DNA of 55,142 bases from a virus. Lineage: Duplodnaviria; Heunggongvirae; Uroviricota; Caudoviricetes. Shown here piece after piece: positions 1 to 55,142 of this stretch. The position numbers and the translations under genes are program-made. The stretch lies in the IMG/VR virus record IMGVR_UViG_2711768053_000019; one strand, written 5' to 3'. Numbering within the stretch: the stretch's first letter is position 1; the number at the start of each line of letters is the position of its first letter. The notes under the pieces were generated by a model. That model did not search any database and was not told the origin of the DNA. It saw nothing but the letters and a program-made list of their open reading frames with translations.

Positions 1-1164
1 TTACGCCTTCTTTATATCCTCCATAATTCCAGAGTGGGACATATTTGGGACATTATCACCAAAAATGTCGTCTATTTTCCTCGCATGCTCTGTCAAATGA
101 TTAGGCGCAAGGTGAGCATACCTACGAACCATTTCTATGGACTCCCATCCGCCCATTTCCTGAAGCACTGATAATGGGACGCCTGACTGAATCAGCCAGC
201 TTGCCCAGGTGTGTCTGAGGTCATGGAAACGGAAATCTTCAATTCCTGCACGACGACAAGCTGATAGCCATGATGTCTTGCTGTCGATGCGCATCTTCCT
301 GACCGCAGGCGTTGATGTTCCATCTGCTCGCTTAGCCGCCTTGGTATGTACAAACACCCATTTGTGATGCTTGCCTATTTGATCACGCAACACTTTACAG
401 GCGGTATCGTTCAGCGCCACACCAATGGCGCGGTTTGATTTGCTCTCTTCTGGATTCACCCAGGCAACTCGTCGCTGCATGTCGATTTGTTGCCATTCCA
501 GATTTATGATGTTCGACTTTCTCAGACCAGTTGCCAGCGCAAACTTGACGACAGATTTCAGTGGTTCGGGGCACTCATCAATCAGGCGTTTTGCTTCCTC
601 CTTTTCCAGCCATCTGACTCGCTTGTTTCTGACCGCTGGTATCTTGATGACAGGCGCTTTTTCCAGCCACTTCCAGTCGCGTTCTGCAGCACGGAGAATG
701 GCCTTTATCATGGCAAGATGCTTTGCCTTTGTCTGAGTTGATACTGGCTTTGGTTCATAAACAGGCGGTTCTTTACCTTTCCTGATGGCGGCCTGAACTT
801 TCTGTTTCCATATTTCTTTCGTCTTTCTGTTATGCATTCTGCTTACAGCAGAGTAAATCTTTGCCTCCGAGATATCTTTAAGCCTTATACCCTCAAAATG
901 TTCAAGCCAGAACTCAATCCGGCTTTTATCTGAATCGAGAGATTTTTTATCAGCTTTTTCCTCAAGCCATCTTAGGCAGGCCTCTTCAAAAGTGACATCA
1001 GGTAAATCCCCTAGCTTTTCTACTCGCCAGAGTTCTGCTTTTCGCTTGTCGTGCAACTCCTGAGCTTGCCGCTTGTCCTTTGTGCCAAGAGATTCCTTAA
1101 TTCGTTTCTCGCCCGGGAGCGAATACGAGGCATACCATATTTCATTTCTGCGGAAGAGTGACAT
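1..1164 (-). CDS. int: Tyrosine integrase of the prophage (387 aa), complete; stop codon at 1-3
   Basis: C-terminal catalytic region with HDLRHTWAS...[16 protein letters not shown] (R..HxxR..Y tyrosine recombinase motifs); resembles Rac/phage-21-type integrases by recall; not lambda Int. Confidence 0.9.
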
Positions 1165-1391
1165 TTTCTTTCCTCTGTTATGCCATCACCCGCGCTCACC
1201 TGGACAGTATGCAGCGGAGACTGAAGCGCCGCAATGCAGGCTTGCCGTGTTGTGAGGTAAGGAGATTTTGGCTTGGTTGGATCTTTACGTGTTGCCTGTA
1301 GGCGGCCTGTTCGTATCCAGTTGGTGGCGGTTGGTCTGGATATCTTAAGAAACTGACAGGCCTCATCGAGTGTGAGGCTGTATGATTCCAT
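1020..1391 (-). CDS. xis: Excisionase-like HTH protein (AlpA/Xis family), start at ATG 1391
   Basis: N-terminus [26 protein letters not shown] is an Xis/AlpA-type HTH; AGAGGT SD upstream of ATG; ORF overlaps int 5' end by 144 bp, unusually long for Xis. Confidence 0.6.
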
Positions 1392-1641
1392 GGTTACCTC
1401 TGCTTTTTGAACGCATGTCACGTAACTTCTTAATGTTTTCTGCCGTTTCGATCTCTTCTGCTATCCGATCTGCATCAGCTTTATTCACAGGTTCAAAGTC
1501 ATGATTAAAGCGGAACATGCTGGCGATACATGTTCTGCCTTTTCGGATGTAGTGAACTTTGTTGTGGGTAGAACGCAGGATTTTGCAGGGAGTGCCGTGG
1601 TGGTCGACGTACCAGGTGTTAGGAAAAATGATTCTGAACAT
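1363..1641 (-). CDS. Hypothetical early protein (92 aa)
   Basis: ATG with GAGGTG SD; compact operon context between xis and TraR-like gene. Confidence 0.5.
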   Translation of the reverse strand: MFRIIFPNTWYVDHHGTPCKILRSTHNKVHYIRKGRTCIASMFRFNHDFEPVNKADADRIAEEIETAENIKKLRDMRSKSRGNHGIIQPHTR

Positions 1642-1688
1642 TTTTACACCTCAGTTGGACGATGTTGAAATTTGCTGCTTTGAGGCCA

Positions 1689-1907
1689 TCACAGTCCCCA
1701 TTGTTTGTTCTTAAGTTCGATCTCCTCCTGGCAACTTGCACAAGTCCGACAACCCTGAACAGCCAGGCGTCTTCGCTCATCTATCGGATCGCCACACTCA
1801 CAACAATGAGTTGCGGATACAGTCTGGTAGTTCAGACGACGCATTTTTATTGCTGTATTGCGCTGTAATTCTTCGATTTCTGATGCTGAATCAATGATGT
1901 CTGCCAT
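1689..1907 (-). CDS. TraR/DksA-family C4 zinc-finger protein (72 aa)
   Basis: CCECGDPIDERRRLAVQGCRTCASCQE, a CxxC...CxxC zinc finger typical of phage TraR-like proteins. Confidence 0.7.
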   Translation of the reverse strand: MADIIDSASEIEELQRNTAIKMRRLNYQTVSATHCCECGDPIDERRRLAVQGCRTCASCQEEIELKNKQWGL

Positions 1908-1954
1908 CTTTCATTAATCCCTGAATTGTTGGTTAATACGCTTGAGGGTAAATG

Positions 1955-1983
1955 CGAATAATAAAAAAGGAGCCTGTAGCTCC
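1955..1983 (-). terminator. Intrinsic terminator-like hairpin within early-left operon
   Basis: GGAGC-CTGTA-GCTCC stem-loop followed on minus strand by TTTTTTATTATT. Confidence 0.4.
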
Positions 1984-2005
1984 CTGATGATTTTGCTTTT
2001 CATGT

Positions 2006-2221
2006 TCACCGTTCCTTAAAGACGCCGTTCAACATGCCGATCGCCAGGCTTAAATGAGTCGGTGTGAATCCCATCAGCGTTACCGTTTCGCGGTGCTTCT
2101 TTAGTACGCTACGGCAAATGTCATCGACGTTTTTATCCGGAAAATGCTGTCTGGCTTTTTTGATTTCAGAATTAGCCTGACGGGCAATGCTGCGAAGGGC
2201 GTTTTCGTGCTGAGGTGTCAT
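2006..2221 (-). CDS. Hypothetical protein (about 71 aa from internal ATG)
   Basis: ORF 2006-2320 overlaps methyltransferase 3' end; first ATG gives MTPQHENALRSIARQ... Confidence 0.4.
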   Translation of the reverse strand: MTPQHENALRSIARQANSEIKKARQHFPDKNVDDICRSVLKKHRETVTLMGFTPTHLSLAIGMLNGVFKER

Positions 2222-2297
2222 TGAACAAGTCCCATGTCGGCAAGCATAAGCACACAGAATATGAAGCCCGCTGCCAGAAAAATGCATTCCGTGGTTG

Positions 2298-2855
2298 TCA
2301 TGCAGCCTCCCGACGGGCAAGAATCCTTGAGCCGAACGCCATCAACTCTCCACGATCAACGGTCGTAAAGTGGCAGTGTGTACGGGGGTATGGGTGCCAG
2401 ATAATGAGCATCGAGCCTTTATTATTTCCACTGACGGGTTTCTCAGTGAGTGGGTTAATAAATGCCAGTCGTCCTGCCGTGATGAATCTGACCTCACTGG
2501 CGGTTTGTATCGCTTCATGAAACCATCCGACAGATGTGTCAGCAGGCAATAACATTACACATCCCACACTACTGAATTTGTTTTCAGTGGCTGCCTTTTT
2601 CACAAAAGGGGAAATATTGCTGTATGGTGGATTCAACCAGACATAACCAGAGGCATATCCCATTGCTTCAGGCCATGAAGTGGTTAATGTGTTCTGCTCC
2701 TGTGAGATAAAAAGCCGACATAGTCGGTTTTTTTCGCTGGCGGCAGCATCAAGTTGAAAAACGAACTCTGCATTAAGCGCAGCAAAAATCTCTGGTGGTG
2801 TGCGCCAGCTGTCGCGATGTTCGGCAGGAGTATTGCTTCCGGTGAAATCAGTCAT
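2298..2855 (-). CDS. Phage N6-adenine DNA methyltransferase (orphan, 185 aa)
   Basis: NPPY catalytic motif (VWLNPPYSN); no adjacent restriction gene; ATG with G-rich SD. Confidence 0.75.
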   Translation of the reverse strand: MTDFTGSNTPAEHRDSWRTPPEIFAALNAEFVFQLDAAASEKNRLCRLFISQEQNTLTTSWPEAMGYASGYVWLNPPYSNISPFVKKAATENKFSSVGCVMLLPADTSVGWFHEAIQTASEVRFITAGRLAFINPLTEKPVSGNNKGSMLIIWHPYPRTHCHFTTVDRGELMAFGSRILARREAA

Positions 2856-3015
2856 ACAGCCCCCGTTTATTATTTATCTCCTCAGCCAGCCGCTGTGCTT
2901 TCAGGGGATTTCGGATAACAGAAAGGCCGGGAAATACCCAGCCTCGCTTTGTAACGGAGTAGACGAAAGTGATCGCGCCTACCCGGATATTATCGTGAGG
3001 ATGCGTCATCGCCAT
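2848..3015 (-). CDS. Small ORF (55 aa) coupling exo and methyltransferase
   Basis: Hand-translated [26 protein letters not shown]...; GGAG SD 4 nt upstream; overlaps exo stop and methyltransferase start; below ORF-track length cut-off. Confidence 0.3.
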
Positions 3016-3686
3016 TGCTCCCCAAATACAAAACCAATTTCAGCCAGTGCCTCGTCCATTTTTTCGATGAACTCCGGCACCATCTCGTCAAAACTCGCCA
3101 TGTACTTTTCATTCCGCTCAATCACGACATAATGCAGGCCTTCACGCTTCATGCGCGGGTCATAGTTGGCAAAGTACCAGGCATCTTTTCGCGTCACCCA
3201 CATGCTGTACTGCACCTGGGCCATGTAAGCCGACTTTATGGCCTCGAAACCACCGAGCCGGAACTTCATGAAATCCCGGGAGGTAAACGGGCATTTCAGC
3301 TCAAGGCCATTGCCGTCACTGCATAAACCATCGGGAGAACAGGCGGTACGCATACTTTCGTCGCGATAGATGATCGGGGATTCAATAACATTCACGCCGG
3401 AAGTGAACTCAAACAGGGTTCTGGCGTCGTTCTCGTACTGTTTTCCCCATGCCAGCGCCTTAGCATTAACTTCCGGAGCCACACCGGTGCAAACCTCAGC
3501 CAGCAGGGTGTGGAAGTAGGACATTTTCATGTCAGGCCACTTCTTTCCTGAGCGGGGCTTTGCTATCACGTTGTGAACTTCTGAAGCGGTGATGACGCCG
3601 AGCCGTAATTTGTGCCACGCATCATCCCCCTGTTCGACAGCTCTCACGTCGATCCCGGTACGCTGCAGGATAATGTCCGGTGTCAT
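3006..3686 (-). CDS. exo: Lambda-type exonuclease (Red alpha), 226 aa
   Basis: Translation matches my recollection of lambda Exo essentially throughout ([40 protein letters not shown]...). Confidence 0.95.
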
Positions 3687-4468
3687 GCTGCCACCTTCTG
3701 CTCTGCGGCTTTCTGTTTCAGGAATCCAAGAGCTTTTACTGCTTCGGCCTGTGTCAGTTCTGACGATGCACGAATGTTGCGGCGAAATATCTGGGAACAG
3801 AGCGGCAATAAGTCGTCATCCCATGTTTTATCCAGGGCGATCAGCAGAGTGTTAATCTCCTGCATGGTTTCATCGTTAACCGGAGTGATGTCGCGTTCCG
3901 GCTGACGTTCTGCAGTGTATGCGGTATTTTCGACAATGCGCTCGGCTTCATCCTTGTCATAGATACCAGCAAATCCGAAGGCGAGACGGGCACACTGAAT
4001 CATGGCTTTATGCCGTAACATCCGTTTGGGATGCGACTGCCACGGCCCCGTGATTTCTCTGCCTTCGCGGGTTTTGAATGGTTCGCGGCGGCATTCATCC
4101 ATCCACTCGGTAACGCAGATCGGATGATTGCGGTCTTTGCGGTAAATCCGGCATGTGCAGGATTCGTTGTCCTGTTCAAAGTCCATGCCGTCAAACTGCT
4201 GGTTTTCGTTGATGATGCGGGACCAGCCATCAACGCCCACCACCGGAACGATGCCGTTCTGCTTATCGGGGAAGGCGTAAATTTCTTTCGTCCACGGATT
4301 AAGGCCGTACTGGTTGGCGACGATCAACAATGCGATGAACTGCGCATCGCTGGCATCACCTTTAAATGCCGTCTGGCGAAGAGTGGTGATCAGTTCCTGT
4401 GGGTCGACAGAATCCATGCCGACACGTTCAGCCAGCTTCCCAGCCAGCGTTGCGAGTGCAGTACTCAT
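3683..4468 (-). CDS. bet: Lambda-type Bet (Red beta) single-strand annealing protein, 261 aa
   Basis: [48 protein letters not shown]... matches recalled lambda Bet; ATGA overlap with exo. Confidence 0.95.
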
Positions 4469-4473
4469 TCGTT

Positions 4474-4770
4474 TTATACCTCTGAATCAATATCAACCTG
4501 GTGGTGAGCAATGGTTTCAACCATGTACCGGATGTGTTCTGCCATGCGCTCCTGAAACTCAACATCGTCATCAAACGCACGGGTAATGGCTTTTTTGCTG
4601 GCCCCGTGGCGTTGCAAATGATCGATGCATAGCGATTCAAACAGGTGCTGGGGCAGGCCTTTTTCCATGTCGTCTGCCAGTTCTGCCTCTTTCTCTTCAC
4701 GGGCGATCTGCTGGTAGTGACGCGCCCAGCTCTGAGCCTCAAGACGATCCTGAATGTAATAAGCGTTCAT
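4474..4770 (-). CDS. gam: Gam (RecBCD inhibitor), 98-aa short form only
   Basis: [56 protein letters not shown]... matches recalled lambda GamS; the N-terminal extension of GamL is absent. Confidence 0.9.
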
Positions 4771-4845
4771 GGCTGAACTCCTGAAAATGGCTGTGAAAAA
4801 ATCGCCCGCGGAATGCCAGGCTGATTAGGAAAACAGGAAAGGGGA

Positions 4846-5256
4846 TTAGCGATTCAGGCCGTTACCGCGTCCGTCGAGAAAAACTTCCACGAGCAAATCA
4901 CGGGTATAAGTGCGCTCGATGCCGCGATGCAGATATAGCCGTCCGCGTAAATTAGCTGATGCAGTCCAGGTACCATCTTTGTGTTTGACCAGCATTCCTG
5001 GCATGACCGCACCGCGATTAACGGTCTGCGTTCCGTAATGTTGATGAGCCATAAAAACTCCTGCCCGTAAGCTGGGCTGCTGAACATATAAAGACTTCTG
5101 CGCATATTCAGGCGGTGGATGGCCGCCGGTTGTCATAACTAAGCCGCCTCGTTGAAGCGACTGAGGTATGAAATGTTGAGTTAATTTCAGCTGGTCACAC
5201 CGACGTTCACGCGTCCGTTTCACCCCTCGCACTCCCCGAAGCCTGCTGAAATTCAA
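4846..5256 (-). CDS. Hypothetical protein, first gene downstream of putative pL; true start uncertain (TTG at 5256 or internal)
   Basis: 136-codon ORF; N-terminal Arg-rich stretch RLRGVRGVKRTRERR; occupies the position where lambda has N/kil but no recognisable N. Confidence 0.4.
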   Translation of the reverse strand: MNFSRLRGVRGVKRTRERRCDQLKLTQHFIPQSLQRGGLVMTTGGHPPPEYAQKSLYVQQPSLRAGVFMAHQHYGTQTVNRGAVMPGMLVKHKDGTWTASANLRGRLYLHRGIERTYTRDLLVEVFLDGRGNGLNR

Positions 5257-5329
5257 GCTGCGGATCTAAGCGGTCATCGCAACGGTGAATCAGGTGGTTG
5301 CCGTATCGTTGTGTTGTTGCGATATGGTG

Positions 5330-5375
5330 ATAATAGCTATTGCTATTGGTGATATCAATACTTATTGCTATTAGT
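5330..5375 (-). promoter_or_regulatory. Candidate leftward early promoter pL with operator-like repeats (OL)
   Basis: Minus strand TTGATA (5353-5358), 17-nt spacer, TATTAT (5330-5335); spacer carries GCTATTGCTATTGG; second TTATTGCTATTAG copy at 5362-5374. Confidence 0.45.
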
Positions 5376-5502
5376 TGATGTGTTTTGATATTAAATGTTT
5401 GATAGCAAAAAGAATTAATTTTGTGACTTGCATCGCATAGCGATAACTGAAGTGAGGTCGTGGTGGTTTTTTGAACGGTGTGTGATGAGGGGAGGGCAAA
5501 AG

Positions 5503-5527
5503 AAAACCCGGCACGGTGGCCGGGTTT
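5503..5527. terminator. Bidirectional intrinsic terminator-like hairpin downstream of the cI operon
   Basis: AAAACCCGGC-ACGGTG-GCCGGGTTT: GC stem flanked by A-run and T-run. Confidence 0.5.
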
Positions 5528-5601
5528 AGATGATTGGTTAAGAGCGAGGGTAATGGGGAATGAAAAATCGCTTTACCTAATGCAAGGGTGCGAGCATTTT
5601 C

Positions 5602-6045
5602 TTAAGCACTAAAGAAAAAGTACATTGATAGCTTATAAAGTCCTGTTCCTGCAGCGATGATTGCTGGAACACCAAGCAATACCGCAAGCTTTGCGTCTGA
5701 AATCTTTCTATCGACAGCATCACTTGATGGCTTGTTTGTTAAGGATTCTTTTATAGAGTCCAGACGTGCAAGAATAGTTATCATATTTTTGTCGATAGCT
5801 TTAACGTCTGTTTTAAGTTCATCAACGTCTCGTTTGATATGAGCAACATCGGACTCCAGTTTTGCAACTTTTTCAGGCATGTTATCACTCCCAGACCCAC
5901 TGCTACCACTTGATTGTAGCATGTCCCATCTTTTTCCAGATATACCTGCTAGCTGGGAAGACGCACTGGAGTGCAAACAAAATGATTTTGCCGCCTTTGC
6001 AATTTTATCATTTAGGTTTGGAGCTTCGTAATAATCGTGTTTCAT
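5602..6045 (-). CDS. Coiled-coil protein with C-terminal transmembrane helix (147 aa), third gene of cI operon
   Basis: Gly/Ser linker, heptad-like EKVAKLESDVAHIKRDVDELKTDVKAIDK, hydrophobic tail LAVLLGVPAIIAAGTGLY; architecture resembles XhlA-like membrane proteins. Confidence 0.55.
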   Translation of the reverse strand: MKHDYYEAPNLNDKIAKAAKSFCLHSSASSQLAGISGKRWDMLQSSGSSGSGSDNMPEKVAKLESDVAHIKRDVDELKTDVKAIDKNMITILARLDSIKESLTNKPSSDAVDRKISDAKLAVLLGVPAIIAAGTGLYKLSMYFFFSA

Positions 6046-6057
6046 AATTAATTACGA

Positions 6058-6321
6058 TTAGTTTGTTTTAGCTTTGTCATGCTGGTCGCGAATGAAGTCA
6101 GCCAATTTAAGCATCAATTCTTCGGGCATTCTAATGGTTGCAATGTTGTACTTTATGTTCTCAACATCGTCACTTTCATCAACAGGCCATTCAGTTACAT
6201 TATGAAAAAAAGAAATTGAACCTAGGCGCTGAGAGCCGTCACCAAACGAAGAGTAGCCAAACGCGTCGGCGTATGCATCGACACAGTTATTTGATTTTTT
6301 AACAAGTGTTTTATTACTCAT
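6058..6321 (-). CDS. Small acidic hypothetical protein (87 aa), second gene of cI operon
   Basis: ATG with AAGG SD; 12 nt upstream of next gene; same strand as repressor. Confidence 0.5.
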   Translation of the reverse strand: MSNKTLVKKSNNCVDAYADAFGYSSFGDGSQRLGSISFFHNVTEWPVDESDDVENIKYNIATIRMPEELMLKLADFIRDQHDKAKTN

Positions 6322-6403
6322 TTTTTGCCTTTCCCGTAATGTTATTTTTTATAAGGTATTTTCTTCAGCGTATTACCCAAAAGCCTCATCAACACGCGGC
6401 TGA

Positions 6404-7096
6404 TTATCCGTGTTTTCTGTACGTCTGCGGCATGCTCCCAATAACCTTACCGAATATGAATACCCGGTTCATCTCGTCTTTCTCGATCGGGTCCCACGGT
6501 GAGTAGCTCTTGTTATCAGAGATAACCAGTAGCTTATCCTTCATCATTTGCAGGCGCTTTACATGGGCGGTGTCGTCATACAGAAACGCATAGATACCAT
6601 CACCGTCGAAAGATTTAACCGTGATATCAACGAACAGCAGATCACCTGGTTCGATCGTTCCTGACATGCTGTCACCGCGTACGTTAATGATGCGGATATT
6701 TTCTGCCTTCCTACCATCGAACATGTGACGAGCATCGTCAAACGAGTACTCAACCGAGCGTAGAACTTCTACAAACTCACGGTTGATGACTCCCGGCCCG
6801 GCACTCACTTCTATATCAAGAACGTCAATCTTGAAGTATTTTGAATGGCTGACAGCAGGCTTCCCTGATTGTTGACCGTCATTTCTCATCGGGCCTATGC
6901 CTGATGAGAGCCATTCTGTTCGAACACCCAATGCATTAGCTATTTCAACAATTTTTGTTGAGCCGCGAGCGTTGCCGCTTGTCAGTCTCCAGATTGTGGG
7001 TTGAGCTACGCCAGACGCCTTTGCAAGAGCGCCTTGAGACATTCCAGATTGTTCCATCGCTAGGTTTAAGCGATCAGCAAGAGTTTCTTTTTTCAT
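6404..7096 (-). CDS. cI: CI-like prophage repressor (HTH + LexA/S24-like C-terminal domain), about 231 aa
   Basis: N-terminal HTH (MSQGALAKASGVAQPTIWRL), C-terminal RGDSMSGTIEPGDLLFVD and KRL typical of S24 autocleaving repressors; ATG 7096 lies about 9 nt after a -10-like element (near-leaderless, as for lambda cI). Confidence 0.85.
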   Translation of the reverse strand: MKKETLADRLNLAMEQSGMSQGALAKASGVAQPTIWRLTSGNARGSTKIVEIANALGVRTEWLSSGIGPMRNDGQQSGKPAVSHSKYFKIDVLDIEVSAGPGVINREFVEVLRSVEYSFDDARHMFDGRKAENIRIINVRGDSMSGTIEPGDLLFVDITVKSFDGDGIYAFLYDDTAHVKRLQMMKDKLLVISDNKSYSPWDPIEKDEMNRVFIFGKVIGSMPQTYRKHG

Positions 7097-7102
7097 AAGT
7101 TT

Positions 7103-7176
7103 TAATTTATACGCTTGCGTATTGATGGTCAAAACACGTTTTGCTATTGCTTGGATTAATACGCATTGCTATTATT
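7103..7176. promoter_or_regulatory. Divergent immunity control region (pRM-like / pR-like promoters with operators)
   Basis: Minus TTGACC (7127-7132) and TATAAA-like -10 (7105-7111) before cI; plus TTGCTT (7147-7152), 17 nt, TATTAT (7170-7175) before cro; repeated TTGCTATT motifs and palindrome ATACGC-TT-GCGTAT (7109-7122). Confidence 0.5.
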
Positions 7177-7206
7177 TATTCATTGCAATACCAATAGGAA
7201 TTGATA

Positions 7207-7434
7207 ATGACAAATCAAACCATTCAACTCGCAATCAGTATTACAGGTAGTCAAAAACGACTGGCAGATCTATGCGGTGTAGCCCAACCCACAGTTTGGC
7301 GTTGGCTACACGGTGGCGGAATTGATGCCCGCTATGTAATGAAAATTGTCTCAGCCACTGGTGGAAAGATTAAACCAGCAGATATTCGTCCCGACCTCGC
7401 ACCATTGTTTAACGCGAGTAATTCTGCCGCCTAA
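7207..7434 (+). CDS. cro: Cro-like HTH regulator (YdaS-like), 75 aa
   Basis: HTH QKRLADLCGVAQPTVWRWLHGG; AGGAA SD 8 nt upstream; divergent from repressor. Confidence 0.75.
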   Translation: MTNQTIQLAISITGSQKRLADLCGVAQPTVWRWLHGGGIDARYVMKIVSATGGKIKPADIRPDLAPLFNASNSAA

Positions 7435-7458
7435 ACTGCGGCGTTAATTGATAAGGCA

Positions 7459-8004
7459 ATGACTATGCAACCACTTACATACCAACAGACTAGCGGATTT
7501 AGCCCGACTGCGGTGATAAATCGTTCTCAAACAAAACAGGCGCCAGGCCACGAAAAAATCCGTGATGCCGTTCGCGCCTGGTCGGCTGCAGATAATCAGG
7601 ATGTTGTTGCCGCACTCATTGTGAATGAGTATCGGGAGCAGGGCGGCGGCACCATCGATTTCCCTGATGATGTCAGCCGTGCACGCCAGAAGCTGTTCCG
7701 CTTCCTCGATAACAAATTCGATTCTGAAAAATACCGAAATAACGTGCGTGAACTGACCCCGGCAATTCTGGCGGTACTACCGCTGGAATATCGCGGCCAC
7801 CTGGTTGAGCAGGATAGCTACATGGCTCGGCTGGCTGAAATGGAAAAGGAACTCAGTGAGGCAAAACAGGCTGTCATTCTCAACGCACCACGCCACCAGA
7901 AACTGAAGGAGATGAGTGAAGGCATTGTGTCGATGTTTCGTGTGGACCCGGATTTGGCTGGTCCACTGATGGCGATGGTCACCACCATGCTGGGGGCAAT
8001 ATGA
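7459..8004 (+). CDS. CII-like regulatory protein (YdaT/CP76-type), 181 aa
   Basis: Position immediately after cro and before O; family assignment is from recollection of Rac ydaS-ydaT arrangement and is not verified. Confidence 0.5.
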   Translation: MTMQPLTYQQTSGFSPTAVINRSQTKQAPGHEKIRDAVRAWSAADNQDVVAALIVNEYREQGGGTIDFPDDVSRARQKLFRFLDNKFDSEKYRNNVRELTPAILAVLPLEYRGHLVEQDSYMARLAEMEKELSEAKQAVILNAPRHQKLKEMSEGIVSMFRVDPDLAGPLMAMVTTMLGAI

Positions 8005-8090
8005 CAGGTTCGGAAATGGCGAAAGCCGGTCTGCGCGAACAGAACCGACTTTCAGGTGCAAATCGTAACACACTCATTGCGGGAGGAATT

Positions 8091-9020
8091 ATGGCAAACA
8101 CTGCTGAGATATTCAATTTTCCAGTGCCGGATGTGGCACAAAAGGAGCGGCGCGTGGCAGATCTCGACGATGGTTATACGCGCATTGCAAATGAGTTGCT
8201 GGAAGCTGTGATGCTGGCCGGATTAACACAGCACCAGCTTCTGGTCTTCCTGGCTGTCATGCGCAAAACATATGGCTTTAATAAAAGACTGGATTGGGTG
8301 AGCAACGAGCAACTTTCCGAATTGACCGGGATATTGCCGCACAAGTGTTCTGCTGCAAAAAGCGTTCTGGTAAAGCGTGGGATTCTTATTCAGAGCGGGC
8401 GGAATATCGGCATTAATAATGTGGTCAGTGAATGGTCAACATTACCCGAATCAGGTAAGAAAAATAAAGTTTACCTGAAAGAGGTAAATTTACCTGAATC
8501 AGGTAAGAAAAGTTTACCCAAATCAGGTAAAGGCGTTTACCCGAATCAGGTAAACACAAAAGACAAACTAACAAAAGACAATATAAAACCTTTTTCGTCC
8601 GAGAATTCTGGCGAATCCTCTGACCAGCCAGAAAACGATCTTCCTGTGGTGAAACCAGATGCTGCAATTCAGAGCGGCAGCAGGTGGGGGACAGCAGAAG
8701 ACCTGACCGCCGCAGAGTGGATGTTTGACATGGTGAAGACCATCGCGCCATCAGCCAGAAAACCGAATTTTGCAGGGTGGGCTAACGATATCCGCCTGAT
8801 GCGTGAACGTGACGGACGTAACCACCGCGACATGTGCGTGCTGTTCCGCTGGGCATGCCAGGACAACTTCTGGTCCGGTAACGTGCTAAGTCCGGCCAAA
8901 CTCCGCGACAAGTGGACCCAACTCGAAATCAACCGTAACAAGCAACAGGCAGGCGTGACAGCCGGAAAATCAAAACTCGACCTGACAAACACTGACTGGA
9001 TTTATGGGGTGGATTTATGA
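8091..9020 (+). CDS. O: Replication initiator O (lambda O-like), about 309 aa
   Basis: MANTAEIFNF...VADLDDGYTRIANELLEA resembles recalled lambda O N-terminus; GGGAGG SD; internal iterons encode the LPESGKK repeats. Confidence 0.85.
   Translation: MANTAEIFNFPVPDVAQKERRVADLDDGYTRIANELLEAVMLAGLTQHQLLVFLAVMRKTYGFNKRLDWVSNEQLSELTGILPHKCSAAKSVLVKRGILIQSGRNIGINNVVSEWSTLPESGKKNKVYLKEVNLPESGKKSLPKSGKGVYPNQVNTKDKLTKDNIKPFSSENSGESSDQPENDLPVVKPDAAIQSGSRWGTAEDLTAAEWMFDMVKTIAPSARKPNFAGWANDIRLMRERDGRNHRDMCVLFRWACQDNFWSGNVLSPAKLRDKWTQLEINRNKQQAGVTAGKSKLDLTNTDWIYGVDL
8442..8553 (+). repeat. Replication origin iterons inside O (five copies of TTACC(C/T)GAATCAGGTAA-like 17-mer) followed by AT-rich stretch
   Basis: Copies start at 8442, 8471 (degenerate), 8490, 8514, 8537; each is an inverted repeat TTACC...GGTAA; AT-rich region 8554-8600. 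Confidence 0.75.
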
Positions 9021-9718
9021 AAAACATCGCCGCACAGATGGTTAACTTTGATCGTGAGCAGATGCGTCGGATCGCCAATAACATGCCGGAACAGTACGAC
9101 GAAAAGCCGCAGGTACAGCTGGTAGCGCAGATCATCAATGGTGTGTTCAGCCAGTTACTGGCAACTTTCCCGGCGAGCCTGGCTAACCGGGACCAGAACG
9201 AACTGAACGAAATCCGCCGCCAGTGGGTGCTGGCTTTCCGGGAAAACGGGATCACCACAATGGAACAGGTTAACGCAGGAATGCGCGTAGCCCGTCGGCA
9301 GAATCGACCATTCCTGCCATCACCCGGGCAGTTTGTTGCCTGGTGCCGGGAAGAAACATCCGTTACCGCCGGGCTGCCAAACGCCAGCGAGCTGGTTGAT
9401 ATGGTTTACGAGTATTGCCGGAAGCGTGGCCTGTATCCGGACGCAGAGTCTTATCCATGGAAATCAAACGCGCACTACTGGTTGGTTACCAACTTGTACC
9501 AGAACATGCGGGCCAATGCGCTGACTGACGCGGAATTACGGCGCAAGGCTGCCGATGAACTGACCTGTATGACAGCGCGAATTAACCGTGGTGAGACGAT
9601 ACCTGAACCAGTAAAACAACTTCCTGTCATGGGCGGTAGACCTTTAAATCGTGCACAGGCTCTGGCGAAGATCGCAGAAATCAAAGCTAAGTTCGGACTG
9701 AAAGGAGCAAGAGCATGA
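9017..9718 (+). CDS. P: Replication protein P (DnaB helicase loader), 233 aa
   Basis: MKNIAAQMVNFDREQMRRIANNMPEQYDEKPQVQ... matches recalled lambda P; ATGA overlap with O. Confidence 0.95.
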   Translation: MKNIAAQMVNFDREQMRRIANNMPEQYDEKPQVQLVAQIINGVFSQLLATFPASLANRDQNELNEIRRQWVLAFRENGITTMEQVNAGMRVARRQNRPFLPSPGQFVAWCREETSVTAGLPNASELVDMVYEYCRKRGLYPDAESYPWKSNAHYWLVTNLYQNMRANALTDAELRRKAADELTCMTARINRGETIPEPVKQLPVMGGRPLNRAQALAKIAEIKAKFGLKGARA

Positions 9719-9835
9719 AAGACAACTGTGTTAAGTTCTCGTTAACATTAGGGGTAACATAGGGAGTATAAGATAGTGGAATGCATCATTTTATTGTTGC
9801 GAAAATGATCGAACCAACTGGATATCGTGTATCAT

Positions 9836-11809
9836 ATGGAACCGATGATAACTTTCATGGAATGTCTCGGTATATATATGAAAATTAGACCACAGCAGCA
9901 CCTAATTAACATCCTGACTTCAACCAAACAACATCATCCAAATTTTACTCTTTTTCTTGGTGCAGGTGCTAGTATCTCAAGTGGTGTTGATAGTGCTGGT
10001 GGGATGATAAGGCGCTGGAGAGATGCTTACACTCTAATGTATGGAGAAGATGCTCTCAAAAAACAAGTTTGGTACGATAAAGATAATGAGTATTCAGAGC
10101 TTTTTGAAGCATTATATGATCAACCAACTCAAAGAAGAGAATTTATTGAAAGTTGTATTACCGCAGCTAAACCATCTTGGGGATACGTTTATCTCACAAA
10201 TCTATTGGATAAAGGCCATTTTAATACAATTTTTACGACTAACTTCGATGATTTAGTCAATGAAGCTTGCTTTACCTTTTCTAATAATCTGAGACCAATA
10301 GTGTGTGCCCACGATTCAAGTATCAACAGCATACGTTTAACCACAGCTCGGCCAAAAATAATAAAATTACATGGTGATTTTTTATTTGACAATATCAAGA
10401 ATACTATAAGGGAGCTTGAGTCACTTGAAGATAACATGAGGGCCAAATTTAGACAGTTTGCAACTGAATTTGGCATGATCGTTATTGGGTACTCGGGACA
10501 CGACCGTTCAATTATGGATACTCTCAATACGTTATTGCATTCCGGTAGTTGTTTTCCTCATGGGATTTATTGGTGTATCCGTGACTCAGACACTGAAAAA
10601 CTTTCTGAGCAACTTAAAAATCTGGCCCGCTTTCCTCATTTTCATCTTATTAAAATTAATGGATTTGATGAGTTCATGGCTGAATTACATTACGCATTAG
10701 GCTGTAATTTGCAGCAAGAGGTAGTAGAGCCATACTCTGCATTATCTAATAAACTAGATAGATATTTCTCTATAGCTGAAGAAGATGACGCAGATGTCCA
10801 GCATGAGATTATTAAAAGAGATATGAATAATCTTGCTGATCATGTCAGGAGAGTGAATACAGTAAGCCAGTTTGTAAAAAAAATAAAAGTACTTCTTTCA
10901 GAGAAAGACTCATCGTTAGATGATAATTCGATCACTAAATCTTTAGAAATAATGTTAAAGGAAACTAAATTTGCTGGTTCTCCTGAGGGGATTCATTTTT
11001 ATAATACCCCCAATTATTTGATTGCAAACTCTGCATTTCGTGCTGGAGAGTATAATGAATGTGTAGAATATGCTACTAAACATCTGGCTAATGGGAAATC
11101 TCTCGAAACAGAAGTATTAATACTTCGTTCCTATATTCATTTGGATAATGATTCTGAAATACAAAAGTCAATAGAAAGAATAACAAGTTATAACAAAATG
11201 AATGATGGTGAAGTTGGCAAGCTTGTAAATGGATTAGTGGACTTAATGGATGCTAAAAAATTCAAAATTGCGAATAGCCTTATGGACATACTTGAATCCC
11301 GAACAATACCGTCTAAACATAAGCAGTTATTGCTTATAAATAGAGTTCTTTGCAACAAATTACAAAAGCAGCCGCTTTCAGCAAAACAGCAACAAGAGCT
11401 TGAGGAAGTGCTGAATGAAGTGATAGATAAAAACGAAGCTTGGCTTGCTCTGGGGGCTGCTATACTTTTAGAAAAATGGGACATTGCTGAAGAAGTGCTA
11501 TCAGCATTAGATGAAACTGAGATAGTTACAATATTGACGCAATCAATGCCGATTTTTGACTTGATTTCTACAGAGTTTTATGAAAAGGTCAAGCTAGTAG
11601 CTATAGAGCGTGGTTATAACGTTTCATTCGAAGAAGAAACGGAGTTACCAGAGGTTGTTCCTGCTGAGGATGAGACTCAAAGTCTCAGTCCTGATGTGAG
11701 AGAAATACCTACAGATAAAAAGAAAGCCATAACTCACAAATCAGCAGACAATGATGAGGCATTTGATGGATTACGCACTGGCGAAGAAAGTATAAGCAAA
11801 CCAGCTTAA
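9836..11809 (+). CDS. SIR2-like domain protein with long helical C-terminal region (about 657 aa); candidate single-gene anti-phage NADase
   Basis: LFLGAGASISSG, FTTNFDD, IKLHGDF and VIGYSGHD align with conserved SIR2/ThsA-type motifs (GAGxS, TNYD, HG); no clear SD so start 9827-9875 is uncertain; region visibly AT-rich. Confidence 0.7.
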   Translation: MEPMITFMECLGIYMKIRPQQHLINILTSTKQHHPNFTLFLGAGASISSGVDSAGGMIRRWRDAYTLMYGEDALKKQVWYDKDNEYSELFEALYDQPTQRREFIESCITAAKPSWGYVYLTNLLDKGHFNTIFTTNFDDLVNEACFTFSNNLRPIVCAHDSSINSIRLTTARPKIIKLHGDFLFDNIKNTIRELESLEDNMRAKFRQFATEFGMIVIGYSGHDRSIMDTLNTLLHSGSCFPHGIYWCIRDSDTEKLSEQLKNLARFPHFHLIKINGFDEFMAELHYALGCNLQQEVVEPYSALSNKLDRYFSIAEEDDADVQHEIIKRDMNNLADHVRRVNTVSQFVKKIKVLLSEKDSSLDDNSITKSLEIMLKETKFAGSPEGIHFYNTPNYLIANSAFRAGEYNECVEYATKHLANGKSLETEVLILRSYIHLDNDSEIQKSIERITSYNKMNDGEVGKLVNGLVDLMDAKKFKIANSLMDILESRTIPSKHKQLLLINRVLCNKLQKQPLSAKQQQELEEVLNEVIDKNEAWLALGAAILLEKWDIAEEVLSALDETEIVTILTQSMPIFDLISTEFYEKVKLVAIERGYNVSFEEETELPEVVPAEDETQSLSPDVREIPTDKKKAITHKSADNDEAFDGLRTGEESISKPA

Positions 11810-11845
11810 TAATTGAACAGTGATTAACTGAGAGTGAAGGGGCTT

Positions 11846-11929
11846 ATGAAGCAGAAAAATATCAACAACCAAAGCAGAATTTCTGAAGAAAGTAAGAAAA
11901 AAATCAAGGAAATGCTTAAAAAACAATAA
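11846..11929 (+). CDS. Small Lys-rich ORF (27 aa) co-transcribed downstream of the SIR2 gene
   Basis: Hand-translated MKQKNINNQSRISEESKKKIKEMLKKQ; GAAGGGG SD 5 nt upstream; ends 6 nt before terminator. Confidence 0.25.
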   Translation: MKQKNINNQSRISEESKKKIKEMLKKQ

Positions 11930-11935
11930 ATTAAA

Positions 11936-11958
11936 AGACCCCGCAAGGGGTCTTTTAA
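11936..11958 (+). terminator. Intrinsic terminator after SIR2 gene
   Basis: AGACCCC-GCAA-GGGGTCT stem-loop followed by TTTTAAT. Confidence 0.6.
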
Positions 11959-12540
11959 TAACTATTGGCCAGTTTTTAATGAAATCATGCTTAATACAAT
12001 GTGATTTTTTTCACTTGTCGTAGTGCCGATCTGATTGCCATCGTCACAGGTACTCAGTAGCGAAAAAATACGTCTACTGGGTACCAATTATCCTCAATGA
12101 GAAGTGCAGCGCGCTCTAATAAAAAGGTGATTCACCGACAGCGAACTTTGTACACTCGCTTGGTTATGGCGAGCAGGTGATGCTAACCGCCTGCCAGAAT
12201 GTCACTCCACTTCCTCAAGTATCTGAGCGACGTGAAGCCGGTGGCTTGACTTACATCGAGCAAAAATATTTCCTGGCTCACAATAGGGTGCGAGCAATCG
12301 ATTCAGAACGGTATTAGAGCTGCTAATGATCCTTCATATTGCGCCTAAATCCACAAAATTGATTTTCAATAATCAACCCGCCATAATCATCTCATCGGAG
12401 CCTGAACAACTCCGGTGACTTCTGCGCTAAACGGGGACGTTTATGCGCACACACAATCCAAACTCACTTCTCCCGTCACAGATGCAGAAATGCACCTGCA
12501 ATTCTTTGCATCTAACGTTTGACCTCTGCGGAGGTGAAGC

Positions 12541-12996
12541 GTGAACCTCTCACAAGACGGCATCAAATTACATCGCGGCAACTTCACCGCTATCGGCCAG
12601 CAGATCCAGCCTTATCTGGAGGAAGGCAAATGCTTTCGCATGGTGCTTAAACCGTGGCGAGAGAGACGCAGTCTTTCCCAGAATGCACTCAGCCACATGT
12701 GGTACAGCGAAATCAGTGAATACCTCATCAGCAGGGGGAAATCGTTCGCTACCGCAGCATGGGTAAAAGATGCTCTCAAACACACATACCTCGGTTATGA
12801 AACCAAGGACCTGGTTGATGTCGTAACCGGCGAAATCACTACTATCCAGTCGTTACGCCATACCTCCGATCTTGATACCGGAGAGATGTATGTCTTCCTG
12901 TGTAAGGTTGAAGCCTGGGCGATGAATATTGGCTGTCACCTGACTATTCCGCAGAGCTGCGAGTTCCAGCTGCTGCGCGACAAGCAGGAGGCGTAA
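12541..12996 (+). CDS. ninB: NinB-family protein (YbcN-like), 151 aa, GTG start
   Basis: [23 protein letters not shown] resembles the NinB RSLDQN...W motif; GGAGGT SD before GTG. Confidence 0.65.
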
Positions 12997-13166
12997 TGGC
13001 TACACCGCTTATTCGTGTCATGAACGGACACATCTACAAAGTACCAAATCGTCGTAAGCGTAAACCTGAGCTGAAGCCATCCGAAATACCAACACTGCTC
13101 GGATATACCGCCAGCCTGGTTGATAAAAAATGGTTGCGACTGGCAGCAAGGAGGAATCATGGCTGA
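12996..13166 (+). CDS. ninE: NinE-like small protein (56 aa)
   Basis: Hand-translated [56 protein letters not shown]; TAATG coupling to ninB; similar in pattern to recalled lambda NinE. Confidence 0.5.
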   Translation: MATPLIRVMNGHIYKVPNRRKRKPELKPSEIPTLLGYTASLVDKKWLRLAARRNHG

Positions 13167-13449
13167 TTTGAGAAAAGCAGCGCGTGGTCGGGAATGCCAG
13201 GTAAGAATCCCTGGCGTATGTAATGGCAACCCTGAAACGTCTGTACTGGCATATATCCGGCTGGCTGGATTGTGCGGCACCGGTATTAAACCGCCAGACC
13301 TGATTGCCACCATTGCATGTTCTGCCTGCCACGACGAAATCGATCGCCGCACGCATTTTGTCGATGCTGAGTACGCAAAAGAATGCGCGCTGGAAGGTAT
13401 GGCGAGAACGCAGGTTATCTGGCTGAAAGAGGGGGTAATCAAGGCGTGA
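13159..13449 (+). CDS. ybcO: YbcO-like (DUF1364) putative nuclease, 96 aa
   Basis: [31 protein letters not shown]... with Cys cluster; matches my recollection of DLP12 YbcO. Confidence 0.65.
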
Positions 13450-13808
13450 ATACTTACCACATCACATTACCCTGGCCTCCGAGCAATAATCGCTATTACC
13501 GCCATAATCGCGGGCGCACGCACATCAGCGCAGAGGGGCAGGCATACCGCGATAACGTCGCCCGAATCATTAAAAACGCAATGCTGGATATCGGCCTGGC
13601 TATTCCTGTGAAAATCCGCATTGAGTGTCACATGCCGGATCGCCGTCGCCGTGACCTGGATAATCTGCAAAAAGCTGCTTTTGACGCACTTACCAAAGCA
13701 GGTTTCTGGCTGGATGATGTTCAGGTCGTTGATTACCGCGTTGTGAAGATGCCTGTTACCAAAGGTGGGAAGCTGGAACTGACCATCACTGAACTGGGAG
13801 ATGAATGA
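13446..13808 (+). CDS. rusA: RusA Holliday-junction resolvase, 120 aa, GTG start
   Basis: [37 protein letters not shown]...[22 protein letters not shown] matches recalled RusA. Confidence 0.85.
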
Positions 13809-13903
13809 TGTTTGAGTCTTATATGGCAGAACGTCTTCGCCGCCGCTGGGCGCGCCTGCGCTTATATCGTTTTATTGATTTTTGCTGGCAATTGGCGTGC
13901 TAG
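13805..13903 (+). CDS. Small ORF (32 aa) between rusA and Q, ylcG-like position
   Basis: Hand-translated [32 protein letters not shown]; ATGA overlap with rusA stop. Confidence 0.3.
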
Positions 13904-13926
13904 CCTGATTTTTGTGGGGAAAGTTG

Positions 13927-14310
13927 ATGCGTGATATTCAGATGGTTCTTGAGCGTTGGGGGGCATGGGCGGCTAATAACCACGAGGATGTAACCTGGTC
14001 ATCCATTGCTGCCGGTTTTAAGGGATTAATTCCTTCAAAAGTAAAATCTCGCCCGCAATGTTGTGACGATGACGCGATGATCATTTGCGGGTGCATGGCC
14101 CGTCTGAAAAAGAACAACAGCGATTTGCACGATTTATTAGTAGATTATTATGTAGTCGGTATGACATTCATGTCACTGGCAGGTAAGCATTGCTGCTCTG
14201 ATGGTTATATCGGGAAAAGGTTACAGAAGGCTGAGGGTATAATTGAAGGGATGTTAATGGCATTAGATATCCGGTTAGAGATGGATATCGTTGTTAATAA
14301 CTCTAATTAA
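13927..14310 (+). CDS. Q: Late antiterminator Q (QuuD / phage-82-type), 127 aa
   Basis: [56 protein letters not shown]... recalled as Q of DLP12/82 type. Confidence 0.8.
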
Positions 14311-14449
14311 TATGCCAATTGTTTACTAAAAATTATTAAAAATGGGGCGTTGCAACGCCCCCAAAAATAAAGGGTAATATATAACAGAAGGTTTATATAG
14401 TTAGAAGCAAGGTTGTGCTCCTAAAGGAAGTGGCTTGAGGGAGCCACTT

Positions 14450-14490
14450 ATATGTTGGGGAGGCAAAGCCTCCCGCAACATATCTTTTTC
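14450..14490. terminator. Strong palindromic hairpin between Q region and porin 3' end (candidate tR'-type / convergent terminator)
   Basis: ATATGTTGGGGAGGC-AAA-GCCTCCCGCAACATAT followed by CTTTTTC; a second perfect palindrome GGGGCGTTGCAACGCCCC lies at 14344-14361. Confidence 0.4.
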
Positions 14491-14499
14491 GTAATCAGA

Positions 14500-15597
14500 T
14501 TAGAACTGGTAAACCAGACCTACAGCAACGATGTCATCAGTGCTTACACCGAGTGCTTTAGTGAAGTCATTTTTGTCAAGCAGGTTGATTTTGTAATCAA
14601 CGAAAGTAGACATATTTTTGTTGAAGTAATAGGTTGCACCTACATCAACATATTTGACTAAGTCCTGATCGCCCCATACTCCAAGATCCTTACCTTTAGA
14701 TTGCAGGTAAGCAACGGACGGACGCAGACCGAAATCGAACTGATATTGTGCAACAGCTTCGAAGTTTTGAGCTTTATTAGCAACGAAGTGATCAGCAAAT
14801 ACAGTCATATTCTGGGTTTCAGAATAGGTAGTGGCCAGGTAAATGTTGTTAGCGTCATATTTCAGACCTGCGGCCCAAACTTCTGCATTTTTACCGGAAG
14901 CAAATACTTCAGGAAGAACTTTCCCTGCATTAACTTGAGTGTCGGTACGATCAGATTTTGCATAAGTTGCACCGATACCGAATCCTTCGTATTCATAGGT
15001 AGCAGAGAAACCGAAGCCATCACCGTTACCTTCGGTGTAGTTATCGAAATCGCTACGATCGTTTTTGCCTTGGTACTGAGCAGCAAAGTTCAGACCATCA
15101 ACCAGGCCAAAGAAGTCGTTGTTACGATAGGTTGCAACACCAGTGGTGCGACCAGTCATGAACACATCTGTTTGGGTCCAGGTATCGCCACCGAATTCTG
15201 GCAGAACGTCAGTCCACGCACCGATGTCGTATGCTACACCGTAGTTACGGCCGTAATCGATGGAGCCGTAGTCACCGAATTTCAGGCCAGCGAAGGCAAG
15301 ACGGGTTTTATCTTTGGAGGAACCTTGAGATTCAGCGCGGTTGCCTTTGAATTCATATTCCCACTGACCGAAACCAGTCAGTTGATCGTTGATTTGGGTT
15401 TCACCTTTGAAGCCAAGACGGGCATAAGTAGTATCACCATCATCTGCATCATTAGAGGAGAAGTAGTGCTTAGCATTAACTTTCCCGTACAGATCCAGCT
15501 TGTTACTGTCTTTATTATAAATTTCAGCTGCCTGAGCAGACATCGCCATCAGTACTGATGCAGCTACAGCAGAAATTGCCACTGTTAATTTTTTCAT
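14500..15597 (-). CDS. nmpC: OmpC/OmpF-family outer-membrane porin (NmpC-like), 365 aa
   Basis: Signal peptide [24 protein letters not shown]-terminal ...VGLVYQF beta-barrel terminus; opposite strand to phage late genes; AT-rich upstream region 15598-16170. Confidence 0.85.
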
Positions 15598-16026
15598 CGT
15601 GAGCCCTTTTTTTTGAACTATTATTAAAAAATGATGTCACTGCGCGATAGATATTCATCTAATCAATATGATTATTTCAAGATGTAAGTTTTGGTTTCTC
15701 GTTTGATTTGTGAAGTAGATCTCTATTTTTATCTGAACTTTTTTCTATCGAATCCTATTCATGGCTCTTGGCTGAATAAAAATAAATCTATTAGCCAATT
15801 TATATTAACGGTTGTTATTTATAAGTGCTCTATGATTTGAAGGTTCAATTTAAATCGGCTAAAAATAACACTAGAAATTATTTGTTGGTTATTTGTTGAG
15901 ATTTGCTTATGTATTTGTAGTGGTGTTTTCAATACTCGGTAGCATTCTCGCAAATATCATTTAGTGGTTTACGTACGTAAAAAATTGGTTATGCTGTTAA
16001 GAGTGGTTACTTCGTCACACAGCTTA

Positions 16027-16050
16027 AACCCGCCGTCGAGCGGGTTTTTC
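16027..16050 (+). terminator. Intrinsic terminator-like hairpin upstream of lysis cassette
   Basis: ACCCGC-CGTCGA-GCGGGT followed by TTTTT. Confidence 0.4.
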
Positions 16051-16170
16051 CATTTTTTGAGTCTCGATATTAGCTGATAACCCAATACCTGAGTTATTCA
16101 CTGACTCCGAGTCTGTTACGTTTCGTAGTATTCCCTCAATTTACACCCGCTTTGTCTGCGAGGTGGGGTT

Positions 16171-16386
16171 ATGAAATCCATGGATAAGTTAACAACGGGT
16201 GTCGCCTATGGCACCTCAGCAGGTAGTGCCGGTTACTGGTTTTTACAGCTGCTCGATAAAGTCACGCCCTCACAGTGGGCAGCAATAGGTGTGCTGGGTA
16301 GCCTGGTATTTGGCCTGCTGACGTACCTGACAAACCTTTATTTCAAGATTAAAGAAGATAAGCGCAAGGCTGCGAGAGGTGAATAA
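16171..16386 (+). CDS. S: Holin (class II, phage 21 S-like), 71 aa, with MKSM dual-start motif
   Basis: Two predicted TM segments, charged C-terminus [11 protein letters not shown]; GAGGTGGGG SD. Confidence 0.8.
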
Positions 16387-16883
16387 TGCCTCCATCATTA
16401 CGAAAAGCTGTTGCTGCTGCTATTGGTGGCGGGGCTATTGCTATAGCATCTGTGTTAATCACTGGCCCAAGTGGTAACGATGGTCTGGAAGGTGTGAGAC
16501 ATAATCCTTACAAAGACATAGTTGGTGTATGGACTGTATGTTACGGGCATACAGGAAAAGACATCATTCCCGGTAAAACGTATACCGAAGCAGAGTGCAA
16601 AGCCCTCCTGAATAAAGACCTTGCCACTGTCGCCAGACAAATTAACCGGTACATCAAAGTCGATATACCGGAAACAACGCGCGGCGCTCTTTACTCGTTC
16701 GTCTACAACGTGGGTGCTGGCAATTTCAGAACATCGACGCTTCTTCGCAAAATAAACCAGGGTGATATTAAAGGCGCATGTGATCAGCTACGGCGCTGGA
16801 CATACGCTGGCGGTAATCAATGGAAAGGACTGATGACTCGCCGTGAGATTGAGCGTGAAGTCTGTTTGTGGGGGAAACAATGA
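16386..16883 (+). CDS. R: SAR endolysin (T4-lysozyme-like muramidase, phage 21 R-like), 165 aa
   Basis: N-terminal Gly/Ala-rich signal-anchor-release segment [18 protein letters not shown]; catalytic-region-like [25 protein letters not shown]; TAATG coupling to holin. Confidence 0.85.
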
Positions 16884-17317
16884 GCAGAGTAACCGCGATT
16901 ATCTCCGCTCTGGTTATCTGCATCATCGTCTGCCTGTCATTGGCTGTTAATCATTACCGTGATAACGCCATGACCTACAAAGAACAGCGCGACAAAGCCA
17001 CATCCATCATCGCTGACATGCAGAAGCGTCAACGTGACGTAGCAGAACTCGATGCCAGATATACAAAGGAGCTTGCTGATGCTAACGCGACTATCGAAAG
17101 TCTCCGTGATGATGTTTCTGCTGGGCGTAAGCGGCTGCAAGTCGCCGCCTCCTGTGCAAAGTCAAAGACCGGAGCCAGCAGCATGGGCGATGGAGAAAGC
17201 CCAAGACTTACAGCAGATGCTGAACTCAATTATTACCGTCTCCGAAGTGGAATCGACAGGATAACCGCGCAGGTTAACTACCTGCAGGAGTACATCAGGA
17301 CGCAATGTCTGAAATAA
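16880..17317 (+). CDS. Rz: Rz i-spanin
   Basis: N-terminal TM ([18 protein letters not shown]) then coiled-coil periplasmic domain; ATGA overlap with endolysin. Confidence 0.75.
17079..17264 (+). CDS. Rz1: Rz1 o-spanin lipoprotein embedded in +1 frame within Rz
   Basis: [10 protein letters not shown] lipobox followed by Pro-rich [13 protein letters not shown]; exact start uncertain (17052-17082). Confidence 0.55.
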
Positions 17318-17349
17318 TTTTTTTGCAAATCACAAAGTCCATTTAATGA

Positions 17350-17407
17350 GCCTCGCGATGCGGGGCTTTTTTGCAATAAATGCGTACCGCAACGCATGTT
17401 TTTTTTT
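17350..17407 (+). terminator. Tandem intrinsic terminators after lysis genes
   Basis: GCCTCGC-GAT-GCGGGGC + T6 (17350-17372) and ATGCGT-ACCGCA-ACGCAT + T9 (17380-17407). Confidence 0.5.
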
Positions 17408-17522
17408 ACACCGAACCTGCCCCTTTGGAATGGGCCTTTGAGGATACCAGTTAGTGCTGGCGAGCCTCGGTGGGCTGGTTTCCTGTGCGGCAAAGGTTCA
17501 TTTCAAATGGTAGGTAAACGTT

Positions 17523-18044
17523 ATGAATATCGTGCCACTTAATTACAAAGGTGAAATTGTCAGTTTCAACACTGATGGTTGGATCAACGTCACAGGTGTT
17601 GCTGAGAGATTTGGGAAACGCATTGATAACTGGATGCGTTTGGCAGAAACGCTTGAATACGTTCGTGCTTTAGACGAAGCGTTGACCGGGAAAGAATCTC
17701 AAATTTTACATCCCTCACAATCGAGGTATGTAAAAACCAGCAAGGCACGAAAGGACAGGGGTGGTGGTACGTGGCTACATCCAAAACTTTCAGTTGCATT
17801 TGCCCGTTGGTGTGATGCTCGTTTTGCTGTGTGGTGCGACCTGCACATTGATAGTCTGCTTCGCGGTGAACTGACTGAGCAGCAGAAATATGAGCAAGCA
17901 TGTCGCATTCGCGATGACCGGAAATCAAAAGCCAGCAATGGGGCAAGAGAGATGGCTCGCTGGCGATGGGATAAGCCGGTTATTGAAGCAAATGTTGAGT
18001 ACTGGCGCGAGCAACTGCAGTTGACTCTCGATATCGCGTGCTGA
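17523..18044 (+). CDS. KilA-N domain protein (173 aa)
   Basis: WLHPKLSVAFARWCDARFAVW signature of KilA-N DNA-binding domain. Confidence 0.7.
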   Translation: MNIVPLNYKGEIVSFNTDGWINVTGVAERFGKRIDNWMRLAETLEYVRALDEALTGKESQILHPSQSRYVKTSKARKDRGGGTWLHPKLSVAFARWCDARFAVWCDLHIDSLLRGELTEQQKYEQACRIRDDRKSKASNGAREMARWRWDKPVIEANVEYWREQLQLTLDIAC

Positions 18045-18393
18045 TGGCAAACGCAAAACTGCGTTATCGAAAAAATCAAAGCATTACTAGAACTGAGCAA
18101 CGGCTATCCATTACAAAGCCCATCTACGGGTGGGCTTGATAATGGCTTATACCCTGCACGGGATAACTTAACTGATATCCCTTTTAACGGATAAAGGCAT
18201 TCAAGCCTGACACATCATGCGCTGTATCGTCGCCGTATTCCCGTATTAACAGAGACCGTAGCCCGACGGGGAACTCCTTCTGCGCGAGTGTGCGGGAATA
18301 ATCAAAAACGATGCACACCGGGGTTACCGGGTACACATATTTCATCATGCCAGCGAGTCCGGTTCTGGCACGGAAGAAACCGGACGTTATGAT

Positions 18394-18804
18394 TTAGTGC
18401 GGAAATATTTGTGTAGTGTTCTGAATGTTCTCAGTAAAGAGTAATGAATTATCAAAGGTATAGTAATACCTTTTGTTTTCGTGGATATTTGTAATCCATC
18501 TGAAAACCCCTGCTGTAGCAAGATTTTTTCTGTATTCGTAAAATGATAACTCTCCTGATTTGAATCCTTTTAAGGTGGCTTCTATAAGGCATTTATTTTT
18601 TGAAAATCTTACATTTACAACCTTACCCTGTCCTTTTATTAAAACCGTATTATCGTTTTCAAGAACAAGATGAATATTCTCTGTGGCTAAATAGTAAATG
18701 TAATGTGAGACATTGTGACGTTTTAGTTCAGAATAAAACCAGTGATAGTTTAAATTATTTCGCACTTTATCGAATATTTGTTTAAAAATGGCAACCTGAG
18801 CCAT
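18394..18804 (-). CDS. DUF1398-family protein (YbcV-like), about 136 aa
   Basis: AT-rich gene; [34 protein letters not shown] recalled as YbcV-like; start at internal ATG (MAQVAIF). Confidence 0.5.
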
Positions 18805-18860
18805 TGTAGTACCTTCCATGTGATATGAGGGGCGTAGTCTGCACGATTATCTAAATTGCT

Positions 18861-19094
18861 TCAATCTGGTCTAACCTGTTTTCTGAGCAATTCAGTAATG
18901 TCACTCTTTTCTTTGTTTGCTTCAGGCGAAACTCTTTTTTCTGAGCACAGTCTCCGGCGGCAGGCTTCAATGACCCAGGCTGAGAAATTCCCAGACCCTT
19001 TTTGCTCAAGAGCGATGTTAATTTGTTCAATCATTTGGTTAGGAAAGCGGATGTTGCGGGTTGTTGTTCTGCGGGTTCTGTTCTTCGTTGACAT
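18861..19094 (-). CDS. Small putative ribbon-helix-helix DNA-binding protein (77 aa)
   Basis: Basic N-terminus then IRFPNQMIEQINIALEQKGSGNFSAWVIEACRRRL, an RHH-like pattern. Confidence 0.4.
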   Translation of the reverse strand: MSTKNRTRRTTTRNIRFPNQMIEQINIALEQKGSGNFSAWVIEACRRRLCSEKRVSPEANKEKSDITELLRKQVRPD

Positions 19095-19261
19095 GAGGTT
19101 GCCCCGTATTCAGTGTCGCTGATTTGTATTGTCTGAAGTTGTTTTTACGTTAAGTTGATGCAGATCAATTAATACGATACCTGCGTCATAATTGATTATT
19201 TGACGTGGTTTGATGGCGTAGATGCACGTTGTGACATATAGATGATAATTATTATCATTTT

Positions 19262-19330
19262 GCGGGTCCTTTCCGGCGATCCGACAGGTTACGGGGCGGC
19301 GACCTCGCGGGTTTTCGCTATTTATGAAAA
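19262..19330 (+). other. cos: Prophage cos site (cosN 12-nt cohesive end GGGCGGCGACCT at 19294-19305, with adjacent cosQ/cosB)
   Basis: ...CGACAGGTTACG|GGGCGGCGACCTCGCGGGTTTTCGCTATTTATGAAAATTTTCCGG matches recalled lambda right-end/left-end junction; lies just upstream of Nu1. Confidence 0.9.
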
Positions 19331-19482
19331 TTTTCCGGTTTAAGGCGTTTCCGTTCTTCTTCGTCGTAACTTAATGTTTTTATTTAAAATACCCCCTGAA
19401 AAGAAAGGAAACGACAGGTGCTGAAAACGAACTTTTGGGCCTTTGTCGTTTCCTTTCTCTGTTTTTGGCCGTGGAATGAACA

Positions 19483-20002
19483 ATGGAAGTCAACAAAAAG
19501 CAGCTGGCTGACATTTTCGGTGCGAGTATCCGTACCATTCAGAACTGGCAGGAACAGGGAATGCCCGTTCTGCGAGGCGGTGGCAAGGGTAATGAGGTGC
19601 TTTATGACTCTGCCGCCGTCATAAAATGGTATGCCGAAAGGGATGCTGAAATTGAGAACGAAAAGCTGCGCCGGGAGGTTGAAGAACTGCGGCAGGCCAG
19701 CGAGGCAGATCTCCAGCCAGGAACTATTGAGTACGAACGCCATCGACTTACGCGTGCGCAGGCCGACGCACAGGAACTGAAGAATGCCAGAGACTCCGCT
19801 GAAGTGGTGGAAACCGCATTCTGTACTTTCGTGTTGTCGCGGATCGCAGGTGAAATTGCCAGTATTCTCGACGGGCTCCCCCTGTCGGTGCAGCGGCGTT
19901 TTCCGGAACTGGAAAACCGACATGTTGATTTCCTGAAACGGGATATCATCAAAGCCATGAACAAAGCAGCCGCGCTGGATGAACTGATACCGGGGTTGCT
20001 GA

Positions 20003-20028
<26 letters not shown>
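19483..20028 (+). CDS. Nu1: Terminase small subunit Nu1, 181 aa
   Basis: MEVNKKQLADIFGASIRTIQNWQEQGMPVLRGGGKGNEVLYDSAAVIKWY... matches recalled lambda Nu1. Confidence 0.95.
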
Positions 20029-23009
<2,981 letters not shown>

Positions 23010-23086
23010 AACCCTTGCTGCGTCTGGAATGTCGTTTTCCATGCTTTTGATGACCGTTCATCACCCTTCCAGTTTTTCGCGGTTTT

Positions 23087-23140
23087 GTGTATTGCAATGT
23101 GTATTGCAAATTGGCGATCGGGATGGGTGTGTATTGCAAA
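23087..23140 (+). repeat. Three direct copies of TGTGTATTGCAA near element left end (candidate integrase arm-type sites)
   Basis: Copies at 23087-23098, 23098-23110, 23127-23140; two further copies near right end at 33754-33776. Confidence 0.4.
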
Positions 23141-23157
23141 TCTCTTGAGGGCTTTTA

Positions 23158-24399
23158 ATGGCTATTGAAAACAAACTCAGTGACAAACTGTTAAAGAGTC
23201 TTGTCGGAAAACGGCAGGACAAACAAAAAACAATAGCGGATGGGCGCGGGTTGTCTGTGCGTGTAAGCATGGTTGGGGGGATCAGCTTTGTTTTTTACTA
23301 TCGTCTTGGTGGCAGGGAATCCCCTCCGGTATGGCTTACACTTGGTCGCTATCCTGACATGTCTCTTGCAACGGCCAGGCGCATGCGTGATCAGTGCCGT
23401 GAATGGCTGGCTGAAAATCTGGACCCCCGCAGGCAAATAAAACTTGCTGCCGAAAAAACTATGCAACCAGTGACCGTAAGGGATGCGCTGTTTTACTGGT
23501 ACGACAATCACGCCACAACAGCCAGAAAAGAGCATGAATATTTAATAAAACGATTTGAAAAGCATATCTTCCCCTATATCGGTGATATGGCTATAGAACA
23601 GTGCAAATTACACACATGGCTTACCGTCTTTGACAGGATCAAAAAAAATGCGCCTGTTATGTCTGGTGCAATTTTTCTTGATATCAAACAGGCGTTGCGT
23701 TTTTGTCGCGTCAGGCAATACATCGCGTGCGATCCCTTTGGAGATATTAACGTAAGTTATGTCGGGCGCTCATCCGGTATAAGGGATCGCGTTCTTAATA
23801 TCAATGAAACCGCTGATGTATGGTCTTATGCTTACGGTAATAATTTGCTAACTCTGTCATCAATATATAACCGAAGAATAATGGTTATCTGCCTGGTGTT
23901 TGGTTGCCGACAGCAGGAGGCGAGGCTATCCACCTGGGACGAATGGGATTTAAAAAACTGGGTATGGACAGTCCCAAAAGAGCACAGCAAAAACAAGGAG
24001 GCTATAGTAAGGCCTGTTCCTGACGGAATAAAACAATGGATCGTTAATCTTTACGCAGAAACAAAAAATCGCGGTTATGTTGTCGGTTGTGCTTTGCAAA
24101 GGGCGACAATAACAGGGGCTGCAAACAGAATATGCAGGCGTCTTGGTCATGATACTAATGGCTTGTGGTGCATACATGATTTCAGGCGCACATTTTCCAC
24201 TACGCTTAATGATATGGGGGCGGATCCTTATATTGTCGAACTTCTTTTAGGTCATAAAGTGAAAGGGGTTGCTGGTGTTTACAATAAAAGCAGGCATATA
24301 AAGAAAAAACTTGAGGTGCTTAATATGTGGGTTAATTACCTTAATACGATAGCAGGATTTAACAACAACGTTATCGAGCTTAATAAAGAGGTGGTGTGA
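23158..24399 (+). CDS. int: Tyrosine integrase of the inserted element (413 aa)
   Basis: C-terminal HDFRRTFSTTL...LLGH...VYNKSR (R-H-R-Y-type catalytic pattern); N-terminal arm-binding-like domain. Confidence 0.85.
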   Translation: MAIENKLSDKLLKSLVGKRQDKQKTIADGRGLSVRVSMVGGISFVFYYRLGGRESPPVWLTLGRYPDMSLATARRMRDQCREWLAENLDPRRQIKLAAEKTMQPVTVRDALFYWYDNHATTARKEHEYLIKRFEKHIFPYIGDMAIEQCKLHTWLTVFDRIKKNAPVMSGAIFLDIKQALRFCRVRQYIACDPFGDINVSYVGRSSGIRDRVLNINETADVWSYAYGNNLLTLSSIYNRRIMVICLVFGCRQQEARLSTWDEWDLKNWVWTVPKEHSKNKEAIVRPVPDGIKQWIVNLYAETKNRGYVVGCALQRATITGAANRICRRLGHDTNGLWCIHDFRRTFSTTLNDMGADPYIVELLLGHKVKGVAGVYNKSRHIKKKLEVLNMWVNYLNTIAGFNNNVIELNKEVV

Positions 24400-24400
24400 T

Positions 24401-24658
24401 ATGGCAATTTATTCTCTTGTTGATGAAAACGATTTGCGCACAATGAAGGACATTGATCGGTTCATTCGTGAAAAAGAGTGCATAGCACTTACCACGCTGG
24501 CAAACTCAACACGCTGGAAAATGGAGCAGGCAGGTAAATTCCCGCGACGTATCAAGATCGGTGAACGTGCTGCAGGGTATCGACTTTCAGAGGTTCAGGC
24601 ATGGATCCGTGGTGAGTGGCATCCTGGATGGAAACCTGGAAAAACAAAACAGCAATAA
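24401..24658 (+). CDS. alpA: AlpA-family transcriptional regulator / excisionase-like (85 aa)
   Basis: HTH LTTLANSTRWKMEQAGKFPRRIKIGERAAGYRLSEVQAWI; directly follows int in same orientation. Confidence 0.7.
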   Translation: MAIYSLVDENDLRTMKDIDRFIREKECIALTTLANSTRWKMEQAGKFPRRIKIGERAAGYRLSEVQAWIRGEWHPGWKPGKTKQQ

Positions 24659-24671
24659 CCAGTAAATAATG

Positions 24672-24694
24672 CCCCTCATCACGAGGGGTTTTTT
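24672..24694 (+). terminator. Intrinsic terminator after alpA
   Basis: CCCCTC-ATCAC-GAGGGG followed by TTTTTTGTC. Confidence 0.55.
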
Positions 24695-24714
24695 GTCTAT
24701 AAGGTAAAAACGCG

Positions 24715-25293
24715 ATGAATAAAAATATTGCCGTGACGGGCAAGGGGTACGCTCGTCCAGTGAAAAAATTCTGCGATATTCGTGATCTCGTCGTTCTGCG
24801 CTTTGATAGTGTGAACGTTCGTGTGGTGTATCTGAACGGCGATCCGTGGTTTGTTGCAAAAGATGTTTGTGCTGCGCTGGAACTAACCAATTCGCGTACG
24901 GCGTTGCAGATGCTTGATGATGATGAAAAGGGAGTAAATTTAACTTACACCCCAGGAGGAAATCAGAATATGAGAATTATCTCTGAGTCAGGTTTCTACA
25001 AACTAATAGCCCGCAGCCGCAAAGCAACGACGCCTGGCACATTTGCTCATCGTTTCAGTAACTGGGTATTCAGAAATGTGATACCAGGTATCAGAAAAAC
25101 GGGGACTTATGGTATCCCGTGGGGTGCATTACAGGATTTTTCCCGCCGTAAAGAGCAATATCAAATAAGTGCCAGCGAGAAGGGGAGGGAGCTACAGGCA
25201 TGTAAGCGCAAAAAGCGTGAGCTGGAGGAAGAAGAAAAAACGCTGATACGTGAATATCAGCCTGAGTTTTACTTTGGTAACCGCATTCAGTGA
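24715..25293 (+). CDS. Bro-N domain protein (antirepressor-like), 192 aa
   Basis: FVAKDVCAALELTNSRTALQMLDDDEKG pattern typical of Bro-N domains. Confidence 0.6.
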   Translation: MNKNIAVTGKGYARPVKKFCDIRDLVVLRFDSVNVRVVYLNGDPWFVAKDVCAALELTNSRTALQMLDDDEKGVNLTYTPGGNQNMRIISESGFYKLIARSRKATTPGTFAHRFSNWVFRNVIPGIRKTGTYGIPWGALQDFSRRKEQYQISASEKGRELQACKRKKRELEEEEKTLIREYQPEFYFGNRIQ

Positions 25294-25323
25294 CAAAACA
25301 AAGGCGACCGCAAAAGGGTCGCC
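25294..25323 (-). terminator. Terminator for minus-strand regulatory operon of the element
   Basis: GGCGACC-GCAAAAG-GGTCGCC hairpin followed on minus strand by TTTGTTTTGT. Confidence 0.45.
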
Positions 25324-25389
25324 AGTGGGAACAAGGGAAAACAAAAGCATCACCAACAATGCCACATTTGCGGCTGGTGGGCAATGTGA

Positions 25390-25569
25390 TCAGTCAGATT
25401 TGGTTCGTTCCAAGGTTTGCAACGAGAGCTTTTTCCTGTGCTCTTTAAGGAATTTCTCAAGAGCAAACGAACAAGGTGCGAATCTTTCTGATTCATGTTC
25501 ATGCGCTATATTTTTGCGTCGTCTCTTACGAGTTGGTGATGGTGTTTTGGTTGATTCTGTGTCGCTCAT
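25390..25569 (-). CDS. Small basic protein (59 aa) downstream of RHH gene
   Basis: Hand-translated MSDTESTKTPSPTRKRRRKNIAHEHESERFAPCSFALEKFLKEHRKKLSLQTLERTKSD; AGGACA SD; below ORF-track cut-off. Confidence 0.35.
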   Translation of the reverse strand: MSDTESTKTPSPTRKRRRKNIAHEHESERFAPCSFALEKFLKEHRKKLSLQTLERTKSD

Positions 25570-25626
25570 GGTGCTGTCCTGTAAAGCAATGCGCCTGCGT
25601 TCCTCAAACTATGGCGCTGATATTGG

Positions 25627-25932
25627 CTATTCATGCTCTTTGACCTTGCGTCGCTGGAGTTCTTCACGCGCGACGGTGACGAGTTGCCCGATCTCCTCGG
25701 CTGCTTTGATGCCGATTTGTTCGACCTTAGCCAGGGCATCCAGTGACGACACAAGGGGATTTTCTCCGCTGCCTTCTGCTTGGCGGCGGGCTATTTCTCC
25801 GCGCATGGCGGTTACGATAAATCCGGCATTGCTTTCACCGTCCAGCTTAACGGATTCCATCCCTTGCATAACATCTAGTGGGACTCTGACAGTTGTCAGT
25901 TGTGATTTTGCGTTTTTGTTAGCCGTTGCCAT
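25627..25932 (-). CDS. Putative ribbon-helix-helix repressor of the element (101 aa)
   Basis: TTVRVPLDVMQGMESVKLDGESNAGFIVTAMRGEI fits RHH beta-strand/helix pattern; divergent from replication/packaging operon. Confidence 0.45.
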   Translation of the reverse strand: MATANKNAKSQLTTVRVPLDVMQGMESVKLDGESNAGFIVTAMRGEIARRQAEGSGENPLVSSLDALAKVEQIGIKAAEEIGQLVTVAREELQRRKVKEHE

Positions 25933-25993
25933 TTCTGAAACTCCTAATCATCGGTGTGTTTCAGTATACACAAAAAAAGAAATACAAAAAGCC

Positions 25994-26031
25994 TTGACGT
26001 GTGTTTCATGCGCTCATAACATGAAACACAC
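25994..26031 (+). promoter_or_regulatory. Promoter/operator of element rightward operon: TTGACG -35 with 12-bp perfect inverted repeat
   Basis: GTGTGTTTCATG-cgctcataa-CATGAAACACAC (25999-26031) overlapping TTGACG (25994-25999) and TAACAT-like -10. Confidence 0.45.
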
Positions 26032-26122
26032 CGAAAGGATTGTTGAAATACAAAGAGCAACGCCCCGCAGTGCTGGGAACACATACGGGGCGTCTAACCA
26101 ACAACGTAAACTAGGAGCCGTT

Positions 26123-26320
26123 ATGGTTGCTGTAAATCATATACCACACCTTGTACACACACAAACGGCCTTTGTGTGGCGTTTTCTGGCACTGAGTGCC
26201 GGAGAATCTCAAATCATCCACGTAACCGCCTGGACGGAACGCGAAGCGCGTAGCCGTTGCCCGTCCGGTTGTGTTGCTGTATTCGCTGCAAAAATCCGCC
26301 AGGGAGTGAGTCATGCTTAA
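26123..26320 (+). CDS. Small protein (65 aa), first gene of element rightward operon
   Basis: AGGAG SD 5 nt before ATG; stop overlaps next start (ATGCTTAA). Confidence 0.45.
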   Translation: MVAVNHIPHLVHTQTAFVWRFLALSAGESQIIHVTAWTEREARSRCPSGCVAVFAAKIRQGVSHA

Positions 26321-26498
26321 AACCTTCCGTGTATTTGCCCGAGCTGTTAACCCAATAGGCCACACAATTGGTATCGCTCAGAATGTGAAGGCTGTTAATG
26401 TTCAGACGGCTATTGCTGCGGTGAGAAGCGAATCATCAGAATATGGCTTATCACAAGTCATTATTTCAGCAGTGTATGAATTAAAAGAGGTGCATTAA
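26313..26498 (+). CDS. Small hypothetical protein (61 aa)
   Basis: Translationally coupled string of small ORFs. Confidence 0.4.
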   Translation: MLKTFRVFARAVNPIGHTIGIAQNVKAVNVQTAIAAVRSESSEYGLSQVIISAVYELKEVH

Positions 26499-26689
26499 TG
26501 CAGGAAATTACATTACACGAAGCCGCTGAACGTGCGCACCAGACAGAAATTATTTGCCGCCTTCTTGAGGTATACCCGAACAAAATTACAGATGCTGATA
26601 TATCCGCACTGGCGAGCCTACTGGCGCGTCTTTCGGGAAGTGTCGCTAGTTTTTTGATTGAGGAAGAAAGTAAGCTGGTGGGGGATTAA
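26498..26689 (+). CDS. Small hypothetical protein (63 aa)
   Basis: Coupled start/stop overlap. Confidence 0.4.
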   Translation: MQEITLHEAAERAHQTEIICRLLEVYPNKITDADISALASLLARLSGSVASFLIEEESKLVGD

Positions 26690-26911
26690 ATGAATACAGA
26701 ACGGGAAGTCTTTTTTAAATTGTTAGCATGTGCAGAAAGTTCATTAACTTTAAATAATTCAGCAAAAGCAATATTAAATATGTGGCTTGATTGCATAAAT
26801 GACAATGAAGATGCAAATATTGCTTATGGCCTGTTGTCACTTATTGATGAATCAGCAGAAAAACTCAATGACGCAATAAATAGTGCCCTGCTATCAAATA
26901 AGTCGAGTTAA
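26690..26911 (+). CDS. Small hypothetical protein (73 aa)
   Basis: ATG immediately after previous stop; AT-rich. Confidence 0.4.
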   Translation: MNTEREVFFKLLACAESSLTLNNSAKAILNMWLDCINDNEDANIAYGLLSLIDESAEKLNDAINSALLSNKSS

Positions 26912-26928
26912 GTCGAGGAATAAATAAT

Positions 26929-27228
26929 ATGGAAATGAAAAATTCTGGCTTTATTGCCAGCGGCCCCGCTCGAACTGAATTTATGAACGGCGATATTTAC
27001 CGCGATAAATACGGCGGCACGGTAACGATTAAAGGCGTGGCAGAACGGCGCATCACTTACCGCCGTGAGGGGTATAGCTATGACTGCGTGATGCCTGTTT
27101 ATCAGTTCCGGCGTGATTTTTCCCTGGTATATGCCGCACCCCGCAGTAAGCCCATCAGCAGGGAAAAAGCGTGGGGAAATATCCAGAAAATGAAAACCAT
27201 GATTAACGGATTCAGAGGTAAAAAATGA
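26929..27228 (+). CDS. Hypothetical protein (99 aa)
   Basis: ATGA overlap with primase gene start. Confidence 0.45.
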   Translation: MEMKNSGFIASGPARTEFMNGDIYRDKYGGTVTIKGVAERRITYRREGYSYDCVMPVYQFRRDFSLVYAAPRSKPISREKAWGNIQKMKTMINGFRGKK

Positions 27229-28979
27229 AACTGGCACCGAACGTAAAACAGCAGTCACGCGGCATAAAACACAAAGGAACAGAAGTCATTATTTTTGCGG
27301 GTAGTGATGCCTGGGCACACGCGAAACAATGGCAGGAACATGATGCGCGTATGGCCGGAGATAATGAGCCTCCTGTGTGGCTTGGGGAGCAGCAGCTATC
27401 CGAACTGGATAATCTGCAAATTGTGCCGGAAGGCCGAAAATCAGCACGCATATACAGGGCCGGATATCTTGCGCCTGTAATGATAAAGGCGATTGGTCAG
27501 AAGCTGGCGGCAGCAGGCGTACAGGATGCAAATTTTTATCCTGAGGGTATGCACGGCCAGGAGGTGCAGAACTGGCGCGAATATCTGGCCCGTGAACGCC
27601 AGAATCTTTCTGATGGTCTGGTCATTGAGCTTCCGGTAAAGCAAAAGGCGCAACTTTCGCAGATGGCGGACAGTGAGCGCGCGCAGTTGCTTGCCGATCG
27701 CTTTGATGGCGTTTGCGTACATCCTGAAAGTGAAATCGTTCACGTATGGCGCGGCGGGGTATGGTGTCCGGTCAGCACAATGGAACTTAGCCGCGAAATG
27801 GTGGCGATCTATTCAGAGCACAGGGCCACTTTCAGCAAGCGCGTAATCAATAACGCCGTGGAAGCGTTAAAAGTTATTGCCGAACCAATGGGCGAGCCGT
27901 CTGGCGATTTGCTGCCGTTCGCCAATGGTGCGCTTGACCTGAAAACGGGGGAATTTTCCCCGCACACGCCGGAGGACTGGATCACCACGCACAACGGCAT
28001 TGAGTACACGCCACCAGCACCAGGGGAGAACATCCGCGATAACGCGCCAAACTTTCATAAATGGCTTGAGCACGCAGCCGGAAAAGACCCGCGCAAGATG
28101 ATGCGTATATGTGCCGCGCTGTACATGATTATGGCGAACCGGTACGACTGGCAGATGTTTATTGAGGCCACCGGAGACGGCGGGAGCGGTAAAAGTACAT
28201 TCACACACATAGCCAGCCTTCTGGCAGGGAAACAGAACACGGTAAGCGCTGAAATGACATCGCTTGATGATGCTGGTGGACGTGCGCAGGTTGTCGGGAG
28301 TCGTCTTATCGTCCTGGCTGACCAGCCGAAATATACAGGCGAAGGAACGGGCATCAAGAAAATCACAGGCGGCGACCCCGTGGAAATTAACCCGAAATAT
28401 GAAAAGCGTTTCACGGCGGTAATCAGGGCGGTGGTGCTGGCGACCAACAACAACCCGATGATATTCACCGAACGGGCCGGAGGTGTGGCACGTCGTCGCG
28501 TGATTTTCCGTTTCGACAATATCGTCAGTGAGGCCGAAAAAGACAGGGAGCTACCGGAAAAGATTGCGGCTGAAATCCCCGTTATTATCCGCCGATTGCT
28601 GGCGAACTTTACCGACCCTGAGAAGGCACGGGCTTTACTACTGGAACAGCGTGACGGTGATGAAGCACTGGCAATAAAGCAACAGACGGATCCGGTTATT
28701 GAGTTTTGCCAGTTCCTGAATTTTCTGGAGGAAGCGCGCGGCCTGATGATGGGTGGCGGTGGTGATTCAGTGAAGTACACGACCAGGAACAGCCTTTACC
28801 GCGTCTATCTGGCGTTTATGGCATACGCGGGCAGGAGCAAACCGCTAAACGTGGCTGAGTTCAGCAAGGCCATGAAGCCAGCGGCGAAAGTTTACGGGCA
28901 TGAATATATTACGCGAAAAGTTAAGGGAGTAACGCAGACCAACGCAATTACAACAGACGATTGCGACGCGTTTTTATAA
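27225..28979 (+). CDS. Primase-helicase (P4 alpha / D5-like, P-loop NTPase), 584 aa
   Basis: Walker A GDGGSGKST, Walker B-like LIVLAD; size and position typical of satellite Pri-Rep. Confidence 0.8.
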   Translation: MKLAPNVKQQSRGIKHKGTEVIIFAGSDAWAHAKQWQEHDARMAGDNEPPVWLGEQQLSELDNLQIVPEGRKSARIYRAGYLAPVMIKAIGQKLAAAGVQDANFYPEGMHGQEVQNWREYLARERQNLSDGLVIELPVKQKAQLSQMADSERAQLLADRFDGVCVHPESEIVHVWRGGVWCPVSTMELSREMVAIYSEHRATFSKRVINNAVEALKVIAEPMGEPSGDLLPFANGALDLKTGEFSPHTPEDWITTHNGIEYTPPAPGENIRDNAPNFHKWLEHAAGKDPRKMMRICAALYMIMANRYDWQMFIEATGDGGSGKSTFTHIASLLAGKQNTVSAEMTSLDDAGGRAQVVGSRLIVLADQPKYTGEGTGIKKITGGDPVEINPKYEKRFTAVIRAVVLATNNNPMIFTERAGGVARRRVIFRFDNIVSEAEKDRELPEKIAAEIPVIIRRLLANFTDPEKARALLLEQRDGDEALAIKQQTDPVIEFCQFLNFLEEARGLMMGGGGDSVKYTTRNSLYRVYLAFMAYAGRSKPLNVAEFSKAMKPAAKVYGHEYITRKVKGVTQTNAITTDDCDAFL

Positions 28980-28992
28980 TTTTTTGTAAAAG

Positions 28993-29216
28993 CCATCTAC
29001 CCCATCTATCTGAACAAAATAAACTCATATTATTCAACATGATAAGTGGGTATAGGGCTAGGTAGAAGGCTAATAAAAGCTCTCTACCTCTTCTACCTGA
29101 TTTTATCAGTTTCAGGTAGCAGGGTAGACGGCAGGTAGAGGAGTCAAAAAGTTATCTACCCGCTGAAAGCCGCGCCATTACTGACATGATGAGCATTCGG
29201 GTAGATGGGTAGAGGG
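28993..29216 (+). repeat. Element replication-origin candidate: at least nine GGTAG(A)/CTACC iterons
   Basis: GGTAGAAGG, CTCTACC, TCTACCTG, CAGGTAGCAGGGTAGACGGCAGGTAGAGG, TCTACCC, GGGTAGATGGGTAGAGG immediately downstream of primase-helicase. Confidence 0.5.
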
Positions 29217-29263
29217 GGGGAGGCACAACTAAAAACTTTTTAAACGAGGGGGGGTGAAAATAA

Positions 29264-29578
29264 ATGCGCATACATAAAAATCACTTAACAAACATGCCAG
29301 CCGAAAACATGAATCAGGGGCGACAAATGACCAAAATTCGCAGAGACAGAACACAGGCAAAATATAAAGCGTTAGACATGACAGAGCTTTCCTTAAAGGT
29401 GGCAATCAAAGCGATAGACCACCACACACGGGCAGGATACGCGAAGGAACATCCCGACCTGATAAGCGCATTCATGACCACAGCAGCGGCAAACTTTGCC
29501 ACGCTGACAGAACGGGAGATTGCCGAAGCGGAACAGGTGACAACCATCAATGTTAAAACCGGAGAGCAGACAGCATGA
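29264..29578 (+). CDS. Hypothetical protein (104 aa)
   Basis: G-rich SD upstream; coupled to next gene. Confidence 0.4.
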   Translation: MRIHKNHLTNMPAENMNQGRQMTKIRRDRTQAKYKALDMTELSLKVAIKAIDHHTRAGYAKEHPDLISAFMTTAAANFATLTEREIAEAEQVTTINVKTGEQTA

Positions 29579-29997
29579 CAGCACAGATAGCGGCTTACGG
29601 GCGGCTGGTGGCTGACCCGCAGTTAAAGACCACCAGCAAAGGGACACAAATGGCGATGGCGAGTATGGCGGTTCCCCTGCCGTGCAGCCAGGCAGATGAC
29701 GGAACGGCGACGATGTGGTTATCCGTCCTGGCGTTTGGCAGACAGGCCGACGCACTGGCAAAACACCACAAAGGCGAACTGGTGAGCGTGGCGGGTAACA
29801 TGCAGGTAAGCCAGTGGACAGGCCAGAACGGCGAAACGCGGCGGGGCTGGCAGGTTATCGCAGACAGCGTAATCAGTGCGCGAACGGCGCGACCGGGCGG
29901 CAAAAAAGGCCAGCAGGGGCAGGCCACTGACGCACTGAACAGGGCAAAACAACAGTCGGGGAATGATGATCCGTACGGCGATAATATACCGTTTTAA
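29575..29997 (+). CDS. SSB-like protein (140 aa)
   Basis: Acidic C-terminal tail ending DDPYGDNIPF as in SSB C-termini; OB-fold-like core. Confidence 0.55.
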   Translation: MTAQIAAYGRLVADPQLKTTSKGTQMAMASMAVPLPCSQADDGTATMWLSVLAFGRQADALAKHHKGELVSVAGNMQVSQWTGQNGETRRGWQVIADSVISARTARPGGKKGQQGQATDALNRAKQQSGNDDPYGDNIPF

Positions 29998-30208
29998 ATT
30001 CTACAAACAAAAAGATGCCGGAAAAAAATAGATTTTCCGGCATGCTACATAAATCCCGACCAAAGGAAGTAAATACATTAACACGAATTATCAGCACTGA
30101 AGTTGTTACGGCATATTTTATACAACATTGCACTTGGTTGCATGTATTCGCATAGCAGACATCGGTAATAGAATATATTCATAATTATTTGTAATGAATG
30201 TAAAGAGG

Positions 30209-31255
30209 ATGAGTATGGTTGATTTATATTCGCCTACACAGCTTGTGCAGGTGGCTAATGCTGAAGATGTGCAAAAAAAATTAAATGCGTTGTTTACCAG
30301 TTTGTTTTTCACTCGCTCGGTAATGTTTGAATCGAGAGACATTATTCTTGATACGATCGACGATCCAAATATCCCGATCGCGGCGTTTTGCTCTCCTATG
30401 GTGGGCAGTAAAGTTTCACGAGATGAGGGATACGAATCAAAAACAATTCGTCCAGGTTATATGAAGCCGAAAAGCAGCATTGATCCAAATAAGTTAGCTG
30501 TGCGCCCTGCTGGTGTGTCACCTGAGCAATACAATGCTTTTGGGGCGCGTAATATTAAAGTTAAACAGGCGATTGTAAATCAGGCTAAAGCTATTCGTGC
30601 ACGTATTGAATGGCTTGCTGTTCAGGCAATCACAACGGGGAAAAATATCATTGAGGGCGATGGTATTGAACGTTATGAGCTGGACTGGAATATAAAACCA
30701 CAAAATATCATCACTCAGTCTGGCGGTACTGAGTGGTCAGGTAAGGATAAAGAAACTTTTGATCCAAATGATGATATTGAGAGCTACGCAGAATTTAGTG
30801 AGGGCGTCACTAATATCATCATTATGGGTGGTAATGTATGGAAGAAATACCGTTCATTCAGAGCGATAAAAGAGGCTTTGGATACCCGTCGTGGTTCTAA
30901 TTCCGAACTGGAAACGGCCCTTAAAGACCTTGGTGATTCGGTGAGTTTTAAAGGGTATATGGGCGATGTTGCGATTGTTGTTTACAGCGGGCGTTATACC
31001 GACGAGGACGGAACAGAAAAACATTTCCTTGATCCTGATTTGATGGTGCTTGGCAATACGGCTCTTCAGGGGATTGTCGCCTATGGCGGTATTCAGGATC
31101 CGGAGCTAATCCGAATGGGGCTGACTAAAGCCGAACTTGCACCGAAAAACTATATTGTGCCTGGTGATCCGGCTATTGAATATGTGCAGACACATTCAGC
31201 ACCACAGCCAATACCGGCCCGCATCAATCGTTTTGTTACCGTTCGCATTGGCTAA
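30209..31255 (+). CDS. Major capsid protein paralogue (lambda E-like, divergent), about 349 aa
   Basis: Shares blocks with prophage E (36325-37350): ITQSGGTEWS, DTRRGSNSELETA, DVAIVVYSG; start 30209 or 30215. Confidence 0.75.
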   Translation: MSMVDLYSPTQLVQVANAEDVQKKLNALFTSLFFTRSVMFESRDIILDTIDDPNIPIAAFCSPMVGSKVSRDEGYESKTIRPGYMKPKSSIDPNKLAVRPAGVSPEQYNAFGARNIKVKQAIVNQAKAIRARIEWLAVQAITTGKNIIEGDGIERYELDWNIKPQNIITQSGGTEWSGKDKETFDPNDDIESYAEFSEGVTNIIIMGGNVWKKYRSFRAIKEALDTRRGSNSELETALKDLGDSVSFKGYMGDVAIVVYSGRYTDEDGTEKHFLDPDLMVLGNTALQGIVAYGGIQDPELIRMGLTKAELAPKNYIVPGDPAIEYVQTHSAPQPIPARINRFVTVRIG

Positions 31256-31264
31256 GGGGGAGCA

Positions 31265-31606
31265 ATGGCTACTCATTACACTGAACTCATGGCTGGCACT
31301 GAAGCACTGGTGACTACGCTGGGGATATTTTCAGCTAATAAAGGGGTAATTCCTGCATTTACGCCACTGATGCAGGAAGATGCAACAGGTGCACTGGTGG
31401 TATGGGATGGTTCGAGCGTAGGTAAAGCGGTTTATGTTTCCGCTGTACAAATCGACACAGCGAAAAAAACACAGGCACAGGTTTATAAGACAGGTGTTTT
31501 AAATGTTGATGCTCTGAACTGGCCTGAGTCTGTAAAAGAACTGTCGGCAAAGGTTGCCGCGTTTGTTGGCTCAGGTATTTCTGTTCAGCCGCTGGCTCGT
31601 GTGTAA
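31265..31606 (+). CDS. Head decoration protein paralogue (lambda D-like, divergent), 113 aa
   Basis: Same length and position as D after E; VVWDGSS..., YKTGVL pattern parallels prophage D ([10 protein letters not shown]..., YKSGTF). Confidence 0.6.
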   Translation: MATHYTELMAGTEALVTTLGIFSANKGVIPAFTPLMQEDATGALVVWDGSSVGKAVYVSAVQIDTAKKTQAQVYKTGVLNVDALNWPESVKELSAKVAAFVGSGISVQPLARV

Positions 31607-31617
31607 AGGGGGATACA

Positions 31618-32001
31618 ATGCAGAATCATTACAATGACCTTAAGCCAATTGCCGAAATGATGTATCCGGATCCAGCAGTAGAGGAATTAAAGGCTATTGC
31701 TGACAAAATGCGTTTAAGTGAACGCCTTGTTGATATGAATCAGGTGATGGAACTTACTACCCTTAGCCGTCGCACATTGCTAAACCTTGAGGCTCGCGGA
31801 GAGTTCCCCGAACGCGTACAGGTTACGGAAGGGCGTAAGGCCTGGTATTTAAGTGAAGTGATCGACTGGATAAACAATATTCCTCGATCTTCTGAATATT
31901 GCCGCGTACCTGTCCCAAAAAAGCCAGATGCGGCGCTATGCCTCAAGATTGAGCGTGTACGTCGCAATGCACGGGATGGTCGCTATAAGTTGATTGGTTG
32001 A
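31618..32001 (+). CDS. AlpA/MerR-like HTH protein adjacent to element cos (127 aa)
   Basis: LTTLSRRTLLNLEARGEFPERVQVTEGRKAWYLSEVIDWI HTH; ends 25 bp before cos-like site. Confidence 0.55.
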   Translation: MQNHYNDLKPIAEMMYPDPAVEELKAIADKMRLSERLVDMNQVMELTTLSRRTLLNLEARGEFPERVQVTEGRKAWYLSEVIDWINNIPRSSEYCRVPVPKKPDAALCLKIERVRRNARDGRYKLIG

Positions 32002-32025
32002 TGAAATTAGGGCCCGTTCTGGCTG

Positions 32026-32091
32026 GCGGGTCCTTTCCGGCGATCCGGTAGGCTACGGGGCGGCGACCTCGCGGGTTTTCGCTATTTATGA
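32026..32091 (+). other. cos: Second cos site belonging to the element (cosN GGGCGGCGACCT at 32058-32069)
   Basis: 21 bp (32026-32046) and 34 bp (32058-32091) identical to prophage cos 19262-19282 and 19294-19327; flanking sequence on both sides differs. Confidence 0.8.
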
Positions 32092-32202
32092 GCCTTTTTC
32101 GGGTGCTGGTGGTGGTTTTGTTGTTCGCTCTATCTCTATGAATAAAAAGGAAAAGATAAAGCCAATATACCAACCTGAAACATTACTTAAGTGGGGATAT
32201 TG

Positions 32203-32745
32203 ATGAAATCGCACCTGATGAACAAAAAAAACATGGCGCAAAGCTGCCGTGTAAGTGCGACAGCGTTCGACAAGTGGGGAGTGACTCCCGTTGAACGTAA
32301 AGGCCGCGAGGCGTTTTATGATGTTGCCAGCGTAATAGACAATCGGGTTAGCAATGCAATTAACCAGATTACAGACGACAAAGGCGAGATTGATGATGAT
32401 GAACTCCTACGAGTCAGGATCAGATTGCTGACAGCACAGGCAGAGGCGCAGGAGCTTAAAAACGAGCGCGAACGCGGCGACGTTATTGATACAGCGTTTT
32501 GTATATACGTGCTTTCAAAATTGGCGAGTCAGATTTCTTCAATCATGGACAGCCTGCCGCTTGCCATGACAAGGAAGTTTCCCGACATGAAGCCGTCTAT
32601 GCTGGATGGACTGAAAAAAGAAGTTATCAGAGCCTGTAACGCATGCGCAAAACTTGACGAAAACATACCGCTGATGCTGTCCGATTATCTGATGGAAACT
32701 GCCGGAAACGTACCGGATAAGTTGCAGCCGAATAAAGATAAGTAA
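32203..32745 (+). CDS. Terminase small subunit paralogue (Nu1-like, divergent), about 180 aa
   Basis: Alignable with prophage Nu1: AQAEAQELKNERERGDVIDTAFCIYVLSKLASQISSIMDSLPLAMTRKFP versus AQADAQELKNARDSAEVVETAFCTFVLSRIAGEIASILDGLPLSVQRRFP; directly downstream of element cos. Confidence 0.75.
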   Translation: MKSHLMNKKNMAQSCRVSATAFDKWGVTPVERKGREAFYDVASVIDNRVSNAINQITDDKGEIDDDELLRVRIRLLTAQAEAQELKNERERGDVIDTAFCIYVLSKLASQISSIMDSLPLAMTRKFPDMKPSMLDGLKKEVIRACNACAKLDENIPLMLSDYLMETAGNVPDKLQPNKDK

Positions 32746-32756
32746 CGTAGTACGCT

Positions 32757-33038
32757 ATGACTGAATCCGAAATACTGCGATTAATCCGCCGTGCTTGTGG
32801 AATCAGCAAGCAGCATGACGAACAGGCCACGCAGCCGGACAGCGTGACCGCAGATAATTATGTGCGTGTAGTGGCTGAGGTGATGCGCCGTGACGGTATT
32901 GAGCTTAACGGCGTGGATATGCGCAACATACGAACAAGAGTCCTTGAGTTGCTGGCATATCGTCGCCGTTCTCAACAACGGAGGGAGAGCGCGAAAAATA
33001 CTTACCAGTGGAAGAAGCCGGAACGATTGCGGCGGTAA
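32757..33038 (+). CDS. Hypothetical protein (93 aa)
   Basis: Last ORF of element before noncoding repeat region. Confidence 0.4.
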   Translation: MTESEILRLIRRACGISKQHDEQATQPDSVTADNYVRVVAEVMRRDGIELNGVDMRNIRTRVLELLAYRRRSQQRRESAKNTYQWKKPERLRR

Positions 33039-33055
33039 CTTGCTGATATTCCCGA

Positions 33056-33440
33056 TAACGCAAAATTGCGCTGGCTGACTTGTTGCATTGCAAAAAGTTA
33101 AGCAGGAAGGCACGGCCTGTAAGATGGGATGCAGTAAGTAGTTCAAGGCTACCTTGTGCTGGCACGCACAGTTAAGCCGTCGGTGCTGGATATCCCCCAC
33201 TGGGGGAAAAGCTGGCTACATCCCTCACATCTGAGGACTGATAACGCGACATTGCGCTGGCTGGCAAAGTGCAAAATTGCACGATGGCCTAACCCATTGA
33301 TTATTTCGAAAACCTGCAATGCAGGAAATCGGGGAAGTAAGCCTAAGCTATTAATTGTTTCGAAAACCCCCATTGGGGGATGTCGGGAAAGTAAGACTAA
33401 CCCATTGATTCTTCCACAATCCTCAATTTGAGGAGGCCGG
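33056..33440 (+). repeat. Noncoding cluster of direct repeats and short palindromes at element right end
   Basis: Three units at 54-bp period each with a 13-bp palindrome (CCTGCAATGCAGG 33313-33325, CCCCCATTGGGGG 33367-33379, CCTCAATTTGAGG 33421-33433); ATAACGC.A.ATTGCGCTGGCTG duplicated at 33056 and 33241. Confidence 0.5.
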
Positions 33441-33853
33441 AACGTCTACATAGCTGCATCGCCGTAATGATGATTCAGCCCACCAGCCAAATCAGCACAG
33501 CAACGACAGAATAGCCCGACACAGAAAAACCACGAATATGGGGTTTTTGTTATGACATGGTCATGATGACCACTCATACAAAACAGGTAAAGCCCACCAG
33601 CCTGATTAAAGGTTAACCGGAAAAAAGCCAGGTATCCAATCTCGATATGGGGATCCCTATATCGACATTAACGCCCACTAAAACTGTGCATATATGCATA
33701 GAAAAAGCATCCACCAGCTTTATGACGGATGCCGCTCATCTTATAAATAATCGTGTATTGCAGTGTGTATTGCGACTCCTTTAAACGATAGGTCTGAGCA
33801 TTCGTAATGTACTGTTTTTAAATTTTATTTTTTCCTGTCTTTTCATAAAGGCG

Positions 33854-34627
33854 ATGTATGCCGCCACCATTGAGAGTGAGCTGGATACGCAGTCAGCGAT
33901 GGATTTTATTCTGGGCGCGAACAGTCAGGAGCAGCGGGAAAGGCTGACCGGCTGGATTGGTGAAATTGCCGCGTATTACGCCGCAGCGCCGGTCCGGCTG
34001 GGAGGCGCAAAAGTACCGCACCTGATGCCGGGTGACTCACTGAACCTGCAGACGGCTCAGGATACGGATAACGGCTACTCCGTGTTTGAGCAGTCACTGC
34101 TGCGGTATATCGCTGCCGGGCTGGGTGTCTCGTATGAGCAGCTTTCCCGGAATTACGCCCAGATGAGCTACTCCACGGCACGGGCCAGTGCGAACGAGTC
34201 GTGGGCGTACTTTATGGGGCGGCGAAAATTCGTCGCATCCCGTCAGGCGAGCCAGATGTTTCTGTGCTGGCTGGAAGAGGCCATCGTTCGCCGCGTGGTG
34301 ACGTTACCTTCAAAAGCGCGCTTCAGTTTTCAGGAAGCCCGCAGTGCCTGGGGGAACTGCGACTGGATAGGCTCCGGTCGTATGGCCATCGATGGTCTGA
34401 AAGAAGTTCAGGAAGCGGTGATGCTGATAGAAGCCGGACTGAGTACCTACGAGAAAGAGTGCGCAAAACGCGGTGACGACTATCAGGAAATTTTTGTCCA
34501 GCAGGTCCGTGAAACGATGGAGCGCCGTGCAGCCGGTCTTAAACCGCCCGCCTGGGCGGCTGCAGCATTTGAATCCGGGCTGCGACAATCAACAGAGGAG
34601 GAGAAGAGTGACAGCAGAGCTGCGTAA
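33854..34627 (+). pseudogene. B: Portal protein B, 3' portion (257 codons), resumes exactly at ...YAATIESELD
   Basis: MYAATIESELDTQSAMDFILGANSQEQRERLTGWIGEIAAYY... continues lambda B to its C-terminus by recall; in frame with 5' portion if element excised. Confidence 0.85.
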
Positions 34628-35927
34628 TCTCCCGCATATTGCCAGCATGGCCTTTAATGAGCCGCTGATGCTTGAACCCGCCTATGCGCGGGTTTTCTTT
34701 TGTGCGCTTGCAGGCCAGCTTGGGATCAGCCGCCTGACGGATGCGGTGTCCGGCGACAGCCTGACTGCCCAGGAGGCACTCGCGACGCTGGCATTATCCG
34801 GTGATGATGACGGACCACGACAGGCCCGCAGTTATCAGGTCATGAACGGCATCGCCGTGCTGCCGGTGTCCGGCACGCTGGTCAGCCGGACGCGGGCGCT
34901 GCAGCCGTACTCGGGGATGACCGGTTACAACGGCATTATCGCCCGTCTGCAACAGGCTGCCAGCGATCCGATGGTGGACGGCATTCTGCTCGATATGGAC
35001 ACGCCCGGCGGGATGGTGGCGGGGGCATTTGACTGCGCTGACATCATCGCCCGTGTGCGTGACATAAAACCGGTATGGGCGCTTGCCAACGACATGAACT
35101 GCAGTGCAGGTCAGTTGCTTGCCAGTGCCGCCTCCCGGCGTCTGGTCACGCAGACCGCCCGGACAGGCTCCATCGGCGTCATGATGGCTCACAGTAATTA
35201 CGGTGCTGCGCTGGAGAAACAGGGTGTGGAAATCACGCTGATTTACAGCGGCAGCCATAAGGTGGATGGCAACCCCTACAGCCATCTTCCGGATGACGTC
35301 CGGGAGACACTGCAGTCCCGGATGGACGCAACCCGCCGGATGTTTGCGCAGAAGGTGTCGGCATATACCGGCCTGTCCGTGCAGGCTGTGCTGGATACCG
35401 AGGCTGCAGTGTACAGCGGTCAGGAGGCCATTGATGCCGGACTGGCTGATGAACTTGTTAACAGCACCGATGCGATCACCGTCATGCGTGATGCACTGGA
35501 TGCACGTAAATCCCGTCTCTCAGGAGGGCGAATGACCAAAGAGACTCAATCAACAACTGTTTCAGCCACTGCTTCGCAGGCTGACGTTACTGACGTGGTG
35601 CCAGCGACGGAGGGCGAGAACGCCAGCGCGGCGCAGCCGGACGTGAACGCGCAGATCACCGCAGCGGTTGCGGCAGAAAACAGCCGCATTATGGGGATCC
35701 TCAACTGTGAGGAGGCTCACGGACGCGAAGAACAGGCACGCGTGCTGGCAGAAACCCCCGGTATGACCGTGAAAACGGCCCGCCGCATTCTGGCCGCAGC
35801 ACCACAGAGTGCACAGGCGCGCAGTGACACTGCGCTGGATCGTCTGATGCAGGGGGCACCGGCACCGCTGGCTGCAGGTAACCCGGCATCTGATGCCGTT
35901 AACGATTTGCTGAACACACCAGTGTAA
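34608..35927 (+). CDS. C: Head protease/scaffold protein C, 439 aa, GTG start
   Basis: VTAELRNLPHIASMAFNEPLMLEPAYARVFF... lambda C by recall; overlaps B 3' end. Confidence 0.9.
   Translation: MTAELRNLPHIASMAFNEPLMLEPAYARVFFCALAGQLGISRLTDAVSGDSLTAQEALATLALSGDDDGPRQARSYQVMNGIAVLPVSGTLVSRTRALQPYSGMTGYNGIIARLQQAASDPMVDGILLDMDTPGGMVAGAFDCADIIARVRDIKPVWALANDMNCSAGQLLASAASRRLVTQTARTGSIGVMMAHSNYGAALEKQGVEITLIYSGSHKVDGNPYSHLPDDVRETLQSRMDATRRMFAQKVSAYTGLSVQAVLDTEAAVYSGQEAIDAGLADELVNSTDAITVMRDALDARKSRLSGGRMTKETQSTTVSATASQADVTDVVPATEGENASAAQPDVNAQITAAVAAENSRIMGILNCEEAHGREEQARVLAETPGMTVKTARRILAAAPQSAQARSDTALDRLMQGAPAPLAAGNPASDAVNDLLNTPV
35532..35927 (+). CDS. Nu3: Scaffold protein Nu3 (in-frame internal start within C)
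   Basis: Internal ATG giving MTKETQSTTVSATASQADVTDVV...; nested-gene arrangement known for lambda C/Nu3. Confidence 0.7.
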   Translation: MTKETQSTTVSATASQADVTDVVPATEGENASAAQPDVNAQITAAVAAENSRIMGILNCEEAHGREEQARVLAETPGMTVKTARRILAAAPQSAQARSDTALDRLMQGAPAPLAAGNPASDAVNDLLNTPV

Positions 35928-35936
35928 GGGATGTTT

Positions 35937-36269
35937 ATGACGAGCAAAGAAACCTTTACCCATTACCAGCCGCAGGGCAACAGTGACCCGGCTCATACCG
36001 CAACCGCGCCCGGCGGATTGAGTGCGAAAGCGCCTGCAATGACCCCGCTGATGCTGGACACCTCCAGCCGTAAGCTGGTTGCGTGGGATGGCACCACCGA
36101 CGGTGCTGCCGTTGGCATTCTTGCGGTTGCTGCTGACCAGACCAGCACCACGCTGACGTTCTACAAGTCCGGCACGTTCCGTTATGAGGATGTGCTCTGG
36201 CCGGAGGCTGCCAGCGACGAGACGAAAAAACGGACCGCGTTTGCCGGAACGGCAATCAGCATCGTTTAA
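35937..36269 (+). CDS. D: Head decoration protein D, 110 aa
   Basis: [52 protein letters not shown]... lambda D by recall. Confidence 0.9.
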
Positions 36270-36324
36270 CTTTACCCTTCATCACTAAAGGCCGCCTGTG
36301 CGGCTTTTTTTACGGGATTTTTTT

Positions 36325-37350
36325 ATGTCGATGTACACAACCGCCCAACTGCTGGCGGCAAATGAGCAGAAATTTAAGTTTGATCCGCTGTTTCTGCGTC
36401 TCTTTTTCCGTGAGAGCTATCCCTTCACCACGGAGAAAGTCTATCTCTCACAAATTCCGGGACTGGTAAACATGGCGCTGTACGTTTCGCCGATTGTTTC
36501 CGGTGAGGTTATCCGTTCCCGTGGCGGCTCCACCTCTGAATTTACGCCGGGATATGTCAAGCCGAAGCATGAAGTGAATCCGCAGATGACCCTGCGTCGC
36601 CTGCCGGATGAAGATCCGCAGAATCTGGCGGACCCGGCTTACCGCCGCCGTCGCATCATCATGCAGAACATGCGTGACGAAGAGCTGGCTATTGCTCAGG
36701 TCGAAGAGATGCAGGCAGTTTCTGCCGTGCTTAAGGGCAAATACACCATGACCGGTGAAGCCTTCGATCCGGTTGAGGTGGATATGGGCCGCAGTGAGGA
36801 GAATAACATCACGCAGTCCGGCGGCACGGAGTGGAGCAAGCGTGACAAGTCCACGTATGACCCGACCGACGATATCGAAGCCTACGCGCTGAACGCCAGC
36901 GGTGTGGTGAATATCATCGTGTTCGATCCGAAAGGCTGGGCGCTGTTCCGTTCCTTCAAAGCCGTCAAGGAGAAGCTGGATACCCGTCGTGGCTCTAATT
37001 CCGAGCTGGAGACAGCGGTGAAAGACCTGGGTAAAGCGGTGTCCTATAAGGGGATGTATGGCGATGTGGCCATCGTCGTGTATTCCGGACAGTACGTGGA
37101 AAACGGCGTCAAAAAGAACTTCCTGCCGGACAACACGATGGTGCTGGGGAACACTCAGGCACGCGGTCTGCGCACCTATGGCTGCATTCAGGATGCGGAC
37201 GCACAGCGCGAAGGCATTAACGCCTCTGCCCGTTACCCGAAAAACTGGGTGACCACCGGCGATCCGGCGCGTGAGTTCACCATGATTCAGTCAGCACCGC
37301 TGATGCTGCTGGCTGACCCTGATGAGTTCGTGTCCGTACAACTGGCGTAA
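36325..37350 (+). CDS. E: Major capsid protein E, 341 aa
   Basis: MSMYTTAQLLAANEQKFKFDPLFLRLFFRESYPFTTEKVYLSQIPGLVNMALY... lambda E by recall. Confidence 0.95.
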   Translation: MSMYTTAQLLAANEQKFKFDPLFLRLFFRESYPFTTEKVYLSQIPGLVNMALYVSPIVSGEVIRSRGGSTSEFTPGYVKPKHEVNPQMTLRRLPDEDPQNLADPAYRRRRIIMQNMRDEELAIAQVEEMQAVSAVLKGKYTMTGEAFDPVEVDMGRSEENNITQSGGTEWSKRDKSTYDPTDDIEAYALNASGVVNIIVFDPKGWALFRSFKAVKEKLDTRRGSNSELETAVKDLGKAVSYKGMYGDVAIVVYSGQYVENGVKKNFLPDNTMVLGNTQARGLRTYGCIQDADAQREGINASARYPKNWVTTGDPAREFTMIQSAPLMLLADPDEFVSVQLA

Positions 37351-37391
37351 TCATGGCCCTTCGGGGCCATTGTTTCTCTGTGGAGGAGTCC

Positions 37392-37790
37392 ATGACGAAA
37401 GATGAACTGATTGCCCGTCTCCGCTCGCTGGGTGAACAACTGAACCGTGATGTCAGCCTGACGGGGACGAAAGAAGAACTGGCGCTCCGTGTGGCAGAGC
37501 TGGAAGAGGAGCTTGATGACACGGATGAAACTGCCGGTCAGGACACCCCTCTCAGCCGGGAAAATGTGCTGACCGGACATGAAAATGAGGTGGGATCAGC
37601 GCAGCCGGATACCGTGATTCTGGATACGTCTGAACTGGTCACGGTCGTGGCACTGGTGAAGCTGCATACTGATGCACTTCACGCCACGCGGGATGAACCT
37701 GTGGCATTTGTGCTGCCGGGAACGGCGTTTCGTGTCTCTGCCGGTGTGGCAGCCGAAATGACAGAGCGCGGCCTGGCCAGAATGCAATAA
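37392..37790 (+). CDS. FI: DNA packaging protein FI, 132 aa
   Basis: MTKDELIARLRSLGEQLNRDVSLTGTKEELALRVAELEEELDD... Confidence 0.85.
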   Translation: MTKDELIARLRSLGEQLNRDVSLTGTKEELALRVAELEEELDDTDETAGQDTPLSRENVLTGHENEVGSAQPDTVILDTSELVTVVALVKLHTDALHATRDEPVAFVLPGTAFRVSAGVAAEMTERGLARMQ

Positions 37791-37801
37791 CGGGAGGCGC
37801 T

Positions 37802-38155
37802 GTGGCTGATTTCGATAACCTGTTCGATGCTGCCATTGCCCGCGCCGATGAAACGATACGCGGGTACATGGGAACGTCAGCCACCATTACATCCGGTGAG
37901 CAGTCAGGTGCGGTGATACGTGGTGTTTTTGATGACCCTGAAAATATCAGCTATGCCGGACAGGGCGTGCGCGTTGAAGGCTCCAGCCCGTCCCTGTTTG
38001 TCCGGACTGATGAGGTGCGGCAGCTGCGGCGTGGAGACACGCTGACCATCGGTGAGGAAAATTTCTGGGTAGATCGGGTTTCGCCGGATGATGGCGGAAG
38101 TTGTCATCTCTGGCTTGGACGGGGCGTACCGCCTGCCGTTAACCGTCGCCGCTGA
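37802..38155 (+). CDS. FII: Head completion protein FII, 117 aa, GTG start
   Basis: (M)ADFDNLFDAAIARADETIRGYMGTSATITSGEQSGAVIRG... Confidence 0.9.
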   Translation: MADFDNLFDAAIARADETIRGYMGTSATITSGEQSGAVIRGVFDDPENISYAGQGVRVEGSSPSLFVRTDEVRQLRRGDTLTIGEENFWVDRVSPDDGGSCHLWLGRGVPPAVNRRR

Positions 38156-38166
38156 AAGGGGGATGT

Positions 38167-38745
38167 ATGGCCATAAAAGGTCTTGAGCAGGCCGTTGAAA
38201 ACCTCAGCCGTATCAGCAAAACGGCGGTGCCTGGTGCCGCCGCAATGGCCATTAACCGCGTTGCTTCATCCGCGATATCGCAGTCGGCGTCACAGGTTGC
38301 CCGTGAGACAAAGGTACGCCGGAAACTGGTAAAGGAAAGGGCCAGGCTGAAAAGGGCCACGGTCAAAAATCCGCAGGCCAGAATCAAAGTTAACCGGGGG
38401 GATTTGCCCGTAATCAAGCTGGGTAATGCGCGGGTTGTCCTTTCGCGCCGCAGGCGTCGTAAAAAGGGGCAGCGTTCATCCCTGAAAGGTGGCGGCAGCG
38501 TGCTTGTGGTGGGTAACCGTCGTATTCCCGGCGCGTTTATTCAGCAACTGAAAAATGGCCGGTGGCATGTCATGCAGCGTGTGGCCGGGAAAAACCGTTA
38601 CCCCATTGATGTGGTGAAAATCCCGATGGCGGTGCCGCTGACCACGGCGTTTAAACAAAATATTGAGCGGATACGGCGTGAACGTCTTCCGAAAGAGCTG
38701 GGCTATGCGCTGCAGCATCAACTGAGGATGGTAATAAAGCGATGA
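38167..38745 (+). CDS. Z: Tail completion protein Z, 192 aa
   Basis: MAIKGLEQAVENLSRISKTAVPGAAAMAINRVASSAISQSASQVARETKV... Confidence 0.9.
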   Translation: MAIKGLEQAVENLSRISKTAVPGAAAMAINRVASSAISQSASQVARETKVRRKLVKERARLKRATVKNPQARIKVNRGDLPVIKLGNARVVLSRRRRRKKGQRSSLKGGGSVLVVGNRRIPGAFIQQLKNGRWHVMQRVAGKNRYPIDVVKIPMAVPLTTAFKQNIERIRRERLPKELGYALQHQLRMVIKR

Positions 38746-39137
38746 AACATACTGAACTCCGTGCAGCCGTACTGGATGCACTGGAGAAGCATGACACCGG
38801 GGCGACGTTTTTTGATGGTCGCCCCGCTGTTTTTGATGAGGCGGATTTTCCGGCAGTTGCCGTTTATCTCACCGGCGCTGAATACACGGGCGAAGAGCTG
38901 GACAGCGATACCTGGCAGGCGGAGCTGCATATCGAAGTTTTCCTGCCTGCTCAGGTGCCGGATTCAGAGCTGGATGCGTGGATGGAGTCCCGGATTTATC
39001 CGGTGATGAGCGATATCCCGGCACTGTCAGATTTGATCACCAGTATGGTGGCCAGCGGCTATGACTACCGGCGCGACGATGATGCGGGCCTGTGGAGTTC
39101 AGCCGATCTGACTTATGTCATTACCTATGAAATGTGA
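38742..39137 (+). CDS. U: Tail terminator protein U, 131 aa
   Basis: [51 protein letters not shown]... Confidence 0.9.
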
Positions 39138-39144
39138 GGACGCT

Positions 39145-39885
39145 ATGCCTGTACCAAATCCTACAATGCCGGTGAAAGGTGCCGGGACCACCCTGTGGGT
39201 TTATAAGGGGAGCGGTGACCCTTATGCGAATCCGCTTTCAGACGTTGACTGGTCGCGTCTGGCAAAAGTTAAAGACCTGACGCCCGGCGAACTGACCGCT
39301 GAGTCCTATGACGACAGCTATCTCGATGATGAAGATGCAGACTGGACTGCGACCGGGCAGGGGCAGAAATCTGCCGGAGATACCAGCTTCACGCTGGCGT
39401 GGATGCCCGGAGAGCAGGGGCAGCAGGCGCTGCTGGCGTGGTTTAATGAAGGGGATACCCGAGCCTATAAAATCCGCTTCCCGAACGGCACGGTCGATGT
39501 GTTCCGCGGCTGGGTCAGCAGTATCGGTAAGGCGGTGACGGCGAAGGAAGTGATCACCCGCACGGTGAAAGTCACCAACGTGGGCCGTCCGTCGATGGCA
39601 GAAGATCGCAGCACGGTGACGGCGACAACCGGCATGACTGTGACGCCTGCCAGCACCTCGGTGGTGAAAGGGCAGAGCACCACGCTGACCGTGGCATTCC
39701 AGCCGGAAGGCGCAACCGACAAGAGCTTCCGTGCGGTGTCTGCGGATAAAACAAAAGCCACCGTGTCGGTCAGTGGTATGACCATCACCGTGAAAGGTGT
39801 TGCTGCAGGCAAGGTCAACATTCCGGTCGTATCCGGTAATGGTGAACTTGCTGCGGTTGCAGAAATCACCGTCACCGCCAGTTAA
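39145..39885 (+). CDS. V: Major tail tube protein V, 246 aa
   Basis: [54 protein letters not shown]... Confidence 0.9.
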
Positions 39886-39900
39886 TCCGGGGAGTCAGCG

Positions 39901-40323
39901 ATGTTCCTGAAAACCGAATCATTTGAACATAACGGTGTGACCGTCACGCTTTCTGAACTGTCAGCCCTGCAGCGAATTGAGCATCTCGCCCTGATGAAAC
40001 GGCAGGCAGAACAGGCGGAGTCAGACAGCAACCGGAAGTTTACTGTGGAAGACGCCATCAGAACCGGCGCGTTTCTGGTGGCGATGTCCCTGTGGCATAA
40101 CCATCCGCAGAAGACGCAGATGCCGTCCATGAATGAAGCCGTTAAACAGATTGAGCAGGAAGTGCTTACCACCTGGCCCACGGAGGCAATTTCTCATGCT
40201 GAAAACGTGGTGTACCGGCTGTCTGGTATGTATGAGTTTGTTGTGAATAATGCCCCTGAACAGACAGAGGACGCCGGGCCCGCAGAGCCTGTTTCTGCGG
40301 GAAAGTGTTCGACGGTGAGCTGA
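39901..40323 (+). CDS. G: Tail assembly chaperone G, 140 aa
   Basis: MFLKTESFEHNGVTVTLSELSALQRIEHLALMKRQAEQAESDSNRKFTVEDAIRTG... Confidence 0.9.
   Translation: MFLKTESFEHNGVTVTLSELSALQRIEHLALMKRQAEQAESDSNRKFTVEDAIRTGAFLVAMSLWHNHPQKTQMPSMNEAVKQIEQEVLTTWPTEAISHAENVVYRLSGMYEFVVNNAPEQTEDAGPAEPVSAGKCSTVS
40299..40305 (+). promoter_or_regulatory. Programmed -1 ribosomal frameshift slippery site G GGA AAG (G to G-T fusion)
   Basis: GGGAAAG heptamer at 3' end of G with T ORF open in -1 frame; mechanism established for lambda G/GT. Confidence 0.75.
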
Positions 40324-40739
40324 GTTTTGCCCTGAAACTGGCGCGAGAGATGGGGCGACCCGACTGGCGTGCCATGCTTGCCGGGATGTCATCCACGGAG
40401 TATGCCGACTGGCACCGCTTTTACAGTACCCATTATTTTCATGATGTTCTGCTGGATATGCACTTTTCCGGGCTGACGTACACCGTGCTCAGCCTGTTTT
40501 TCAGCGATCCGGATATGCATCCGCTGGATTTCAGTCTGCTGAACCGGCGTGAGGCTGACGAAGAGCCTGAAGATGATGTGCTGATGCAGAAAGCGGCAGG
40601 GCTTGCCGGAGGCGTCCGCTTTGGCCCGGACGGGAATGAAGTTATCCCCGCTTCCCCGGATGTGGCGGACATGACGGAGGATGACGTAATGCTGATGACA
40701 GTATCAGAAGGGATCGCAGGAGGAGTCCGGTATGGCTGA
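40305..40739 (+). CDS. T: Tail assembly protein T (expressed as G-T frameshift fusion)
   Basis: -1 frame ORF overlapping end of G; sequence ...HRFYSTHYFHDVLLDMHFSGLTYTVLSLFFSDPDMHPLDFSLL... Confidence 0.8.
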   Translation: MFDGELSFALKLAREMGRPDWRAMLAGMSSTEYADWHRFYSTHYFHDVLLDMHFSGLTYTVLSLFFSDPDMHPLDFSLLNRREADEEPEDDVLMQKAAGLAGGVRFGPDGNEVIPASPDVADMTEDDVMLMTVSEGIAGGVRYG

Positions 40740-43311
40740 ACCGGTAGGCGATCTGGTCGTTGATTTAAGTCTGGATGCGGCCAGATTTGACGAGCAGATG
40801 GCCAGAGTCAGGCGTCATTTTTCCGGTACGGAAACTGATGCGAAAAAAACAGCGGCAGTCGTTGAACAGTCGCTGAGCCGACAGGCGCTGGCTGCACAGA
40901 AAGCGGGGATTTCCGTCGGGCAGTATAAAGCCGCCATGCGTATGCTGCCTGCACAGTTCACCGACGTGGCCACGCAGCTTGCAGGCGGGCAAAGCCCGTG
41001 GCTGATCCTGCTGCAACAGGGGGGTCAGGTTAAGGACTCCTTCGGCGGGATGATCCCCATGTTCAGGGGGCTTGCCGGTGCGATCACCCTGCCGATGGTG
41101 GGGGCCACCTCGCTGGCGGTGGCGACCGGTGCGCTGGCGTATGCCTGGTATCAGGGCAACTCAACCCTGTCCGATTTCAACAAAACGCTGGTCCTTTCCG
41201 GCAATCAGGCGGGACTGACGGCAGATCGTATGCTGGTCCTGTCCAGAGCCGGGCAGGCGGCAGGGCTGACGTTTAACCAGACCAGCGAGTCACTGACGGC
41301 GCTGGTGAATGCCGGTGTGCGTGGTGGTGAGCAGTTTGAGGCGATCAGCCAGAGTGTGGCGCGTTTCTCCTCTGCATCCGGCGTGGAGGTGGACAAGGTC
41401 GCTGAAGCCTTCGGGAAGCTGACCACAGACCCGACGTCGGGACTGACAGCGATGGCACGTCAGTTCCATAACGTGACGGCGGAGCAGATTGCGTATGTTG
41501 CTCAGTTGCAGCGTTCCGGAGATGAAGCCGGGGCATTGCAGGCGGCGAACGAGGCCGCAACGAAAGGGTTTGATGACCAGACCCGCCGCCTGAAAGAGAA
41601 CATGGGCACGCTGGAGACCTGGGCAGACAGGACAGCACGGGCATTCAAATCCATGTGGGATTCGGTGCTGGATATTGGTCGCCCGGACACTGCCCAGGGA
41701 ATGCTGGAGAAAGCAGAAAAGGCTTTTGATGAGGCGGACAAAAAATGGCAGTGGTATCAGAGCCGGAGCCACCGGCGCGGTAAAACCTCAGCATTTCTTG
41801 CCAATCTCCGGGGAGCATGGGAGGACAGAGCGAATGCGCAACTTGGGCTTTCAGCCGCCACGTTGCAGGCCGATCTTGAAAAGGCCAGAGAGATGGCAGC
41901 AAAGGACTGGGCCGAGTCTGAGGCATCACGGCTGAAATATACCGAAGAGGCGCAGAAGGCTTACGAACGGCTGCAGACGCCGCTGGAGAAATATACCGCC
42001 CGTCAGGAAGAACTGAACAAGGCACTGAAAGACGGGAAAATCCTGCAGGCGGATTACAACACGCTGATGGCGGCGGCGAAAAAGGATTATGAAGCGACGC
42101 TGAAAAAGCCGAAACAGTCCGGCGTGAAGGTGTCTGCGGGCGATCGTCAGGAAGACAGTGCTCATGCTGCCCTGCTGACGCTTCAGGCTGAACTCCGGAC
42201 GCTGGAGAAGCATGCCGGAGCAAATGAGAAAATCAGCCAGCAGCGCCGGGATTTGTGGAAGGCGGAGAGCCAGTTCGCGGTACTGGAGGAGGCGGCGCAA
42301 CGTCGCCAGCTGTCTGCACAGGAGAAATCCCTGCTGGCGCATAAAGATGAGACGCTGGAGTACAAACGCCAGCTGGCTGCACTTGGCGACAAGGTTACGT
42401 ATCAGGAGCGCCTGAACGCGCTGGCGCAGCAGGCGGATAAATTCGCACAGCAGCAACGGGCAAAACGGGCCGCCATTGATGCGAAAAGCCGGGGGCTGAC
42501 TGACCGGCAGGCAGAACGGGAAGCCACGGAACAGCGCCTGAAGGAACAGTATGGCGATAATCCGCTGGCGCTGAATAACGTCATGTCAGAGCAGAAAAAG
42601 ACCTGGGCGGCTGAAGACCAGCTTCGCGGGAGCTGGATGGCAGGCCTGAAGTCCGGCTGGAGTGAGTGGGAAGAGAGCGCCACGGACAGTATGTCGCAGG
42701 TAAAAAGTGCAGCCACGCAGACCTTTGATGGTATTGCACAGAATATGGCGGCGATGCTGACCGGCAGTGAGCAGAACTGGCGCAGCTTCACCCGTTCCGT
42801 GCTGTCCATGATGACAGAAATTCTGCTTAAGCAGGCAATGGTGGGGATTGTCGGGAGTATCGGCAGCGCCATTGGCGGGGCTGTTGGTGGCGGCGCATCC
42901 GCGTCAGGCGGTACAGCCATTCAGGCCGCTGCGGCGAAATTCCATTTTGCAACCGGAGGATTTACGGGAACCGGCGGCAAATATGAGCCAGCGGGGATTG
43001 TTCACCGTGGTGAATTTGTCTTCACGAAGGAGGCAACCAGCCGGATTGGCGTGGGGAATCTTTACCGGCTGATGCGCGGCTATGCCACCGGCGGTTATGT
43101 CGGTACACCGGGCAGCATGGCAGACAGCCGGTCGCAGGCGTCCGGGACGTTTGAGCAGAATAACCATGTGGTGATTAACAACGACGGCACGAACGGGCAG
43201 ATAGGTCCGGCTGCTCTGAAGGCGGTGTATGACATGGCCCGCAAGGGTGCCCGTGATGAAATTCAGACACAGATGCGTGATGGTGGCCTGTTCTCCGGAG
43301 GTGGACGATGA
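40732..43311 (+). CDS. H: Tape measure protein H, 859 aa
   Basis: MAEPVGDLVVDLSLDAARFDEQMARVRRHFSGTETDAKKTAAVVEQSL... lambda H by recall; size matches. Confidence 0.95.
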   Translation: MAEPVGDLVVDLSLDAARFDEQMARVRRHFSGTETDAKKTAAVVEQSLSRQALAAQKAGISVGQYKAAMRMLPAQFTDVATQLAGGQSPWLILLQQGGQVKDSFGGMIPMFRGLAGAITLPMVGATSLAVATGALAYAWYQGNSTLSDFNKTLVLSGNQAGLTADRMLVLSRAGQAAGLTFNQTSESLTALVNAGVRGGEQFEAISQSVARFSSASGVEVDKVAEAFGKLTTDPTSGLTAMARQFHNVTAEQIAYVAQLQRSGDEAGALQAANEAATKGFDDQTRRLKENMGTLETWADRTARAFKSMWDSVLDIGRPDTAQGMLEKAEKAFDEADKKWQWYQSRSHRRGKTSAFLANLRGAWEDRANAQLGLSAATLQADLEKAREMAAKDWAESEASRLKYTEEAQKAYERLQTPLEKYTARQEELNKALKDGKILQADYNTLMAAAKKDYEATLKKPKQSGVKVSAGDRQEDSAHAALLTLQAELRTLEKHAGANEKISQQRRDLWKAESQFAVLEEAAQRRQLSAQEKSLLAHKDETLEYKRQLAALGDKVTYQERLNALAQQADKFAQQQRAKRAAIDAKSRGLTDRQAEREATEQRLKEQYGDNPLALNNVMSEQKKTWAAEDQLRGSWMAGLKSGWSEWEESATDSMSQVKSAATQTFDGIAQNMAAMLTGSEQNWRSFTRSVLSMMTEILLKQAMVGIVGSIGSAIGGAVGGGASASGGTAIQAAAAKFHFATGGFTGTGGKYEPAGIVHRGEFVFTKEATSRIGVGNLYRLMRGYATGGYVGTPGSMADSRSQASGTFEQNNHVVINNDGTNGQIGPAALKAVYDMARKGARDEIQTQMRDGGLFSGGGR

Positions 43312-43637
43312 AGACCTTCCGCTGGAAAGTGAAACCCGGTATGGATGTGGCTTCGGTCCCTTCTGTAAGAAAGGTGCGCTTTGGTGATGGCTATTCTCAG
43401 CGAGCGCCTGCCGGGCTGAATGCCAACCTGAAAACGTACAGCGTGACGCTTTCTGTCCCCCGTGAGGAGGCCACGGTACTGGAGTCGTTTCTGGAAGAGC
43501 ACGGGGGCTGGAAATCCTTTCTGTGGACGCCGCCTTATGAGTGGCGGCAGATAAAGGTGACCTGCGCAAAATGGTCGTCGCGGGTCAGTATGCTGCGTGT
43601 TGAGTTCAGCGCAGAGTTTGAACAGGTGGTGAACTGA
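43308..43637 (+). CDS. M: Tail tip protein M, 109 aa
   Basis: MKTFRWKVKPGMDVASVPSVRKVRFGDGYSQRAPAGLNANLKTYSVTLSVPREEA... Confidence 0.9.
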   Translation: MKTFRWKVKPGMDVASVPSVRKVRFGDGYSQRAPAGLNANLKTYSVTLSVPREEATVLESFLEEHGGWKSFLWTPPYEWRQIKVTCAKWSSRVSMLRVEFSAEFEQVVN

Positions 43638-44335
43638 TGCAGGATATCCGGCAGGAAACACTGAATGAATGCACCCGTGCGGAGCAGTCGGCCAGCGTGG
43701 TGCTCTGGGAAATCGACCTGACAGAGGTCGGTGGAGAACGTTATTTTTTCTGTAATGAGCAGAACGAAAAAGGTGAGCCGGTCACCTGGCAGGGGCGACA
43801 GTATCAGCCGTATCCCATTCAGGGGAGCGGTTTTGAACTGAATGGCAAAGGCACCAGTACGCGCCCCACGCTGACGGTTTCTAACCTGTACGGTATGGTC
43901 ACCGGGATGGCGGAAGATATGCAGAGTCTGGTCGGCGGAACGGTGGTCCGGCGTAAGGTTTACGCCCGTTTTCTGGATGCGGTGAACTTCGTCAACGGAA
44001 ACAGTTACGCCGATCCGGAGCAGGAGGTGATCAGCCGCTGGCGCATTGAGCAGTGCAGCGAACTGAGCGCGGTGAGTGCCTCCTTTGTACTGTCCACGCC
44101 GACGGAAACGGACGGTGCCGTTTTTCCGGGACGTATCATGCTGGCCAACACCTGCACCTGGACCTATCGCGGTGACGAGTGCGGTTATAGCGGTCCGGCT
44201 GTCGCGGATGAATATGACCAGCCAACGTCCGATATCACGAAGGATAAATGCAGCAAATGCCTGAGCGGCTGTAAGTTTCGCAATAACGTCGGCAACTTTG
44301 GCGGCTTCCTTTCCATTAACAAACTTTCGCAGTAA
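43637..44335 (+). CDS. L: Tail tip protein L, 232 aa
   Basis: MQDIRQETLNECTRAEQSASVVLWEIDLTEVGGERYFFCNEQNEKGEPVTWQGRQY... Confidence 0.9.
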   Translation: MQDIRQETLNECTRAEQSASVVLWEIDLTEVGGERYFFCNEQNEKGEPVTWQGRQYQPYPIQGSGFELNGKGTSTRPTLTVSNLYGMVTGMAEDMQSLVGGTVVRRKVYARFLDAVNFVNGNSYADPEQEVISRWRIEQCSELSAVSASFVLSTPTETDGAVFPGRIMLANTCTWTYRGDECGYSGPAVADEYDQPTSDITKDKCSKCLSGCKFRNNVGNFGGFLSINKLSQ

Positions 44336-44340
44336 ATCCC

Positions 44341-45084
44341 ATGACACAGACAGAATCAGCGATTCTGGCGCACGCCCGGCGATGTGCGCCAGCGGAGTCG
44401 TGCGGCTTCGTGGTAAGCACGCCGGAGGGGGAAAGATATTTCCCCTGCGTGAATATCTCCGGTGAGCCGGAGGCGTATTTCCGTATGTCGCCGGAAGACT
44501 GGCTGCAGGCAGAAATGCAGGGTGAGATTGTGGCGCTGGTCCACAGCCACCCCGGTGGTCTACCCTGGCTGAGTGAGGCCGACCGGCGGCTGCAGGTGCA
44601 GAGTGATTTGCCGTGGTGGCTGGTCTGCCGGGGGACGATTCATAAGTTCCGCTGTGTGCCGCATCTCACCGGGCGGCGCTTTGAGCACGGTGTGACGGAC
44701 TGTTACACACTGTTCCGGGATGCTTATCATCTGGCGGGGATTGAGATGCCGGATTTTCATCGTGAGGATGACTGGTGGCGTAACGGCCAGAATCTCTATC
44801 TGGATAATCTGGAGGCGACGGGGCTGTATCAGGTGCCGTTGTCAGCGGCACAGCCGGGCGATGTGCTGCTGTGCTGTTTTGGTTCATCGGTGCCGAATCA
44901 CGCCGCAATTTACTGCGGCGACGGCGAGCTGCTGCACCATATTCCTGAACAACTGAGCAAACGAGAGAGGTACACCGACAAATGGCAGCGACGCACACAC
45001 TCCCTCTGGCGTCACCGGGCATGGCGCGCATCTGCCTTTACGGGGATTTACAACGATTTGGTCGCCGCATCGACCTTCGTGTGA
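44341..45084 (+). CDS. K: Tail tip assembly protein K (JAB/MPN + NlpC/P60-like), 247-aa ORF
   Basis: HSHPGG...SEAD (JAMM-like) then C..H-type peptidase region; overlaps I start. Confidence 0.85.
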   Translation: MTQTESAILAHARRCAPAESCGFVVSTPEGERYFPCVNISGEPEAYFRMSPEDWLQAEMQGEIVALVHSHPGGLPWLSEADRRLQVQSDLPWWLVCRGTIHKFRCVPHLTGRRFEHGVTDCYTLFRDAYHLAGIEMPDFHREDDWWRNGQNLYLDNLEATGLYQVPLSAAQPGDVLLCCFGSSVPNHAAIYCGDGELLHHIPEQLSKRERYTDKWQRRTHSLWRHRAWRASAFTGIYNDLVAASTFV

Positions 45085-45653
45085 AAACGGGGGCTGAAGC
45101 CATCCGGGCACTGGCCACACAGCTCCCGGCGTTTCGTCAGAAACTGAGCGACGGCTGGTATCAGGTACGGATTGCCGGGCGGGACGTCAGCACGTCCGGG
45201 TTAACGGCTCAGTTACATGAGACTCTGCCTGATGGCGCTGTGATTCATATTGTTCCCAGAGTCGCCGGGGCCAAGTCAGGTGGCGTATTCCAGATTGTCC
45301 TGGGGGCTGCCGCCATTGCCGGATCATTCTTTACCGCCGGAGCCACCCTTGCAGCATGGGGGGCAGCCATTGGGGCCGGTGGTATGACCGGCATCCTGTT
45401 TTCTCTCGGTGCCAGTATGGTGCTCGGTGGTGTGGCGCAGATGCTGGCACCGAAAGCCAGAACTCCCCGTACACAGACAACGGATAACGGTAAGCAGAAC
45501 ACCTATTTCTCCTCACTGGATAACATGGTTGCCCAGGGCAATGTTCTGCCTGTTCTGTACGGGGAAATGCGCGTGGGGTCACGCGTGGTTTCTCAGGAGA
45601 TCAGCACGGCAGACGAAGGGGATGGTGGTCAGGTTGTGGTGATTGGTCGCTGA
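44982..45653 (+). CDS. I: Tail tip assembly protein I, 223 aa
   Basis: ...DLRVKTGAEAIRALATQLPAFRQKLSDGWYQVRIAGRDVS..., Gly/Ala-rich hydrophobic segment; lambda I by recall. Confidence 0.85.
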   Translation: MAATHTLPLASPGMARICLYGDLQRFGRRIDLRVKTGAEAIRALATQLPAFRQKLSDGWYQVRIAGRDVSTSGLTAQLHETLPDGAVIHIVPRVAGAKSGGVFQIVLGAAAIAGSFFTAGATLAAWGAAIGAGGMTGILFSLGASMVLGGVAQMLAPKARTPRTQTTDNGKQNTYFSSLDNMVAQGNVLPVLYGEMRVGSRVVSQEISTADEGDGGQVVVIGR

Positions 45654-45712
45654 TGAAAAACGTTTATGTGAAACCGCCTCCGGGCGGTTTTGTCGTTTAT
45701 GGAGCGTGAGGA

Positions 45713-48700
45713 ATGGGTAAAGGCAGCAGTAAGGGGCATACTCCGCGCGAAGCGAAGGACAACCTGAAGTCCACGCAGTTGCTGAGTGTGATCGATGCCA
45801 TCAGCGAAGGGCCGATTGAAGGTCCGGTGGATGGATTAAAAAGCGTGCTGCTGAACAGTACGCCAGTGCTGGACAGTGAGGGGAATACCAACATCTCCGG
45901 CGTCACGGTGGTGTTCCGGGCCGGTGAGCAGGAGCAGACACCGCCGGAGGGATTTGAATCCTCCGGCTCCGAGACGGTGCTGGGTACGGAAGTGAAATAC
46001 GACACGCCGATCACCCGGACCATCACGTCGGCAAACATTGACCGACTGCGTGTTACCTTCGGCGTGCAGGCACTGGTGGAAACCACCTCAAAGGGGGACA
46101 GGAATCCGTCGGAAGTCCGCCTGCTGGTTCAGATACAGCGTAATGGTGGCTGGGTGACGGAAAAAGACATCACCATTAAGGGCAAAACCACCTCGCAGTA
46201 TCTGGCCTCGGTGGTGGTGGGTAACCTGCCGCCGCGCCCGTTCAGTATACGGATGCGCAGGATGACGCCGGACAGCACCACAGACCAGCTGCAGAACAAA
46301 ACGCTCTGGTCGTCATACACCGAAATCATCGATGTGAAACAGTGCTACCCGAACACGGCACTGGTCGGTGTGCAGGTGGACTCGGAGCAGTTCGGCAGCC
46401 AGCAGGTGAGCCGTAATTATCATCTTCGCGGGCGCATTCTGCAGGTGCCGTCGAACTATAACCCGCAGACGCGGCAATACAGTGGTATCTGGGACGGAAC
46501 GTTAAAACCGGCATACAGCAACAACATGGCCTGGTGTCTGTGGGATATGCTGACCCACCCGCGCTACGGCATGGGGAAACGTCTTGGTGCGGCGGATGTG
46601 GATAAATGGGCGCTGTATATCATCGGCCAGTACTGCGACCAGTCAGTGCCGGACGGCTTTGGCGGCACGGAGCCGCGCATCACCTGTAATGCGTACCTGA
46701 CCACACAGCGCAAGGCGTGGGATGTGCTCAGTGATTTCTGCTCGGCGATGCGCTGTATGCCGGTATGGAACGGGCAGACGCTGACGTTCGTGCAGGACCG
46801 ACCATCAGATAAGGTGTGGACCTATAACCGCAGTAATGTGGTGATGCCGGATGATGGCGCGCCGTTCCGCTACAGCTTCAGCGCCCTGAAGGACCGCCAT
46901 AATGCCGTTGAGGTGAACTGGATTGACCCGAACAACGGCTGGGAGACGGCGACAGAGCTTGTTGAAGATACGCAGGCCATTGCCCGTTACGGTCGTAATG
47001 TCACGAAGATGGATGCCTTTGGCTGTACCAGCCGGGGGCAGGCACACCGCGCCGGGCTGTGGCTGATTAAAACGGAGCTGCTGGAGACGCAGACCGTGGA
47101 TTTCAGCGTGGGTGCCGAAGGGCTTCGCCATGTGCCGGGTGATGTTATTGAAATCTGCGATGATGACTATGCGGGGATCAGCATCGGCGGGCGCGTGCTG
47201 GCGGTGAACAGCCAGACCCGGACGCTGACGCTCGACCGTGAAATCACGCTGCCATCCTCCGGTACCACGCTGATAAGCCTGGTTGACGGAAGTGGCAATC
47301 CGGTCAGCGTGGAGGTCCAGTCCGTCACCGACGGTGTGAAGGTAAAAGTGAGCCGTGTTCCTGACGGCGTTGCCGGATACAGCGTATGGGGGCTGAAGTT
47401 GCCGACGCTGCGCCAGCGACTGTTCCGCTGCGTGAGTATCCGTGAGAACGACGACGGCACGTATGCCATCACCGCCGTGCAGCATGTGCCGGAAAAAGAG
47501 GCCATCGTGGATAACGGGGCGCACTTTGACGGCGACCAGAGCGGCACGGTGAATGGTGTCACGCCGCCAGCGGTGCAGCACCTGACTGCCGAAGTCACCG
47601 CAGACAGCGGGGAATATCAGGTGCTGGCGCGCTGGGACACACCGAAGGTGGTGAAGGGCGTGAGCTTCCTGCTCCGTCTGACCGTAACAGCGGACGACGG
47701 CAGTGAGCGGCTGGTCAGCACGGCCCGGACGACGGAAACCACATACCGCTTCACACAACTGGCGTTGGGGAACTACAGGCTGACAGTCCGGGCGGTAAAT
47801 GCGTGGGGACAGCAGGGCGATCCGGCATCGGTATCGTTCCGGATTGCCGCACCGGCAGCGCCGTCTCGGATTGAGCTGACACCGGGCTATTTTCAGATAA
47901 CCGCCACGCCGCATCTTGCGGTTTATGACCCGACGGTACAGTTTGAGTTCTGGTTCTCGGAAAAACGGATTGCGGATATCAGGCAGGTTGAAACCAGCGC
48001 GCGTTATCTTGGTACGGCACTGTACTGGATAGCCGCCAGTATCAATATCAAACCGGGCCATGATTATTATTTTTACGTTTGCAGTGTGAACACCGTTGGC
48101 AAATCGGCATTCGTGGAGGCTGTCGGTCAGCCGAGTGATGATGCATCAGGCTATCTGGATTTTTTCAAAGGCGAGATAGGGAAAACCCATCTGGCTCAGG
48201 AGCTGTGGACGCAGATTGATAACGGTCAGCTTGCGCCTGACCTGACTGAAATCAGGACGTCCATAACGGATGTCAGCAATGAAATAACACAGACCGTCAA
48301 TAAGAAACTGGAAGACCAGAGTGCAGCGATCCAGCAGATACAGAAGGTTCAGGTTGATACAAATAATAACCTGAACAGCATGTGGGCAGTGAAGCTGCAG
48401 CAGATGCAGGACGGACGCCTTTATATTGCGGGTATCGGTGCCGGTATTGAGAACACCCCTGACGGCATGCAGAGTCAGGTGCTGCTGGCAGCAGACAGGA
48501 TTGCGATGATTAATCCTGCGAATGGCAACACAAAGCCGATGTTTGTTGGTCAGGGCGATCAGATATTCATGAATGAAGTGTTCCTGAAACGCCTGACGGC
48601 CCCCACCATTACCAGCGGCGGTAATCCTCCGGCATTTTCCCTGACATCAGACGGGAGACTGACGGCGAAAAATGCGGATATCAGTGGCAGTGTGAATGCG

Positions 48701-49210
48701 AACTCAGGAACGCTCAACAATGTCACGGTAAATGAAAACTGTACGATTAAGGGCATGCTGGAGGCGACCCAGGTCAGAGGAGATTTCGTTAAAGCTGTAT
48801 CAAAAGCCTTCCCGAAAAAAGTCGGTACGTGGGGTAACACGGAAACACCAAACGGTACGGTTACAGTCACCATCAGCGATGATCATAACTTTGACCGCCA
48901 GATTATTATTCCGCCCATTATTTTTAACGGTATAGCGTATGACGATCCGGGGAGCGGAAATAACCCAGGAGGCACGCGATACACGGGTTATGGTTTTGAA
49001 GTTCGCAAAAACGGCGTATTAATCGCATCCAGAGAAACTAAAGGGGCCATTCCCGGTAGTTACAGTGCAGTTATTGATATGCCGAGTGGCAGGGGAAGCG
49101 TCACTCTGGAGTTTAAGATTTTCCAGAAAGGCAATCAGGGGGCAGGCAATATCACCGACTGTACGGTGATTGTGACCAAAAAAGCCGCTTCCGGCATCAG
49201 TATTCGTTGA
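45713..49210 (+). CDS. J: Central tail fibre / host specificity protein J, 1165 aa
   Basis: [54 protein letters not shown]... lambda J-like N-terminal region; C-terminal receptor-binding part not checked against lambda. Confidence 0.9.
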
Positions 49211-49232
49211 AATATTTATAACCCCAATAAAG

Positions 49233-49257
49233 GGCGTCAGGAATGACGCCTTTTTTA
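49233..49257 (+). terminator. Intrinsic terminator after J
   Basis: GGCGTCA-GGAA-TGACGCC followed by TTTTTTATT. Confidence 0.6.
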
Positions 49258-49280
49258 TTGCAGAAAAGCGAGAGGTAATT

Positions 49281-49880
49281 ATGCGTAAAGTTTGTGCAGC
49301 AATTTTGTCCGCAGCCATTTGTCTGGCCGTATCCGGTGCGCCTGCATGGGCGTCTGAACATCAGTCCACGCTGAGCGCGGGGTATCTTCATGCCTCGACG
49401 AACGTCCCCGGCAGCGATGATCTGAACGGGATTAACGTGAAATACCGTTATGAGTTTACGGACACACTGGGGCTGGTGACGTCATTCAGCTATGCAGGAG
49501 ACAAGAATCGCCAGCTGACCCGTTACAGCGATACCCGCTGGCATGAAGATTCCGTTCGTAACCGCTGGTTCAGCGTAATGGCGGGGCCGTCTGTGCGCGT
49601 GAATGAATGGTTCAGCGCGTATGCGATGGCGGGTGTAGCTTACAGCCGTGTGTCGACTTTCTCCGGGGATTATCTTCGCGTAACTGACAACAAGGGGAAA
49701 AAGCACGATGTGCTGACCGGAAGTGATGACGGTCGCCACAGCAACACGTCTCTGGCGTGGGGGGCTGGCGTGCAGTTTAACCCGACCGAATCCGTGGCCA
49801 TTGATATTGCTTATGAAGGCTCCGGCAGTGGTGACTGGCGCACTGACGGTTTCATCGTGGGTGTCGGTTATAAATTCTGA
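49281..49880 (+). CDS. lom: Lom outer-membrane protein (Ail/Lom family), 199 aa
   Basis: Signal peptide MRKVCAAILSAAICLAVSGAPAWA; beta-barrel with C-terminal ...GFIVGVGYKF. Confidence 0.85.
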   Translation: MRKVCAAILSAAICLAVSGAPAWASEHQSTLSAGYLHASTNVPGSDDLNGINVKYRYEFTDTLGLVTSFSYAGDKNRQLTRYSDTRWHEDSVRNRWFSVMAGPSVRVNEWFSAYAMAGVAYSRVSTFSGDYLRVTDNKGKKHDVLTGSDDGRHSNTSLAWGAGVQFNPTESVAIDIAYEGSGSGDWRTDGFIVGVGYKF

Positions 49881-49907
49881 TTAGCCAGGTAACACAGTGT
49901 TATGACA

Positions 49908-49933
49908 GCCCGCCGGTTCAGGCGGGCTTTTTT
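49908..49933 (+). terminator. Intrinsic terminator after lom
   Basis: GCCCGCC-GGTTCA-GGCGGGC followed by TTTTTTG. Confidence 0.6.
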
Positions 49934-49944
49934 GTGGGGTGAAT

Positions 49945-52900
49945 ATGGCAGTAAAGATTTCAGGTGTACTGAAAGACGGTGCAGGTAAACCGGTACAGAA
50001 CTGCACAATCCAGCTGAAAGCAAAACGTAACAGCACCACGGTGGTGGTGAACACGCTGGCCTCAGAAAATCCGGATGAAGCCGGGCGTTACAGCATGGAC
50101 GTTGAGTACGGTCAGTACAGCGTTATTCTGTTGGTGGAAGGATTCCCGCCGTCATATGCCGGGACCATCACCGTGTATGAAGATTCTCAACCTGGTACGC
50201 TGAATGATTTTCTCGGTGCCATGACGGAGGATGATGTCCGTCCGGAGGCACTGCGCCGCTTTGAACTGATGGTGGAAGAGGTGGCGCGTAACGCGTCCGC
50301 AGTGGCACAGAACACGGCAGCCGCGAAGAAGTCAGCCAGTGATGCCCGCACATCAGCCCGTGAGGCGGCAACCCATGCGACTGATGCTGCGGACTCCGCA
50401 CGCGCAGCCAGCACGTCAGCCGGACAGGCCGCGTCGTCGGCTCAGTCAGCGTCTTCCAGCGCAGGAACGGCATCAACAAAGGCTACTGAAGCATCAAAAA
50501 GTGCTGCCGCTGCAGAGTCCTCAAAAAGCGTGGCAGCTACCAGTGCCGGTGCGGCGAAAACGTCAGAAACGAATGCCGCAGCGTCAGAACAATCAGCCGC
50601 CACTTCTGCATCCACCGCGACCACGAAAGCGTCAGAAGCTGCCACCTCAGCCCGGGATGCGGCGGCCTCAAAAGAGGCAGCGAAATCATCAGAAACGAAC
50701 GCATCCTTGAGCGCCAGTAGCGCAGCTTCCTCGGCAACGGCGGCAGGAAATTCCGCGAAGGCGGCAAAAACGTCCGAGACGAACGCCAGGTCTTCTGAGA
50801 CGGCAGCGGGACAGAGCGCCTCAGCTGCGGCAGGCTCAAAAACAGCGGCTGCGTCGTCTGCCAGTGCCGCGTCAACAAGTGCCGGGCAGGCCTCAGCCAG
50901 TGCCACCGCCGCCGGAAAATCGGCAGAAAGCGCCGCATCATCCGCTTCAACAGCCACAACGAAGGCTGGCGAAGCCACTGAGCAGGCCACGGCAGCAGCG
51001 AGGTCAGCTTCCGCAGCGAAGACATCCGAAACGAACGCGAAAGCGTCGGAAACCCGTGCAGAATCCTCAAAAACGGCAGCGGCATCGTCCGCCAGTTCGG
51101 CGGCGTCATCGGCATCATCGGCGTCTGCTTCAAAAGATGAGGCGACCAGACAGGCGTCAGCAGCGAAGGGCAGCGCCACGACGGCATCCACGAAGGCGAC
51201 AGAGGCTGCTGGTAGTGCGAAGGCAGCAGCTCAGAGCAAAAGTACGGCGGAATCTGCAGCAACGCGCGCTGAGACAGCGGCAAAACGGGCAGAGGATATT
51301 GCATCCGCCGTGGCGCTTGAGGATGCGAGCACGACGAAAAAGGGGATAGTACAGCTCAGTAGTGCGACTAACAGCACTTCCGAGTCACTGGCGGCAACAC
51401 CAAAAGCCGTTAAGGCCGCGTATGACCTGGCTAGCGGGAAATACACCGCACAGGATGCAACGACAGCACAGAAAGGGATAATCCAGCTAAGCAGCGCGAC
51501 CAACAGCACGTCTGAAACGCTGGCGGCAACGCCAAAGGCAGTAAAAGCAGCCAATGACAATGCTGAGAAACGTCTGCAGAAAGATCAGAACGGTGCGGAT
51601 ATCCCTGGCAAAGACACCTTTACGAAAAATATTGGTGCCTGCCGTGCCTTCGGTGGGTCAGTAAGCACAACAACAGGAAACTGGACGACTGCACAGTTTA
51701 TCGAGTGGCTGGATTCTCAGGGAGCATTTAACCATCCATACTGGATGTGCAAGGGTTCCTGGTCTTATGGCAATAATAAAATCATTACTGATACTGGCTG
51801 CGGTAATATTCATCTCGCCGGAGCTGTCATTGAAGTAATGGGGATAAAGTCAGCGATGACGATCCGCATTACCACTCCGACCACATCCAGCGGTGGCGGA
51901 ACAACCAACGCCCAGTTTACCTATATTAATCACGGAACAGATTATTCACCTGGCTGGCGAAGGGACTATAACTCCAGAAATAAGCCAACGGCATCAGAGA
52001 TCGGGGCGCTACCGTCAGGTGGAACAGCAGTATCATCAGTTAATCTGGCTTCAAAAGGTCGGGTAGCCGCGCTGACAGACAATACGCAGGGGGCAGCAGG
52101 TCTTGAGTTATACGAGGTGTATAACAACGGATATCCAACAACGTATGGAAATATCATTCACCTGAAAGGGATGACAGCCGTTGGCGAAGGTGAGTTACTC
52201 ATCGGCTGGAGTGGTACAAGCGGTGCTCATGCTCCGGCATTTATTCGTTCACGACGGGATACGACCGACGCAAACTGGTCGCCGTGGGCGCAGCTTTACA
52301 CCTCGGCTCATCCTCCTGCAGAGTTTTATCCAGTCGGTGCACCAATCCCGTGGCCATCAGATACCGTTCCGTCTGGTTATGTCCTGATGCAGGGGCAGAC
52401 TTTTGACAAATCTGCATACCCGAAACTTGCAGCCGCTTATCCGTCAGGCGTGATCCCTGATATGCGTGGCTGGACGATTAAGGGCAAACCTGCCAGTGGT
52501 CGGGCCGTATTGTCTCAGGAACAGGACGGCATTAAATCGCACACCCACAGCGCCAGCGCATCCAGTACGGATTTGGGGACGAAAACCACATCGTCGTTTG
52601 ATTACGGCACTAAATCCACGAATAACATCGGGGCGCATACGCACAGTGTGAGCGGTACAGCCGCAAGTGCCGGAAACCATACTCATAGTGTCACAGGCGC
52701 ATCAGCAGTCAGCCAGTGGTCACAAAATGGGTCAGTACATAAGGTAGTGTCTGCGGCCAGTGTGAATACAAGTGCTGCAGGAGCGCACACTCATAGTGTC
52801 AGCGGCACAGCTGCATCTGCAGGTGCTCACGCACATACTGTCGGTATTGGTGCTCATACGCACTCGGTTGCGATTGGCTCACATGGACACACCATCACCG

Positions 52901-52971
52901 TTAACGCTGCTGGTAACGCGGAAAACACCGTCAAAAACATCGCATTTAACTATATTGTGAGGCTTGCATGA
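49945..52971 (+). CDS. stf: Side tail fibre protein Stf (about 1008 aa) with Ala/Ser/Thr-rich repetitive shaft and His-rich tip
   Basis: N-terminus [36 protein letters not shown]; C-terminal HxH repeats (GAHTHSVSG...AHAHTV...AHTHSV...SHGHTI) and ...[18 protein letters not shown]. Confidence 0.85.
50280..51300 (+). repeat. Low-complexity tandem repeat region inside stf (Ala/Ser/Thr-rich, AAKTSETNA-like units)
   Basis: Repeated [10 protein letters not shown] / SASAAS segments in translation; second duplicated block KKGI(V/I)[11 protein letters not shown](S/T)[11 protein letters not shown] at about 51340-51560. Confidence 0.6.
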
Positions 52972-53870
52972 TTACGCTCATTCTTTCTGCACCAGTAACC
53001 GAAATGGCTGAAGCATTTAAGCGGGTATTTGCAAATGCAGATAATGTGAATATTGTCGGAAAGCCATTTGAAACAATCAGAGAATTTGACTGCATGGTAA
53101 GTGCGGCAAATAGTTTCGGCCTGATGGATGGCGGTGTTGATGCCGCCATTACCACATTCTTCGGTTCTCAGCTACAGGCCCGCGTTCAGAATCATATTCT
53201 TCGTGAATATCTCGGCGAGCAGCCTGTAGGTTCTGCATTTGTTATTGAAACGGGGCATAATTATCACCCCTGGCTGGTACATGCGCCAACAATGCGTGTT
53301 CCGTTGACAATTGACGGAACAGACGCTGTATATAACGCAACTTGGGCAGCTCTACTTGCTATCTTTCAGCACAATAAAAACGCAACGACAGACAGGAAAA
53401 TAAAGACGGTGGTATTCCCTGCAATGGGAGCCGGATGTGGTCAGGTGCCGTTTGAAAGCGTTGCCCGGCAGATGAAGCAGGCATGGGATAACTTTAATAA
53501 AAAAACAGAATCAATTAACTGGGAATACGCACAATCCCGCCAGTCGGCAGTATTTGGCACATATGCATACTGTCCGGGTAATTCTGTTTGCCGTTATGCG
53601 GATACTAAATATATTGGATGCGGCGATTATCGGACGTATTGCTCACGTTCCGGGCAGGTCTGTATTAACCCTGAACATCAGGCTGATGATGTACTGATAC
53701 AACATCAGGCTAATAACCGGTTTCGCCCTGGTTCGCATATACACCGGATTAATCCAGAAAATCCTGTAGGTAATGTCATCTCTGGCGCACATAGCCACGG
53801 AAGTAGCATCGTTATTGGTGCTCACACCCATACGCTCAATAAACAATATTCTGTCTCTGATATTAAGTAG
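52968..53870 (+). CDS. Macro-domain protein with His-rich fibre-tip-like C-terminus (300 aa), inserted between stf and tfa
   Basis: [18 protein letters not shown] and [11 protein letters not shown] match macro-domain motifs (NAAN, GGGVxxAI, FPAISTGxxG); C-terminal GSHIHR...[18 protein letters not shown] resembles stf HxH repeats; ATGA overlap with stf stop. Confidence 0.6.
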
Positions 53871-53878
53871 AGGTGAAC

Positions 53879-54454
53879 ATGGATTTCAGAATGAGTGAAC
53901 AACCACGGACCATAACAATTTATAATCTGCTGGCCGGAACTAATGAATTTATTGGTGAAGGTGACGCATACATTCCGCCTCATACAGGTCTGCCAGCAAA
54001 CAGTACCGATATTGCACCGCCAGATATTCCGGCTGGTTTCGTGGCTGTTTTCAACAGTGATGAGTCATCGTGGCATCTCGTTGAAGATCATCGGGGTAAA
54101 ACGGTTTATGACGTGGCTTCCGGCGACGCGTTATTTATTTCTGAACTCGGCTCATTACCGGAAAATGTCACCTGGTTATCCCCGGAAGGGGAGTTTCAGA
54201 AGTGGAACGGCACAGCCTGGGTGAAGGATACGGAAGCAGAAAAACTGTTCCGGATCCGGGAGGCGGAAGAAACAAAAAACAGCCTGATGCAGGTAGCCAG
54301 TGAGCATATAGCGCCGCTTCAGGATGCTGTGGATCTGGAGATCGCAACGGAGAAAGAAACCTTGTTGCTGGAAGCCTGGAAAAAGTATCGGGTGTTGCTG
54401 AACCGTGTTGATACATCAACTGCACCGGATATTGAATGGCCAGCCCTACCGTAG
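53879..54454 (+). CDS. tfa: Tail fibre assembly protein Tfa, about 191 aa
   Basis: [54 protein letters not shown]... lambda Tfa by recall. Confidence 0.8.
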
Positions 54455-54551
54455 GGTAAGATATATAAATTCTATAATTAGAAGTATCTTTCCATTTAAG
54501 GCTAGGAAGGGGGGCTTGGAAAACGTAAGGAATCTCACACCGAGATTATTT

Positions 54552-55142
54552 TTATATATCAGGTGTCTGATTTTTTGCTTTAGCTCTTAAAATGGTTTGC
54601 CGCGAGGTTTTGAATTCTTGGGCAATGTCACTTATATTTATACCTGACTTAATTTGCTCTAGTACCCTCTGTATTTGTTCATCATTTAACACAGGTGGGC
54701 GACCAAATCGCTTTCCTGCGCCCCGTGCTCTTAATATCCCTGAATGAGTACGCTCAAGTAAAAGGTCTCGCTCAAATTCAGCGACTGCTGAAATTACTTG
54801 CATCATCATTTTTCCAGGTGGACTGGTCAGGTCAACGCCCCCCAATGCTAAGCAATGCACTTTGATACCTGCTTTGGTCAGTTGTTCCACCGTTTTACTG
54901 ATATCCATTGGATTACAACCGAGGCGATCCAGTTTTGTGACAATCAATGCATCACCTCTTTTCAGTCGATCAAGCAACTGGTTAAAACCAGGACGCTCAC
55001 TGGTTGCTGCTGAGCCGCTAATTTGTTCTTCAATTATTTGCTGAGATTTGATGTTAAAACCTGCACTTTCGATTTCCCGACGTTGATTTTTGGTTGTCTT
55101 TTCCAGAGTTGATACCCGACAGTAAGCATAAATTCGAGACAT
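54552..55142 (-). CDS. Serine recombinase (resolvase/invertase family), 196 aa; start codon at window edge
   Basis: YCRVST (catalytic Ser region), LDRLGC, C-terminal HTH; ATG is the last three bases of the window on the minus strand. Confidence 0.8.

Follow-up and report, generated by a model that had tools for sequence, protein, structure and literature searches.

Operator-like palindromes and a probably leaderless repressor start in the immunity region of a lambda-like prophage

Introduction

In a 55,142-bp stretch of DNA from a phage of the Caudoviricetes (IMG/VR record IMGVR_UViG_2711768053_000019; the whole stretch is referred to here as the window), a preliminary description made from the sequence had drawn attention to an operator-like motif repeated on both sides of a leftward gene for a putative repressor, in what would be a left (OL) and a right (OR) operator region. 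What these repeats are part of, which protein would read them, and where the repressor gene starts are the questions that the locus raises. We conclude that the repeated octamer, TTGCTATT, is one half of a 16-base putative binding site for the repressor, and that such sites lie on both sides of its gene in a lambda-like prophage. Taken as a whole, the region in all likelihood acts as the switch that governs immunity in a lambdoid prophage, in which a cI-type repressor would act on 16-bp imperfect palindromes and would be translated from a leaderless start.

Results

The repressor gene and its neighbors

The repressor gene occupies positions 6404 to 7096 on the minus strand and encodes 230 amino acids from an ATG at 7096. 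Pfam assigned the product HTH_3 (1.8e-6) and Peptidase_S24 (1.3e-18) domains, and its PDB matches were the 434 repressor and UmuD. As expected of a lambdoid cI-type protein, an N-terminal helix-turn-helix is joined to a C-terminal LexA/UmuD-like S24 autopeptidase. The former is a 434-like five-helix domain with the recognition helix QPTIWRL at Q32-L38; residues 6-66 align to residues 2-62 of the 434 repressor, the best solved-structure match of this domain (E ~1e-5). In the latter, the translation shows an Ala99-Gly100 cleavage site and a Ser/Lys dyad consisting of Ser143 in GDSM and Lys180 in VKRL.

Divergent from the repressor gene and separated from it by 110 bp (7097-7206) is a cro-like gene on the plus strand (7207-7434) whose 75-residue product was placed in the YdaS helix-turn-helix family by Pfam, PHROG 35, and RefSeq annotation. 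It is followed by a cII-like gene of the YdaT family (7465-8004) and then by O and P. Downstream of the repressor gene on the minus strand are two accessory ORFs of 87 (6058-6321) and 147 amino acids (5602-6045), each belonging to a PHROG family of unknown function. This slot (5602-6321) is that of rexAB in lambda, and its content varies among relatives. A terminator-like hairpin with a T run at 5504-5527 on the minus strand would end the repressor operon ahead of OL, beyond which kil (4846-5052, phrog_294) and then gam, bet, and exo follow leftward.

No N gene was recognized in this phage, and the long pL leader showed no similarity to the put antiterminator RNAs of HK022 and HK639. An Rfam search of the whole window at gathering thresholds returned IS009 at 54222-54420 only, with nothing in the region discussed here. 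The YdaT box TTGATTN6AATCAA of CP-933P had seven matches against 3.7 expected, which is not significant; one of them overlaps the cro start.

Predicted promoters and the start of the repressor mRNA

When positions 5000-7500 were scanned for consensus promoters, only two promoter-like matches were obtained, both on the minus strand and both at the hexamers earlier proposed for pL and pRM. The predicted pL (5330-5358; 10/12) consists of a -35 TTGATA (5358-5353), a 17-bp spacer, and a -10 TATTAT (5335-5330), from which a transcript is predicted to run leftward from ~5323 toward kil, gam, bet, and exo. The predicted pRM (7104-7132; 9/12) has a -35 TTGACC (7132-7127), again a 17-bp spacer, and a -10 TAAATT (7109-7104). 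The latter hexamer was chosen because it is in the sole register that retains TAnnnT in variant relatives together with a 17-bp spacer; TATAAA, the register implied in the preliminary description, was rejected in its favor. On the plus strand, pR (7147-7175) was assigned by eye, with a -35 TTGCTT (7147-7152), a 17-bp spacer, and a -10 TATTAT (7170-7175), and is predicted to start near A7182. Its -35 is weak (3/6) and lies below the threshold of the scan. The arrangements TTG(A/C)TA-17-TATTAT at pL and TTGnnT-17-TATTAT at pR are both kept in relatives.

The -10 of pRM does stand just before ATG 7096, as had been claimed, although the gap measured from TAAATT is 7 nt (AAAACTT) rather than about 9. 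The TTGACC-17-TAAATT-7 nt-ATG arrangement is conserved. Among 37 related loci from Enterobacterales, described below, the gap between TAnnnT and ATG was 7 nt in 34 and 6 nt in the other three, while the intervening 7-mer occurred in 26 versions; base -1 was a pyrimidine in all 37, and the codon was always ATG. A Shine-Dalgarno-like stretch was seen in one of 34 loci checked (L033, with GGAGG in operator and spacer). It is because of this conserved -10/ATG geometry around a variable 7 nt, the lack of a Shine-Dalgarno sequence, and the pyrimidine at -1 that we consider the repressor gene very probably to start at the first base of its mRNA. The pRM transcript would begin at, or no more than one base from, the A of ATG 7096, so that the repressor mRNA would be leaderless, as is that of lambda cI. 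That A is the eighth, not the seventh, base following the -10, and the transcript may carry a 1-nt leader.

It is improbable that translation begins instead at TTG 7132, or on a leadered transcript from a promoter farther upstream, with TTGACC and TAAATT being promoter-like coding sequence. In favor of this reading, the frame stays open as far as TTG 7132, the start annotated in the BTP1 record is the equivalent upstream one, and a cII/YdaT-dependent establishment promoter would yield a leadered transcript during infection anyway. Yet neither TTG 7132 nor ATG 7096 is preceded by a Shine-Dalgarno sequence, and the 12 codons before the ATG correspond exactly to OR3 plus the promoter hexamers. 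Moreover, in three of the related loci (L022, L032, and L038) the frame is interrupted by a stop between the -35 and the ATG, with no start codon in frame in that interval, and L033, also with an in-frame stop upstream of the ATG, offers as an in-frame start only a GTG located two codons before the ATG, in the gap between -10 and ATG. The 434-like domain begins at residue 6 as counted from the ATG, which is the start used by RefSeq and in the ST104 and Klebsiella phage records. In BTP1 lysogens, cI and bstA form one operon driven from a single start detected by dRNA-seq (PMC7067206). ATG 7096 is thus the best start, and TTG 7132 is accounted for, as the preliminary description had it, by the first half of the conserved pRM -35 hexamer. 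Three different repressor starts are in use in public records. An N-terminal peptide beginning MTINTQAYKLKL would be incompatible with the start at ATG 7096.

The repeated octamer is half of a 16-bp imperfect palindrome

All strings quoted in the preliminary description were found where it placed them. The octamer TTGCTATT has exactly four matches in the window, at 5340, 5365, 7141, and 7166, all on the plus strand. The number by itself does not exceed chance (2.0 expected, with 4 reached in 15 of 100 shuffles), whereas the placement is non-random, with one pair to the left and one to the right of the repressor gene and a spacing of exactly 25 bp within each pair. Every octamer forms, with an inverted partner 8 bp away (AATAGCTA, AATACTTA, AATACGCA, and AACACGTT), an imperfect palindrome of 16 bp in which the octamer is the better half. 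The dyad pattern AATASSNNNNSSTATT, with at most one mismatch allowed, gave six matches against 1.1 expected, all within the two regulatory regions, a count reached in none of 100 shuffles. The proposal of an operator-like motif common to OL and OR was therefore upheld, as two 25-bp pairs each lying over a predicted early promoter, with the functional unit now refined to a 16-bp imperfect inverted repeat of which the octamer is the consensus half.

On the right, the 110-bp intergenic region holds three such dyads at 25-bp spacing over the predicted promoters, each recognized both as a dyad and by a matrix trained on the five window sites OL1, OL2, and OR1-OR3, for which the scores of these same sites are circular. 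OR3 (7108-7123, TATACGCTTGCGTATT) lies in the pRM spacer and over the first 2 bp of the pRM -10, where its occupancy would be predicted to shut off pRM. The palindrome ATACGC-TT-GCGTAT that had been described as an additional element in the pRM spacer is indeed present (7110-7123); it is OR3 and belongs with the other operators rather than being an element of its own. OR2 (7133-7148, AACACGTTTTGCTATT) is directly adjacent to the pRM -35 and extends over 2 bp of the pR -35, and OR1 (7158-7173, AATACGCATTGCTATT) spans the pR spacer together with 4 bp of the pR -10. On the left, beyond the repressor operon, OL1 (5332-5347, AATAGCTATTGCTATT; 21.3 bits, as a training site) overlaps the pL -10 by 4 bp and takes up most of the spacer, and OL2 (5357-5372, AATACTTATTGCTATT), 25 bp away center to center, covers 2 bp of the pL -35. 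pL and pR accordingly have mirror-image geometry, O1 covering 4 bp of the -10 and O2 covering 2 bp of the -35; the outer TATT of the operator forms part of the -10 (TATT+AT), and TT+G forms the beginning of the -35.

Since P2-type repressors read direct repeats, the functional elements might be conceived of as the same-orientation octamers themselves, 25 bp apart. The four exact copies do all lie on the plus strand at both OL and OR, and in OR2 conservation, at -52 from the ATG, is limited to the TTGCTATT half, which is all that distant relatives keep. We nevertheless regard this reading as very unlikely, for every copy has its inverted partner, and OR3, without any TTGCTATT, is yet a near-perfect dyad at the expected position in the 25-bp periodic array. 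Left halves (AATAC/AATAG) are also conserved in relatives, and in some of their OL sites the consensus half is on the opposite side. The protein, too, has a 434-like helix-turn-helix and an S24 dimerization domain, and repressors of this class bind dyads.

The operator arrangement follows the recognition helix

The matrix was run on related phages and on 37 genomic loci from Enterobacterales, spanning Kluyvera to Proteus, Morganella, and Xenorhabdus. The same layout, with sites at -27, -52, and -77 from the repressor ATG together with an OL cluster, was found in the 37 loci, which gave 120 matrix matches within the 4,772 bp that immediately precede the ATG and 113 elsewhere, all but 17 of the latter in OL-type clusters (272,938 bp scanned). 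OR3 stood at -27 in nearly all relatives, OR1 had counterparts at -77, and those of OL1 were at the same place as in the window; the OL clusters comprised two to four sites. Outer operator bases were kept, while central bases and the spacers between sites varied. Three sites at 25-bp spacing and an OL cluster were also present in PhiR68_2, BTP1, ST104, and Klebsiella phi8.2, which have the same N-terminal domain, and in a Yersinia phage the three OR sites were 24 and 25 bp apart. By contrast, the matrix found nothing above 11 bits in HK022, PhiR5_1, ST15-VIM1phi2.1, or HK639.

Among 21 loci examined with AATAGC-type sites, 20 encode the recognition helix AQPTIWRL, and the other (L032) has AQPSIWKL. 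The repressor of PhiR5_1 is 100% identical from residue 88 on, has a different helix-turn-helix, SQAAIQKI, and its OR carries unrelated repeats. PhiR5_1 would thus represent a natural specificity swap in which helix and operators changed together.

These comparisons bear on whether the Cro-like YdaS protein, or some other factor, is the main reader of the sites, with the cI-type repressor recognizing a different element in this region. Because a repressor and its Cro-type partner have operators in common, co-occurrence alone cannot separate Cro from repressor, and in the closest relatives the cro family is found together with the sites. Even so, this explanation has very little to recommend it, slightly less than direct repeats: the sites track the recognition helix of the repressor, as in PhiR5_1, where the rest of the protein is identical, and the dyad-pattern and matrix searches found no further repeated element common to OL and OR. 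Chance similarity of A+T-rich promoter regions, which the unexceptional octamer count would allow, can be practically dismissed, being already contradicted by the exact spacing and identical promoter overlap at both loci, the shuffled dyad counts, and a layout kept in 37 diverged loci with variable spacers.

Candidate sites at the outer edges

Left of the repressor gene, relatives have a full OL3 20 bp from OL2, where this phage has a half-site with one mismatch (5386-5393, TTGATATT). A full OL3 was rejected here, as no complete 16-mer scored at that spot, and the site has apparently decayed. Farther out, 44 bp from OL2, is a weak site of 9.0 bits (5401-5416, GATAGCAAAAAGAATT), kept in relatives as GATAGCnAAnGGAATT, which we infer may be functional as an operator.

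Right of OR1 is a candidate fourth site, site X (7187-7202, AATACCAATAGGAATT), at approximately +6 to +21 of the predicted pR transcript and overlapping the cro Shine-Dalgarno sequence (AGGA, 7196-7199). It scored 16.9 bits though outside the training set, the next best elsewhere in the 55 kb being 12.3. Matches were found at -105/-106 in 21 relatives, and the (A/T)ATAC half was kept in 32 of 32 upstream regions with variable flanks. Site X and the distal OL site each combine one consensus half with one AATTC half, and they might tentatively be viewed as conserved outlying putative operators at the distal edge of each cluster, although we consider this rather unlikely. If repressor or Cro does bind them, the architecture would be 4+4 (here 4+3), like the four palindromes of CP-933P, and protein bound downstream of the pR start may act as a roadblock or aid OL-OR looping.

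Discussion

The repressor and cro genes diverging from a short gap with pRM, pR, and several dyads, and the second cluster of the same operator family over the leftward promoter are the hallmarks of a lambdoid cI-type switch. From this arrangement we infer repressor binding, cooperativity, order of occupancy, pRM activation, and transcription start. A dimer of the repressor, whose DNA-binding domain resembles that of 434 and whose S24 domain for autocleavage and oligomerization resembles that of HK022, would bind 16-bp imperfect palindromes of consensus AATAGCAA·TTGCTATT. In the lysogen, repressor bound cooperatively to OR1 and OR2 and to OL1 and OL2 would block pR and pL, at both of which O1 lies over the -10 and O2 over the -35. 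Repressor on OR2, directly upstream of the pRM -35, may stimulate pRM; as pRM is near consensus, much closer to it than is pRM of lambda, the need for such activation is doubtful. At high concentration the repressor would fill OR3 as well and turn pRM down, and the YdaS-type Cro would presumably act on the same sites.

The likeness to lambda extends to the repressor gene between leftward and rightward early promoters, with O and P replication genes following, to O1 and O2 sites overlapping the lytic promoters, to an S24 autocleavage domain in the repressor, to a -10 immediately before the ATG with no Shine-Dalgarno sequence, and to a tripartite OR whose OR3 is centered ~-19.5 from the repressor start, compared to ~-19 in lambda. 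The operators, however, are 16 bp rather than 17 bp and unrelated in sequence, their spacing is a regular 25/25 bp compared to 24/23 in lambda, strong OL sites number only two, and proteins of the YdaS and YdaT families stand in for Cro and cII. Phage 434, despite the likeness of its repressor's N-terminal domain, differs in its recognition helix (QQSIEQL) and in its operator, a 14-bp ACAA...TTGT as opposed to the 16-bp sites of other sequence found here.

The repressor is 40% identical to HK022 cI overall, mainly through its C-terminal domain, and the same -10/7 nt/ATG geometry is found in HK022, HK639, and PhiR5_1. The N-terminal DNA-binding domain differs, the HK022 immunity region has no matrix site, and a far-right operator downstream of cro was not detected in this phage, in contrast to HK022. 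The two phages do not have the same operator specificity, which defines the HK022 immunity group, and have the C-terminal domain alone in common. The 44-bp gap before the distal OL site is reminiscent of the set-apart OL site of HK022, for which an OL2-OL3 distance of 53 bp is quoted from Carlson and Little (1993) in PMC8053113.

The same Cro (YdaS) and cII (YdaT) families make up the PaaR2/YdaS/YdaT switch of CP-933P (PMC8630535, PMC9986795). There, four equally spaced palindromes lie between the divergent promoters, the pL hexamers resemble those of pR (PMC8630535, PMC9986795), and 5' RACE together with N-terminal sequencing demonstrated that the repressor gene is leaderless (PMC8630535). 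PaaR2 is a small repressor, however, unlike the full cI-type helix-turn-helix plus S24 protein encoded here, and the CP-933P palindromes are 18 bp with the consensus GTTTAGTAA.

The closest counterparts are the Salmonella phages BTP1, ST104, SE1, and ST160 and the E. coli phages PhiR68_2, PhiR30_1, 4A7, and Perceval, which are of the same immunity type, with repressors 86-100% identical and the same three OR and two OL sites. The accessory genes that they have between cI and OL, such as bstA in BTP1, are not the ORFs of this phage, and the Salmonella members have N/gene 24 and P22-type replication genes. Of 5,426 complete E. coli genomes, 719 carried the same OR. Our literature search found no published binding, footprint, or transcript-start data or operator map for this immunity type, and full-text searches for the operator strings returned unrelated primers only. 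The immunity type is a common one, and the reading given here is correct but ordinary, adding nothing conceptually to the lambda paradigm.

Its use lies in the particulars. What sequence analysis has established here, namely where the sites are, how they stand statistically, how far they are conserved, and how they co-vary with the recognition helix, pertains to an immunity type that BTP1, a Salmonella phage from the epidemic ST313 lineage, also has. Together, the operator consensus, the site coordinates, and the start codon would make immunity groups predictable from sequence, would set right inconsistent annotations of the repressor start, and would provide ready-made targets for footprinting and for orthogonal repressor-operator parts.

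Gene layout of the immunity region

The window holds a lambdoid prophage. Genes exo, bet, gam, and kil lie on the minus strand at 3006-5052, as does the cI-type repressor gene at 6404-7096, which is followed in order by a YdaS-family cro (7207-7434), a YdaT-family cII analogue (7465-8004), O (8001-9020), and P (9017-9718). Directly downstream of P, an ORF of 660 aa (9827-11809, plus strand) encodes a SIR2-like domain (PF13289, 6.8e-14) and may be a moron for anti-phage defence that occupies the ren position. Two accessory ORFs (5602-6321, minus strand) fill the slot separating the repressor gene from OL, the left-hand operator region. The 147-aa accessory ORF may be truncated, since it aligns only to the C-terminal half of PHROG 3556 (positions 128-267 of 276). 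In BTP1 the same slot is occupied by bstA, and in PhiR5_1 by a HipA-like pair. Predicted pL and kil (4846-5052), the first gene, are separated by an untranslated leader of ~270 nt (5053-5323, minus strand), which had no similarity to the HK022 and HK639 put RNAs. No gene resembling N was recognized. The sole Rfam family match in the window was to IS009 RNA, at 54222-54420 (218 bits).

Predicted operators and promoters

The preliminary description proposed that OL and OR share operator-like motifs, and all of the strings it quoted were found in the sequence. The string TTGCTATT has just four copies in 55,142 bp, all on the plus strand (5340, 5365, 7141, and 7166), a count not above chance (2.0 expected). 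The copies form two pairs flanking the repressor operon, the members of each pair spaced exactly 25 bp apart, and every copy supplies the right half of an imperfect 16-bp palindrome. The predicted operators are OL1 (5332-5347, AATAGCTATTGCTATT), OL2 (5357-5372, AATACTTATTGCTATT), OR3 (7108-7123, TATACGCTTGCGTATT), OR2 (7133-7148, AACACGTTTTGCTATT), and OR1 (7158-7173, AATACGCATTGCTATT), with centers exactly 25 bp apart in both OL and OR. Together their 10 half-sites yield the consensus AATA(G/C)(C/G)(A/T)A, which in its best form, AATAGCAA, corresponds to the reverse complement of TTGCTATT. When no more than one mismatch was allowed, the pattern AATASSNNNNSSTATT matched six times against 1.1 expected, a number reached in none of 100 shuffles, and all six matches fell inside the two regulatory regions. 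Because 16-bp dyads recur at these exact distances, the palindrome earlier described as an additional element is OR3 itself.

A consensus scan of 5000-7500 returned only two promoter-like matches, both on the minus strand, and these were the pL (TTGATA-17-TATTAT, 5358..5330) and pRM (TTGACC-17-TAAATT, 7132..7104) already put forward. Predicted pR was located by eye as TTGCTT (7147-7152), 17 bp, and TATTAT (7170-7175). In pR and pL alike, O1 spans the spacer and overlaps the -10 by 4 bp, and O2 overlaps the -35 by 2 bp; the outer TATT of the operator is the TATT within the TATTAT -10, and its last TT is that within the TTG of the -35. At pRM, OR3 sits in the spacer and touches the -10, and OR2 ends one base short of the -35. 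The same operator/promoter logic is found at lambda OR, and by analogy we infer that the order of operator occupancy and its consequences would be as in lambda.

Operator conservation in relatives

A weight matrix trained on the five window sites only was then run on other loci. In PhiR68_2, BTP1, ST104, and Klebsiella ST11-VIM1phi8.2, whose repressors have a closely related N-terminal domain, the matrix located three OR sites at 25-bp intervals together with an OL cluster, and in Yersinia phage YenM06.16-1 it located three OR sites spaced by 24 and 25 bp. No match above 11 bits was obtained in HK022, PhiR5_1, ST15-VIM1phi2.1, or HK639. A search with the N-terminal 90 residues of the repressor, one genome per species, gave 39 loci spanning Kluyvera, Citrobacter, and Enterobacter to Proteus, Providencia, Morganella, Xenorhabdus, and Symbiopectobacterium. 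Of these, 37 (272,938 bp) were scanned at a threshold of at least 12.5 bits. The 4,772 bp immediately upstream of the repressor ATG held 120 matches, located at -27, -52, -77, and -105/-106 from the ATG; all except 17 of the 113 matches elsewhere lay in OL-type clusters of two to four sites, 0.8-3.2 kb downstream. When 32 distinct upstream regions were aligned, the outer operator bases were fixed and the central bases and inter-site spacers variable, which is the pattern of a classic footprint.

The matrix also pointed to AATACCAATAGGAATT (7187-7202), a candidate fourth right-hand operator which was not in the training set and scored 16.9 bits, versus at best 12.3 elsewhere in the window. On the predicted pR transcript it spans approximately +6 to +21, with the cro Shine-Dalgarno inside, and all 32 relatives retain its (A/T)ATAC half although the flanks vary. 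A comparable hybrid site, GATAGCAAAAAGAATT (5401-5416), marks the distal edge of OL and is kept in relatives as GATAGCnAAnGGAATT. The OL layout in relatives is distal site, 24 bp, OL3, 20 bp, OL2, 25 bp, and OL1, a full OL3 often being present; the window equivalent is a half-site alone, TTGATATT (5386-5393), probably a decayed OL3. The outlying sites at 7187-7202 and 5401-5416 are candidates for protein binding; the four equally spaced palindromes of CP-933P provide a precedent. The CP-933P YdaT box, TTGATTN6AATCAA, is matched with a single mismatch at 7201-7218, over the cro ATG, and perfectly at 12359-12376, its count in the window not being significant (7 versus 3.7 expected).

Start of the repressor gene

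No Shine-Dalgarno precedes either ATG 7096 or TTG 7132. A TAnnnT hexamer precedes the conserved ATG in all 37 loci, at a distance of 7 nt in 34 and 6 nt in the other 3, and in relatives a TTGACC-type -35 lies 17 bp further upstream. The 7-mers in between vary (26 versions), and position -1 is C or T in every locus. The same -10/6-7 nt/ATG geometry was seen in HK022, HK639, and PhiR5_1.

Translation from TTG 7132 would open a longer frame, and BTP1 is annotated in this way; the TTG is in frame with the ATG only because 6+17+6+7 = 36. Three relatives (L022, L032, and L038) have an in-frame stop between the -35 and the ATG and no in-frame start codon in between, and in a fourth (L033) the sole in-frame start upstream is a GTG two codons before the ATG, which makes an upstream TTG start impossible in these four. 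Together with conservation of the -35 in relatives, this supports the earlier proposal that TTG 7132 is better explained as the pRM -35 than as a start. RefSeq annotates the ATG as the start, and the alignment to the 434-like domain begins at residue 6. Public phage records are inconsistent on where this gene starts: PhiR68_2 uses internal Met19, BTP1 the upstream TTG, ST104 the ATG, and the Yersinia phage a position 23 codons upstream, with an extension that crosses the phage's own OR sites. CP-933P shares the YdaS/YdaT module, and its repressor gene was found to be leaderless by 5' RACE and N-terminal sequencing (PMC8630535); in BTP1 lysogens, cI-bstA forms one operon that has a single start (PMC7067206). 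A leaderless repressor mRNA beginning at ATG 7096 is thus well supported, though not proven; a one-base leader is possible, because the A of the ATG is the eighth base after the -10.

Repressor specificity and immunity type

The repressor has the Pfam domains HTH_3 and Peptidase_S24; among solved structures, the nearest to its N-terminal domain is the DNA-binding domain of the phage 434 repressor, and the nearest to its C-terminal domain is UmuD. Identity to HK022 cI is 40%, chiefly in the C-terminal domain, and HK022 immunity was ruled out by the differing N-terminal domain and operators. The immunity type of the window is shared by BTP1, ST104, SE1, ST160, and several coliphages sequenced recently; among 5,426 complete E. 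coli genomes, 719 carry the same OR. We found no paper mapping the operators of this type. The region is very probably a switch of the lambda type whose operator specificity is new, a reading rated correct but unsurprising.

Of the 21 loci with AATAGC-type sites that were examined, 20 have an unchanged recognition helix, AQPTIWRL, the exception (L032) having AQPSIWKL. The PhiR5_1 repressor (2932-3687 of that locus) is 100% identical to the window repressor from residue 88 to the end at 230, with a different helix-turn-helix (SQAAIQKI), and its OR has unrelated repeats and zero matrix matches. The PhiR5_1 repressor is a natural recombinant, differing in both helix-turn-helix and operators, and it provides a ready-made specificity-swap control.

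What the first reader, a model, noticed from the sequence alone, without database searches (positions are those of the whole stretch)
5602..7096. Repressor operon carries two extra genes in the position lambda uses for rexA/rexB
Downstream of the cI-like repressor and on the same strand are an 87-aa acidic protein (6058-6321) and a 147-aa coiled-coil protein with a C-terminal transmembrane helix (5602-6045), followed by a bidirectional terminator (5503-5527). Genes co-transcribed with the lysogenic repressor are expressed in lysogens and are classic locations for exclusion/abortive-infection modules; a soluble partner plus a membrane protein fits that pattern. Neither protein resembles RexA/RexB.
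Basis: inference. Interest (0 to 1): 0.55.

Follow-up and report, generated by a model that had tools for sequence, protein, structure and literature searches.

The report
Uncharacterised two-gene cassette behind prophage repressor
A lambda-like E. coli prophage carries two real but uncharacterised genes, a small soluble protein and a membrane-anchored coiled-coil protein, in the slot where lambda keeps rexA/rexB; relatives sit behind prophage repressors across enterobacteria, which makes the pair a good untested candidate for a new anti-phage module.

Summary
ORF87 (6058-6321, acidic) and ORF147 (5602-6045, coiled coil plus C-terminal transmembrane helix) lie on the repressor strand. They sit between the cI-like gene and an intrinsic terminator, inside an immunity region bounded by oR- and oL-like operators. 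Only the word "bidirectional" for the terminator fails.

Both genes are under purifying selection (dN/dS 0.05-0.23). Neither matches Pfam, NCBIfam, PADLOC or solved structures; PHROGs lists both families as function unknown.

Comparative work adds three points:
- ORF87 plus the first ~57 codons of ORF147 also occur directly behind mnt in P22-like phages, in the region that holds sieA in P22.
- ORF147 belongs to an Enterobacterales-only superfamily. Each member follows a small partner gene (at least four unrelated families). N-terminal adaptors track the partner, while coil/TM tails recombine.
- 81 of 99 non-redundant loci have a cI or Mnt repressor just upstream on the same strand.

With the same cI, the slot is empty in one phage and holds the candidate defence system PDC-M11 in another.

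Function is inferred, not shown. My best reading is a lysogen-expressed two-part anti-phage module that acts at the inner membrane, Rex-like in logic but not in ancestry. It is a new variant of a known kind, of moderate interest.

The parts
7104..7132 (-). pRM-like promoter (TTGACC, 17-nt spacer, TAAATT). The -10 element ends 7 nt before the cI ATG, so the cI mRNA would be leaderless or nearly so, as in lambda.
   Evidence: Promoter scan; sequence read.
7165..7173 (-). oR operator-like motif AATAGCAAT, between the divergent cro (7207-7434, +) and cI genes.
   Evidence: Motif search: 3 sites in the window, 0.6 expected by chance.
6404..7096 (-). cI-like repressor with an N-terminal HTH and a C-terminal S24 autopeptidase domain. 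The immunity-specific part ends near 6960; the linker and S24 domain are shared with a second immunity type.
   Evidence: Pfam Peptidase_S24 1.5e-18 and HTH_3 1.5e-6. RefSeq annotation of the identical region in E. coli SE11. Mosaic joint by blastn.
6322..6403 (-). cI-ORF87 spacer with no terminator and no promoter-like site. The last 27 nt, which include the GGGAAAGG ribosome-binding site, travel with the cassette.
6058..6321 (-). ORF87, a small acidic soluble protein predicted to form three long beta strands and a C-terminal helix. It is partner family A of the module.
   Evidence: phrog_4231 7e-54. AlphaFold2 pLDDT 78. pI 4.96 and dN/dS 0.05-0.16. Always followed by a coiled-coil plus TM gene in 37 IMG/VR loci.
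5875..6045 (-). ORF147 N-terminal adaptor, about residues 1-57: a short helix and a disordered Ser/Gly-rich linker. It is inherited together with ORF87.
   Evidence: Homology with the mnt-context cassette covers window 6348-5873 only. AlphaFold2 secondary structure. The start lies 12 nt after the ORF87 stop.
5734..5880 (-). ORF147 coiled-coil stalk (residues 56-104). It begins with the superfamily hallmark (M)xExRVAKLExDVxxIK.
   Evidence: heptad pattern read from the sequence.
5626..5694 (-). ORF147 C-terminal transmembrane helix (about residues 118-140), a tail anchor with conserved P127, G133, T134 and K138.
   Evidence: Kyte-Doolittle maximum 1.80. Invariant columns in alignment A1.
5504..5527 (-). 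Intrinsic terminator that closes the cI-ORF87-ORF147 unit (the tImm equivalent). It is convincing on the minus strand only.
5330..5372 (-). oL/pL region: two AATAGCAAT operator-like motifs (5339, 5364) overlapping a pL-like promoter (5358-5330).

Best explanation
ORF87 and ORF147 form a two-part module expressed in the lysogen. It is transcribed with the repressor from the pRM-like promoter and ended by the terminator at 5527-5504.

ORF147 is a tail-anchored inner-membrane protein. Its N-terminal adaptor, flexible Ser/Gly linker and coiled-coil stalk face the cytoplasm, and a single conserved C-terminal helix sits in the membrane. ORF87 is a small acidic soluble protein that docks on the ORF147 adaptor and acts as the specificity or sensor subunit.

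I propose that the complex protects the lysogen against other phages in a Rex-like (abortive-infection) way. A cue from a superinfecting phage, read by ORF87 and the adaptor, would change how the coiled-coil stalks associate. The transmembrane helices would then cluster and permeabilise or depolarise the inner membrane, which stops the infection.

Shown by sequence and comparison:
- gene reality, position and probable co-transcription;
- soluble plus tail-anchored architecture;
- co-inheritance of ORF87 with the adaptor;
- strong linkage of the superfamily to prophage repressors.

Inferred only: the physical interaction, the anti-phage role, and the membrane-permeabilising step.

Confidence that the module has some superinfection-related role is about 0.55. 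Confidence in the abortive, membrane-effector version specifically is about 0.35.
For: Position and operon structure.

Real, constrained genes: PHROG hits and dN/dS 0.05-0.23.

Same cassette behind a second lysogen-expressed repressor: it sits directly behind mnt in Salmonella phage UPF_BP1 and in E. coli and Salmonella P22-like prophages, with start/stop overlap. This is the hypervariable gene 16 to gene 9 region that holds sieA in P22 (PMC10883804, PMC2629481).

Mosaic joints: ORF87 plus codons 1-57 of ORF147 move as one unit, while at least five different coil/TM tails are attached.

Superfamily contexts: in E. coli, Klebsiella, Enterobacter, Serratia, Phaseolibacter and Symbiopectobacterium the order is always repressor, then small partner, then coil-TM gene. 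In the systematic count, 81 of 99 non-redundant loci have cI or Mnt just upstream on the same strand.

Partner diversity: there are at least four sequence-unrelated partner families, each with its own N-terminal adaptor type. This is the sensor/effector shuffling typical of defence systems.

Variable slot: with the same cI the slot is empty, or holds PDC-M11 at 2.9e-133 and 6.8e-52.

Precedent: repressor-co-transcribed pairs of a soluble and a membrane protein that abort infection are lambda RexAB and CarolAnn gp43/44 (PMC6426606).
Against: - No experimental phenotype exists for any family member, and there is no hit to any PADLOC model.
- ORF147 has one transmembrane helix, not a polytopic channel like RexB. 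Pore formation would need oligomerisation, which is untested.
- The transmembrane types are diverse, so no single conserved pore-lining sequence exists.
- The ORF147 model has low confidence (pLDDT 61).
- The locus survey is drawn from IMG/VR and pattern-seeded searches. It is neither an unbiased nor an independent sample.
- The single 'fusion' protein P0070 is an in-frame deletion between two DVENIK-coding repeats in one genome. It is not good Rosetta-stone evidence.
Confidence: 0.35

Rival explanations
1. Superinfection exclusion at the entry step (SieA-, Imm- or HK97 gp15-like). [quoted passage not shown]
For: - The cassette occupies the gene 16 to gene 9 'ant moron' behind mnt, the region that holds sieA in P22.
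- The proteins are small, lack any enzymatic domain and include an inner-membrane component.
- Known entry blockers are similarly small, prophage-expressed membrane proteins (PMC10883804).
Against: - Almost all of ORF147 is predicted to be cytoplasmic, with only about 7-10 residues beyond the membrane. Known entry blockers are polytopic or expose a periplasmic domain.
- The same ORF87/adaptor module occurs in long-tailed lambda-like prophages and in short-tailed P22-like prophages, whose entry machineries differ.
- ORF147 has no similarity to SieA and lacks its FxRYPxEAxxFNK motif (sequence read against PMC10883804).
Confidence: 0.2
2. Lysogenic conversion or a prophage-regulatory function unrelated to other phages. 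Examples: a membrane-tethered complex that alters host envelope physiology, or one that sequesters a host or phage factor to tune induction or lysogen fitness.
For: - Genes expressed from prophages are not all defences; lambda bor and lom are examples from general knowledge.
- No defence-database hit.
- Some family members lie outside immunity regions. Examples are at prophage ends next to tail genes in Pantoea and Serratia, and as single genes beside an AraC-like gene in the Pantoea chromosome.
Against: - Rapid shuffling of partners, adaptors and tails, together with presence/absence polymorphism in a slot that also holds a candidate defence system, fits conflict-driven cargo better than housekeeping conversion.
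- The family is confined to temperate-phage contexts in Enterobacterales.
Confidence: 0.2
3. XhlA-like lysis accessory protein. ORF147 would help or time holin-mediated lysis of its own phage, and ORF87 would regulate it.
For: - The architecture, a coiled coil followed by a C-terminal transmembrane helix, is that of XhlA.
- Sequence hints are weak: PF10779 E 0.053 for this protein; 3 of 30 superfamily members reach up to 2.2e-5; PHROG 'hemolysin' families score 1.3e-4 and 1.3e-3.
Against: - The score is far below the Pfam cut-off (14.1 against 34.7 bits).
- The gene is in the immunity region on the repressor strand, not in the late or lysis cluster (the window's large late-region ORFs lie from about 16.4 kb onwards; they were listed but not identified by family search).
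- It is positioned for expression in the lysogen, when lysis functions must stay silent.
- Other coiled-coil families score equally well, which points to compositional similarity.
Confidence: 0.07
4. Toxin-antitoxin-like addiction pair that stabilises the prophage. ORF147 would be a membrane toxin and ORF87 its neutraliser.
For: - Two small, tightly coupled genes (12-nt gap here; overlapping stop and start in relatives), one soluble and acidic, the other membrane-active in principle.
- Many toxin-antitoxin pairs also act as abortive-infection systems, so this rival overlaps with the best explanation.
Against: - No toxin-antitoxin family match.
- The partner gene is upstream and structurally ordered, without the features of a labile antitoxin.
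- Coil-TM genes occur alone in Pantoea chromosomes without an obvious neutraliser.
Confidence: 0.08

Closest known systems
Lambda RexA/RexB
   Same: - Two genes immediately downstream of cI on the same strand, between cI and oL/pL, closed by a terminator.
- One soluble and one inner-membrane protein.
- Expected to be expressed in the lysogen from pRM.
   Different: - No sequence similarity: RexA's DUF4747-type domain and the RexB family are not detected at E<=1.
- ORF87 is 87 aa, whereas RexA is much larger (about 280 aa, from memory).
- ORF147 has one C-terminal transmembrane helix plus a cytoplasmic coiled coil, whereas RexB is a polytopic (four-TM) protein.
- No phenotype is known.
P22 SieA (superinfection exclusion, gene 16 to gene 9 'ant moron')
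   Same: - The ORF87/coil-TM cassette lies behind mnt in the gene 16 to gene 9 region of P22-like phages, the region that holds sieA in P22.
- It is prophage-expressed and has an inner-membrane component.
   Different: - SieA is a single polytopic membrane protein with a conserved FxRYPxEAxxFNK motif (PMC10883804). The cassette here has two genes, a tail-anchored protein and no such motif.
- There is no sequence similarity.
Gordonia phage CarolAnn gp43/gp44 and mycobacteriophage Sbash gp30/gp31
   Same: A soluble plus membrane pair. In CarolAnn it is co-transcribed with the repressor and confers heterotypic abortive defence (PMC6426606). This is a functional precedent for the proposed logic.
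   Different: - Those pairs are distant RexAB relatives: a DUF4747 protein of about 370 aa and a four-TM protein.
- They come from actinobacteriophages and are unrelated in sequence and size to ORF87 and ORF147.
XhlA (PF10779; Bacillus PBSX lysis-associated membrane protein)
   Same: A short protein made of a coiled coil followed by a C-terminal transmembrane helix. There are weak profile hits for a minority of superfamily members.
   Different: - The score is below the family threshold for this protein.
- The genomic location (immunity region, not the lysis cassette) and the obligatory upstream partner gene differ.
PADLOC candidate system PDC-M11 (A+B), as in Escherichia phage 4A7
   Same: It occupies the identical slot downstream of a 97%-identical cI gene and is also a two-gene cargo.
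   Different: The proteins are unrelated: a 353-aa protein and an ASCH-domain protein. PDC-M11 is itself only a candidate defence system.

Membership tests
Lambda RexAB | RexA-type sensor protein (DUF4747-like domain) | tested here: not met
   ORF87 has no Pfam, NCBIfam or PADLOC match at E<=1. That RexA carries DUF4747 is stated in PMC6426606.
Lambda RexAB | RexB-type polytopic (four-TM) membrane protein | tested here: not met
   ORF147 has a single hydrophobic segment at residues 118-136, a helix/coil model and no RexB family match.
Lambda RexAB | Located between cI and oL/pL on the cI strand and co-transcribed from pRM | tested here: met
   Gene order, flanking operator motifs, promoter-like sites and the terminator support this; there is no terminator or promoter in the cI-ORF87 spacer. 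Co-transcription is inferred from sequence, not measured.
Lambda RexAB | Abortive exclusion of specific phages with membrane depolarisation | not testable with these tools
   This needs plating and membrane-potential assays.
P22 SieA | Polytopic inner-membrane protein with the conserved FxRYPxEAxxFNK motif (PMC10883804) | tested here: not met
   The motif is absent from the ORF87 and ORF147 sequences. ORF147 has one transmembrane helix only.
P22 SieA | Resides between genes 16 and 9 of P22-like phages | tested here: met
   This holds for the homologous cassette in UPF_BP1 and in P22-like prophages. The window copy itself is in a lambda-like immunity region.
XhlA (PF10779) | Score at or above the Pfam gathering threshold (34.7 bits) | tested here: not met
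   14.1 bits, E 0.053. Only 3 of 30 superfamily members match, at best E 2.2e-5.
XhlA (PF10779) | Coiled coil followed by a C-terminal transmembrane helix | tested here: met
XhlA (PF10779) | Encoded in the lysis cassette next to holin and endolysin genes | tested here: not met
   The gene lies in the immunity region. The window's large late-region ORFs start about 10 kb away, from about 16.4 kb; those ORFs were listed but not identified by any family search.
Known or candidate defence systems in PADLOC-DB v2 | Match to any system protein model | tested here: not met
   ORF147 gives only sub-significant coiled-coil matches (E>=0.0037 to PbeC, LmuB and JetC coils). ORF87 gives none. Partner families pB, pC and pD give none.
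Repressor-linked partner + coil-TM module (family defined here) | A small upstream partner gene tightly coupled to a gene encoding an N-terminal adaptor, a Gly/Ser linker, a coiled coil starting (M)xExRVAKLExDVxxIK, and a C-terminal transmembrane helix | tested here: met
   Alignments A1 and A3. Neighbour analysis.
Repressor-linked partner + coil-TM module (family defined here) | Located immediately downstream of a prophage repressor (cI or Mnt) on the same strand | tested here: met
   The window copy meets this. So do 81 of 99 non-redundant loci.

The most novel reading that the evidence does not exclude
The pair represents a previously unrecognised, widespread class of prophage immune module in Enterobacterales. 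Tail-anchored coiled-coil membrane proteins would carry interchangeable cytoplasmic 'heads' (at least four unrelated partner families with matching adaptors) and interchangeable membrane 'tails'. A phage cue at the head would be converted into a membrane event through the coiled-coil stalk. That mechanism would be unrelated to RexAB, SieA or any catalogued defence system, and it would be specifically tied to repressor operons (cI and Mnt).
Probability: 0.3. Interest if true: 0.75.

Novelty: new variant of a known kind. Interest (0 to 1): 0.55.

Why it matters
If the module is a defence, it would add a family to the repressor-linked prophage exclusion systems known since RexAB. That family is compact (about 230 codons), has no enzymatic domain and is highly modular.

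It is present in about 3% of complete E. coli genomes, including many O26/O111/O103 STEC lineages. It is also found in Salmonella, Klebsiella, Enterobacter, Citrobacter, Serratia and Pantoea prophages.

It could therefore influence phage host range, phage-therapy outcomes and competition between prophages in clinically important bacteria.

The natural combinatorial library of partners, adaptors and tails offers ready-made chimeras for dissecting how a single-pass, tail-anchored protein could sense and respond to infection.

The comparative result also shows that the cI-downstream and mnt-downstream slots exchange the same cargo. This links the two classic exclusion loci of lambda and P22.

Tried and rejected
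- Family libraries (Pfam, NCBIfam, PADLOC) for both proteins gave nothing significant. PHROGs gave only 'unknown function' families.
- Sequence search of PDB with family profiles returned only weak coiled-coil matches, such as dynein light chain and P22-like tail-needle proteins at E 0.003-0.2. I treat these as compositional.
- The ORF147 model has low confidence (pLDDT 61), so I did not use it for fold search.
- I suspected that ORF87 and the 93-aa partner family are distant homologues, because both end in a strand-helix motif. hhalign gave probability 1.2% and E 0.045, so I dropped the idea. A recollected resemblance to DUF3467 was not borne out by Pfam.
- I first read protein P0070 as a natural ORF87-coilTM fusion. 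It is a one-genome in-frame deletion between two DVENIK-coding repeats, so I discounted it.
- Literature: searches by accession numbers, locus tag and PHROG ids found nothing. The DefensePredictor supplements had no hit. Brenes & Laub 2025 (Cell Host Microbe 33:1004) could not be retrieved, so overlap with their prophage defence systems is unchecked.
- The Rfam scan of the window found no RNA family in the immunity region.
- The search for related loci with the most diverse alignment (A3) failed for lack of conserved columns. A1, P0280 and P0255 were used instead.
Full report
**1. What is in the window**

The window is a lambda-like prophage. It encodes an integrase, exo/bet/gam, an immunity region, O/P-type replication genes and a long late region. 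In that region the large ORFs match terminase, tape measure and J-like tail proteins in size and order, but I did not scan them against any family library. The region of the finding is 100% identical to chromosomal prophages of many E. coli strains.

Read on the minus strand, the order is:
- a pRM-like promoter at 7132-7104, whose -10 element ends 7 nt before the repressor ATG at 7096;
- a cI-like repressor at 6404-7096 (HTH_3 plus Peptidase_S24);
- an 82-nt spacer;
- ORF87 at 6058-6321;
- a 12-nt gap;
- ORF147 at 5602-6045;
- a 74-nt gap;
- a GC-rich hairpin with a U-run at 5527-5504;
- a pL-like promoter at 5358-5330.

The 9-mer AATAGCAAT occurs only three times in 55 kb: twice at the pL-like promoter and once between cro and cI. 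The three genes therefore sit between oR and oL, as cI-rexA-rexB do in lambda. The cI-ORF87 spacer has no terminator-like fold (z -0.07) and no promoter-like site. The terminator is convincing on the minus strand only, because the plus-strand reading lacks a T-run.

**2. The two proteins**

ORF87:
- It is acidic (pI 4.96) and has no hydrophobic segment.
- AlphaFold2 (pLDDT 78) predicts three long beta strands and a C-terminal helix.

ORF147:
- It has a short N-terminal helix, a disordered Ser/Gly-rich linker, a helix at residues 56-104 with a regular heptad pattern, and a C-terminal hydrophobic helix.
- Basic residues precede that helix and fewer than ten residues follow it. The simplest topology is a tail anchor with the bulk of the protein in the cytoplasm. 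This is an inference.

Database status:
- Neither protein matches Pfam, NCBIfam, PADLOC or any solved structure beyond generic coiled-coil noise.
- PHROGs places them in phrog_4231 and phrog_3556, both of unknown function.

Both ORFs are genuine genes: dN/dS against diverged copies is 0.05-0.23.

**3. Comparative genomics**

The same cassette sits behind mnt.
- In Salmonella phage UPF_BP1 and several E. coli and Salmonella P22-like prophages, an ORF87 homologue (95% identical) starts inside the end of mnt. It is followed by a 149-aa coiled-coil/TM protein. The pair lies between mnt and gene 16.
- That region is the hypervariable 'ant moron', which in P22 holds the exclusion gene sieA (PMC2629481, PMC10883804).

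The mosaic joints define modules.
- DNA homology between the window and the mnt context spans only 6348-5873. That is 27 nt of leader, ORF87 and the first ~57 codons of ORF147. The coiled-coil/TM part is a different type, 35% identical overall.
- Against a second cI immunity type, homology starts inside cI at 6960 and runs through the whole cassette.
- ORF87 and the N-terminal adaptor of ORF147 are therefore one exchange unit, and the stalk and anchor are another. This is the main argument that ORF87 binds the adaptor.
- An apparent natural fusion (P0070) turned out to be a single-genome deletion between two DVENIK-coding repeats. I give it no weight.

ORF147 belongs to a wider superfamily.
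- Profile searches recover a family confined to Enterobacterales, with every member annotated 'hypothetical' and none carrying a Pfam domain.
- Its hallmark is a Gly-rich linker followed by (M)xExRVAKLExDVxxIK, a coiled coil and one C-terminal TM helix of several interchangeable types.
- In lambdoid prophages of E. coli, Klebsiella oxytoca, K. pneumoniae, Enterobacter, Serratia, Phaseolibacter and Symbiopectobacterium the order is invariably cro (divergent), cI, small partner gene, coil-TM gene.

Partner genes are diverse.
- The partners fall into at least four families without detectable mutual similarity:
  - ORF87-like;
  - a 93-aa family;
  - a Zn-ribbon family;
  - a 140-160-aa beta-rich family.
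- The N-terminal region of the coil-TM protein differs according to the partner family.

Repressor linkage is strong.
- I classified 214 loci, which reduce to 107 non-redundant gene triplets, with HMMs built here.
- Of the 99 triplets with enough upstream sequence, 75 have a cI/S24 repressor and 6 have an Mnt within 1.5 kb upstream on the same strand.
- The sample comes from IMG/VR plus pattern-seeded searches, so the 82% is indicative, not an unbiased frequency.

**4. The slot is variable cargo space**

Phages with a 96-97% identical cI either have nothing between cI and the terminator (PhiR34_1) or carry a different two-gene insert (phage 4A7 and relatives). That insert matches the PADLOC candidate defence system PDC-M11A/B at 2.9e-133 and 6.8e-52. 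The epsilon34 genome paper had already noted two orphan genes downstream of its repressor 'like rexA and rexB' (PMC2629481).

**5. Mechanism**

Nothing in the sequences is enzymatic. The evidence supports a membrane-anchored, cytoplasm-facing complex that is produced in lysogens and whose head and tail parts are shuffled among phages. Systems with this expression pattern and a soluble plus membrane composition that have been tested abort infection by membrane depolarisation; these are lambda RexAB and CarolAnn gp43/44 (PMC6426606).

I therefore favour a Rex-like logic. ORF87 and the adaptor would read a phage cue, and the stalk would transmit it to the TM helices, which cluster and compromise the membrane. 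My confidence is about 0.35 for this version and about 0.55 for any superinfection-related role.

The rivals are:
- an entry block at the inner membrane (0.2), favoured by the location in the region that holds sieA but disfavoured by the cytoplasmic topology and by the presence of the same head module in both long-tailed and short-tailed phages;
- a non-defence lysogenic-conversion or regulatory role (0.2);
- a toxin-antitoxin-like pair (0.08);
- an XhlA-like lysis accessory (0.07), disfavoured by location and expression context.

**6. Comparison with known systems, and novelty**

The pair works in the place of rexAB and plausibly in its manner, but it is not a member of the Rex, SieA or XhlA families. 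The defining sequence or topology features were tested and not met (see the membership table).

No paper in the searchable library mentions these proteins, and the DefensePredictor supplements do not list them. One relevant paper, Brenes & Laub 2025, could not be read, so prior naming cannot be fully excluded.

I class the finding as a new variant of a known kind: a repressor-linked prophage exclusion cassette built from new protein families with an unusual modular architecture.

**7. Verdict**

The positional interpretation is supported and considerably strengthened by comparative data. The functional claim remains an inference.

Interest is 0.55. A specialist would expect cargo in this slot. 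The surprising points are the breadth, the modularity and the dual cI/mnt linkage of an entirely uncharacterised family, which occurs in about 3% of complete E. coli genomes (155 to 198 of 5,426). These make it a worthwhile and easily testable candidate.

Noticed in passing
window 9827-11809 (+): A 660-aa ORF lies directly after the replication gene P (9017-9718). In E. coli SE11 and phage 4A7 the gene at this position is ren. It matches PADLOC SIR2 models (Aga_SIR2-PNTD 5.2e-63; candidate system PDC-S65 1.1e-33). It is probably a second, independent defence cargo in this prophage.
   Followed up: partly
L060 1503-2919 (Escherichia phage 4A7, NC_049946) and related phages: With a 96-97% identical cI, the cI-downstream slot holds a different two-gene insert that matches PADLOC candidate system PDC-M11A/B (353 aa plus an ASCH-domain protein). 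In phage PhiR34_1 (L059) the slot is empty.
   Followed up: yes
window 4846-5330 (-): No N-like antiterminator ORF is evident between the pL-like promoter (5358-5330) and the kil homologue (68 aa, ATG at 5052, as annotated in E. coli SE11). The kil reading frame stays open upstream to a TTG at 5256 and there encodes an arginine-rich stretch (RLRGVRGVKRTRERR). Rfam found no put-like RNA at gathering threshold.
   Followed up: partly
window 54222-54420 (+): A full-length match to Rfam RF02111 (IS009 RNA, 218 bits, E 2e-53) lies near the tail-fibre end of the prophage.
   Followed up: no
L010 5001-5405 (E. coli P22-like prophage, protein P0070): A 134-aa ORF joins ORF87 residues 1-57 to a type-b coil-TM tail. 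The junction lies at a DVENIK-coding repeat present in both parent genes, so it looks like a recombinational in-frame deletion. It was seen in one genome only.
   Followed up: yes
L013-L016 (Pantoea chromosomes), L015 3561-4300: Coil-TM family genes occur without a partner gene beside an AraC-like 291-aa gene. In L015 two tandem coil-TM paralogues of 99 and 136 aa are present. These may be domesticated or decaying copies outside prophage immunity regions.
   Followed up: no
L019 3634-4311 (Symbiopectobacterium MAG): Downstream of a cI-like repressor, the partner gene is truncated to 53 aa and the coil-TM gene is split by a frameshift into 127 and 60 aa. The module is decaying in a symbiont genome.
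   Followed up: no
window 5602-6045 (-); NCBI cluster members: Many database entries annotate the ORF147 homologue from an internal Met as a 106-aa protein, and one source names it 'Lpp'. Conservation of residues 1-41, low dN/dS and the mosaic joint argue for the 147-aa form. There is no lipobox.
   Followed up: partly

Follow-up and report, generated by a model that had tools for sequence, protein, structure and literature searches.

A P4-like candidate control region with a divergent ribbon-helix-helix gene in a helper-embedded PICI-type satellite

The window, that is the whole 55-kb stretch of DNA analyzed here, contains a lambda-like prophage with a satellite of ~10.9 kb that divides its portal gene in two (Table 1). 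According to the RefSeq annotation, the satellite lies within the portal gene in the orientation of the prophage late genes. An int-alpA zone is followed by a Bro zone, a replication zone with several small ORFs, a DUF4222 gene and a primase gene, and a late zone. With these zones, and with its position inside a late gene and oriented with it, the whole element is of an already known kind, the helper-embedded PICI of Tommasini, Mageeney and Williams (PMC10111431). Between the Bro-N gene and the primase gene, a minus-strand operon of two small genes diverges from a rightward operon that begins with an Icd/Kil-family gene, and a long plus-strand ORF runs across the minus-strand genes and ends as this Icd/Kil gene.

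Table 1. Features of the satellite and its control region in window coordinates; the last two rows give P4 features for comparison, in P4 coordinates.
Feature	Position	Strand	Remarks
YlcI/YnfO-family relative, helper's own copy	18861-19094		
Portal gene fragments	22128-22961 and 33844-34626		flank the satellite
int	23158-24399	+	
alpA	24401-24658	+	
Terminator-like hairpin	24671-24689	+	just 3' of alpA; 7 pairs, tail TTTTTTGTCT
Bro-N gene	24715-25293	+	
Long ORF, 356 codons	25250-26320	+	putative counterpart of P4 eta; begins 44 nt before the Bro-N gene ends
Intrinsic terminator of the ylcI-orf59 operon	25323-25303	-	7-pair stem with 6 GC pairs, tail TTTGTTTTGT
orf59, 59-aa basic protein	25390-25569	-	second gene of the operon; TRKRRRK, then F-A-L-E-x-F-L
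ylcI, repressor candidate, 101 aa	25627-25932	-	YlcI/YnfO family; N-terminal ribbon-helix-helix, residues ~9-50
Distal operator half-site (putative)	25954-25963		GTGTGTTTCA, third copy
Repressor-gene -10-like box	25963-25968 (plus-strand coordinates)	-	TATACT; abuts the distal half-site
Rightward promoter of the icd/replication operon (predicted)	25994-26022	+	TTGACG 25994-25999, 17-nt spacer, TAACAT 26017-26022
Proximal operator inverted repeat (putative)	25999-26010 and 26020-26031		GTGTGTTTCATG / 9 nt / CATGAAACACAC; perfect 12-bp arms
Leader hairpin	26061-26092	+	followed by nearly invariant UCUAACCA, to 26100
Small hairpin (AACG...CGTT)	26103-26122	+	Shine-Dalgarno AGGAG (26113-26117) in the loop
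Icd/Kil-family gene, 65 aa	26123-26320	+	AGGAG 5 nt 5' of the ATG; Icd-like protein in RefSeq
Several small ORFs and DUF4222 gene		+	
P4/D5-type primase gene	27225-28979	+	
SSB, major capsid, decoration and small terminase (terS) genes		+	
P4 eta	8812-8168		overlaps the end of the alpA homologue; kil is its terminal part
P4 C4 RNA	8507-8420		just upstream of kil

A sequence-only reading of this region had proposed a leftward operon consisting of a ribbon-helix-helix-like gene and a gene for a 59-aa basic protein, closed by a terminator of its own. All of its coordinates held when the sequence was read again, both ORFs are present, and the terminator was found as a hairpin followed by TTTGTTTTGT. 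On the plus strand the same hairpin has no T-run (tail AGTGGGAAC), so that plus-strand transcription can pass. The ribbon-helix-helix assignment of the first gene was strengthened. Its 101-aa product matched the YlcI/YnfO model NF041551 over residues 9-50 with 63.3 bits (cut-off 30, E 1.6e-17), the identical protein carries the YlcI/YnfO family label in RefSeq, and a confident structure model (pLDDT 83.7) contains the strand-helix-helix arrangement of ~45 residues that defines the ribbon-helix-helix fold. More than 200 relatives were found across the Enterobacterales, and one further member of the family is encoded by the helper itself. In the long forms of YlcI, a conserved helical insert at the C terminus weakly resembles a helix-hairpin-helix motif; the short forms of 59-65 aa lack this insert.

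Homologs of the second gene, orf59, form 29 clusters, nearly all from Escherichia and labeled hypothetical, and its product matched phrog_21027 (E 5e-15). At other loci, divergent proteins of 69 and 75 aa occupy the same position and have P..FALE.F in common with it. AGGAG precedes the ATG of the 101-aa ORF and AGGA that of the 59-aa ORF. Comparison of pN/pS over the six frames gave the lowest value to the minus-strand frame for both genes (0.32 for the 101-aa gene, 0.32-0.37 for orf59), closely followed by the antisense open frame with 0.44-0.50. The antisense frame and the repressor gene share their third codon positions, and pN/pS (0.44 versus 0.32) therefore separates the strands weakly and is not decisive alone. 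On the combined sequence evidence, both minus-strand genes are real, and the 101-aa protein is probably a DNA-binding repressor of the rightward promoter.

This predicted promoter, with 9 of 12 matches in a promoter scan, is the sole plus-strand promoter-like site of the region; its counterpart in the satellite EcCICFT073 has 10 of 12 matches. It is overlapped by the inverted repeat, which brackets the -10 element and whose arms, ~22 bp apart from centre to centre, cover the promoter spacer and the stretch from the -10 to the start. The 55-kb window holds two perfect inverted repeats whose arms reach 12 bp or more, this one included, where Markov-random windows give 0.05. Moreover, the 10-mer GTGTGTTTCA occurs three times within 78 bp (at 25954, at 25999 and reverse-complemented at 26022), with ~0.1 occurrences expected per whole window. 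The third, distal copy had been missed by the sequence-only reading. It adjoins a -10-like box of the repressor gene which, as read from alignments, is kept as TATACT, TATAAT or TATATT across related loci; no convincing -35 was found for this promoter, and the promoter scan called no minus-strand promoter at 25954-25968. The conserved core of the proximal operator is GTGTGTTTC-N15-GAAACACAC, and the three cognate sites are spaced ~22 and ~45 bp.

For comparison, 14 diverged loci of E. coli were read together with 11 from other genera and with EcCICFT073. The genera included Escherichia, Xenorhabdus, Photorhabdus, Enterobacter, Serratia and others. As a query, the 1,037-bp region matched in some part in 1875 of 5426 complete E. 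coli genomes. The layout common to the loci is alpA, in some cases a Bro or Ant gene, the leftward pair of a small ORF and a ribbon-helix-helix gene, the promoter, the leader, an icd-like gene, small ORFs, DUF4222, and a primase or helicase gene; EcCICFT073 holds the same ylcI / small ORF / icd module. The related loci keep a -35 of the form TTGAC(A/G), a spacer of 17 or 18 nt and a -10 of the form TAAnnT. Three sites lie at about -41, +5 and +28 from the -35 in ~25 loci (the site at about -41 in most of them), and each locus has its own word at these positions. The word is GTGTGTTTC in the window, in L002 and in the Xenorhabdus and Photorhabdus loci, TGAATACCA in L004 and L005, TGTGATTC in L008, GTGCGATTCA in L009 and L015, TGTGCGCACA in L011, GTGTTCAACAC in L012 and L013, and GTGGAATCCAG in L026.

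The operator word follows the N-terminal ~50 aa of the repressor. Xenorhabdus and Photorhabdus loci that share the repressor N-domain have the same core word, while the central bases and those between the sites differ. In the O157-type loci, unannotated ORFs with sub-threshold Arc- or HicB-like Pfam matches stand in the repressor position and are accompanied by repeats of their own. Three other candidates for the operator-binding factor, AlpA, the Orf59 protein and the replication protein, were rejected since none of them tracks the word: a single AlpA protein (WP_000953272) was found with four operator words, identical orf59 with five, and L004 and L005 have a common word despite different replication proteins (a primase and RepA, respectively). 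Since the repressor gene adjoins the operators, co-inheritance alone is expected, and the argument rests on the repeats persisting as repeats while their sequence changes. Repeats that are held in place while their sequence is swapped together with the adjacent DNA-binding domain are, as far as sequence can tell, the signature of an immunity region. These observations bear out the earlier proposal of an operator overlapping the rightward promoter, as related loci hold repeats at equal positions with sequences that change with the N-terminal domain of the repressor.

A small operon with a ribbon-helix-helix gene might also be a type II toxin-antitoxin module that stabilizes the satellite, with the 101-aa protein as the antitoxin, a small toxin beside it, and the repeats serving autoregulation only. 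Profile searches matched the 59-aa protein to no toxin or defence family, and none of the region's proteins was matched by PADLOC. Furthermore, identical orf59 occurs alongside long YlcI, short YlcI and Arc-like proteins, which a cognate pair should not tolerate, and in L004 a tblastn search detected no homolog of orf59, nor does the annotation show a small gene downstream. Of the three sites, two are placed on the divergent promoter and not on that of the operon itself. A toxin-antitoxin function is thus highly improbable.

The rightward operon begins with the 65-aa Icd/Kil-family gene, followed by the small ORFs, DUF4222 and the D5/P4-type primase gene. The Icd-like protein of the window matched the model NF033153 with E 1.2e-17, and P4 Kil, also 65 aa long, with E 1.6e-21. 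BLASTP gave no direct alignment between the two proteins, so that their kinship rests on the shared NCBIfam model alone; a tblastn search of the Icd-like protein against phage records returned one match, a satellite-like record, and neither P4 nor P1. As in P4, a Kil/Icd gene of ~65 aa comes first after an internal promoter, here with the promoter-like site 100 nt upstream, and is nested at the end of a longer ORF that starts upstream of this promoter. In P4, transcripts that start at the upstream late promoter escape termination because eta is translated on them (Forti et al. 1999, according to the summary in PMC10111431). The long ORF of the window passes antisense to orf59 and ylcI and then through the operators, the promoter and the leader before its terminal part becomes the Icd/Kil gene. 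Its start codon is uncertain, being a GTG at 25250 with no clear Shine-Dalgarno sequence.

The sequence-only reading had dismissed this 356-codon ORF as spurious. Its last 65 codons are certainly not, given that they are the Icd/Kil gene, and the comparison of loci together with the nesting of kil in eta speaks against the verdict for the remainder as well. In 20 of 26 loci, no stop interrupts the long frame across the intergenic region of ~190 nt that separates the two divergent start codons, where each of the two other plus frames has 1-10 stops (per-locus shuffle probability 0.01-0.12). The intergenic length is 1 mod 3, also in 20 of 26 loci, and on the upstream side of the icd ATG the frame stays open over 204-411 codons. 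Where its beginning was checked, it lies at, just inside or shortly after the end of the preceding plus-strand gene; in EcCICFT073 the frame comprises 433 codons with an N-terminus resembling Bro-N. Among the six loci that break the single frame, another overlapping plus-strand frame covers the gap in L005, L014, L017 and L018, and in L010 and L015 no stop-free plus frame crosses the intergenic region. The whole ORF is probably not spurious, and the conservation of the frame suggests that selection keeps it open. Most likely both strands are in use, the minus strand for its products and the plus strand for being translated.

A simpler explanation holds that the locus is a plain divergent switch, in which the ribbon-helix-helix protein represses the rightward promoter until a helper protein inactivates it in the manner of SaPI Stl, and the long ORF merely mirrors the antisense genes without a meaning of its own. 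The evidence for repressor and operators fits this explanation equally well, a frame that shares third positions with an antisense gene is the likeliest to be open by chance, and the product of the long ORF is of low complexity and lacks any Pfam domain. What it leaves unaccounted for is an open frame across ~190 nt of non-coding DNA with the length and stop statistics given above. The frame is also still open in L007, although the antisense gene there is an unrelated, weakly Arc-like ORF. In addition, the same nested layout in P4 has experimental support as summarized in PMC10111431, and AlpA over-expression alone induces EcCICFT073, which carries the module (PMC6092414). We consider the plain switch unlikely, though it is the more serious of the competing explanations.

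The opposite extreme takes the long plus-strand ORF as the sole real gene, treats the minus-strand ORFs as artefacts and sees replication iterons or AlpA sites in the repeats. It could appeal to the conserved openness of the frame and to the O157-type loci, in which PGAP annotates the plus-strand ORF instead of the minus-strand genes. It is contradicted by the minus-strand product, which has a curated family match, a confident ribbon-helix-helix model and the lowest pN/pS of the six frames, and by the occurrence of YlcI/YnfO relatives in other contexts, for example the copy of the helper. The repeated word, moreover, tracks neither the replication protein nor AlpA. Such a reading has hardly any chance of being correct.

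The stretch between the rightward promoter and the Icd/Kil gene is structured. In an alignment of 22 sequences, the leader hairpin has 12 pairs (85.6% paired), five of them with compensatory changes. Its covariation of 0.170 compares with 0.041 in shuffles (0 of 500) and with at most 0.047 when the structure was slid along the alignment, and the RNAalifold consensus recovered seven of its pairs. Downstream, the stems of the small hairpin around the Shine-Dalgarno sequence vary yet stay complementary when compared by eye (CGTTA/TAACG, TGTAA/TTACA, CGATA/TATCG and CGTAA/TTACG). The leader hairpin occupies the position of the P4 CI (C4) RNA, between promoter and kil. An Rfam search of window and region at E values up to 10 found no C4, isrK, c4-a1b1 or other family at the locus, whereas P4 and locus L015 scored clearly for C4-type elements; a recognizable C4/CI RNA was therefore rejected as an identity of the leader despite the same position. 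L015, a mosaic relative, carries C4/isrK cassettes beside icd-like genes.

The overall order of elements is that of the immunity region of P4 with its PLE and PLL promoters: an alpA/vis homolog, then a long ORF that overlaps the end of the preceding gene (here that of the Bro gene) and contains a promoter, a 65-aa Kil/Icd gene as the terminal part of this ORF, small ORFs and a P4-type primase, with a structured leader between the promoter and the ribosome-binding site of kil. The two differ in the immunity factor, which in P4 is the CI (C4-family) RNA with its seqA/seqC targets, accompanied by isrK and c4-a1b1 elements; of C4, isrK and c4-a1b1, none is detectable in the window. Conversely, the window has a divergent ribbon-helix-helix gene, a small basic protein and type-specific operators, with the divergent genes antisense inside the long ORF, and its helper is lambdoid whereas the helper of P4 is P2. 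Taking the observed anatomy, family membership, fold, co-variation of operator word and N-domain, open-frame conservation and leader hairpin together, we interpret the locus as an immunity or control region on the P4 plan in a helper-embedded PICI-type satellite, in which a protein repressor and its operators would replace the RNA and could be bypassed by read-through (probability about 0.6).

The DNA binding, repression, long-frame translation and route of helper sensing that this interpretation implies may be pictured as follows. In the quiescent state, the ribbon-helix-helix protein made from the leftward operon would bind its three cognate sites. Two of these, the inverted repeat, would cover the spacer and the -10-to-start stretch of the rightward promoter, and the third, ~45 bp off, would lie over the start of the repressor promoter. 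Binding would silence the rightward operon (the Icd/Kil-like gene, the small ORFs, DUF4222 and the primase gene) and autoregulate the repressor. Upon activation, transcription from upstream would cross the whole region rightward, either from the alpA promoter or, in the embedded copy, as helper late transcription; this route is suggested by analogy with P4 PLL/eta and with the AlpA-dependent induction of EcCICFT073. The long open frame would allow ribosomes to trail the polymerase, so that Rho-dependent termination would be prevented. As read-through of this kind would not depend on the repressed promoter and would collide head-on with the repressor operon, it would both bypass and weaken repression.

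Where the helper signal enters can be judged from EcCICFT073. Its induction needs AlpA, the expression of alpA depends on the helper, and over-expression of AlpA alone triggers replication (PMC6092414). Because EcCICFT073 shares the module and its induction is driven by AlpA, the signal more likely enters upstream, at alpA. The earlier suggestion that the divergent repressor and promoter are the switch by which the element senses helper induction is accordingly doubtful, the same module being induced in EcCICFT073 by helper-dependent AlpA (PMC6092414). The satellite of the window sits in the portal gene and is co-oriented with it, so that helper late transcription could also carry the signal (PMC10111431), and it is a likely further source of read-through in the embedded copy. 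The hairpin just 3' of alpA would hold basal read-through into bro and the long ORF in check unless the polymerase is termination-resistant, and it could block alpA-derived read-through in this copy; in EcCICFT073, no terminator-like site of equal strength was found 3' of alpA. That a helper protein relieves repression is conceivable but less likely.

Elements of this arrangement are familiar from other systems. The immI region of P22 encodes the ribbon-helix-helix repressors Mnt and Arc, which act at the divergent promoters Pmnt and Pant and control the antirepressor gene. The region described here resembles it in having a small ribbon-helix-helix repressor candidate divergent from the promoter it would repress and an operator that spans roughly two helical turns across the core promoter. 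P22 immI differs in that its target is not a replication operon, and it is not known to have a nested long ORF or an Icd/Kil gene; no sequence relationship beyond the fold is detectable. In the immI regions of P1 and P7 (c4 RNA - icd - ant), the C4 antisense RNA is used, and translation of icd is coupled to downstream transcription. There, as here, translation of the regulated operon begins with an Icd-family gene; the difference is that no C4 RNA was found in the window. The Stl proteins of SaPIs, larger repressors of the helix-turn-helix type, lose their activity through helper proteins. A satellite master repressor, here a candidate, divergent from a replication and packaging operon is common to the Stl/Str arrangement and the present one, and the difference from Stl is that AlpA-driven activation is documented for the related EcCICFT073 (PMC6092414).

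Gram-negative and helper-embedded PICIs agree with the element in the order of int, alpA, Bro zone, primase and late genes, in the portal-gene site and in the late-gene orientation (PMC10111431). For EcCICFT073, AlpA is described as the activator and the repressor as "unclear", and the contrast with Gram-positive satellites is called a mystery by the authors (PMC6092414). The non-hypothetical genes of the helper-embedded 11capE are described as unidirectional, and RNA immunity alone is mentioned (PMC10111431). In the PICI literature searched, the coverage of which was incomplete, no description was found of a divergent repressor, of many operator types or of a conserved antisense open frame in Gram-negative PICIs. 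Ribbon-helix-helix repressors, divergent switches and P4 immunity are each known already, and it is their combination in Gram-negative PICIs, not found described, that appears to be new. A wider proposal would be that enterobacterial PICI-type satellites, EcCICFT073 included, share an undescribed multi-specificity immunity of ribbon-helix-helix proteins and operators, that this immunity lies antisense in a frame kept open solely for ribosome-escorted read-through which flips the switch from alpA or from the helper late genes, and that the leader hairpin with UCUAACCA is an extra control site at the RNA level. We advance it tentatively and rate it somewhat short of an even chance.

If the interpretation on the P4 plan is correct, the module would supply a candidate repressor with type-specific operators for Gram-negative PICIs and link these islands mechanistically to P4 immunity, and the specificity types could govern the coexistence of several satellites in one cell. 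It would also represent an unusual use of coding sequence, a frame apparently conserved for being translated and not for its product. Finally, the locus poses an annotation problem. Pipelines alternate between the plus- and minus-strand genes, and the small ribbon-helix-helix ORFs are missed in the O157-type elements; PGAP called orf59 in EcCICFT073 and did not call it in L001, a locus identical to that of the window.

In rrn antiterminators a hairpin comes first and is followed by the boxA element, CGCUCUU(U)AACAA. The same order was found in the leader between the rightward promoter and the icd-like gene, where the covarying hairpin precedes the boxA-like UCUAACCAAC. By analogy, the two elements may be regarded, speculatively, as a candidate antitermination or NusB/S10 site. 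Arginine-rich stretches in lambdoid N proteins bind RNA hairpins, and the basic 59-aa protein (25390-25569, minus strand) has a stretch of this kind at its N-terminus (TRKRRRKNIAHE). By comparison with N, the conserved leader hairpin is a possible target of this protein.

On the plus strand, a terminator-like hairpin follows alpA and a GC-rich hairpin lies opposite the ylcI coding sequence. No site comparable to the one following alpA was found after alpA of the model island EcCICFT073. Should the second hairpin act as a weak terminator, it would be suppressed by ribosomes moving along the long frame (the 356-codon plus-strand ORF antisense to ylcI).

Features of the window and of related loci
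Feature	Location	Strand	Remark
Terminator-like hairpin with T-run	window 24671-24689	+	directly 3' of alpA
GC-rich hairpin with weak T-tail	window 25765-25790	+	inside antisense of ylcI
Leader hairpin, then UCUAACCAAC	window 26061-26122		boxA-like
Helper CGCTCTTAACCAA (compare UCUAACCAAC)	window 5533-5545	-	
Helper YlcI/YnfO-family protein, 77 aa	window 18861-19094	-	antisense to late operon
Insert ENPLVSSLDALAKVEQIGIKAAEEIGQLV, residues ~52-93 of 101-aa protein	window 25627-25780	-	conserved in long-form YlcI proteins
Split lambda-type portal gene	window 22128-22961 + 33844-34626		interrupted by satellite element (~22962-33843)
57-aa ORF	L007 1750-1923	-	weak Arc- or HicB-like matches
63-aa ORF	L014 1750-1941	-	weak Arc- or HicB-like matches
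Two leader hairpin copies	L010 1159 and 1907		chicken E. coli element
Two C4 RNA genes, isrK-like and c4-a1b1 elements, ash fragment	L015 2242-2908		

The small minus-strand ORFs of the E. coli O157-type elements L007 and L014 are without annotation; RefSeq calls the long plus-strand ORF at these loci instead, as a hypothetical protein or a partial Icd-like pseudogene. In L010 an additional icd-like start is present and the long frame is broken; rearrangement or decay of this copy is therefore likely. L015 is a mosaic relative. Its C4 RNA genes, isrK-like and c4-a1b1 elements and ash fragment are flanked by duplicated icd-like genes and lie downstream of a YlcI-type switch; therefore, protein- and RNA-based immunity cassettes coexist or recombine in this family.

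The ENPLVSSLDALAKVEQIGIKAAEEIGQLV insert of the long YlcI forms showed weak similarity to the Hef helix-hairpin-helix motif (1x2i, E 0.027) and is absent from the forms of 59-65 aa. The YlcI/YnfO gene of the helper, the lambda-like prophage hosting the satellite, has the lysis genes on one side and the small terminase gene on the other, and the N-terminus of its product resembles the satellite repressor type of locus L011. Cross-talk or heterodimers between the helper protein and the satellite repressor are conceivable. The satellite has the orientation of the helper late operon and is a helper-embedded PICI of the kind described in PMC10111431, located at a portal site. Elsewhere in the prophage, the Rfam family IS009 is matched over its full length in the tail-fibre region (218 bits, window 54222-54420, plus strand).

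Follow-up and report, generated by a model that had tools for sequence, protein, structure and literature searches.

A probable helper-embedded PICI in the portal gene of a lambda-like prophage encodes divergent paralogues of capsid protein E, decoration protein D and the small terminase Nu1

Results

The window, that is, the whole stretch of DNA analysed (55,142 nucleotides; IMG/VR virus record IMGVR_UViG_2711768053_000019), contains an element of 10,898 bp that splits the portal gene B of a helper prophage at codon 275 and is co-oriented with it (features given below lie on the + strand unless stated otherwise). Its boundaries are two att cores at 22950 and 33848, of the form AAGGCGAT(T/G)TATG: the 5' part of gene B (22128..22962) ends in the attL core AAGGCGATTTATG (22950-22962), and the attR core AAGGCGATGTATG (33848-33860) opens the segment that holds the 3' part of gene B (33848..34627). 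Joining the flanks restores an uninterrupted 533-aa portal ORF, with a Phage_portal_2 match of 2.9e-97, and the two halves flanking the element are the sole portal sequence in the region. The core begins with AAGGCGAT, like the att block catalogued for helper-embedded phage-inducible chromosomal islands (PICIs; hence HE-PICIs), and matches the 'aaggcgat' of the published site group; in the supplementary table of PMC10111431, the 11-kb HE-PICIs are named B_Phage_portal_2_241 and carry the identity block 'aaggcgat'. The hallmark of HE-PICIs, a doubled motif tgTGTATTGCantgTGTATTGCa on either side of the attP centre, about 81 bp before it and about 132 bp after it (PMC10111431), is also found here, the doubled TGTATTGC motif occupying +132 and -81 bp relative to the att centre, in agreement with the published distances. 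On the left, the doubled motif TGTGTATTGCAATGTGTATTGCA, accompanied by a third copy (23086..23141) and forming a putative arm site for the integrase, begins at 23088, 132 bp after the att centre 22956; the second copy of the doubled motif (33752..33777), upstream of the right att centre, ends at 33773, 81 bp before the centre 33854. In the annotated twin of the locus, the surrounding prophage is complete and the portal is entered as two pseudogene halves; the RefSeq view of the locus consists of two portal pseudogenes and scattered 'major capsid', 'head decoration' and 'terminase small subunit' genes.

A scan of the ORFs in the element against Pfam and PHROGs revealed the zone order of Gram-negative PICIs, namely int/AlpA, Bro, primase/SSB and late zones. 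A tyrosine integrase (23158..24399; Arm-DNA-bind_3 and Phage_integrase), which in pairwise comparisons shares 88% identity with its counterpart in an Edwardsiella HE-PICI inserted at this portal site and 54% with that of a capsid-E-site HE-PICI, values consistent with the HE-PICI integrase clade, is followed by an AlpA protein of the excisionase/activator family (24401..24658; Pfam), a Bro-N domain protein constituting the 'Bro zone' (24715..25293), a 101-aa YlcI/YnfO-family protein encoded on the opposite strand (25627..25932, - strand), four small ORFs (26313..27228), one of them for a DUF4222 protein (26929-27228), and a P4-family primase/helicase (27225..28979; D5_N, DUF5906 and Pox_D5). 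The replication zone ends (29264..29997) with a small conserved protein (29264-29578) and an SSB (29575-29997). In the late zone, the paralogues of E (30209..31255) and D (31265..31606) precede a second AlpA-family HTH protein of 127 aa (31618..32001), conserved in related late zones, a cos site, the small terminase TerS (32203..32745) and a conserved 93-aa protein (32757..33038) with 76% identity to the product of the gene after rppA in EcCICFT073. The non-coding right end (33040..33750, no strand assigned) has many short hairpins and includes three tandem 54-nt units (33287-33448).

Neither a large terminase nor a portal or protease was recognized among the element ORFs by Pfam and PHROGs, which bears out their absence as claimed in an earlier note written from the sequence alone, and no tail or lysis genes were found in these scans, which covered all ORFs but one small Icd-like ORF. 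This last ORF (about 26123-26320) is too small for a large terminase, portal or protease. PADLOC returned no defence-system match for any unassigned ORF, E or TerS, and NCBIfam no model naming E, D, TerS, the second AlpA or the 93-aa protein. Searching Rfam over the whole element gave no match at E<=0.1, nor did it find P4-type CI/seqA immunity RNAs, which some PICIs are reported to have; a match to STnc310 in the non-coding right end (E=4.6) is at chance level.

The E paralogue matches Phage_cap_E with an E value of 2.9e-41 over positions 4-327 of the 329-position profile and is 42% identical over its full length to the E protein of the resident prophage (2e-87, BLASTP), with the blocks ITQSGGTEWS, DTRRGSNSELETA and DVAIVVYSG, which the earlier note had singled out as conserved, all present. 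The D paralogue (Pfam HDPD, 4.1e-15) is 38% identical to helper D (4e-17, BLASTP), the reference copies for both comparisons (35931..37350) being helper D (35931-36269) and helper E (36325-37350). With TerS likewise at 38% to helper Nu1, all three proteins align at full length and match the profiles of their families (Phage_cap_E, HDPD and Phage_Nu1), in accordance with their previous designation as divergent paralogues. The identity to EcCICFT073 proteins is 55% for E (c1499) and 54% for D (c1500), and the best solved relative of satellite E is PDB 3BQW, the crystal structure of the EcCICFT073-type E paralogue. One patch of satellite E is nearer to helper E than to other satellite E proteins.

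In a search of 50,697 phage records, the capsid protein came closest to lambda itself, at 42%, and the small terminase to N15 gp1, at 47.6%; neither satellite protein is near-identical to a gene product of an ordinary phage, an outcome in favour of the earlier note. Relatives of satellite E at >=52% identity are found in several genera of Enterobacterales, the next group of matches, which includes lambda-type capsid proteins, lies at <=46%, and all three of the genomic contexts checked (outside E. coli or at other sites) are satellites; judged from these comparisons, satellite E appears to be a distinct, satellite-specific capsid lineage. E, D and TerS are all under purifying selection, with no stop codons in the three genes and dN/dS well below 1 (0.03-0.06 for E among close relatives, 0.11-0.24 for D and 0.12-0.22 for TerS). 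Satellites having neither TerS nor Rpp (L002 and L008) likewise carry the E-D pair, which means that the three genes do not form an obligatory set.

TerS, a protein of 180 aa belonging to the Nu1/gp1 family, matches Pfam Phage_Nu1 (PF07471, 3.3e-24) and, over residues 1-176, PHROG 57 'terminase small subunit' (5e-51). It aligns along its whole length with helper Nu1 (38% identity, 2e-36, BLASTP) and N15 gp1; within residues 1-50 the identity is 59% with N15 gp1 as opposed to 38% with helper Nu1, and the C-terminal 42 residues have just 40% identity to helper Nu1. The features of a lambda-family small terminase are thus present (Nu1 profile, N-terminal winged-helix region, aligned TerL-binding end and adjacent cos), with cosN lying 134 bp upstream of the gene, and a PDB sequence search revealed no solved relative. 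TerS has no BLASTP similarity to RppA: the cos-adjacent gene here encodes a 180-aa Nu1-family protein, not the 135-154-aa Rpp protein that defines Rpp-type cos PICIs. Likewise, no similarity was found between the second AlpA and EcCICFT073 c1501, which occupies the equivalent position. The TerS/RppA and second AlpA/c1501 positions hold non-homologous cassettes, the genes flanking TerS and RppA being homologous between the element and EcCICFT073. A PICI at the EcCICFT073 site (L006) has TerS in the place of RppA, and by megablast the TerS-type cassette is found in 765 of 5,426 complete E. coli genomes, versus 97 with the RppA/B type.

The cosN of the helper prophage (GGGCGGCGACCT; 19294..19305) is followed by a lambda-type cosB and Nu1 (19483-20028). 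The satellite contains a 66-bp cos core (32026..32091) that is near-identical to the helper cosQ-cosN, with the exact cosN GGGCGGCGACCT at 32058-32069, and diverges thereafter. The putative satellite cosB (32100..32130) is short and, unlike the helper cosB, has none of the lambda R sites (R2/R1) nor I1. At bp 49-61, it shows CTGGTGGTGGTTT followed by TTGTTGTT, resembling the R3 site of N15, GAGGTTGTTGTTT (bp 48-60; PMC9026076); this run stands at the equivalent distance from cosN and agrees in 9 of 13 bases, in an ambiguous register (MAFFT preferred a 9-bp shift). The N-terminus of TerS and cosB are both conserved in four TerS-type satellites and both different in the Rpp-type EcCICFT073, so that the TerS type co-varies with the cosB sequence. 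Only one exact cosN is present in the element, a second cos site as in EcCICFT073 not being found; a cosN-like match with 2 mismatches inside the primase gene is at chance level.

At least 80% of the interval 22000-35000, comprising the element and the flanking helper, is present in 52 complete E. coli genomes, and the late zone alone in 264 genomes. The same module occurs intact elsewhere, namely inside gene E (capsid), in the interval separating cspD from clpS, and at the site of EcCICFT073 (roxA-phoQ).

Discussion

The element described here is almost certainly a HE-PICI of the site group B:Phage_portal_2:241, inserted in a complete lambda-like prophage. The earlier note had also arrived at a satellite, a call that stands, but the location of the element inside the helper portal gene was absent from that note, and the small-capsid mechanism it proposed finds no support in the closest tested relative, as discussed below. 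As the satellite type, the spare capsid and decoration genes and the insertion site have all been published previously, the finding is real but ordinary, and its main value lies in the correct annotation of the locus as a prophage-satellite composite, in which the portal gene is repaired once the satellite leaves.

Induction and excision of an HE-PICI have been published (PMC10111431), and by analogy with published relatives, induction would lead the prophage-satellite composite to excise and replicate, after which late transcription would read into the satellite, Int and AlpA would excise it with consequent repair of the portal gene, and the satellite concatemers would be packaged in helper-made virions. 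In the packaging step, TerS may bind the satellite's own cosB and recruit gpA, the large terminase of the helper, to the cosN that both share, and satellite DNA would therefore be chosen over helper DNA. TerS would do the job of RppA, but as a complete protein, retaining the C-terminal part through which TerS proteins of the lambda family bind TerL. We regard this packaging mechanism as reasonably probable, the TerS-gpA binding being read solely from the alignment; the TerS-type cassette predicts that satellite packaging is independent of the helper TerS. No experimental study of the TerS-type cassette or of a Nu1-type TerS in E. coli PICIs was found in the literature searchable here, and a full-length TerS, with a DNA-binding end that is N15-like and not helper-like, in the position of RppA in EcCICFT073 and beside a cos site of which cosQ/cosN, but not cosB, match the helper, may be counted as a modest addition to knowledge.

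With respect to E and D, we tentatively suggest that they serve as private shell and cement subunits, which may co-assemble with, or replace, helper E and D in helper-sized heads; four element copies amount to 43.6 kb, 0.90 of the lambda length. Deletion of c1499/c1500 in EcCICFT073 left both transfer and interference unchanged (PMC6092414), and this missing phenotype counts against a structural role for E and D. Beyond these 2018 deletions, nothing was found in the literature on the function of PICI E/D genes, and the strong purifying selection on the E-D pair across several Enterobacterales genera merits specialist attention, as does the commonness of the TerS-type cassette.

The same deletions, showing that E and D are not needed for EcCICFT073 transfer, favour the alternative that the two proteins have no virion role and act in interference or as decoys, either poisoning helper capsid assembly or shielding the pair of helper and satellite from host defences that recognize the helper capsid protein, with the satellite packaged wholly in helper heads. 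Interference functions are common in this zone of satellites (PMC6739421), and the helper-like patch in satellite E could aid mixed assembly. However, interference with lambda persisted after deletion of c1499 or c1500 (PMC6092414), PADLOC gave no match, and a full-length E with dN/dS of 0.03-0.06, paired with a cognate D, has the look of a functional shell protein; we therefore consider this alternative unlikely.

Still less likely is the idea of the earlier note that the E/D paralogues redirect assembly to, or build, small satellite-sized capsids with the helper portal, scaffold and protease, for which a T=3 shell would hold ~13.6 kb (one copy) and a T=4 shell ~21 kb (two copies). SaPIbov5 Ccm and PmCI172 are thought to make small capsids with helper parts. 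E and D are indeed full-length and strongly constrained and form a satellite-specific lineage in several genera, the element length fits the T=3 or T=4 arithmetic, and a Pasteurella PICI with a capsid homologue makes small heads (PMC6092414). Nevertheless, the closest tested relative, EcCICFT073, which has the same E-D pair (54-55% identity), lends no support: the DNA it packages is all phage-sized (PMC6092414), and the c1499 or c1500 deletion altered neither interference nor transfer, two results that disfavour small capsids. Moreover, four element copies fit the lambda head well, and no size-determining scaffold was found in the element.

To a similarly slight extent, one may imagine that the E-D pair together with a private, complete TerS/cos might let this PICI class use the portal, scaffold and protease of the helper to assemble a shell of its own, perhaps differing in size or stability, and fill it without the helper TerS. 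If so, the class would be intermediate between the classical PICIs, which steal everything, and the cf-PICIs, which steal only tails, and the missing EcCICFT073 phenotype would reflect laboratory helpers and redundancy. Finally, from its three genes of lambda-family Pfam families in the kept order E-D ... cos-Nu1, the locus might be taken for the degenerating remnant of a second lambdoid phage or for a scar of recombination. This reading is effectively refuted, in agreement with the earlier preference for an autonomous satellite, by the exact att cores with the restorable portal ORF, the element's own integrase, AlpA and primase within the int-alpA-Bro-primase-SSB series, the HE-PICI motif, the recurrence in 52 genomes and of the intact module at other sites, the purifying selection on genes free of stop codons (dN/dS well below 1), and the lack of close copies in any of the 50,697 phage records. 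Taken as a whole, and as a compromise across its parts, the explanation combining HE-PICI identity, TerS-directed packaging and a role for E and D is highly likely to be the best one.

The element is worth comparing with known systems, first of all with the HE-PICIs B:Phage_portal_2:241 (Tommasini, Mageeney and Williams, NAR Genom Bioinform 2023, PMC10111431), with which it shares the 11-kb size, the co-oriented insertion in a lambda-type portal gene, the 'aaggcgat' block, the doubled TGTATTGC motif at -81/+132 bp, and the Int/AlpA, Bro, replication and late zones, the last including a capsid gene, so that there is no difference in kind. The D and Nu1 paralogues are not discussed in the main text of that paper, where the HE-PICI type element 11capE, located in gene E, is stated to be without terS, whereas the present element interrupts gene B and encodes a small terminase of the Nu1 family. 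EcCICFT073, the model Gram-negative cos PICI (Fillol-Salom et al. 2018, PMC6092414; 2019, PMC6739421), has the late-zone order in common (capsid, decoration, small gene, cos, packaging-specificity gene, 93-aa gene), as well as a helper-like cosQ/cosN joined to a cosB unlike that of the helper. It is, however, chromosomal, next to phoQ, whereas the element here is inside a prophage; it has two cos sites instead of one, a different cosB sequence, and RppA (144 aa) in place of TerS (180 aa), without detectable similarity between them. According to PMC9026076, Rpp proteins lack the tail that binds TerL. N15 gp1/cosB-N15 and lambda Nu1 share with the satellite the Nu1-family profile and the gene position just downstream of cos; the N-terminal winged-helix region of N15 gp1 is 59% identical to that of satellite TerS, and the satellite resembles N15 in its short cosB without lambda R2/R1/I1 and in the R3-N15-like run at the same distance from cosN. 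Overall, satellite TerS is just 48% identical to N15 gp1 and 38% to lambda Nu1, from both of which it differs in a 13-residue C-terminal extension and in being encoded by a satellite without a large terminase. With P4, only the P4-family primase and the P4-like integrase/AlpA are common, the P4-like satellite genes Sid/Psu and delta/epsilon having no Pfam or PHROG matches in the element. The cf-PICIs (Alqurainy et al. 2023, preprint 10.1101/2022.09.08.507074) similarly possess their own HK97-fold major capsid gene, but they encode the head and the packaging machinery in full (capsid, portal, protease, connectors, TerS and TerL) and take only tails from the helper, whereas the element here has only E, D and TerS. 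Lastly, the TerS of the pac-type staphylococcal PICIs (SaPIs) belongs to an unrelated protein family and operates in headful pac packaging, in contrast to cos packaging here, yet it follows the logic proposed here, in which a small terminase encoded by the satellite pairs with the large terminase of the helper and turns packaging towards the satellite genome.

Results

The element interrupts a late operon of the lambda type (Nu1, A, W, B, C, D, E and further genes). It divides the portal gene B, whose 5′ part stops near 22960 and whose 3′ part restarts at 33854. Because the core AAGGCGAT(T/G)TATG, common to both junctions, is located at 22950 and 33848, the insert measures 10,898 bp, and the joined flanks restore an uninterrupted 533-aa ORF matching Phage_portal_2 (2.9e-97). 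The insert has the same orientation as the helper late operon. It opens with genes for a tyrosine integrase, AlpA and a Bro-N protein, after which come small ORFs (one of them for a DUF4222 protein), a P4-family primase and an SSB; further on are the paralogues of E and D, another AlpA-like protein, the cos site, the Nu1 paralogue and the gene for a 93-aa protein, before a right end of ~800 bp of non-coding DNA. In the annotated twin from E. coli APEC O2-211, a complete lambdoid prophage encloses the element, with the portal entered as two pseudogene fragments, and 52 of 5,426 complete E. coli genomes contain at least 80% of positions 22000–35000, which span the element and adjacent helper sequence. 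An in-frame ATG (M in ...KAMYAAT...) sits right at the attR core, at the head of the 3′ portal fragment (33854–34627), so that in the integrated state the C-terminal 257 aa of the portal form an open ORF; a 257-aa fragment is likewise left by the Edwardsiella portal-site element (L008).

Helper-embedded phage-inducible chromosomal islands (HE-PICIs) are satellites residing in, and co-oriented with, the late genes of lambdoid helper prophages (Tommasini, Mageeney and Williams 2023, PMC10111431). All of the sequence features given for them in that study are found in the element, in agreement with the satellite proposed in the earlier note. These include the four-zone organisation and the HE-PICI-specific doubled motif tgTGTATTGCantgTGTATTGCa, which occurs twice, one copy ending 81 bp upstream and the other starting 132 bp downstream of the att centre, exactly the published distances (PMC10111431). 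The supplementary table of the same paper lists 11-kb elements B_Phage_portal_2_241 with the identity block 'aaggcgat'. From these features, the site group and the identity block, it follows that the element is a member of an already catalogued HE-PICI group. Its integrase shares 88% identity with the enzyme of an Edwardsiella tarda element occupying this portal site and 54% with the integrase of an E-site HE-PICI, pairwise values that appear to fit the published site-specific subclades (PMC10111431).

The E, D and Nu1 paralogues first recognized by eye are present in the ORF list at 30209–31255, 31265–31606 and 32203–32745, and match the Pfam profiles Phage_cap_E (2.9e-41, nearly the whole profile), HDPD (4.1e-15) and Phage_Nu1 (3.3e-24), respectively, with the PHROGs labels major head protein, head decoration and terminase small subunit. 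Their supposed divergence from the resident prophage copies was borne out (42, 38 and 38% identity, respectively), the conserved blocks quoted for the E paralogue were recovered in the alignment with prophage E, and, as anticipated, the scanned element ORFs included no large terminase, portal or protease.

The Nu1 paralogue gene is preceded, at a distance of 134 bp, by an exact cosN, GGGCGGCGACCT (32058). Over a 66-bp block spanning cosQ and cosN, the sequence almost matches the helper cos, whereas the two diverge completely where lambda has cosB, and comparison with the helper cos revealed no lambda R sites in the putative satellite cosB region. The cosB of N15 is a single R3 at bp 48–60 (PMC9026076), reading GAGGTTGTTGTTT; the satellite reads CTGGTGGTGGTTT at bp 49–61, then TTGTTGTT. 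The Nu1 paralogue, namely the satellite small terminase (TerS), is a full-length Nu1/gp1 family member, whose nearest phage protein is N15 gp1 (47.6%). Its identities to N15 gp1 and helper Nu1 are 59 and 38% in the winged-helix DNA-binding region (residues 1–50), 54 and 56% in the central region (residues 72–125), and 40 and 40% in the C-terminal region (residues 126–167); lambda-family TerS binds TerL via its C-terminal region (PMC9026076). The TerS N-terminus hardly varies among four TerS-type satellites, which also have this cosB sequence in common; the cosB of the Rpp-type model island EcCICFT073 is different. TerS variation among satellites is concentrated in the C-terminal third.

No similarity was found between the satellite TerS and RppA, which holds the same position in EcCICFT073. 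One PICI at the EcCICFT073 chromosomal site (L006) carries EcCICFT073-type E and D, but TerS replaces RppA, which makes TerS and Rpp alternative cassettes. Megablast of complete E. coli genomes gave 765 of the TerS type and 97 of the RppA/B type, and the dN/dS of TerS is 0.12–0.22.

Several further observations concern the cos sites and the modular make-up of these satellites. The TerS-type cosB (32106–32118) contains GGTGGTGGT, and that of EcCICFT073 (L003:2606–2625) contains its reverse complement, CCACCACCAC, at a similar distance from cosN, which may be a coincidence or an inverted recognition element. The cosN of the E-site HE-PICI (L004:11460–11475) is GGGCGTCAGGCG, not the lambda-type GGGCGGCGACCT, with conserved flanks, suggesting that this satellite has adapted to a helper whose cohesive end is different. 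Modules are shuffled among L004, L005, L006 and the present element (23158–33038): the E gene is 99.7–100% identical in the portal-site element, the E-site HE-PICI (integrase 54%) and a chromosomal PICI between cspD and clpS, with TerS proteins just 77–85% identical, their variation again lying mainly in the presumed TerL-binding third.

In EcCICFT073, the capsid gene c1499 and the head decoration gene c1500 stand in the same late-zone order as in the element; the E (55%) and D (54%) identities are both higher than those to the helper copies, and the downstream 93-aa protein is 76% identical. Among solved structures, the E paralogue is closest to PDB 3BQW (1e-121), a 351-aa 'putative capsid protein of prophage' compatible in length and score with a c1499-type protein, with lambda gpE second. 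The wider protein search indicates a distinct lineage: relatives of at least 52% identity occur in Escherichia, Cedecea, Scandinavium, Serratia, Edwardsiella, Salmonella and Lelliottia, the next group, including lambda-type capsid proteins, reaches at most 46%, and none of 50,697 phage records contains a capsid protein more than 42% identical. All three contexts checked (Serratia fis-site PICI, Edwardsiella portal-site HE-PICI and E. coli E-site HE-PICI) are satellites with E adjoining D. The dN/dS values among close relatives (E, 0.03–0.06; D, 0.11–0.24) mark E and D as working genes, not debris. One patch of the E paralogue (30840–30975, codons ~211–255) is closer to helper/lambda E (70–77% amino-acid identity) than to EcCICFT073 E (43–57%), with third-codon-position identity of 0.53–0.57 versus ~0.3 in the flanks, suggesting an old gene conversion from a lambda-type capsid gene.

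The non-coding right end (33040–33750) is packed with short hairpins, comprising three tandem 54-nt units (33287–33448), each with a 5-bp stem of different sequence (CCTGCAATGCAGG, CCCCCATTGGGGG and CCTCAATTTGAGG), and a fourth hairpin, CCCCCACTGGGGG, near 33193; it also contains a 24-nt direct repeat (33054 and 33240). Its fold z-score is −3.4 on the + strand, no Rfam family was assigned to it, and short pieces of it recur, always unannotated, at the right ends of other PICIs in ~1,200 E. coli genomes. In the helper prophage, the late genes are preceded by two low-GC stretches (0.35–0.41; 10000–12000 and 14000–16000), one of which may correspond to the ompC-like porin gene that lies between the Q antiterminator and lysis genes in the annotated twin.

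Discussion

The element class, its insertion site group and the capsid and decoration genes in such islands have already been published, and it has also been stated that terS occurs in some Gram-negative PICIs. The Nu1 paralogue and its cos are the point where the element departs from the studied model EcCICFT073. In the searchable literature, no account was found of TerS taking the place of Rpp, of the N15-like specificity module or of the relative abundance of the TerS type, all of which are refinements within a known kind.

With modest confidence, we regard E and D as shell and cement subunits that the satellite supplies for itself and that enter helper-sized heads. Alternatively, both proteins may be non-structural, acting as a decoy or in interference. 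In EcCICFT073, deletion of c1499 or c1500 left lambda interference as well as island transfer unchanged (PMC6092414). The formation of small capsids, implied by the capsid remodelling suggested in the earlier note, is allowed by copy-number arithmetic, as are helper-sized heads (four element copies make 43.6 kb, 0.90 of the lambda length, and one copy would fill ~80% of a T=3 shell), but is unsupported, since these deletions, together with packaged DNA that was all phage-sized (PMC6092414), are direct evidence against it in the nearest tested relative.

When an HE-PICI was induced in published work, the composite excised and replicated before the satellite itself excised (PMC10111431); by analogy, the present element would follow the same course. 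For packaging, the satellite TerS is predicted to recognise the satellite cosB and, once bound there, would recruit helper gpA to the shared cosN. Such a step would serve the same purpose as Rpp, with TerS working without the helper TerS as an adaptor, and would parallel in logic the TerS of SaPIs.

Follow-up and report, generated by a model that had tools for sequence, protein, structure and literature searches.

A second cos site in a helper-embedded satellite, with helper-type cosQ and cosN, a candidate cosB of its own, and a Nu1-family small terminase gene

A stretch of 55,142 nucleotides (hereafter, the window) was analyzed, in which two cos sites were found, one in a lambda-like prophage and the other in a satellite element lying within that prophage. 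The question raised by this locus is how the second site is recognized, i.e., whether satellite DNA may be cut by the large terminase (TerL) of the helper prophage under the specificity of a small terminase (TerS) of its own. cosN is the site of the staggered nicks and cosQ is needed for the termination of packaging, and both are used by gpA/TerL.

The two cos copies and the satellite that carries one of them

The host of the satellite is a lambda-like prophage with its int gene at 1-1164. The Nu1 gene of this helper was found at 19483-20028 (+ strand; Pfam Phage_Nu1, E=2.5e-100) and gpA/TerL at 20003-21928 (+ strand; Pfam GpA_ATPase and GpA_nuclease). The helper cos (19264-19459, + strand) is in essence a lambda cos. 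It is composed of cosQ, i.e., GGGTCCT (19264-19270, +), which is the same in the satellite copy and in lambda, the cosN cohesive end (19294-19305, +), R3 (19346-19358, +), I1 with a match to the IHF consensus (19372-19384), the inverted R2 (19401-19413, −), and R1 (19447-19459, +). Exact lambda-type R sequences were confined to this site, at 19346 (+), 19401 (−), and 19447 (+). The naming of the lambda subsites followed the lambda sequence and was checked against PMC9026076.

In the initial annotation, identical sequences were described within 19262-19327 and 32026-32091, with cosN shared. Pairwise alignment of both cos regions confirmed the repeat, which is ungapped with 63/66 bases identical, and all three mismatches fall in the cosQ-cosN spacer (GACAGGT vs GGTAGGC). 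cosN is indeed common to both copies, but the conserved block takes in cosQ too, i.e., it comprises the lambda cosQ, the cosN region including its cohesive end of 12 nt, and 22 bp rightward, ending about 15 bp short of the lambda R3 position (bp 50-65). The perfect 12-mer GGGCGGCGACCT is present in exactly two copies in the 55-kb window, at 19294 and 32058. The number of exact repeated 37-mers expected by chance was about 8e-14, and between 17 and 40 kb of the window the block was the sole sizeable direct repeat of helper and satellite.

The flanks were compared with the register set by cosN. Identity between satellite and helper was 27% over the 100 nt of the left flank, 42% over +35 to +134 of the right flank, and 19% farther right. 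The left border of the block is abrupt, and here, as for the lambda R sites, the earlier claim that the flanks diverge completely stands. On the right it was slightly overstated, as a weak T-rich resemblance to the helper is retained over the first ~40 nt.

The satellite spans 10,900 bp (22962-33861, + strand) and is marked by the direct repeats AAGGCGAT(T/G)TATG at 22949-22961 and 33849-33861. The helper portal gene B is split by it, with Phage_portal_2 positions 2-242 at 22128-23009 and positions 238-354 at 33854-34627, so that no portal protein would be made before the satellite excises. In the supplement of PMC10111431, E. coli elements of 11 kb are entered under B_Phage_portal_2_241, and their identity block is given as 'aaggcgat'. 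On sequence grounds, the satellite is a helper-embedded PICI as defined in PMC10111431, and the element is already catalogued there at site B:Phage_portal_2:241. At least 53 complete E. coli genomes carry a copy of it with ~99.8% identity, likewise in portal genes. The module of cos and TerS was found in 272/5,426 complete E. coli genomes at no less than 80% coverage, i.e., about 5%, and such a wide occurrence argues for a maintained function.

The satellite encodes an integrase, an AlpA-like protein, a Bro-N protein, an Icd-like protein, small ORFs, a D5-type primase/helicase, and SSB. Its late module consists of a gpE-family major capsid protein (30194-31255, + strand; Pfam Phage_cap_E, E=3e-41), a gpD-like decoration protein (31265-31606, + strand; PHROG head decoration), a second AlpA-like gene, cos, the Nu1-like TerS, and a 93-aa ORF. 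The second AlpA-like gene lies just upstream of cos (31618-32001, + strand) and was predicted to be a winged-helix protein (Pfam Phage_AlpA; PDB 8C3T, E=8e-11). This cos-adjacent gene is conserved across genera together with the capsid-decoration-cos-TerS module (3405-3788 in loci L089-L093), and it may regulate packaging or participate in it. The capsid-forming PICI (cf-PICI) class was rejected, as only capsid, decoration, and TerS are encoded, without portal, protease, connectors, or TerL. The P4-like class was rejected on gene content.

The integrase, which has an arm-binding domain, belongs to the tyrosine recombinases, and its identity to a capE-site integrase is 53%. Arm-type repeats, GTGTATTGCA, were found at both ends of the satellite (23088-23140 and 33755-33775). 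One related record (L011, IMGVR_UViG_2778261172_000002) holds two satellites in one helper, placed in the portal gene and in the capsid gene, the latter with an integrase 53% identical. In the right arm of the window satellite, two copies of GATAACGC..ATTGCGCTGGCTG lie at 33054-33263, and three 54-bp tandem units, each made of CTAACCCATTGATT followed by a short hairpin, lie at 33289-33434. Two of these units hold perfect IHF consensus sites (33290 and 33398). No Rfam family matched the right-arm repeats, and the Rfam search of the satellite gave no family.

TIR-domain and abortive-infection genes are present in related satellites (L085:13084-13959 and 21534-22295; L086:13380-14063), and their accessory positions correspond to Bro-N/YnfO-like genes or non-coding DNA in the window satellite. 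A mechanical ORF of 356 aa at 25250-26320 matched no family and is probably not a gene; RefSeq has two other genes in the same interval, of which one is YlcI/YnfO-like and lies on the minus strand at about 25627-25932, and one is Icd-like and lies at about 26123-26320. In the helper, a 660-aa SIR2-domain protein (9827-11809, GC 35%) matched the PADLOC Aga_SIR2 models (E=5e-63), and its gene probably serves anti-phage defence. A general porin is encoded in the prophage at 14500-15597 on the minus strand (Pfam Porin_1, E=1e-156), annotated as OmpC in related prophages. An Rfam IS009 match of 218 bits was found at 54222-54420, in the prophage tail-fibre region by the right end of the window.

Subsites of the satellite cos and their conservation

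The satellite cosQ heptamer, GGGTCCT, lies at 32028-32034 (+ strand), i.e., at -30 to -24 relative to the cohesive end and 23 bp before it. This spacing to cosN fits that of a lambda-type cos (about 17-30 bp). The cohesive-end 12-mer GGGCGGCGACCT was located at 32058-32069 (+ strand) and is flanked by ACG and CGCG, which widens the satellite cosN to about 32055-32073, the same as in the helper. The spacer to the right of cosN, CGCGGGTTTTCGCTATTTATGAGC, lies at 32070-32093 (+ strand) and is common with the helper as far as 32091. As long as the composite is unexcised, its cos sites at 19294 and 32058 are 12,764 bp apart, point the same way, and have identical ends. Packaging from one cos to the other in a concatemer could give chimeric, circularisable molecules.

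On the cosB side, neither the lambda R consensus nor the IHF consensus (I1) was found in the satellite at 32092-32200. The R3-I1-R2-R1 layout of a lambda-type cosB, to which Nu1 and IHF bind, is absent from the satellite cos, and another conserved element occupies the R3 position. This element, GGTGGTGGTTTTGTT (32108-32122, + strand; +51 to +65), occurs once only in the window and contains GGTGGTGGT at 32108-32116. It is the candidate cosB element and a putative binding site of TerS. A candidate for an inverted second TerS site, ACACCAACCTGAA, was found at 32167-32179 (− strand; +110 to +122), with ACACCAACC at 32167-32175 as a part of it. Its reverse complement includes GGTTGGTGT, an imperfect inverted copy of the R3-position motif at about 59 bp from the R3-position element. 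The geometry recalls that of R3 and R2, by which the site at +110 to +122 may be R2-like.

When R-like repeats were sought within the single satellite sequence, only weak inverted matches were obtained; the conserved elements of the cosB side were recognized by comparative alignment, for which a single sequence is insufficient. A scan of IMG/VR gave 114 relatives; 80 loci were retained, and these represent 63 distinct cos-to-terS sequences with TerS 79-100% identical. cosQ was conserved in 62-63/63 of these cos regions. In cosN, positions -3 to +5 were invariant, +6 to +13 were polymorphic, and +14 to +16 were invariant or nearly so. The spacer from +19 to +36 was invariant in all 63. The R3-position element (+51 to +65) was invariant in 62-63 of the 63 with variable adjoining positions, and the candidate inverted site (+110 to +122) was invariant in 63/63 with variable adjacent bases and was partially retained in other genera. 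Positions between the conserved blocks were variable. Among related satellites, two unrelated upstream haplotypes meet precisely at cosQ, and common descent of a larger segment would not by itself account for the conservation.

Satellites of Enterobacter and Citrobacter extend this comparison. Their TerS is only ~60% identical, their replication module is another one, and their flanks have diverged, but cosQ and the same subsites are retained at the same spacing. The R3-position form in these satellites is GGTGGTGGTGTTGTT, with spacing unchanged, and the gene order MCP, decoration, AlpA-like, cos, TerS is kept. In N15-class phages, i.e., N15 and a Qin-like prophage, GGTTGTTGTTTAAT is found at the R3 position, and the satellite matches it at 15/19 positions.

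The cohesive end itself varies. In the 80 loci plus the window, GGGCGGCGACCT was found in 62 sequences, GGGCGTCAGGCG in 8, GGGCGGAAGGCG in 4, GGGCGGCAGACG in 3, and other 12-mer variants in 4. Variant ends also occur in the lambda-cosB phages of IMG/VR, namely GGGCGGAAGGCG in 21/120 and GGGCGTCAGGCG in 2/120. The polymorphism is common to satellites and lambda-cosB phages and has probably been exchanged between them. It was predicted that the 12-nt end of a satellite would covary with that of its embedding prophage, and this prediction failed on two capE-embedded composites, L085 and L086. In both, the satellite end is GGGCGTCAGGCG (L085:20127 and L086:20127) and the prophage cos end is GGGCGGCGACCT (L085:5012 and L086:5107), with 5 positions different. 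The identity of both ends in the present window is thereby seen, at the level of sequence, not to be a lineage-wide requirement. This mismatch may be read in three ways, i.e., TerL may tolerate changes at +6, +8 to +10, and +12, the helper may be another resident phage and not the embedding prophage, or those satellite copies may be inactive. Such mismatched satellite ends raise the question of how much of the cosN sequence is read by a TerL of the lambda family.

Exchange at cos thus happens, as the cohesive-end haplotypes common to both groups indicate, and the shared block could be a recombination scar or decaying remnant, left by past exchange with the helper and without present function. 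Among the IMG/VR contigs, no excised or cos-terminated copy of the satellite was found, and the integrase never follows the right arm, which would suit such a remnant. But the block is confined precisely to known functional subsites, and its three spacer mismatches argue against a fresh exchange. These subsites do not vary among the 63 divergent relatives or between genera, whereas the flanks do. Moreover, the homologous site of EcCICFT073 is functional (PMC6092414), and the terS ORF is intact and conserved in hundreds of genomes. Given the limitation of the block to functional subsites, the cross-genus conservation, and the widespread intact terS, a scar is very improbable.

The satellite small terminase and the proposed packaging route

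The satellite TerS gene (32203-32745, + strand) encodes 180 aa and begins 145 nt past the satellite cosN, which bears out the earlier statement that a Nu1 paralogue lies downstream of the element cos. Pfam Phage_Nu1 (PF07471) scored 85.7 bits over aa 70-152, for a cut-off of 30, and the RefSeq name of the protein is 'terminase small subunit'. In BLASTP, it was aligned to helper Nu1 with 38% identity (E=2e-36) from residue 3 through the last residue of Nu1. N15 gp1 was the nearest phage relative, with 47.6% identity, and no phage record with a TerS more than 60% identical was found.

The DNA-binding domain (aa 1-50) showed 55-57% identity to N15 gp1 and to a Qin-like prophage TerS of 168 aa, vs 36% to helper Nu1, and by its sequence it belongs to the N15 class. 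The following region (aa 51-107) is 37% identical to helper Nu1. In the C-terminal part (aa 108-167), the identity was 40-45% to N15 gp1 and the Qin-like TerS and 43% to helper Nu1. By hand count on the alignment, the last 40 residues were about 35% identical to the gpA-binding tail of Nu1, and E. coli copies bear an extra tail of 13 residues. A profile of the satellite and N15 class matched residues 5-101 of lambda TerS (6HN7_B) at E=9e-6. The AF2 model, of modest confidence (pLDDT 68.6), predicted a strand, helix 1, helix 2, a wing, and helix 3, with long helices after. Foldseek of this model against PDB gave no match at E<=0.001, and the top weak ones were MerR-type winged-helix proteins.

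The region of the recognition helix reads ..KSC(R/K)V(S/G)(A/V)TAFDKW in satellites and ..SS(I/L)GISVQAFDKW in the N15 phage class. This difference parallels that at the R3 position, where satellites have GGTGGTGGT and the phage class has GGTTGTTGT. The covariation of helix and motif, seen in two classes only, is suggestive of TerS reading the R3-position site.

From this kinship with N15, the cos-terS module could be a late-gene cassette captured from the N15/Qin-like class, serving mobilisation by that class and not by the embedding prophage. Both the DNA-binding domain, which is nearer to N15 gp1 and the Qin-like TerS than to helper Nu1, and the 15/19 matches at the R3 position are in line with it. 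The late zones of PICIs have been proposed to acquire late genes of helpers (PMC10111431), and the satellite ends of L085 and L086 are unlike those of the embedding prophage. These points are set against the lack of a closely identical TerS among phage records and the distribution of the motifs, in which satellites of several genera share GGTGGTGGT against GGTTGTTGT of the phage class, pointing to a long-standing, satellite-specific lineage and away from a recent capture. Also, cosQ, cosN, and the spacer in the window almost perfectly match the embedding helper. Such a capture is regarded as improbable.

The shared block probably forms the core of a PICI packaging site, in which the subsites of the helper TerL and the spacer of fixed length to their right are kept and an own cosB and TerS serve recognition. 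The proposed route starts from the observed anatomy, homology, and conservation. After induction, the composite would excise and replicate, and the satellite would next excise, restoring the portal gene, and then form concatemers. Satellite TerS would bind the satellite cosB, i.e., GGTGGTGGTTTTGTT and its partial inverted copy, and place the helper TerL on cosN. Heads built by the helper would be filled with the DNA, which would be cut at a downstream cosQ/cosN. By analogy with the multimers of EcCICFT073, four units of 10.9 kb (43.6 kb) would fit a lambda-sized head. The binding of TerS to cosB, the recruitment of the helper TerL, the cleavage, and the packaged form are the predicted parts of this route. 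The initial annotation had proposed that the satellite is cut by the helper large terminase with a small-subunit specificity of its own. The kept cosQ and cosN, the swapped recognition side, and the own Nu1-like gene agree with this, but the layout as such was already known from EcCICFT073.

For the recruitment of TerL, direct contact is favoured over a bridge through helper Nu1, because the satellite TerS is full length, unlike Rpp. However, the same satellite TerS sequence occurs in helpers with strongly differing TerL N-termini, which, together with the poorly matching tail, makes a direct and specific binding to TerL uncertain. The idea that the C-terminal subtype of satellite TerS tracks the TerL type of the helper was rejected, as one lambda-type gpA is accompanied by either subtype.

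The Rpp of EcCICFT073-type PICIs, a protein of 139-154 aa with a TerS-like winged-helix domain and without the TerL-binding tail, heterodimerises with the helper TerS, blocks the recognition of the phage cosB, and redirects the terminase to the PICI cos (PMC6092414, PMC6739421, PMC9026076). According to Murialdo and Feiss (PMC9026076), the helper TerS is required in this type of piracy only for the contact with TerL. The satellite TerS could act as a similar adaptor, forming mixed dimers or oligomers with helper Nu1, by which Nu1 would be blocked from the lambda cosB and would give the contact with TerL. Such action has been demonstrated for this neighbouring class of PICIs (PMC6739421, PMC9026076). 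By eye, the central helical region is the best conserved between satellite TerS and helper Nu1; in the computed identities, aa 51-107 stand at 37% and aa 108-167 at 43%, and the extreme C-terminus is poorly conserved. The finding of one TerS with two TerL types fits an adaptor as well. Against it, the satellite TerS is of full length and aligns through the C-terminus of Nu1, unlike the short Rpp, and no sequence similarity between it and RppA was found, i.e., BLASTP of the two gave nothing at E<=100, and phmmer against PDB returned no Rpp. An adaptor role is less probable than direct recruitment but has to be taken seriously.

Direct recruitment leads to a wider, tentative proposal. There may be a second, Rpp-independent route in E. 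coli and its kin, composed of a complete Nu1-family TerS, a (GGT)3TTTGTT cosB, and direct recruitment of TerL, and it is put forward as a fair possibility but not as the expected outcome. If true, the satellite would be independent of the helper small terminase and able to use the TerLs of several lambdoid classes, and its cohesive end would be free to differ from that of the helper.

As a natural satellite TerS that retains the C-terminal region, this protein offers a test of the idea of Murialdo and Feiss on TerS-TerL bridging, and of how rigidly TerS must place TerL at cosN. With its presence in about one in twenty complete E. coli genomes, the module bears on the movement of pathogenicity and defence islands. 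The conserved R3-position motif is also a target for the engineering of cos-plasmids or 'drones' with an orthogonal packaging specificity.

Comparison with known systems

Satellites in late genes are already known, and so is a PICI cos that combines cosQ/cosN of the helper type with a foreign cosB. A 'small terminase' is given as a generic core component of PICIs (PMC10085698). In the literature searched, no lambda-cos PICI was found in which Rpp is replaced by a complete N15-class TerS of the Nu1 family and the R3 position is taken by a conserved (GGT)3TTTGTT element, and nothing linking Nu1 with PICIs was found beyond the review of Murialdo and Feiss (PMC9026076).

The EcCICFT073 type is a closely similar system known from experiment. 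These PICIs have helper-like cosQ/cosN, no helper cosB, and rpp right after cos (PMC6092414, PMC6739421, PMC9026076), and the cos1 of EcCICFT073 was shown to be functional (PMC6092414, PMC6739421). The DNA of this element enters full-size heads in multimeric form. The capsid and decoration genes of EcCICFT073 are dispensable for transfer (PMC6092414). The late zone of EcCICFT073 (locus L004) is collinear with that of the window satellite, i.e., gpE-like capsid, gpD-like decoration, a small gene, cos, a specificity gene, and a 93-aa ORF. In cos1, too, cosQ, cosN, and the +13 to +34 spacer are nearly identical to those of a lambdoid helper, the helper cosB is absent with no IHF site or R2/R1 array, and the specificity gene follows directly after cos. 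The difference lies in that gene. RppA follows cos1 (a 6HLK homologue, E=5e-31), whereas a 180-aa full-length TerS of the Nu1 family is found here, and the latter keeps a region homologous to the TerL-binding part of Nu1, which Rpp is without. Membership in the Rpp type was rejected, as the PICI backbone and the non-helper cosB are present, but an rpp gene is not. EcCICFT073 is also placed in the chromosome, whereas the window satellite is inside a helper late gene.

A further likeness was observed within cos1. At L004:37583-37593 (+55 to +65), ACCACCACC was found, which is the reverse complement of GGTGGTGGT (window 32108-32116) and lies within a few bp of the position of GGTGGTGGT in TerS-type satellites. 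An inverted 9-mer at the same position in Rpp-type PICIs may reflect a cosB code that is shared or cross-recognized among enteric satellites.

The helper-embedded PICIs of PMC10111431 resemble the window satellite in being 11-kb elements, co-oriented in a lambdoid portal gene, with the att block aaggcgat and the same four zones (integration, Bro, replication, and late). The model element of that study, 11capE, differs in that it is without terS and has a cos region of 258 bp at 90% identity with its helper, whereas the window satellite has just 66 bp in common with the helper and carries terS. That study contains no analysis of cos subsites, and Nu1 is unmentioned in the paper and its supplements.

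With N15, the satellite shares a TerS DNA-binding domain of the same class (57% identity) and a cosB centred on a single R3-position element without I1. Both have mosaic domains, in which an N15-type DNA-binding domain is joined to another C-terminal class. However, the R3 sequence of the satellite deviates at 4/19 positions, its TerS has a distinct C-terminal half and the 13-aa tail, and its module is without an adjacent terL and is carried by a satellite.

The TerS of SaPIs is alike in its role, i.e., a small terminase of the satellite steers the helper large terminase to satellite DNA. In SaPIs of Staphylococcus, however, packaging is by headful (pac), the TerS family is unrelated, and a separate inhibitor, Ppi, is needed. 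In contrast, the window satellite, as its sequence indicates, would use cos-type cutting with cosQ and cosN shared with the helper.

Follow-up and report, generated by a model that had tools for sequence, protein, structure and literature searches.

Tandem non-coding copies of a phage roi module at the right end of a helper-embedded satellite: a candidate array for capturing the lambdoid regulator Roi

The window, by which we mean the whole 55,142-nucleotide stretch of DNA analysed here, carries a satellite of about 10.9 kb (approximately 22963-33860) that is inserted, co-oriented, in a late gene of a prophage, where it splits a lambda-B-like portal gene. The host prophage is a DLP12-like lambdoid element (emrE, ybcK, rusA, quuD, essD and rrrD) whose early and nin regions contain IS insertions. 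The satellite possesses int and alpA, a Bro zone, a primase, a late zone and the TGTATTGC attP motif, features by which it is recognised as a helper-embedded PICI (HE-PICI). This configuration was described by Tommasini, Mageeney and Williams 2023, who also reported the doubled TGTATTGC attP motif and placed it at distances from the attP centre of about 81 bp on the upstream and about 132 bp on the downstream side. The attachment cores (Table 1) agree with the sequence-only reading of the region under study as the right end of an element. Chi is strongly enriched across the satellite, with three octamers falling within 240 bp beside the non-coding array that is the subject of this report and that lies between the last gene of the late zone and attR. 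Identical copies of a 1.2-kb stretch around the array are present in 49 of 5,426 complete E. coli genomes, and parts of the 422-bp array region are found in 1,236 genomes of the same set.

Table 1. Features of the satellite and its array, and composition of arrays in related satellites; alleles A, B and C are the roi alleles defined in the text.
Feature	Position	Strand	Remarks
attL core AAGGCGATTTATG	22950-22962		
Tyrosine integrase gene	23158-24399		
AlpA gene	24401-24658		
Bro-N protein gene			frameshifted in this copy
Icd-like protein gene			
D5_N/DUF5906 primase gene	27225-28979		
Iterons TCTACC / GGTAGA	28987-29216		just 3' of primase gene
SSB gene			
Major capsid protein gene	30194-31255		
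Decoration protein gene			
Second AlpA-like HTH protein gene	31618-32001		
cosN, exact lambda type (GGGCGGCGACCT)	32058-32069	+	upstream of Nu1-like TerS gene; lambda-like cosQ flanks
Nu1-like small terminase (TerS) gene	32191-32745		
93-aa protein gene	32757-33038		last gene before array
24-bp direct repeat, copy 1 GATAACGCAAAATTGCGCTGGCTG	33054-33077		contains inverted repeat CGCAA-AA-TTGCG, 33059-33070
Palindrome TTGCATTGCAA	33083-33093		
Palindrome CCCCCACTGGGGG	33194-33206		arms as in unit 2/allele B; no adjoining IHF consensus
Inverted repeat CCTCACATCTGAGG (CCTCA-CATC-TGAGG)	33223-33236		allele A arms; one extra central base
24-bp direct repeat, copy 2 GATAACGCGACATTGCGCTGGCTG	33240-33263		
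Inverted repeat GTGCAA-AA-TTGCAC	33269-33282		directly left of unit 1
Unit 1	33287-33340		IHF consensus TAACCCATTGATT, 33290-33302; 10-bp spacer; palindrome CCTGCAATGCAGG, 33313-33325
Unit 2	33341-33394		IHF-like TAAGCTATTAATT, 33344-33356; 10-bp spacer; palindrome CCCCCATTGGGGG, 33367-33379
Unit 3	33395-33448		IHF consensus TAACCCATTGATT, 33398-33410; 10-bp spacer; palindrome CCTCAATTTGAGG, 33421-33433
Three Chi octamers (CCACCAGC on plus strand)	33480-33718	-	at 33480, 33594 and 33711; one orientation, just right of array
24-bp near-perfect palindrome TCGATATGGGGATCCCTATATCGA	33642-33665		recurs in related satellites
Doubled TGTATTGC motif (published HE-PICI attP arm motif)	33753-33774	+	partner copies at 23087-23140
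attR core AAGGCGATGTATG	33848-33860		within split lambda-B-like portal gene
Array of L003 (O157:H7, clpS side)			A-B-A, 54-bp spacing
Array of L002 (dinD side)			B then A, then Q-type antiterminator gene
Array of L098			C then A
Arrays of L266 and L268			B then A, with further variant palindromes
Array of L090			two B modules 132 bp apart, then C module
Array of L207 (O157:H7, phoQ side)			single A module

The array consists of three 54-bp units arranged head to tail, units 2 and 3 being 78% and 61% identical to unit 1, respectively. Each unit follows the same design, with an IHF consensus (the reverse complement of WATCAANNNNTTR) followed after exactly 10 bp by a perfect 13-bp palindrome of the form CC-N4-N-N4-GG, symmetric at 6/6 pairs. 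The IHF match is exact in units 1 and 3, while that of unit 2 deviates at one position in the present copy and has the consensus ATTGAT in sister copies. The 422-bp region holds four perfect 13-bp palindromes against a shuffle mean of 0.09. A count of four was reached by none of 5,000 shuffles (0/5000), and when the rest of the 55-kb window was divided into tiles of 422 bp, none contained three or more. The sequence-only reading had recognised three units of about 54 bp with different 13-bp palindromes at equivalent positions, and this description holds for 33287-33448. It had also listed two further palindromes upstream, both of which are present, although their coordinates require correction (33194-33206 instead of 33204-33216, and 33223-33236 instead of 33227-33240), and a duplicated ATAACGC block, which is borne out as a 24-bp direct repeat, GATAACGC(A/G)A(A/C)ATTGCGCTGGCTG, in two copies that are 92% identical.

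The view that no credible ORF covers the region likewise stands, given that the 91-aa plus-strand and 74-aa minus-strand ORFs lack a Pfam match and that PGAP places no annotation over the region in identical copies from other genomes. On the minus strand, all three units lie in one 18-codon reading frame that mimics the peptide of the phage protein Roi, discussed below; as this frame has neither a start codon nor a Pfam match, and PGAP calls nothing, a coding region or pseudogene was rejected. A promoter scan in and next to the array, covering this copy and the related satellite L002, returned no promoter-like sequence, so that no output gene can be assigned to the array.

Three cis functions of such elements were also considered and rejected. 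The TerS gene is preceded by an exact lambda cosN, which is 1.2 kb from the array, and PICI cosB has been proposed to fall within about 65 bp of cosN and without an IHF site, which argues against a cos site. The iterons adjoin the primase gene, the organisation published for PICI origins in the 2018 founding paper, and lie 4 kb from the array, which argues against a replication origin. Integrase arm sites are disfavoured in turn by the lack of TGTATTGC in the array, which is 400-560 bp from the att core, and by the presence of this arm motif at the two ends of the element instead (Table 1); the integrase and other element-encoded proteins, proposed earlier as candidate binders of the palindromes, are unlikely to fill that role, since no satellite gene resembles Roi either. 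The cos, origin and attP arm functions of the element thus sit outside the array, which favours the reading given below.

Searched with BLAST against E. coli genomes and GenBank phages, the region gave short matches inside genes annotated as roi or antirepressor KilAC, with unit 3 matching roi at 96% identity over 50 bp and unit 2 at 88.7% over 53 bp. The roi gene is located in the nin region, between ant/ninE and ninG/Q, and its product comprises a Phage_pRha domain (aa 12-98) and an ANT/KilAC domain. The segment that matches the units encodes aa 43-60 of the Rha domain, read on the minus strand of the window, and occurs once per roi gene with the same spacing of palindrome, 10 bp and IHF consensus as in the array. 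From a 15-mer scan of viral contigs that was swamped by chance matches, we kept those with fitting context and distinguished three roi alleles in the contigs fetched: allele A, CCTCAA(A/T)TTGAGG, encoding PQIE or PQFE (68 loci); allele B, CCCCCAATGGTGG, encoding PPMVV and containing one dyad mismatch (13 loci); and allele C, CCTGCATTGCAGG, encoding PALQVFE (32 loci).

Unit 1 is identical to allele C (CCTGCA-n-TGCAGG, also the HK022 type) at 41/52 positions, unit 2 to allele B (CC(A/C)CCA-n-TGGGGG; VT2-Sakai, PPMVV) at 42/52 and unit 3 to allele A (CCTCAA-n-TTGAGG; peptide PQIEDCG) at 46/52, while the corresponding flanks agree at 8/36, 12/36 and 9/36 positions; the homology between array and roi therefore ends at the module borders, with flanks at chance level. 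The genome of VT2-Sakai contains one B-type site, within roi, and the palindrome of this site is imperfect (CCACCATTGGGGG); the mismatch is imposed on the phage by the coding sequence, and the satellite version of allele B mends it. The stems of the three units had previously been read as preserved by compensatory changes. They instead fall into three discrete operator types, each shared, together with its module of about 50 bp, with a different roi allele, and on this evidence the stem differences represent three putative operator specificities and not RNA covariation.

Comparison of ten Roi-like alleles, drawn from E. coli phages, HK022, a Xenorhabdus prophage and a Gilliamella prophage, indicates that the peptides encoded at the module differ (PQIE, PPMV, PALQ, PAMQ and PPLE), with at least 5/6 symmetric pairs present in 10/10 alleles and an IHF site at the 10-bp gap in 9/10. 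Because coding constraint alone cannot yield symmetry across differing peptides, the palindrome would dictate the local Roi peptide and, judged from these alignments, is a selected DNA feature of roi. In the putative recognition helix, the residue that comes after a conserved VK changes with the half-site, being R with CCTCAA or CCTCCG, Q with CCCCCA, and I or V with CCTGCA, which is suggestive, with the caveat that residue and half-site are linked in cis. When one genome per species was scanned for the generic module, most matches were chance (palindrome 2-4/6), and eight reached 5-6/6; the six perfect ones and that of Gilliamella (5/6) are roi-type or non-coding modules, and a Cardiobacteriaceae match inside a head-tail gene may be chance.

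The 40.7-kb genome of HK022 has its sole plus-strand IHF consensus in roi (34807), 11 bp after CTGCATTGCAG (34785). HK022 Roi reportedly binds a site within its own gene to which an IHF site is closely linked, and this binding is said to be stabilised by IHF; the predicted module anatomy found here fits that description. Papers citing the HK022 Roi work describe Roi, in the passages concerned, as a DNA-binding protein affecting lytic growth.

Repeats of this kind are also present in homologous elements. In related PICIs elsewhere in chromosomes, arrays occupy the corresponding position between the last late-zone gene and attR and point the same way, and the allele content of these arrays differs among related satellites at no fewer than five integration sites (Table 1). 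Free-standing non-coding modules occur in three Xenorhabdus genomes. The palindrome is perfect in 17 of 17 distinct non-coding modules from 10 loci, whose consensus is C-TAACccATTGAT-t-n-TT-n-C-g-n-AAa-CC[N9]GG-A-n-g-n-cGG, and the non-coding modules also keep the short 3' flank, which in roi specifies Ile/Val-Arg. The earlier proposal of selection for structure can therefore be kept for the palindromes, all 17 of which are perfect, with sites for a dimeric protein favoured and RNA hairpins disfavoured. No homologue of the N- or C-terminal part of Roi was found in ten satellite loci. The window and positions 4450000-4473500 of the near-identical strain 210205630 likewise contain no roi in the host prophage, only a P22AR C-terminal remnant; as these stretches lack the gene, a cognate Roi would come from another phage.

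Other repeats surround the array. The palindrome CCCCCACTGGGGG, given its arms, is a possible fourth Roi-type site, and the block GGCTACAYCCCTCACATCTGAGGACTG at the 33223-33236 inverted repeat recurs in related satellites. The inverted repeat directly left of unit 1 is conserved in L003, L098 and L266 and present as a variant in L002 and L090, and further inverted repeats in the region share the form xGCAA-AA-TTGCx. The 24-bp direct repeat belongs to a second module class that has no counterpart in phages. No phage counterparts were found for the flanking stretches 33039-33290 and 33441-33860, phage homologues being confined to the 54-bp units.

We consider it reasonably likely that the array is a set of tandem non-coding roi modules with three predicted specificities, through which the satellite captures Roi either as a decoy, the version we favour, or as a sensor. 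From the shared sequence we infer that Roi dimers and IHF bind the units: Roi dimers would contact the palindromes via the Rha winged helix, IHF would bend the DNA beside each of them, and the perfectly symmetric palindromes would serve as high-affinity sites for three phage Roi specificities. The 54-bp period corresponds to about 5.1 turns and would therefore place the complexes on roughly the same helical face, making a compact nucleoprotein structure plausible. Because the satellite encodes no Roi-like protein, Roi must arrive in trans, and its source would be a co-resident or infecting lambdoid phage in early lytic (delayed-early) transcription. The satellite thus probably captures or senses this phage regulator, and what follows downstream from the capture is speculative.

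A phage genome with one site would compete for Roi with a replicating satellite that bears perfected sites. As a decoy, the satellite DNA would disturb the presumed autoregulation of Roi, whereas in the sensor version a Roi/IHF nucleoprotein switch would report the entry of a lambdoid phage into lytic growth. We slightly favour the decoy, given that there is no promoter-like element at the array and no downstream gene when the satellite is integrated. Once the satellite is excised and circular, int-alpA follows the array at a distance of about 600 bp, and a sensor role is therefore conceivable after excision. Effective titration may require more than the three sites that each satellite copy provides, unless the copy number is high. 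Many roi phages (933W/VT2-Sakai type, HK022) package differently from the lambda-type cos of the satellite, so that Roi donors need not be helpers. More tentatively, the array can be regarded as a PICI "operator library", in which perfected, IHF-assisted copies of the autoregulatory operators of several Roi alleles would permit DNA-only titration or sensing of an early regulator from whichever lambdoid phage turns lytic in the cell.

It is unlikely, in our estimation, that the sites belong to a regulator made by the satellite itself, for which the Bro-N protein, the AlpA-like product of 31618-32001 and the 93-aa product of 32757-33038 would be candidates. Such a regulator would recognise the matching sites in phage roi as well and block transcription through roi toward Q, the array then being its autoregulatory or storage site. 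The satellite does have two HTH genes of the AlpA family and one gene for Bro-N, a protein of the PLE Bro network is reported to repress a helper gene, and the array is kept even in satellites that have no nearby roi. However, three different palindromes exceed the recognition of one protein, and palindrome type co-varies with a residue of the Roi recognition helix in phages of several genera where there is no satellite context. Roi is itself said to bind its own gene, and the Bro-N gene is frameshifted in this copy.

We regard as quite improbable the idea that the units are functionless debris, that is, roi fragments gained by illegitimate or homeologous recombination and then tandemly duplicated. 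The 96% identity of unit 3 to a phage roi segment implies recent transfer, the shared minus-strand frame of 18 codons mimics the Roi peptide, and capture of phage DNA is known for PICI late zones. Yet such debris would have had to be captured three times from three alleles, each time as a module of about 52 bp with homology ending at its borders, and the pseudo-ORF lacks both a start codon and a Pfam match. Decay is also hard to reconcile with 17/17 perfect non-coding palindromes, an allele B version better than the phage original, the joint preservation of the IHF consensus, the 10-bp gap and the 54-bp period, and the recurrence of arrays with shuffled alleles at five or more integration sites alongside isolated modules in Xenorhabdus.

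Structured non-coding RNA or 3' UTR hairpins of the TerS operon, acting as a stabiliser, terminator or processing site, are very unlikely. The region does fold better than shuffled sequence (z -3.76) and directly follows the final gene of the late operon without a strong intrinsic terminator separating the two, but the opposite strand folds equally well (z -3.91), as is expected of DNA dyads. As RNA, the stems would be limited to 5 bp because of the single central base of the palindromes, no U-tracts follow the hairpins, and a search of the array region against Rfam gave no match at the gathering score or at E<=1. Covariance across homologous elements had been suggested as a check; the 17 module variants contain Watson-Crick pairs only, with no G:T (G:U) wobble, and covariation thus lends no support to RNA. 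A structured RNA family was therefore rejected on the lack of an Rfam match, strand-specific folding and wobble-tolerant covariation, and RNA hairpins further fail to account for the conserved IHF consensus, a DNA-level signal, and for the identical module in phage roi, whose orientation relative to transcription is the opposite one.

Least probable of all is that the units serve satellite-phage recombination as patches of homology, with the Chi cluster as stimulator, giving cointegrates or gene capture from roi phages: three same-orientation Chi octamers within 240 bp, the enrichment of Chi in the satellite and patches of about 50 bp with up to 96% identity to phage DNA would suit this, but 41-46/52 identity with scattered mismatches makes two of the three units poor substrates, dyad perfection and IHF spacing are left unexplained, and a satellite with its own cos has no evident benefit from a cointegrate. 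What speaks most strongly against all four alternatives is the site-limited homology taken together with the perfected dyads, the fixed IHF spacing and the recurrence with shuffled alleles.

The HK022 Roi/IHF site and the HE-PICI configuration are already known, while Roi-type operator arrays on satellites, of which we found no published description, appear to be new. The paper describing HE-PICIs makes no mention of Roi, palindromes or IHF sites at this position (Tommasini, Mageeney and Williams 2023), and in the 2018 PICI founding paper the phage inducer of alpA was still to be identified. A Roi/IHF array would link the perception and manipulation of helpers by Gram-negative PICIs with the role of Roi, which is widespread in Stx and lambdoid phages, and it predicts a direct contact between phage protein and satellite DNA. 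It also offers three natural pairs of operator and protein specificity for a Rha-type winged helix, and an example of a protein-binding site in coding sequence that would dictate the peptide, PQIE, PALQ and PPMV being the translations of three palindromes. If the operator library proves true, it would constitute a protein-free device for interfering with or detecting helpers and a first functional handle on Roi.

Among known systems, the closest in anatomy is the HK022 Roi/IHF site, which, like the array units, is a dyad-symmetric site about 10 bp from an WATCAANNNNTTR IHF consensus; HK022 roi has the palindrome core in common with unit 1, and the homology of about 50 bp extends from the array to Stx and lambdoid roi alleles. 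The phage module is present in one copy per genome, within coding sequence, whereas that of the array is non-coding, tandem in three phased copies, perfectly symmetric and of three putative specificities, on a satellite without roi. Lambda cosB (R3-I1-R2-R1) and lambda attP resemble the array in combining repeated winged-HTH or arm-type sites with IHF sites at helical-repeat spacing. The array differs from both in its position, cosN being 1.2 kb and the att core 400-560 bp away, and the satellite TerS is Nu1-like, not Rha-like. With operator titration or decoy arrays it would share a proposed logic in which a replicating element competes for a phage regulator through additional high-affinity sites. 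Finally, cos mimicry by PICI and P4 satellites provides a parallel in which a cis site copied from the helper enables a helper protein to act on satellite DNA. In that case the site is a packaging signal of known benefit, whereas the array would represent an early-gene regulatory operator in several specificities, suggesting that satellites copy phage regulatory sites besides cos sites.

A second family of repeated modules accompanies the Roi-type modules, in which an IHF site is paired with a palindrome. Its members take the form GGCGGTAACTnGnTGAnATT...(inverted repeat xGCAA-AA-TTGCx or CTCAATTTTGAG)...CTGGCTG and, like the Roi-type modules, preserve their symmetry although the stem sequence differs. 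In the related PICI satellite L090, modules of the two families alternate within a 132-bp super-repeat; no phage counterpart of the second family was found. Non-coding modules that combine an IHF site with a palindrome are also present in three Xenorhabdus genomes (loci L213, L251 and L256), where they sit in the intergenic DNA of prophage-like regions with palindromes CCCCCAATGGGGG, CCTCAATTTGAGG and CCACCAATGGTGG and a conserved flank, GAAGCCGG, and the free-standing form of the module therefore also exists beyond E. coli PICIs. Within the phage gene itself, the poly-A spacer of several allele C roi genes (viral contigs L132, L152, L159, L173 and L191) is one A longer, which widens the gap between palindrome and IHF site to 11 bp, and because this insertion shifts the reading frame, these copies are probably roi pseudogenes.

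The satellite holds ten of the eleven Chi octamers in the window, leaving a single octamer for the remaining 44 kb of prophage. Directly to the right of the array of 54-bp units, three of them share one orientation within a span of at most 240 bp and are contained in the motif AGCCCACCAGCC, which recurs in related satellites. Since the satellite lacks Gam, this enrichment may shield its concatemers against RecBCD. The same flank carries a 24-bp near-perfect palindrome, TCGATATGGGGATCCCTATATCGA, also found in the related satellites L003, L090, L207 and L266, sometimes in two copies, which looks like a candidate operator for some dimeric regulator. The interval from the Chi cluster to the attP arm motif contains a strong, leftward-facing hairpin with a T-run, a predicted intrinsic terminator that would block transcription reaching the satellite from its right-hand side. 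An Rfam match to IS009 (RF02111, 218.5 bits), close to the window's right end, has no relation to the array.

Coordinates of the features described (window positions unless a locus is named)
Feature	Position	Strand
Satellite (10.9 kb)	22963-33860	
Satellite borders	22950-22962, 33848-33860	
Chi octamers in satellite	25373, 26674, 28272, 29604, 32105	plus
Chi octamers in satellite	28011, 29630, 33480, 33594, 33711	minus
Satellite small terminase	32191-32745	
Palindrome TCGATATGGGGATCCCTATATCGA	33642-33665	
Terminator-like hairpin	33706-33733	minus
Second module family	33030-33100, 33240-33282; L090 1-400; L098 (related satellite) 1000-1200	
Xenorhabdus non-coding modules	L213 6115-6165; L251 2932-2980; L256 3238-3290	
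IS009 match	54222-54420	

The match of the satellite small terminase to the Nu1 profile is limited to the C-terminal, TerL-binding two-thirds, and its N-terminal winged-HTH region is divergent. In the adjoining cos, cosQ and cosN are lambda-like and the cosB region is unrelated; together, the divergent N-terminus and unrelated cosB region are consistent with redirected packaging specificity. The DLP12-like lambdoid prophage that hosts the satellite has its early and nin regions interrupted by insertions of the IS3 and IS4 families and may therefore no longer be a competent helper. Its portal gene is the site at which the satellite is integrated, in the same orientation, an arrangement that matches the published helper-embedded PICI configuration.
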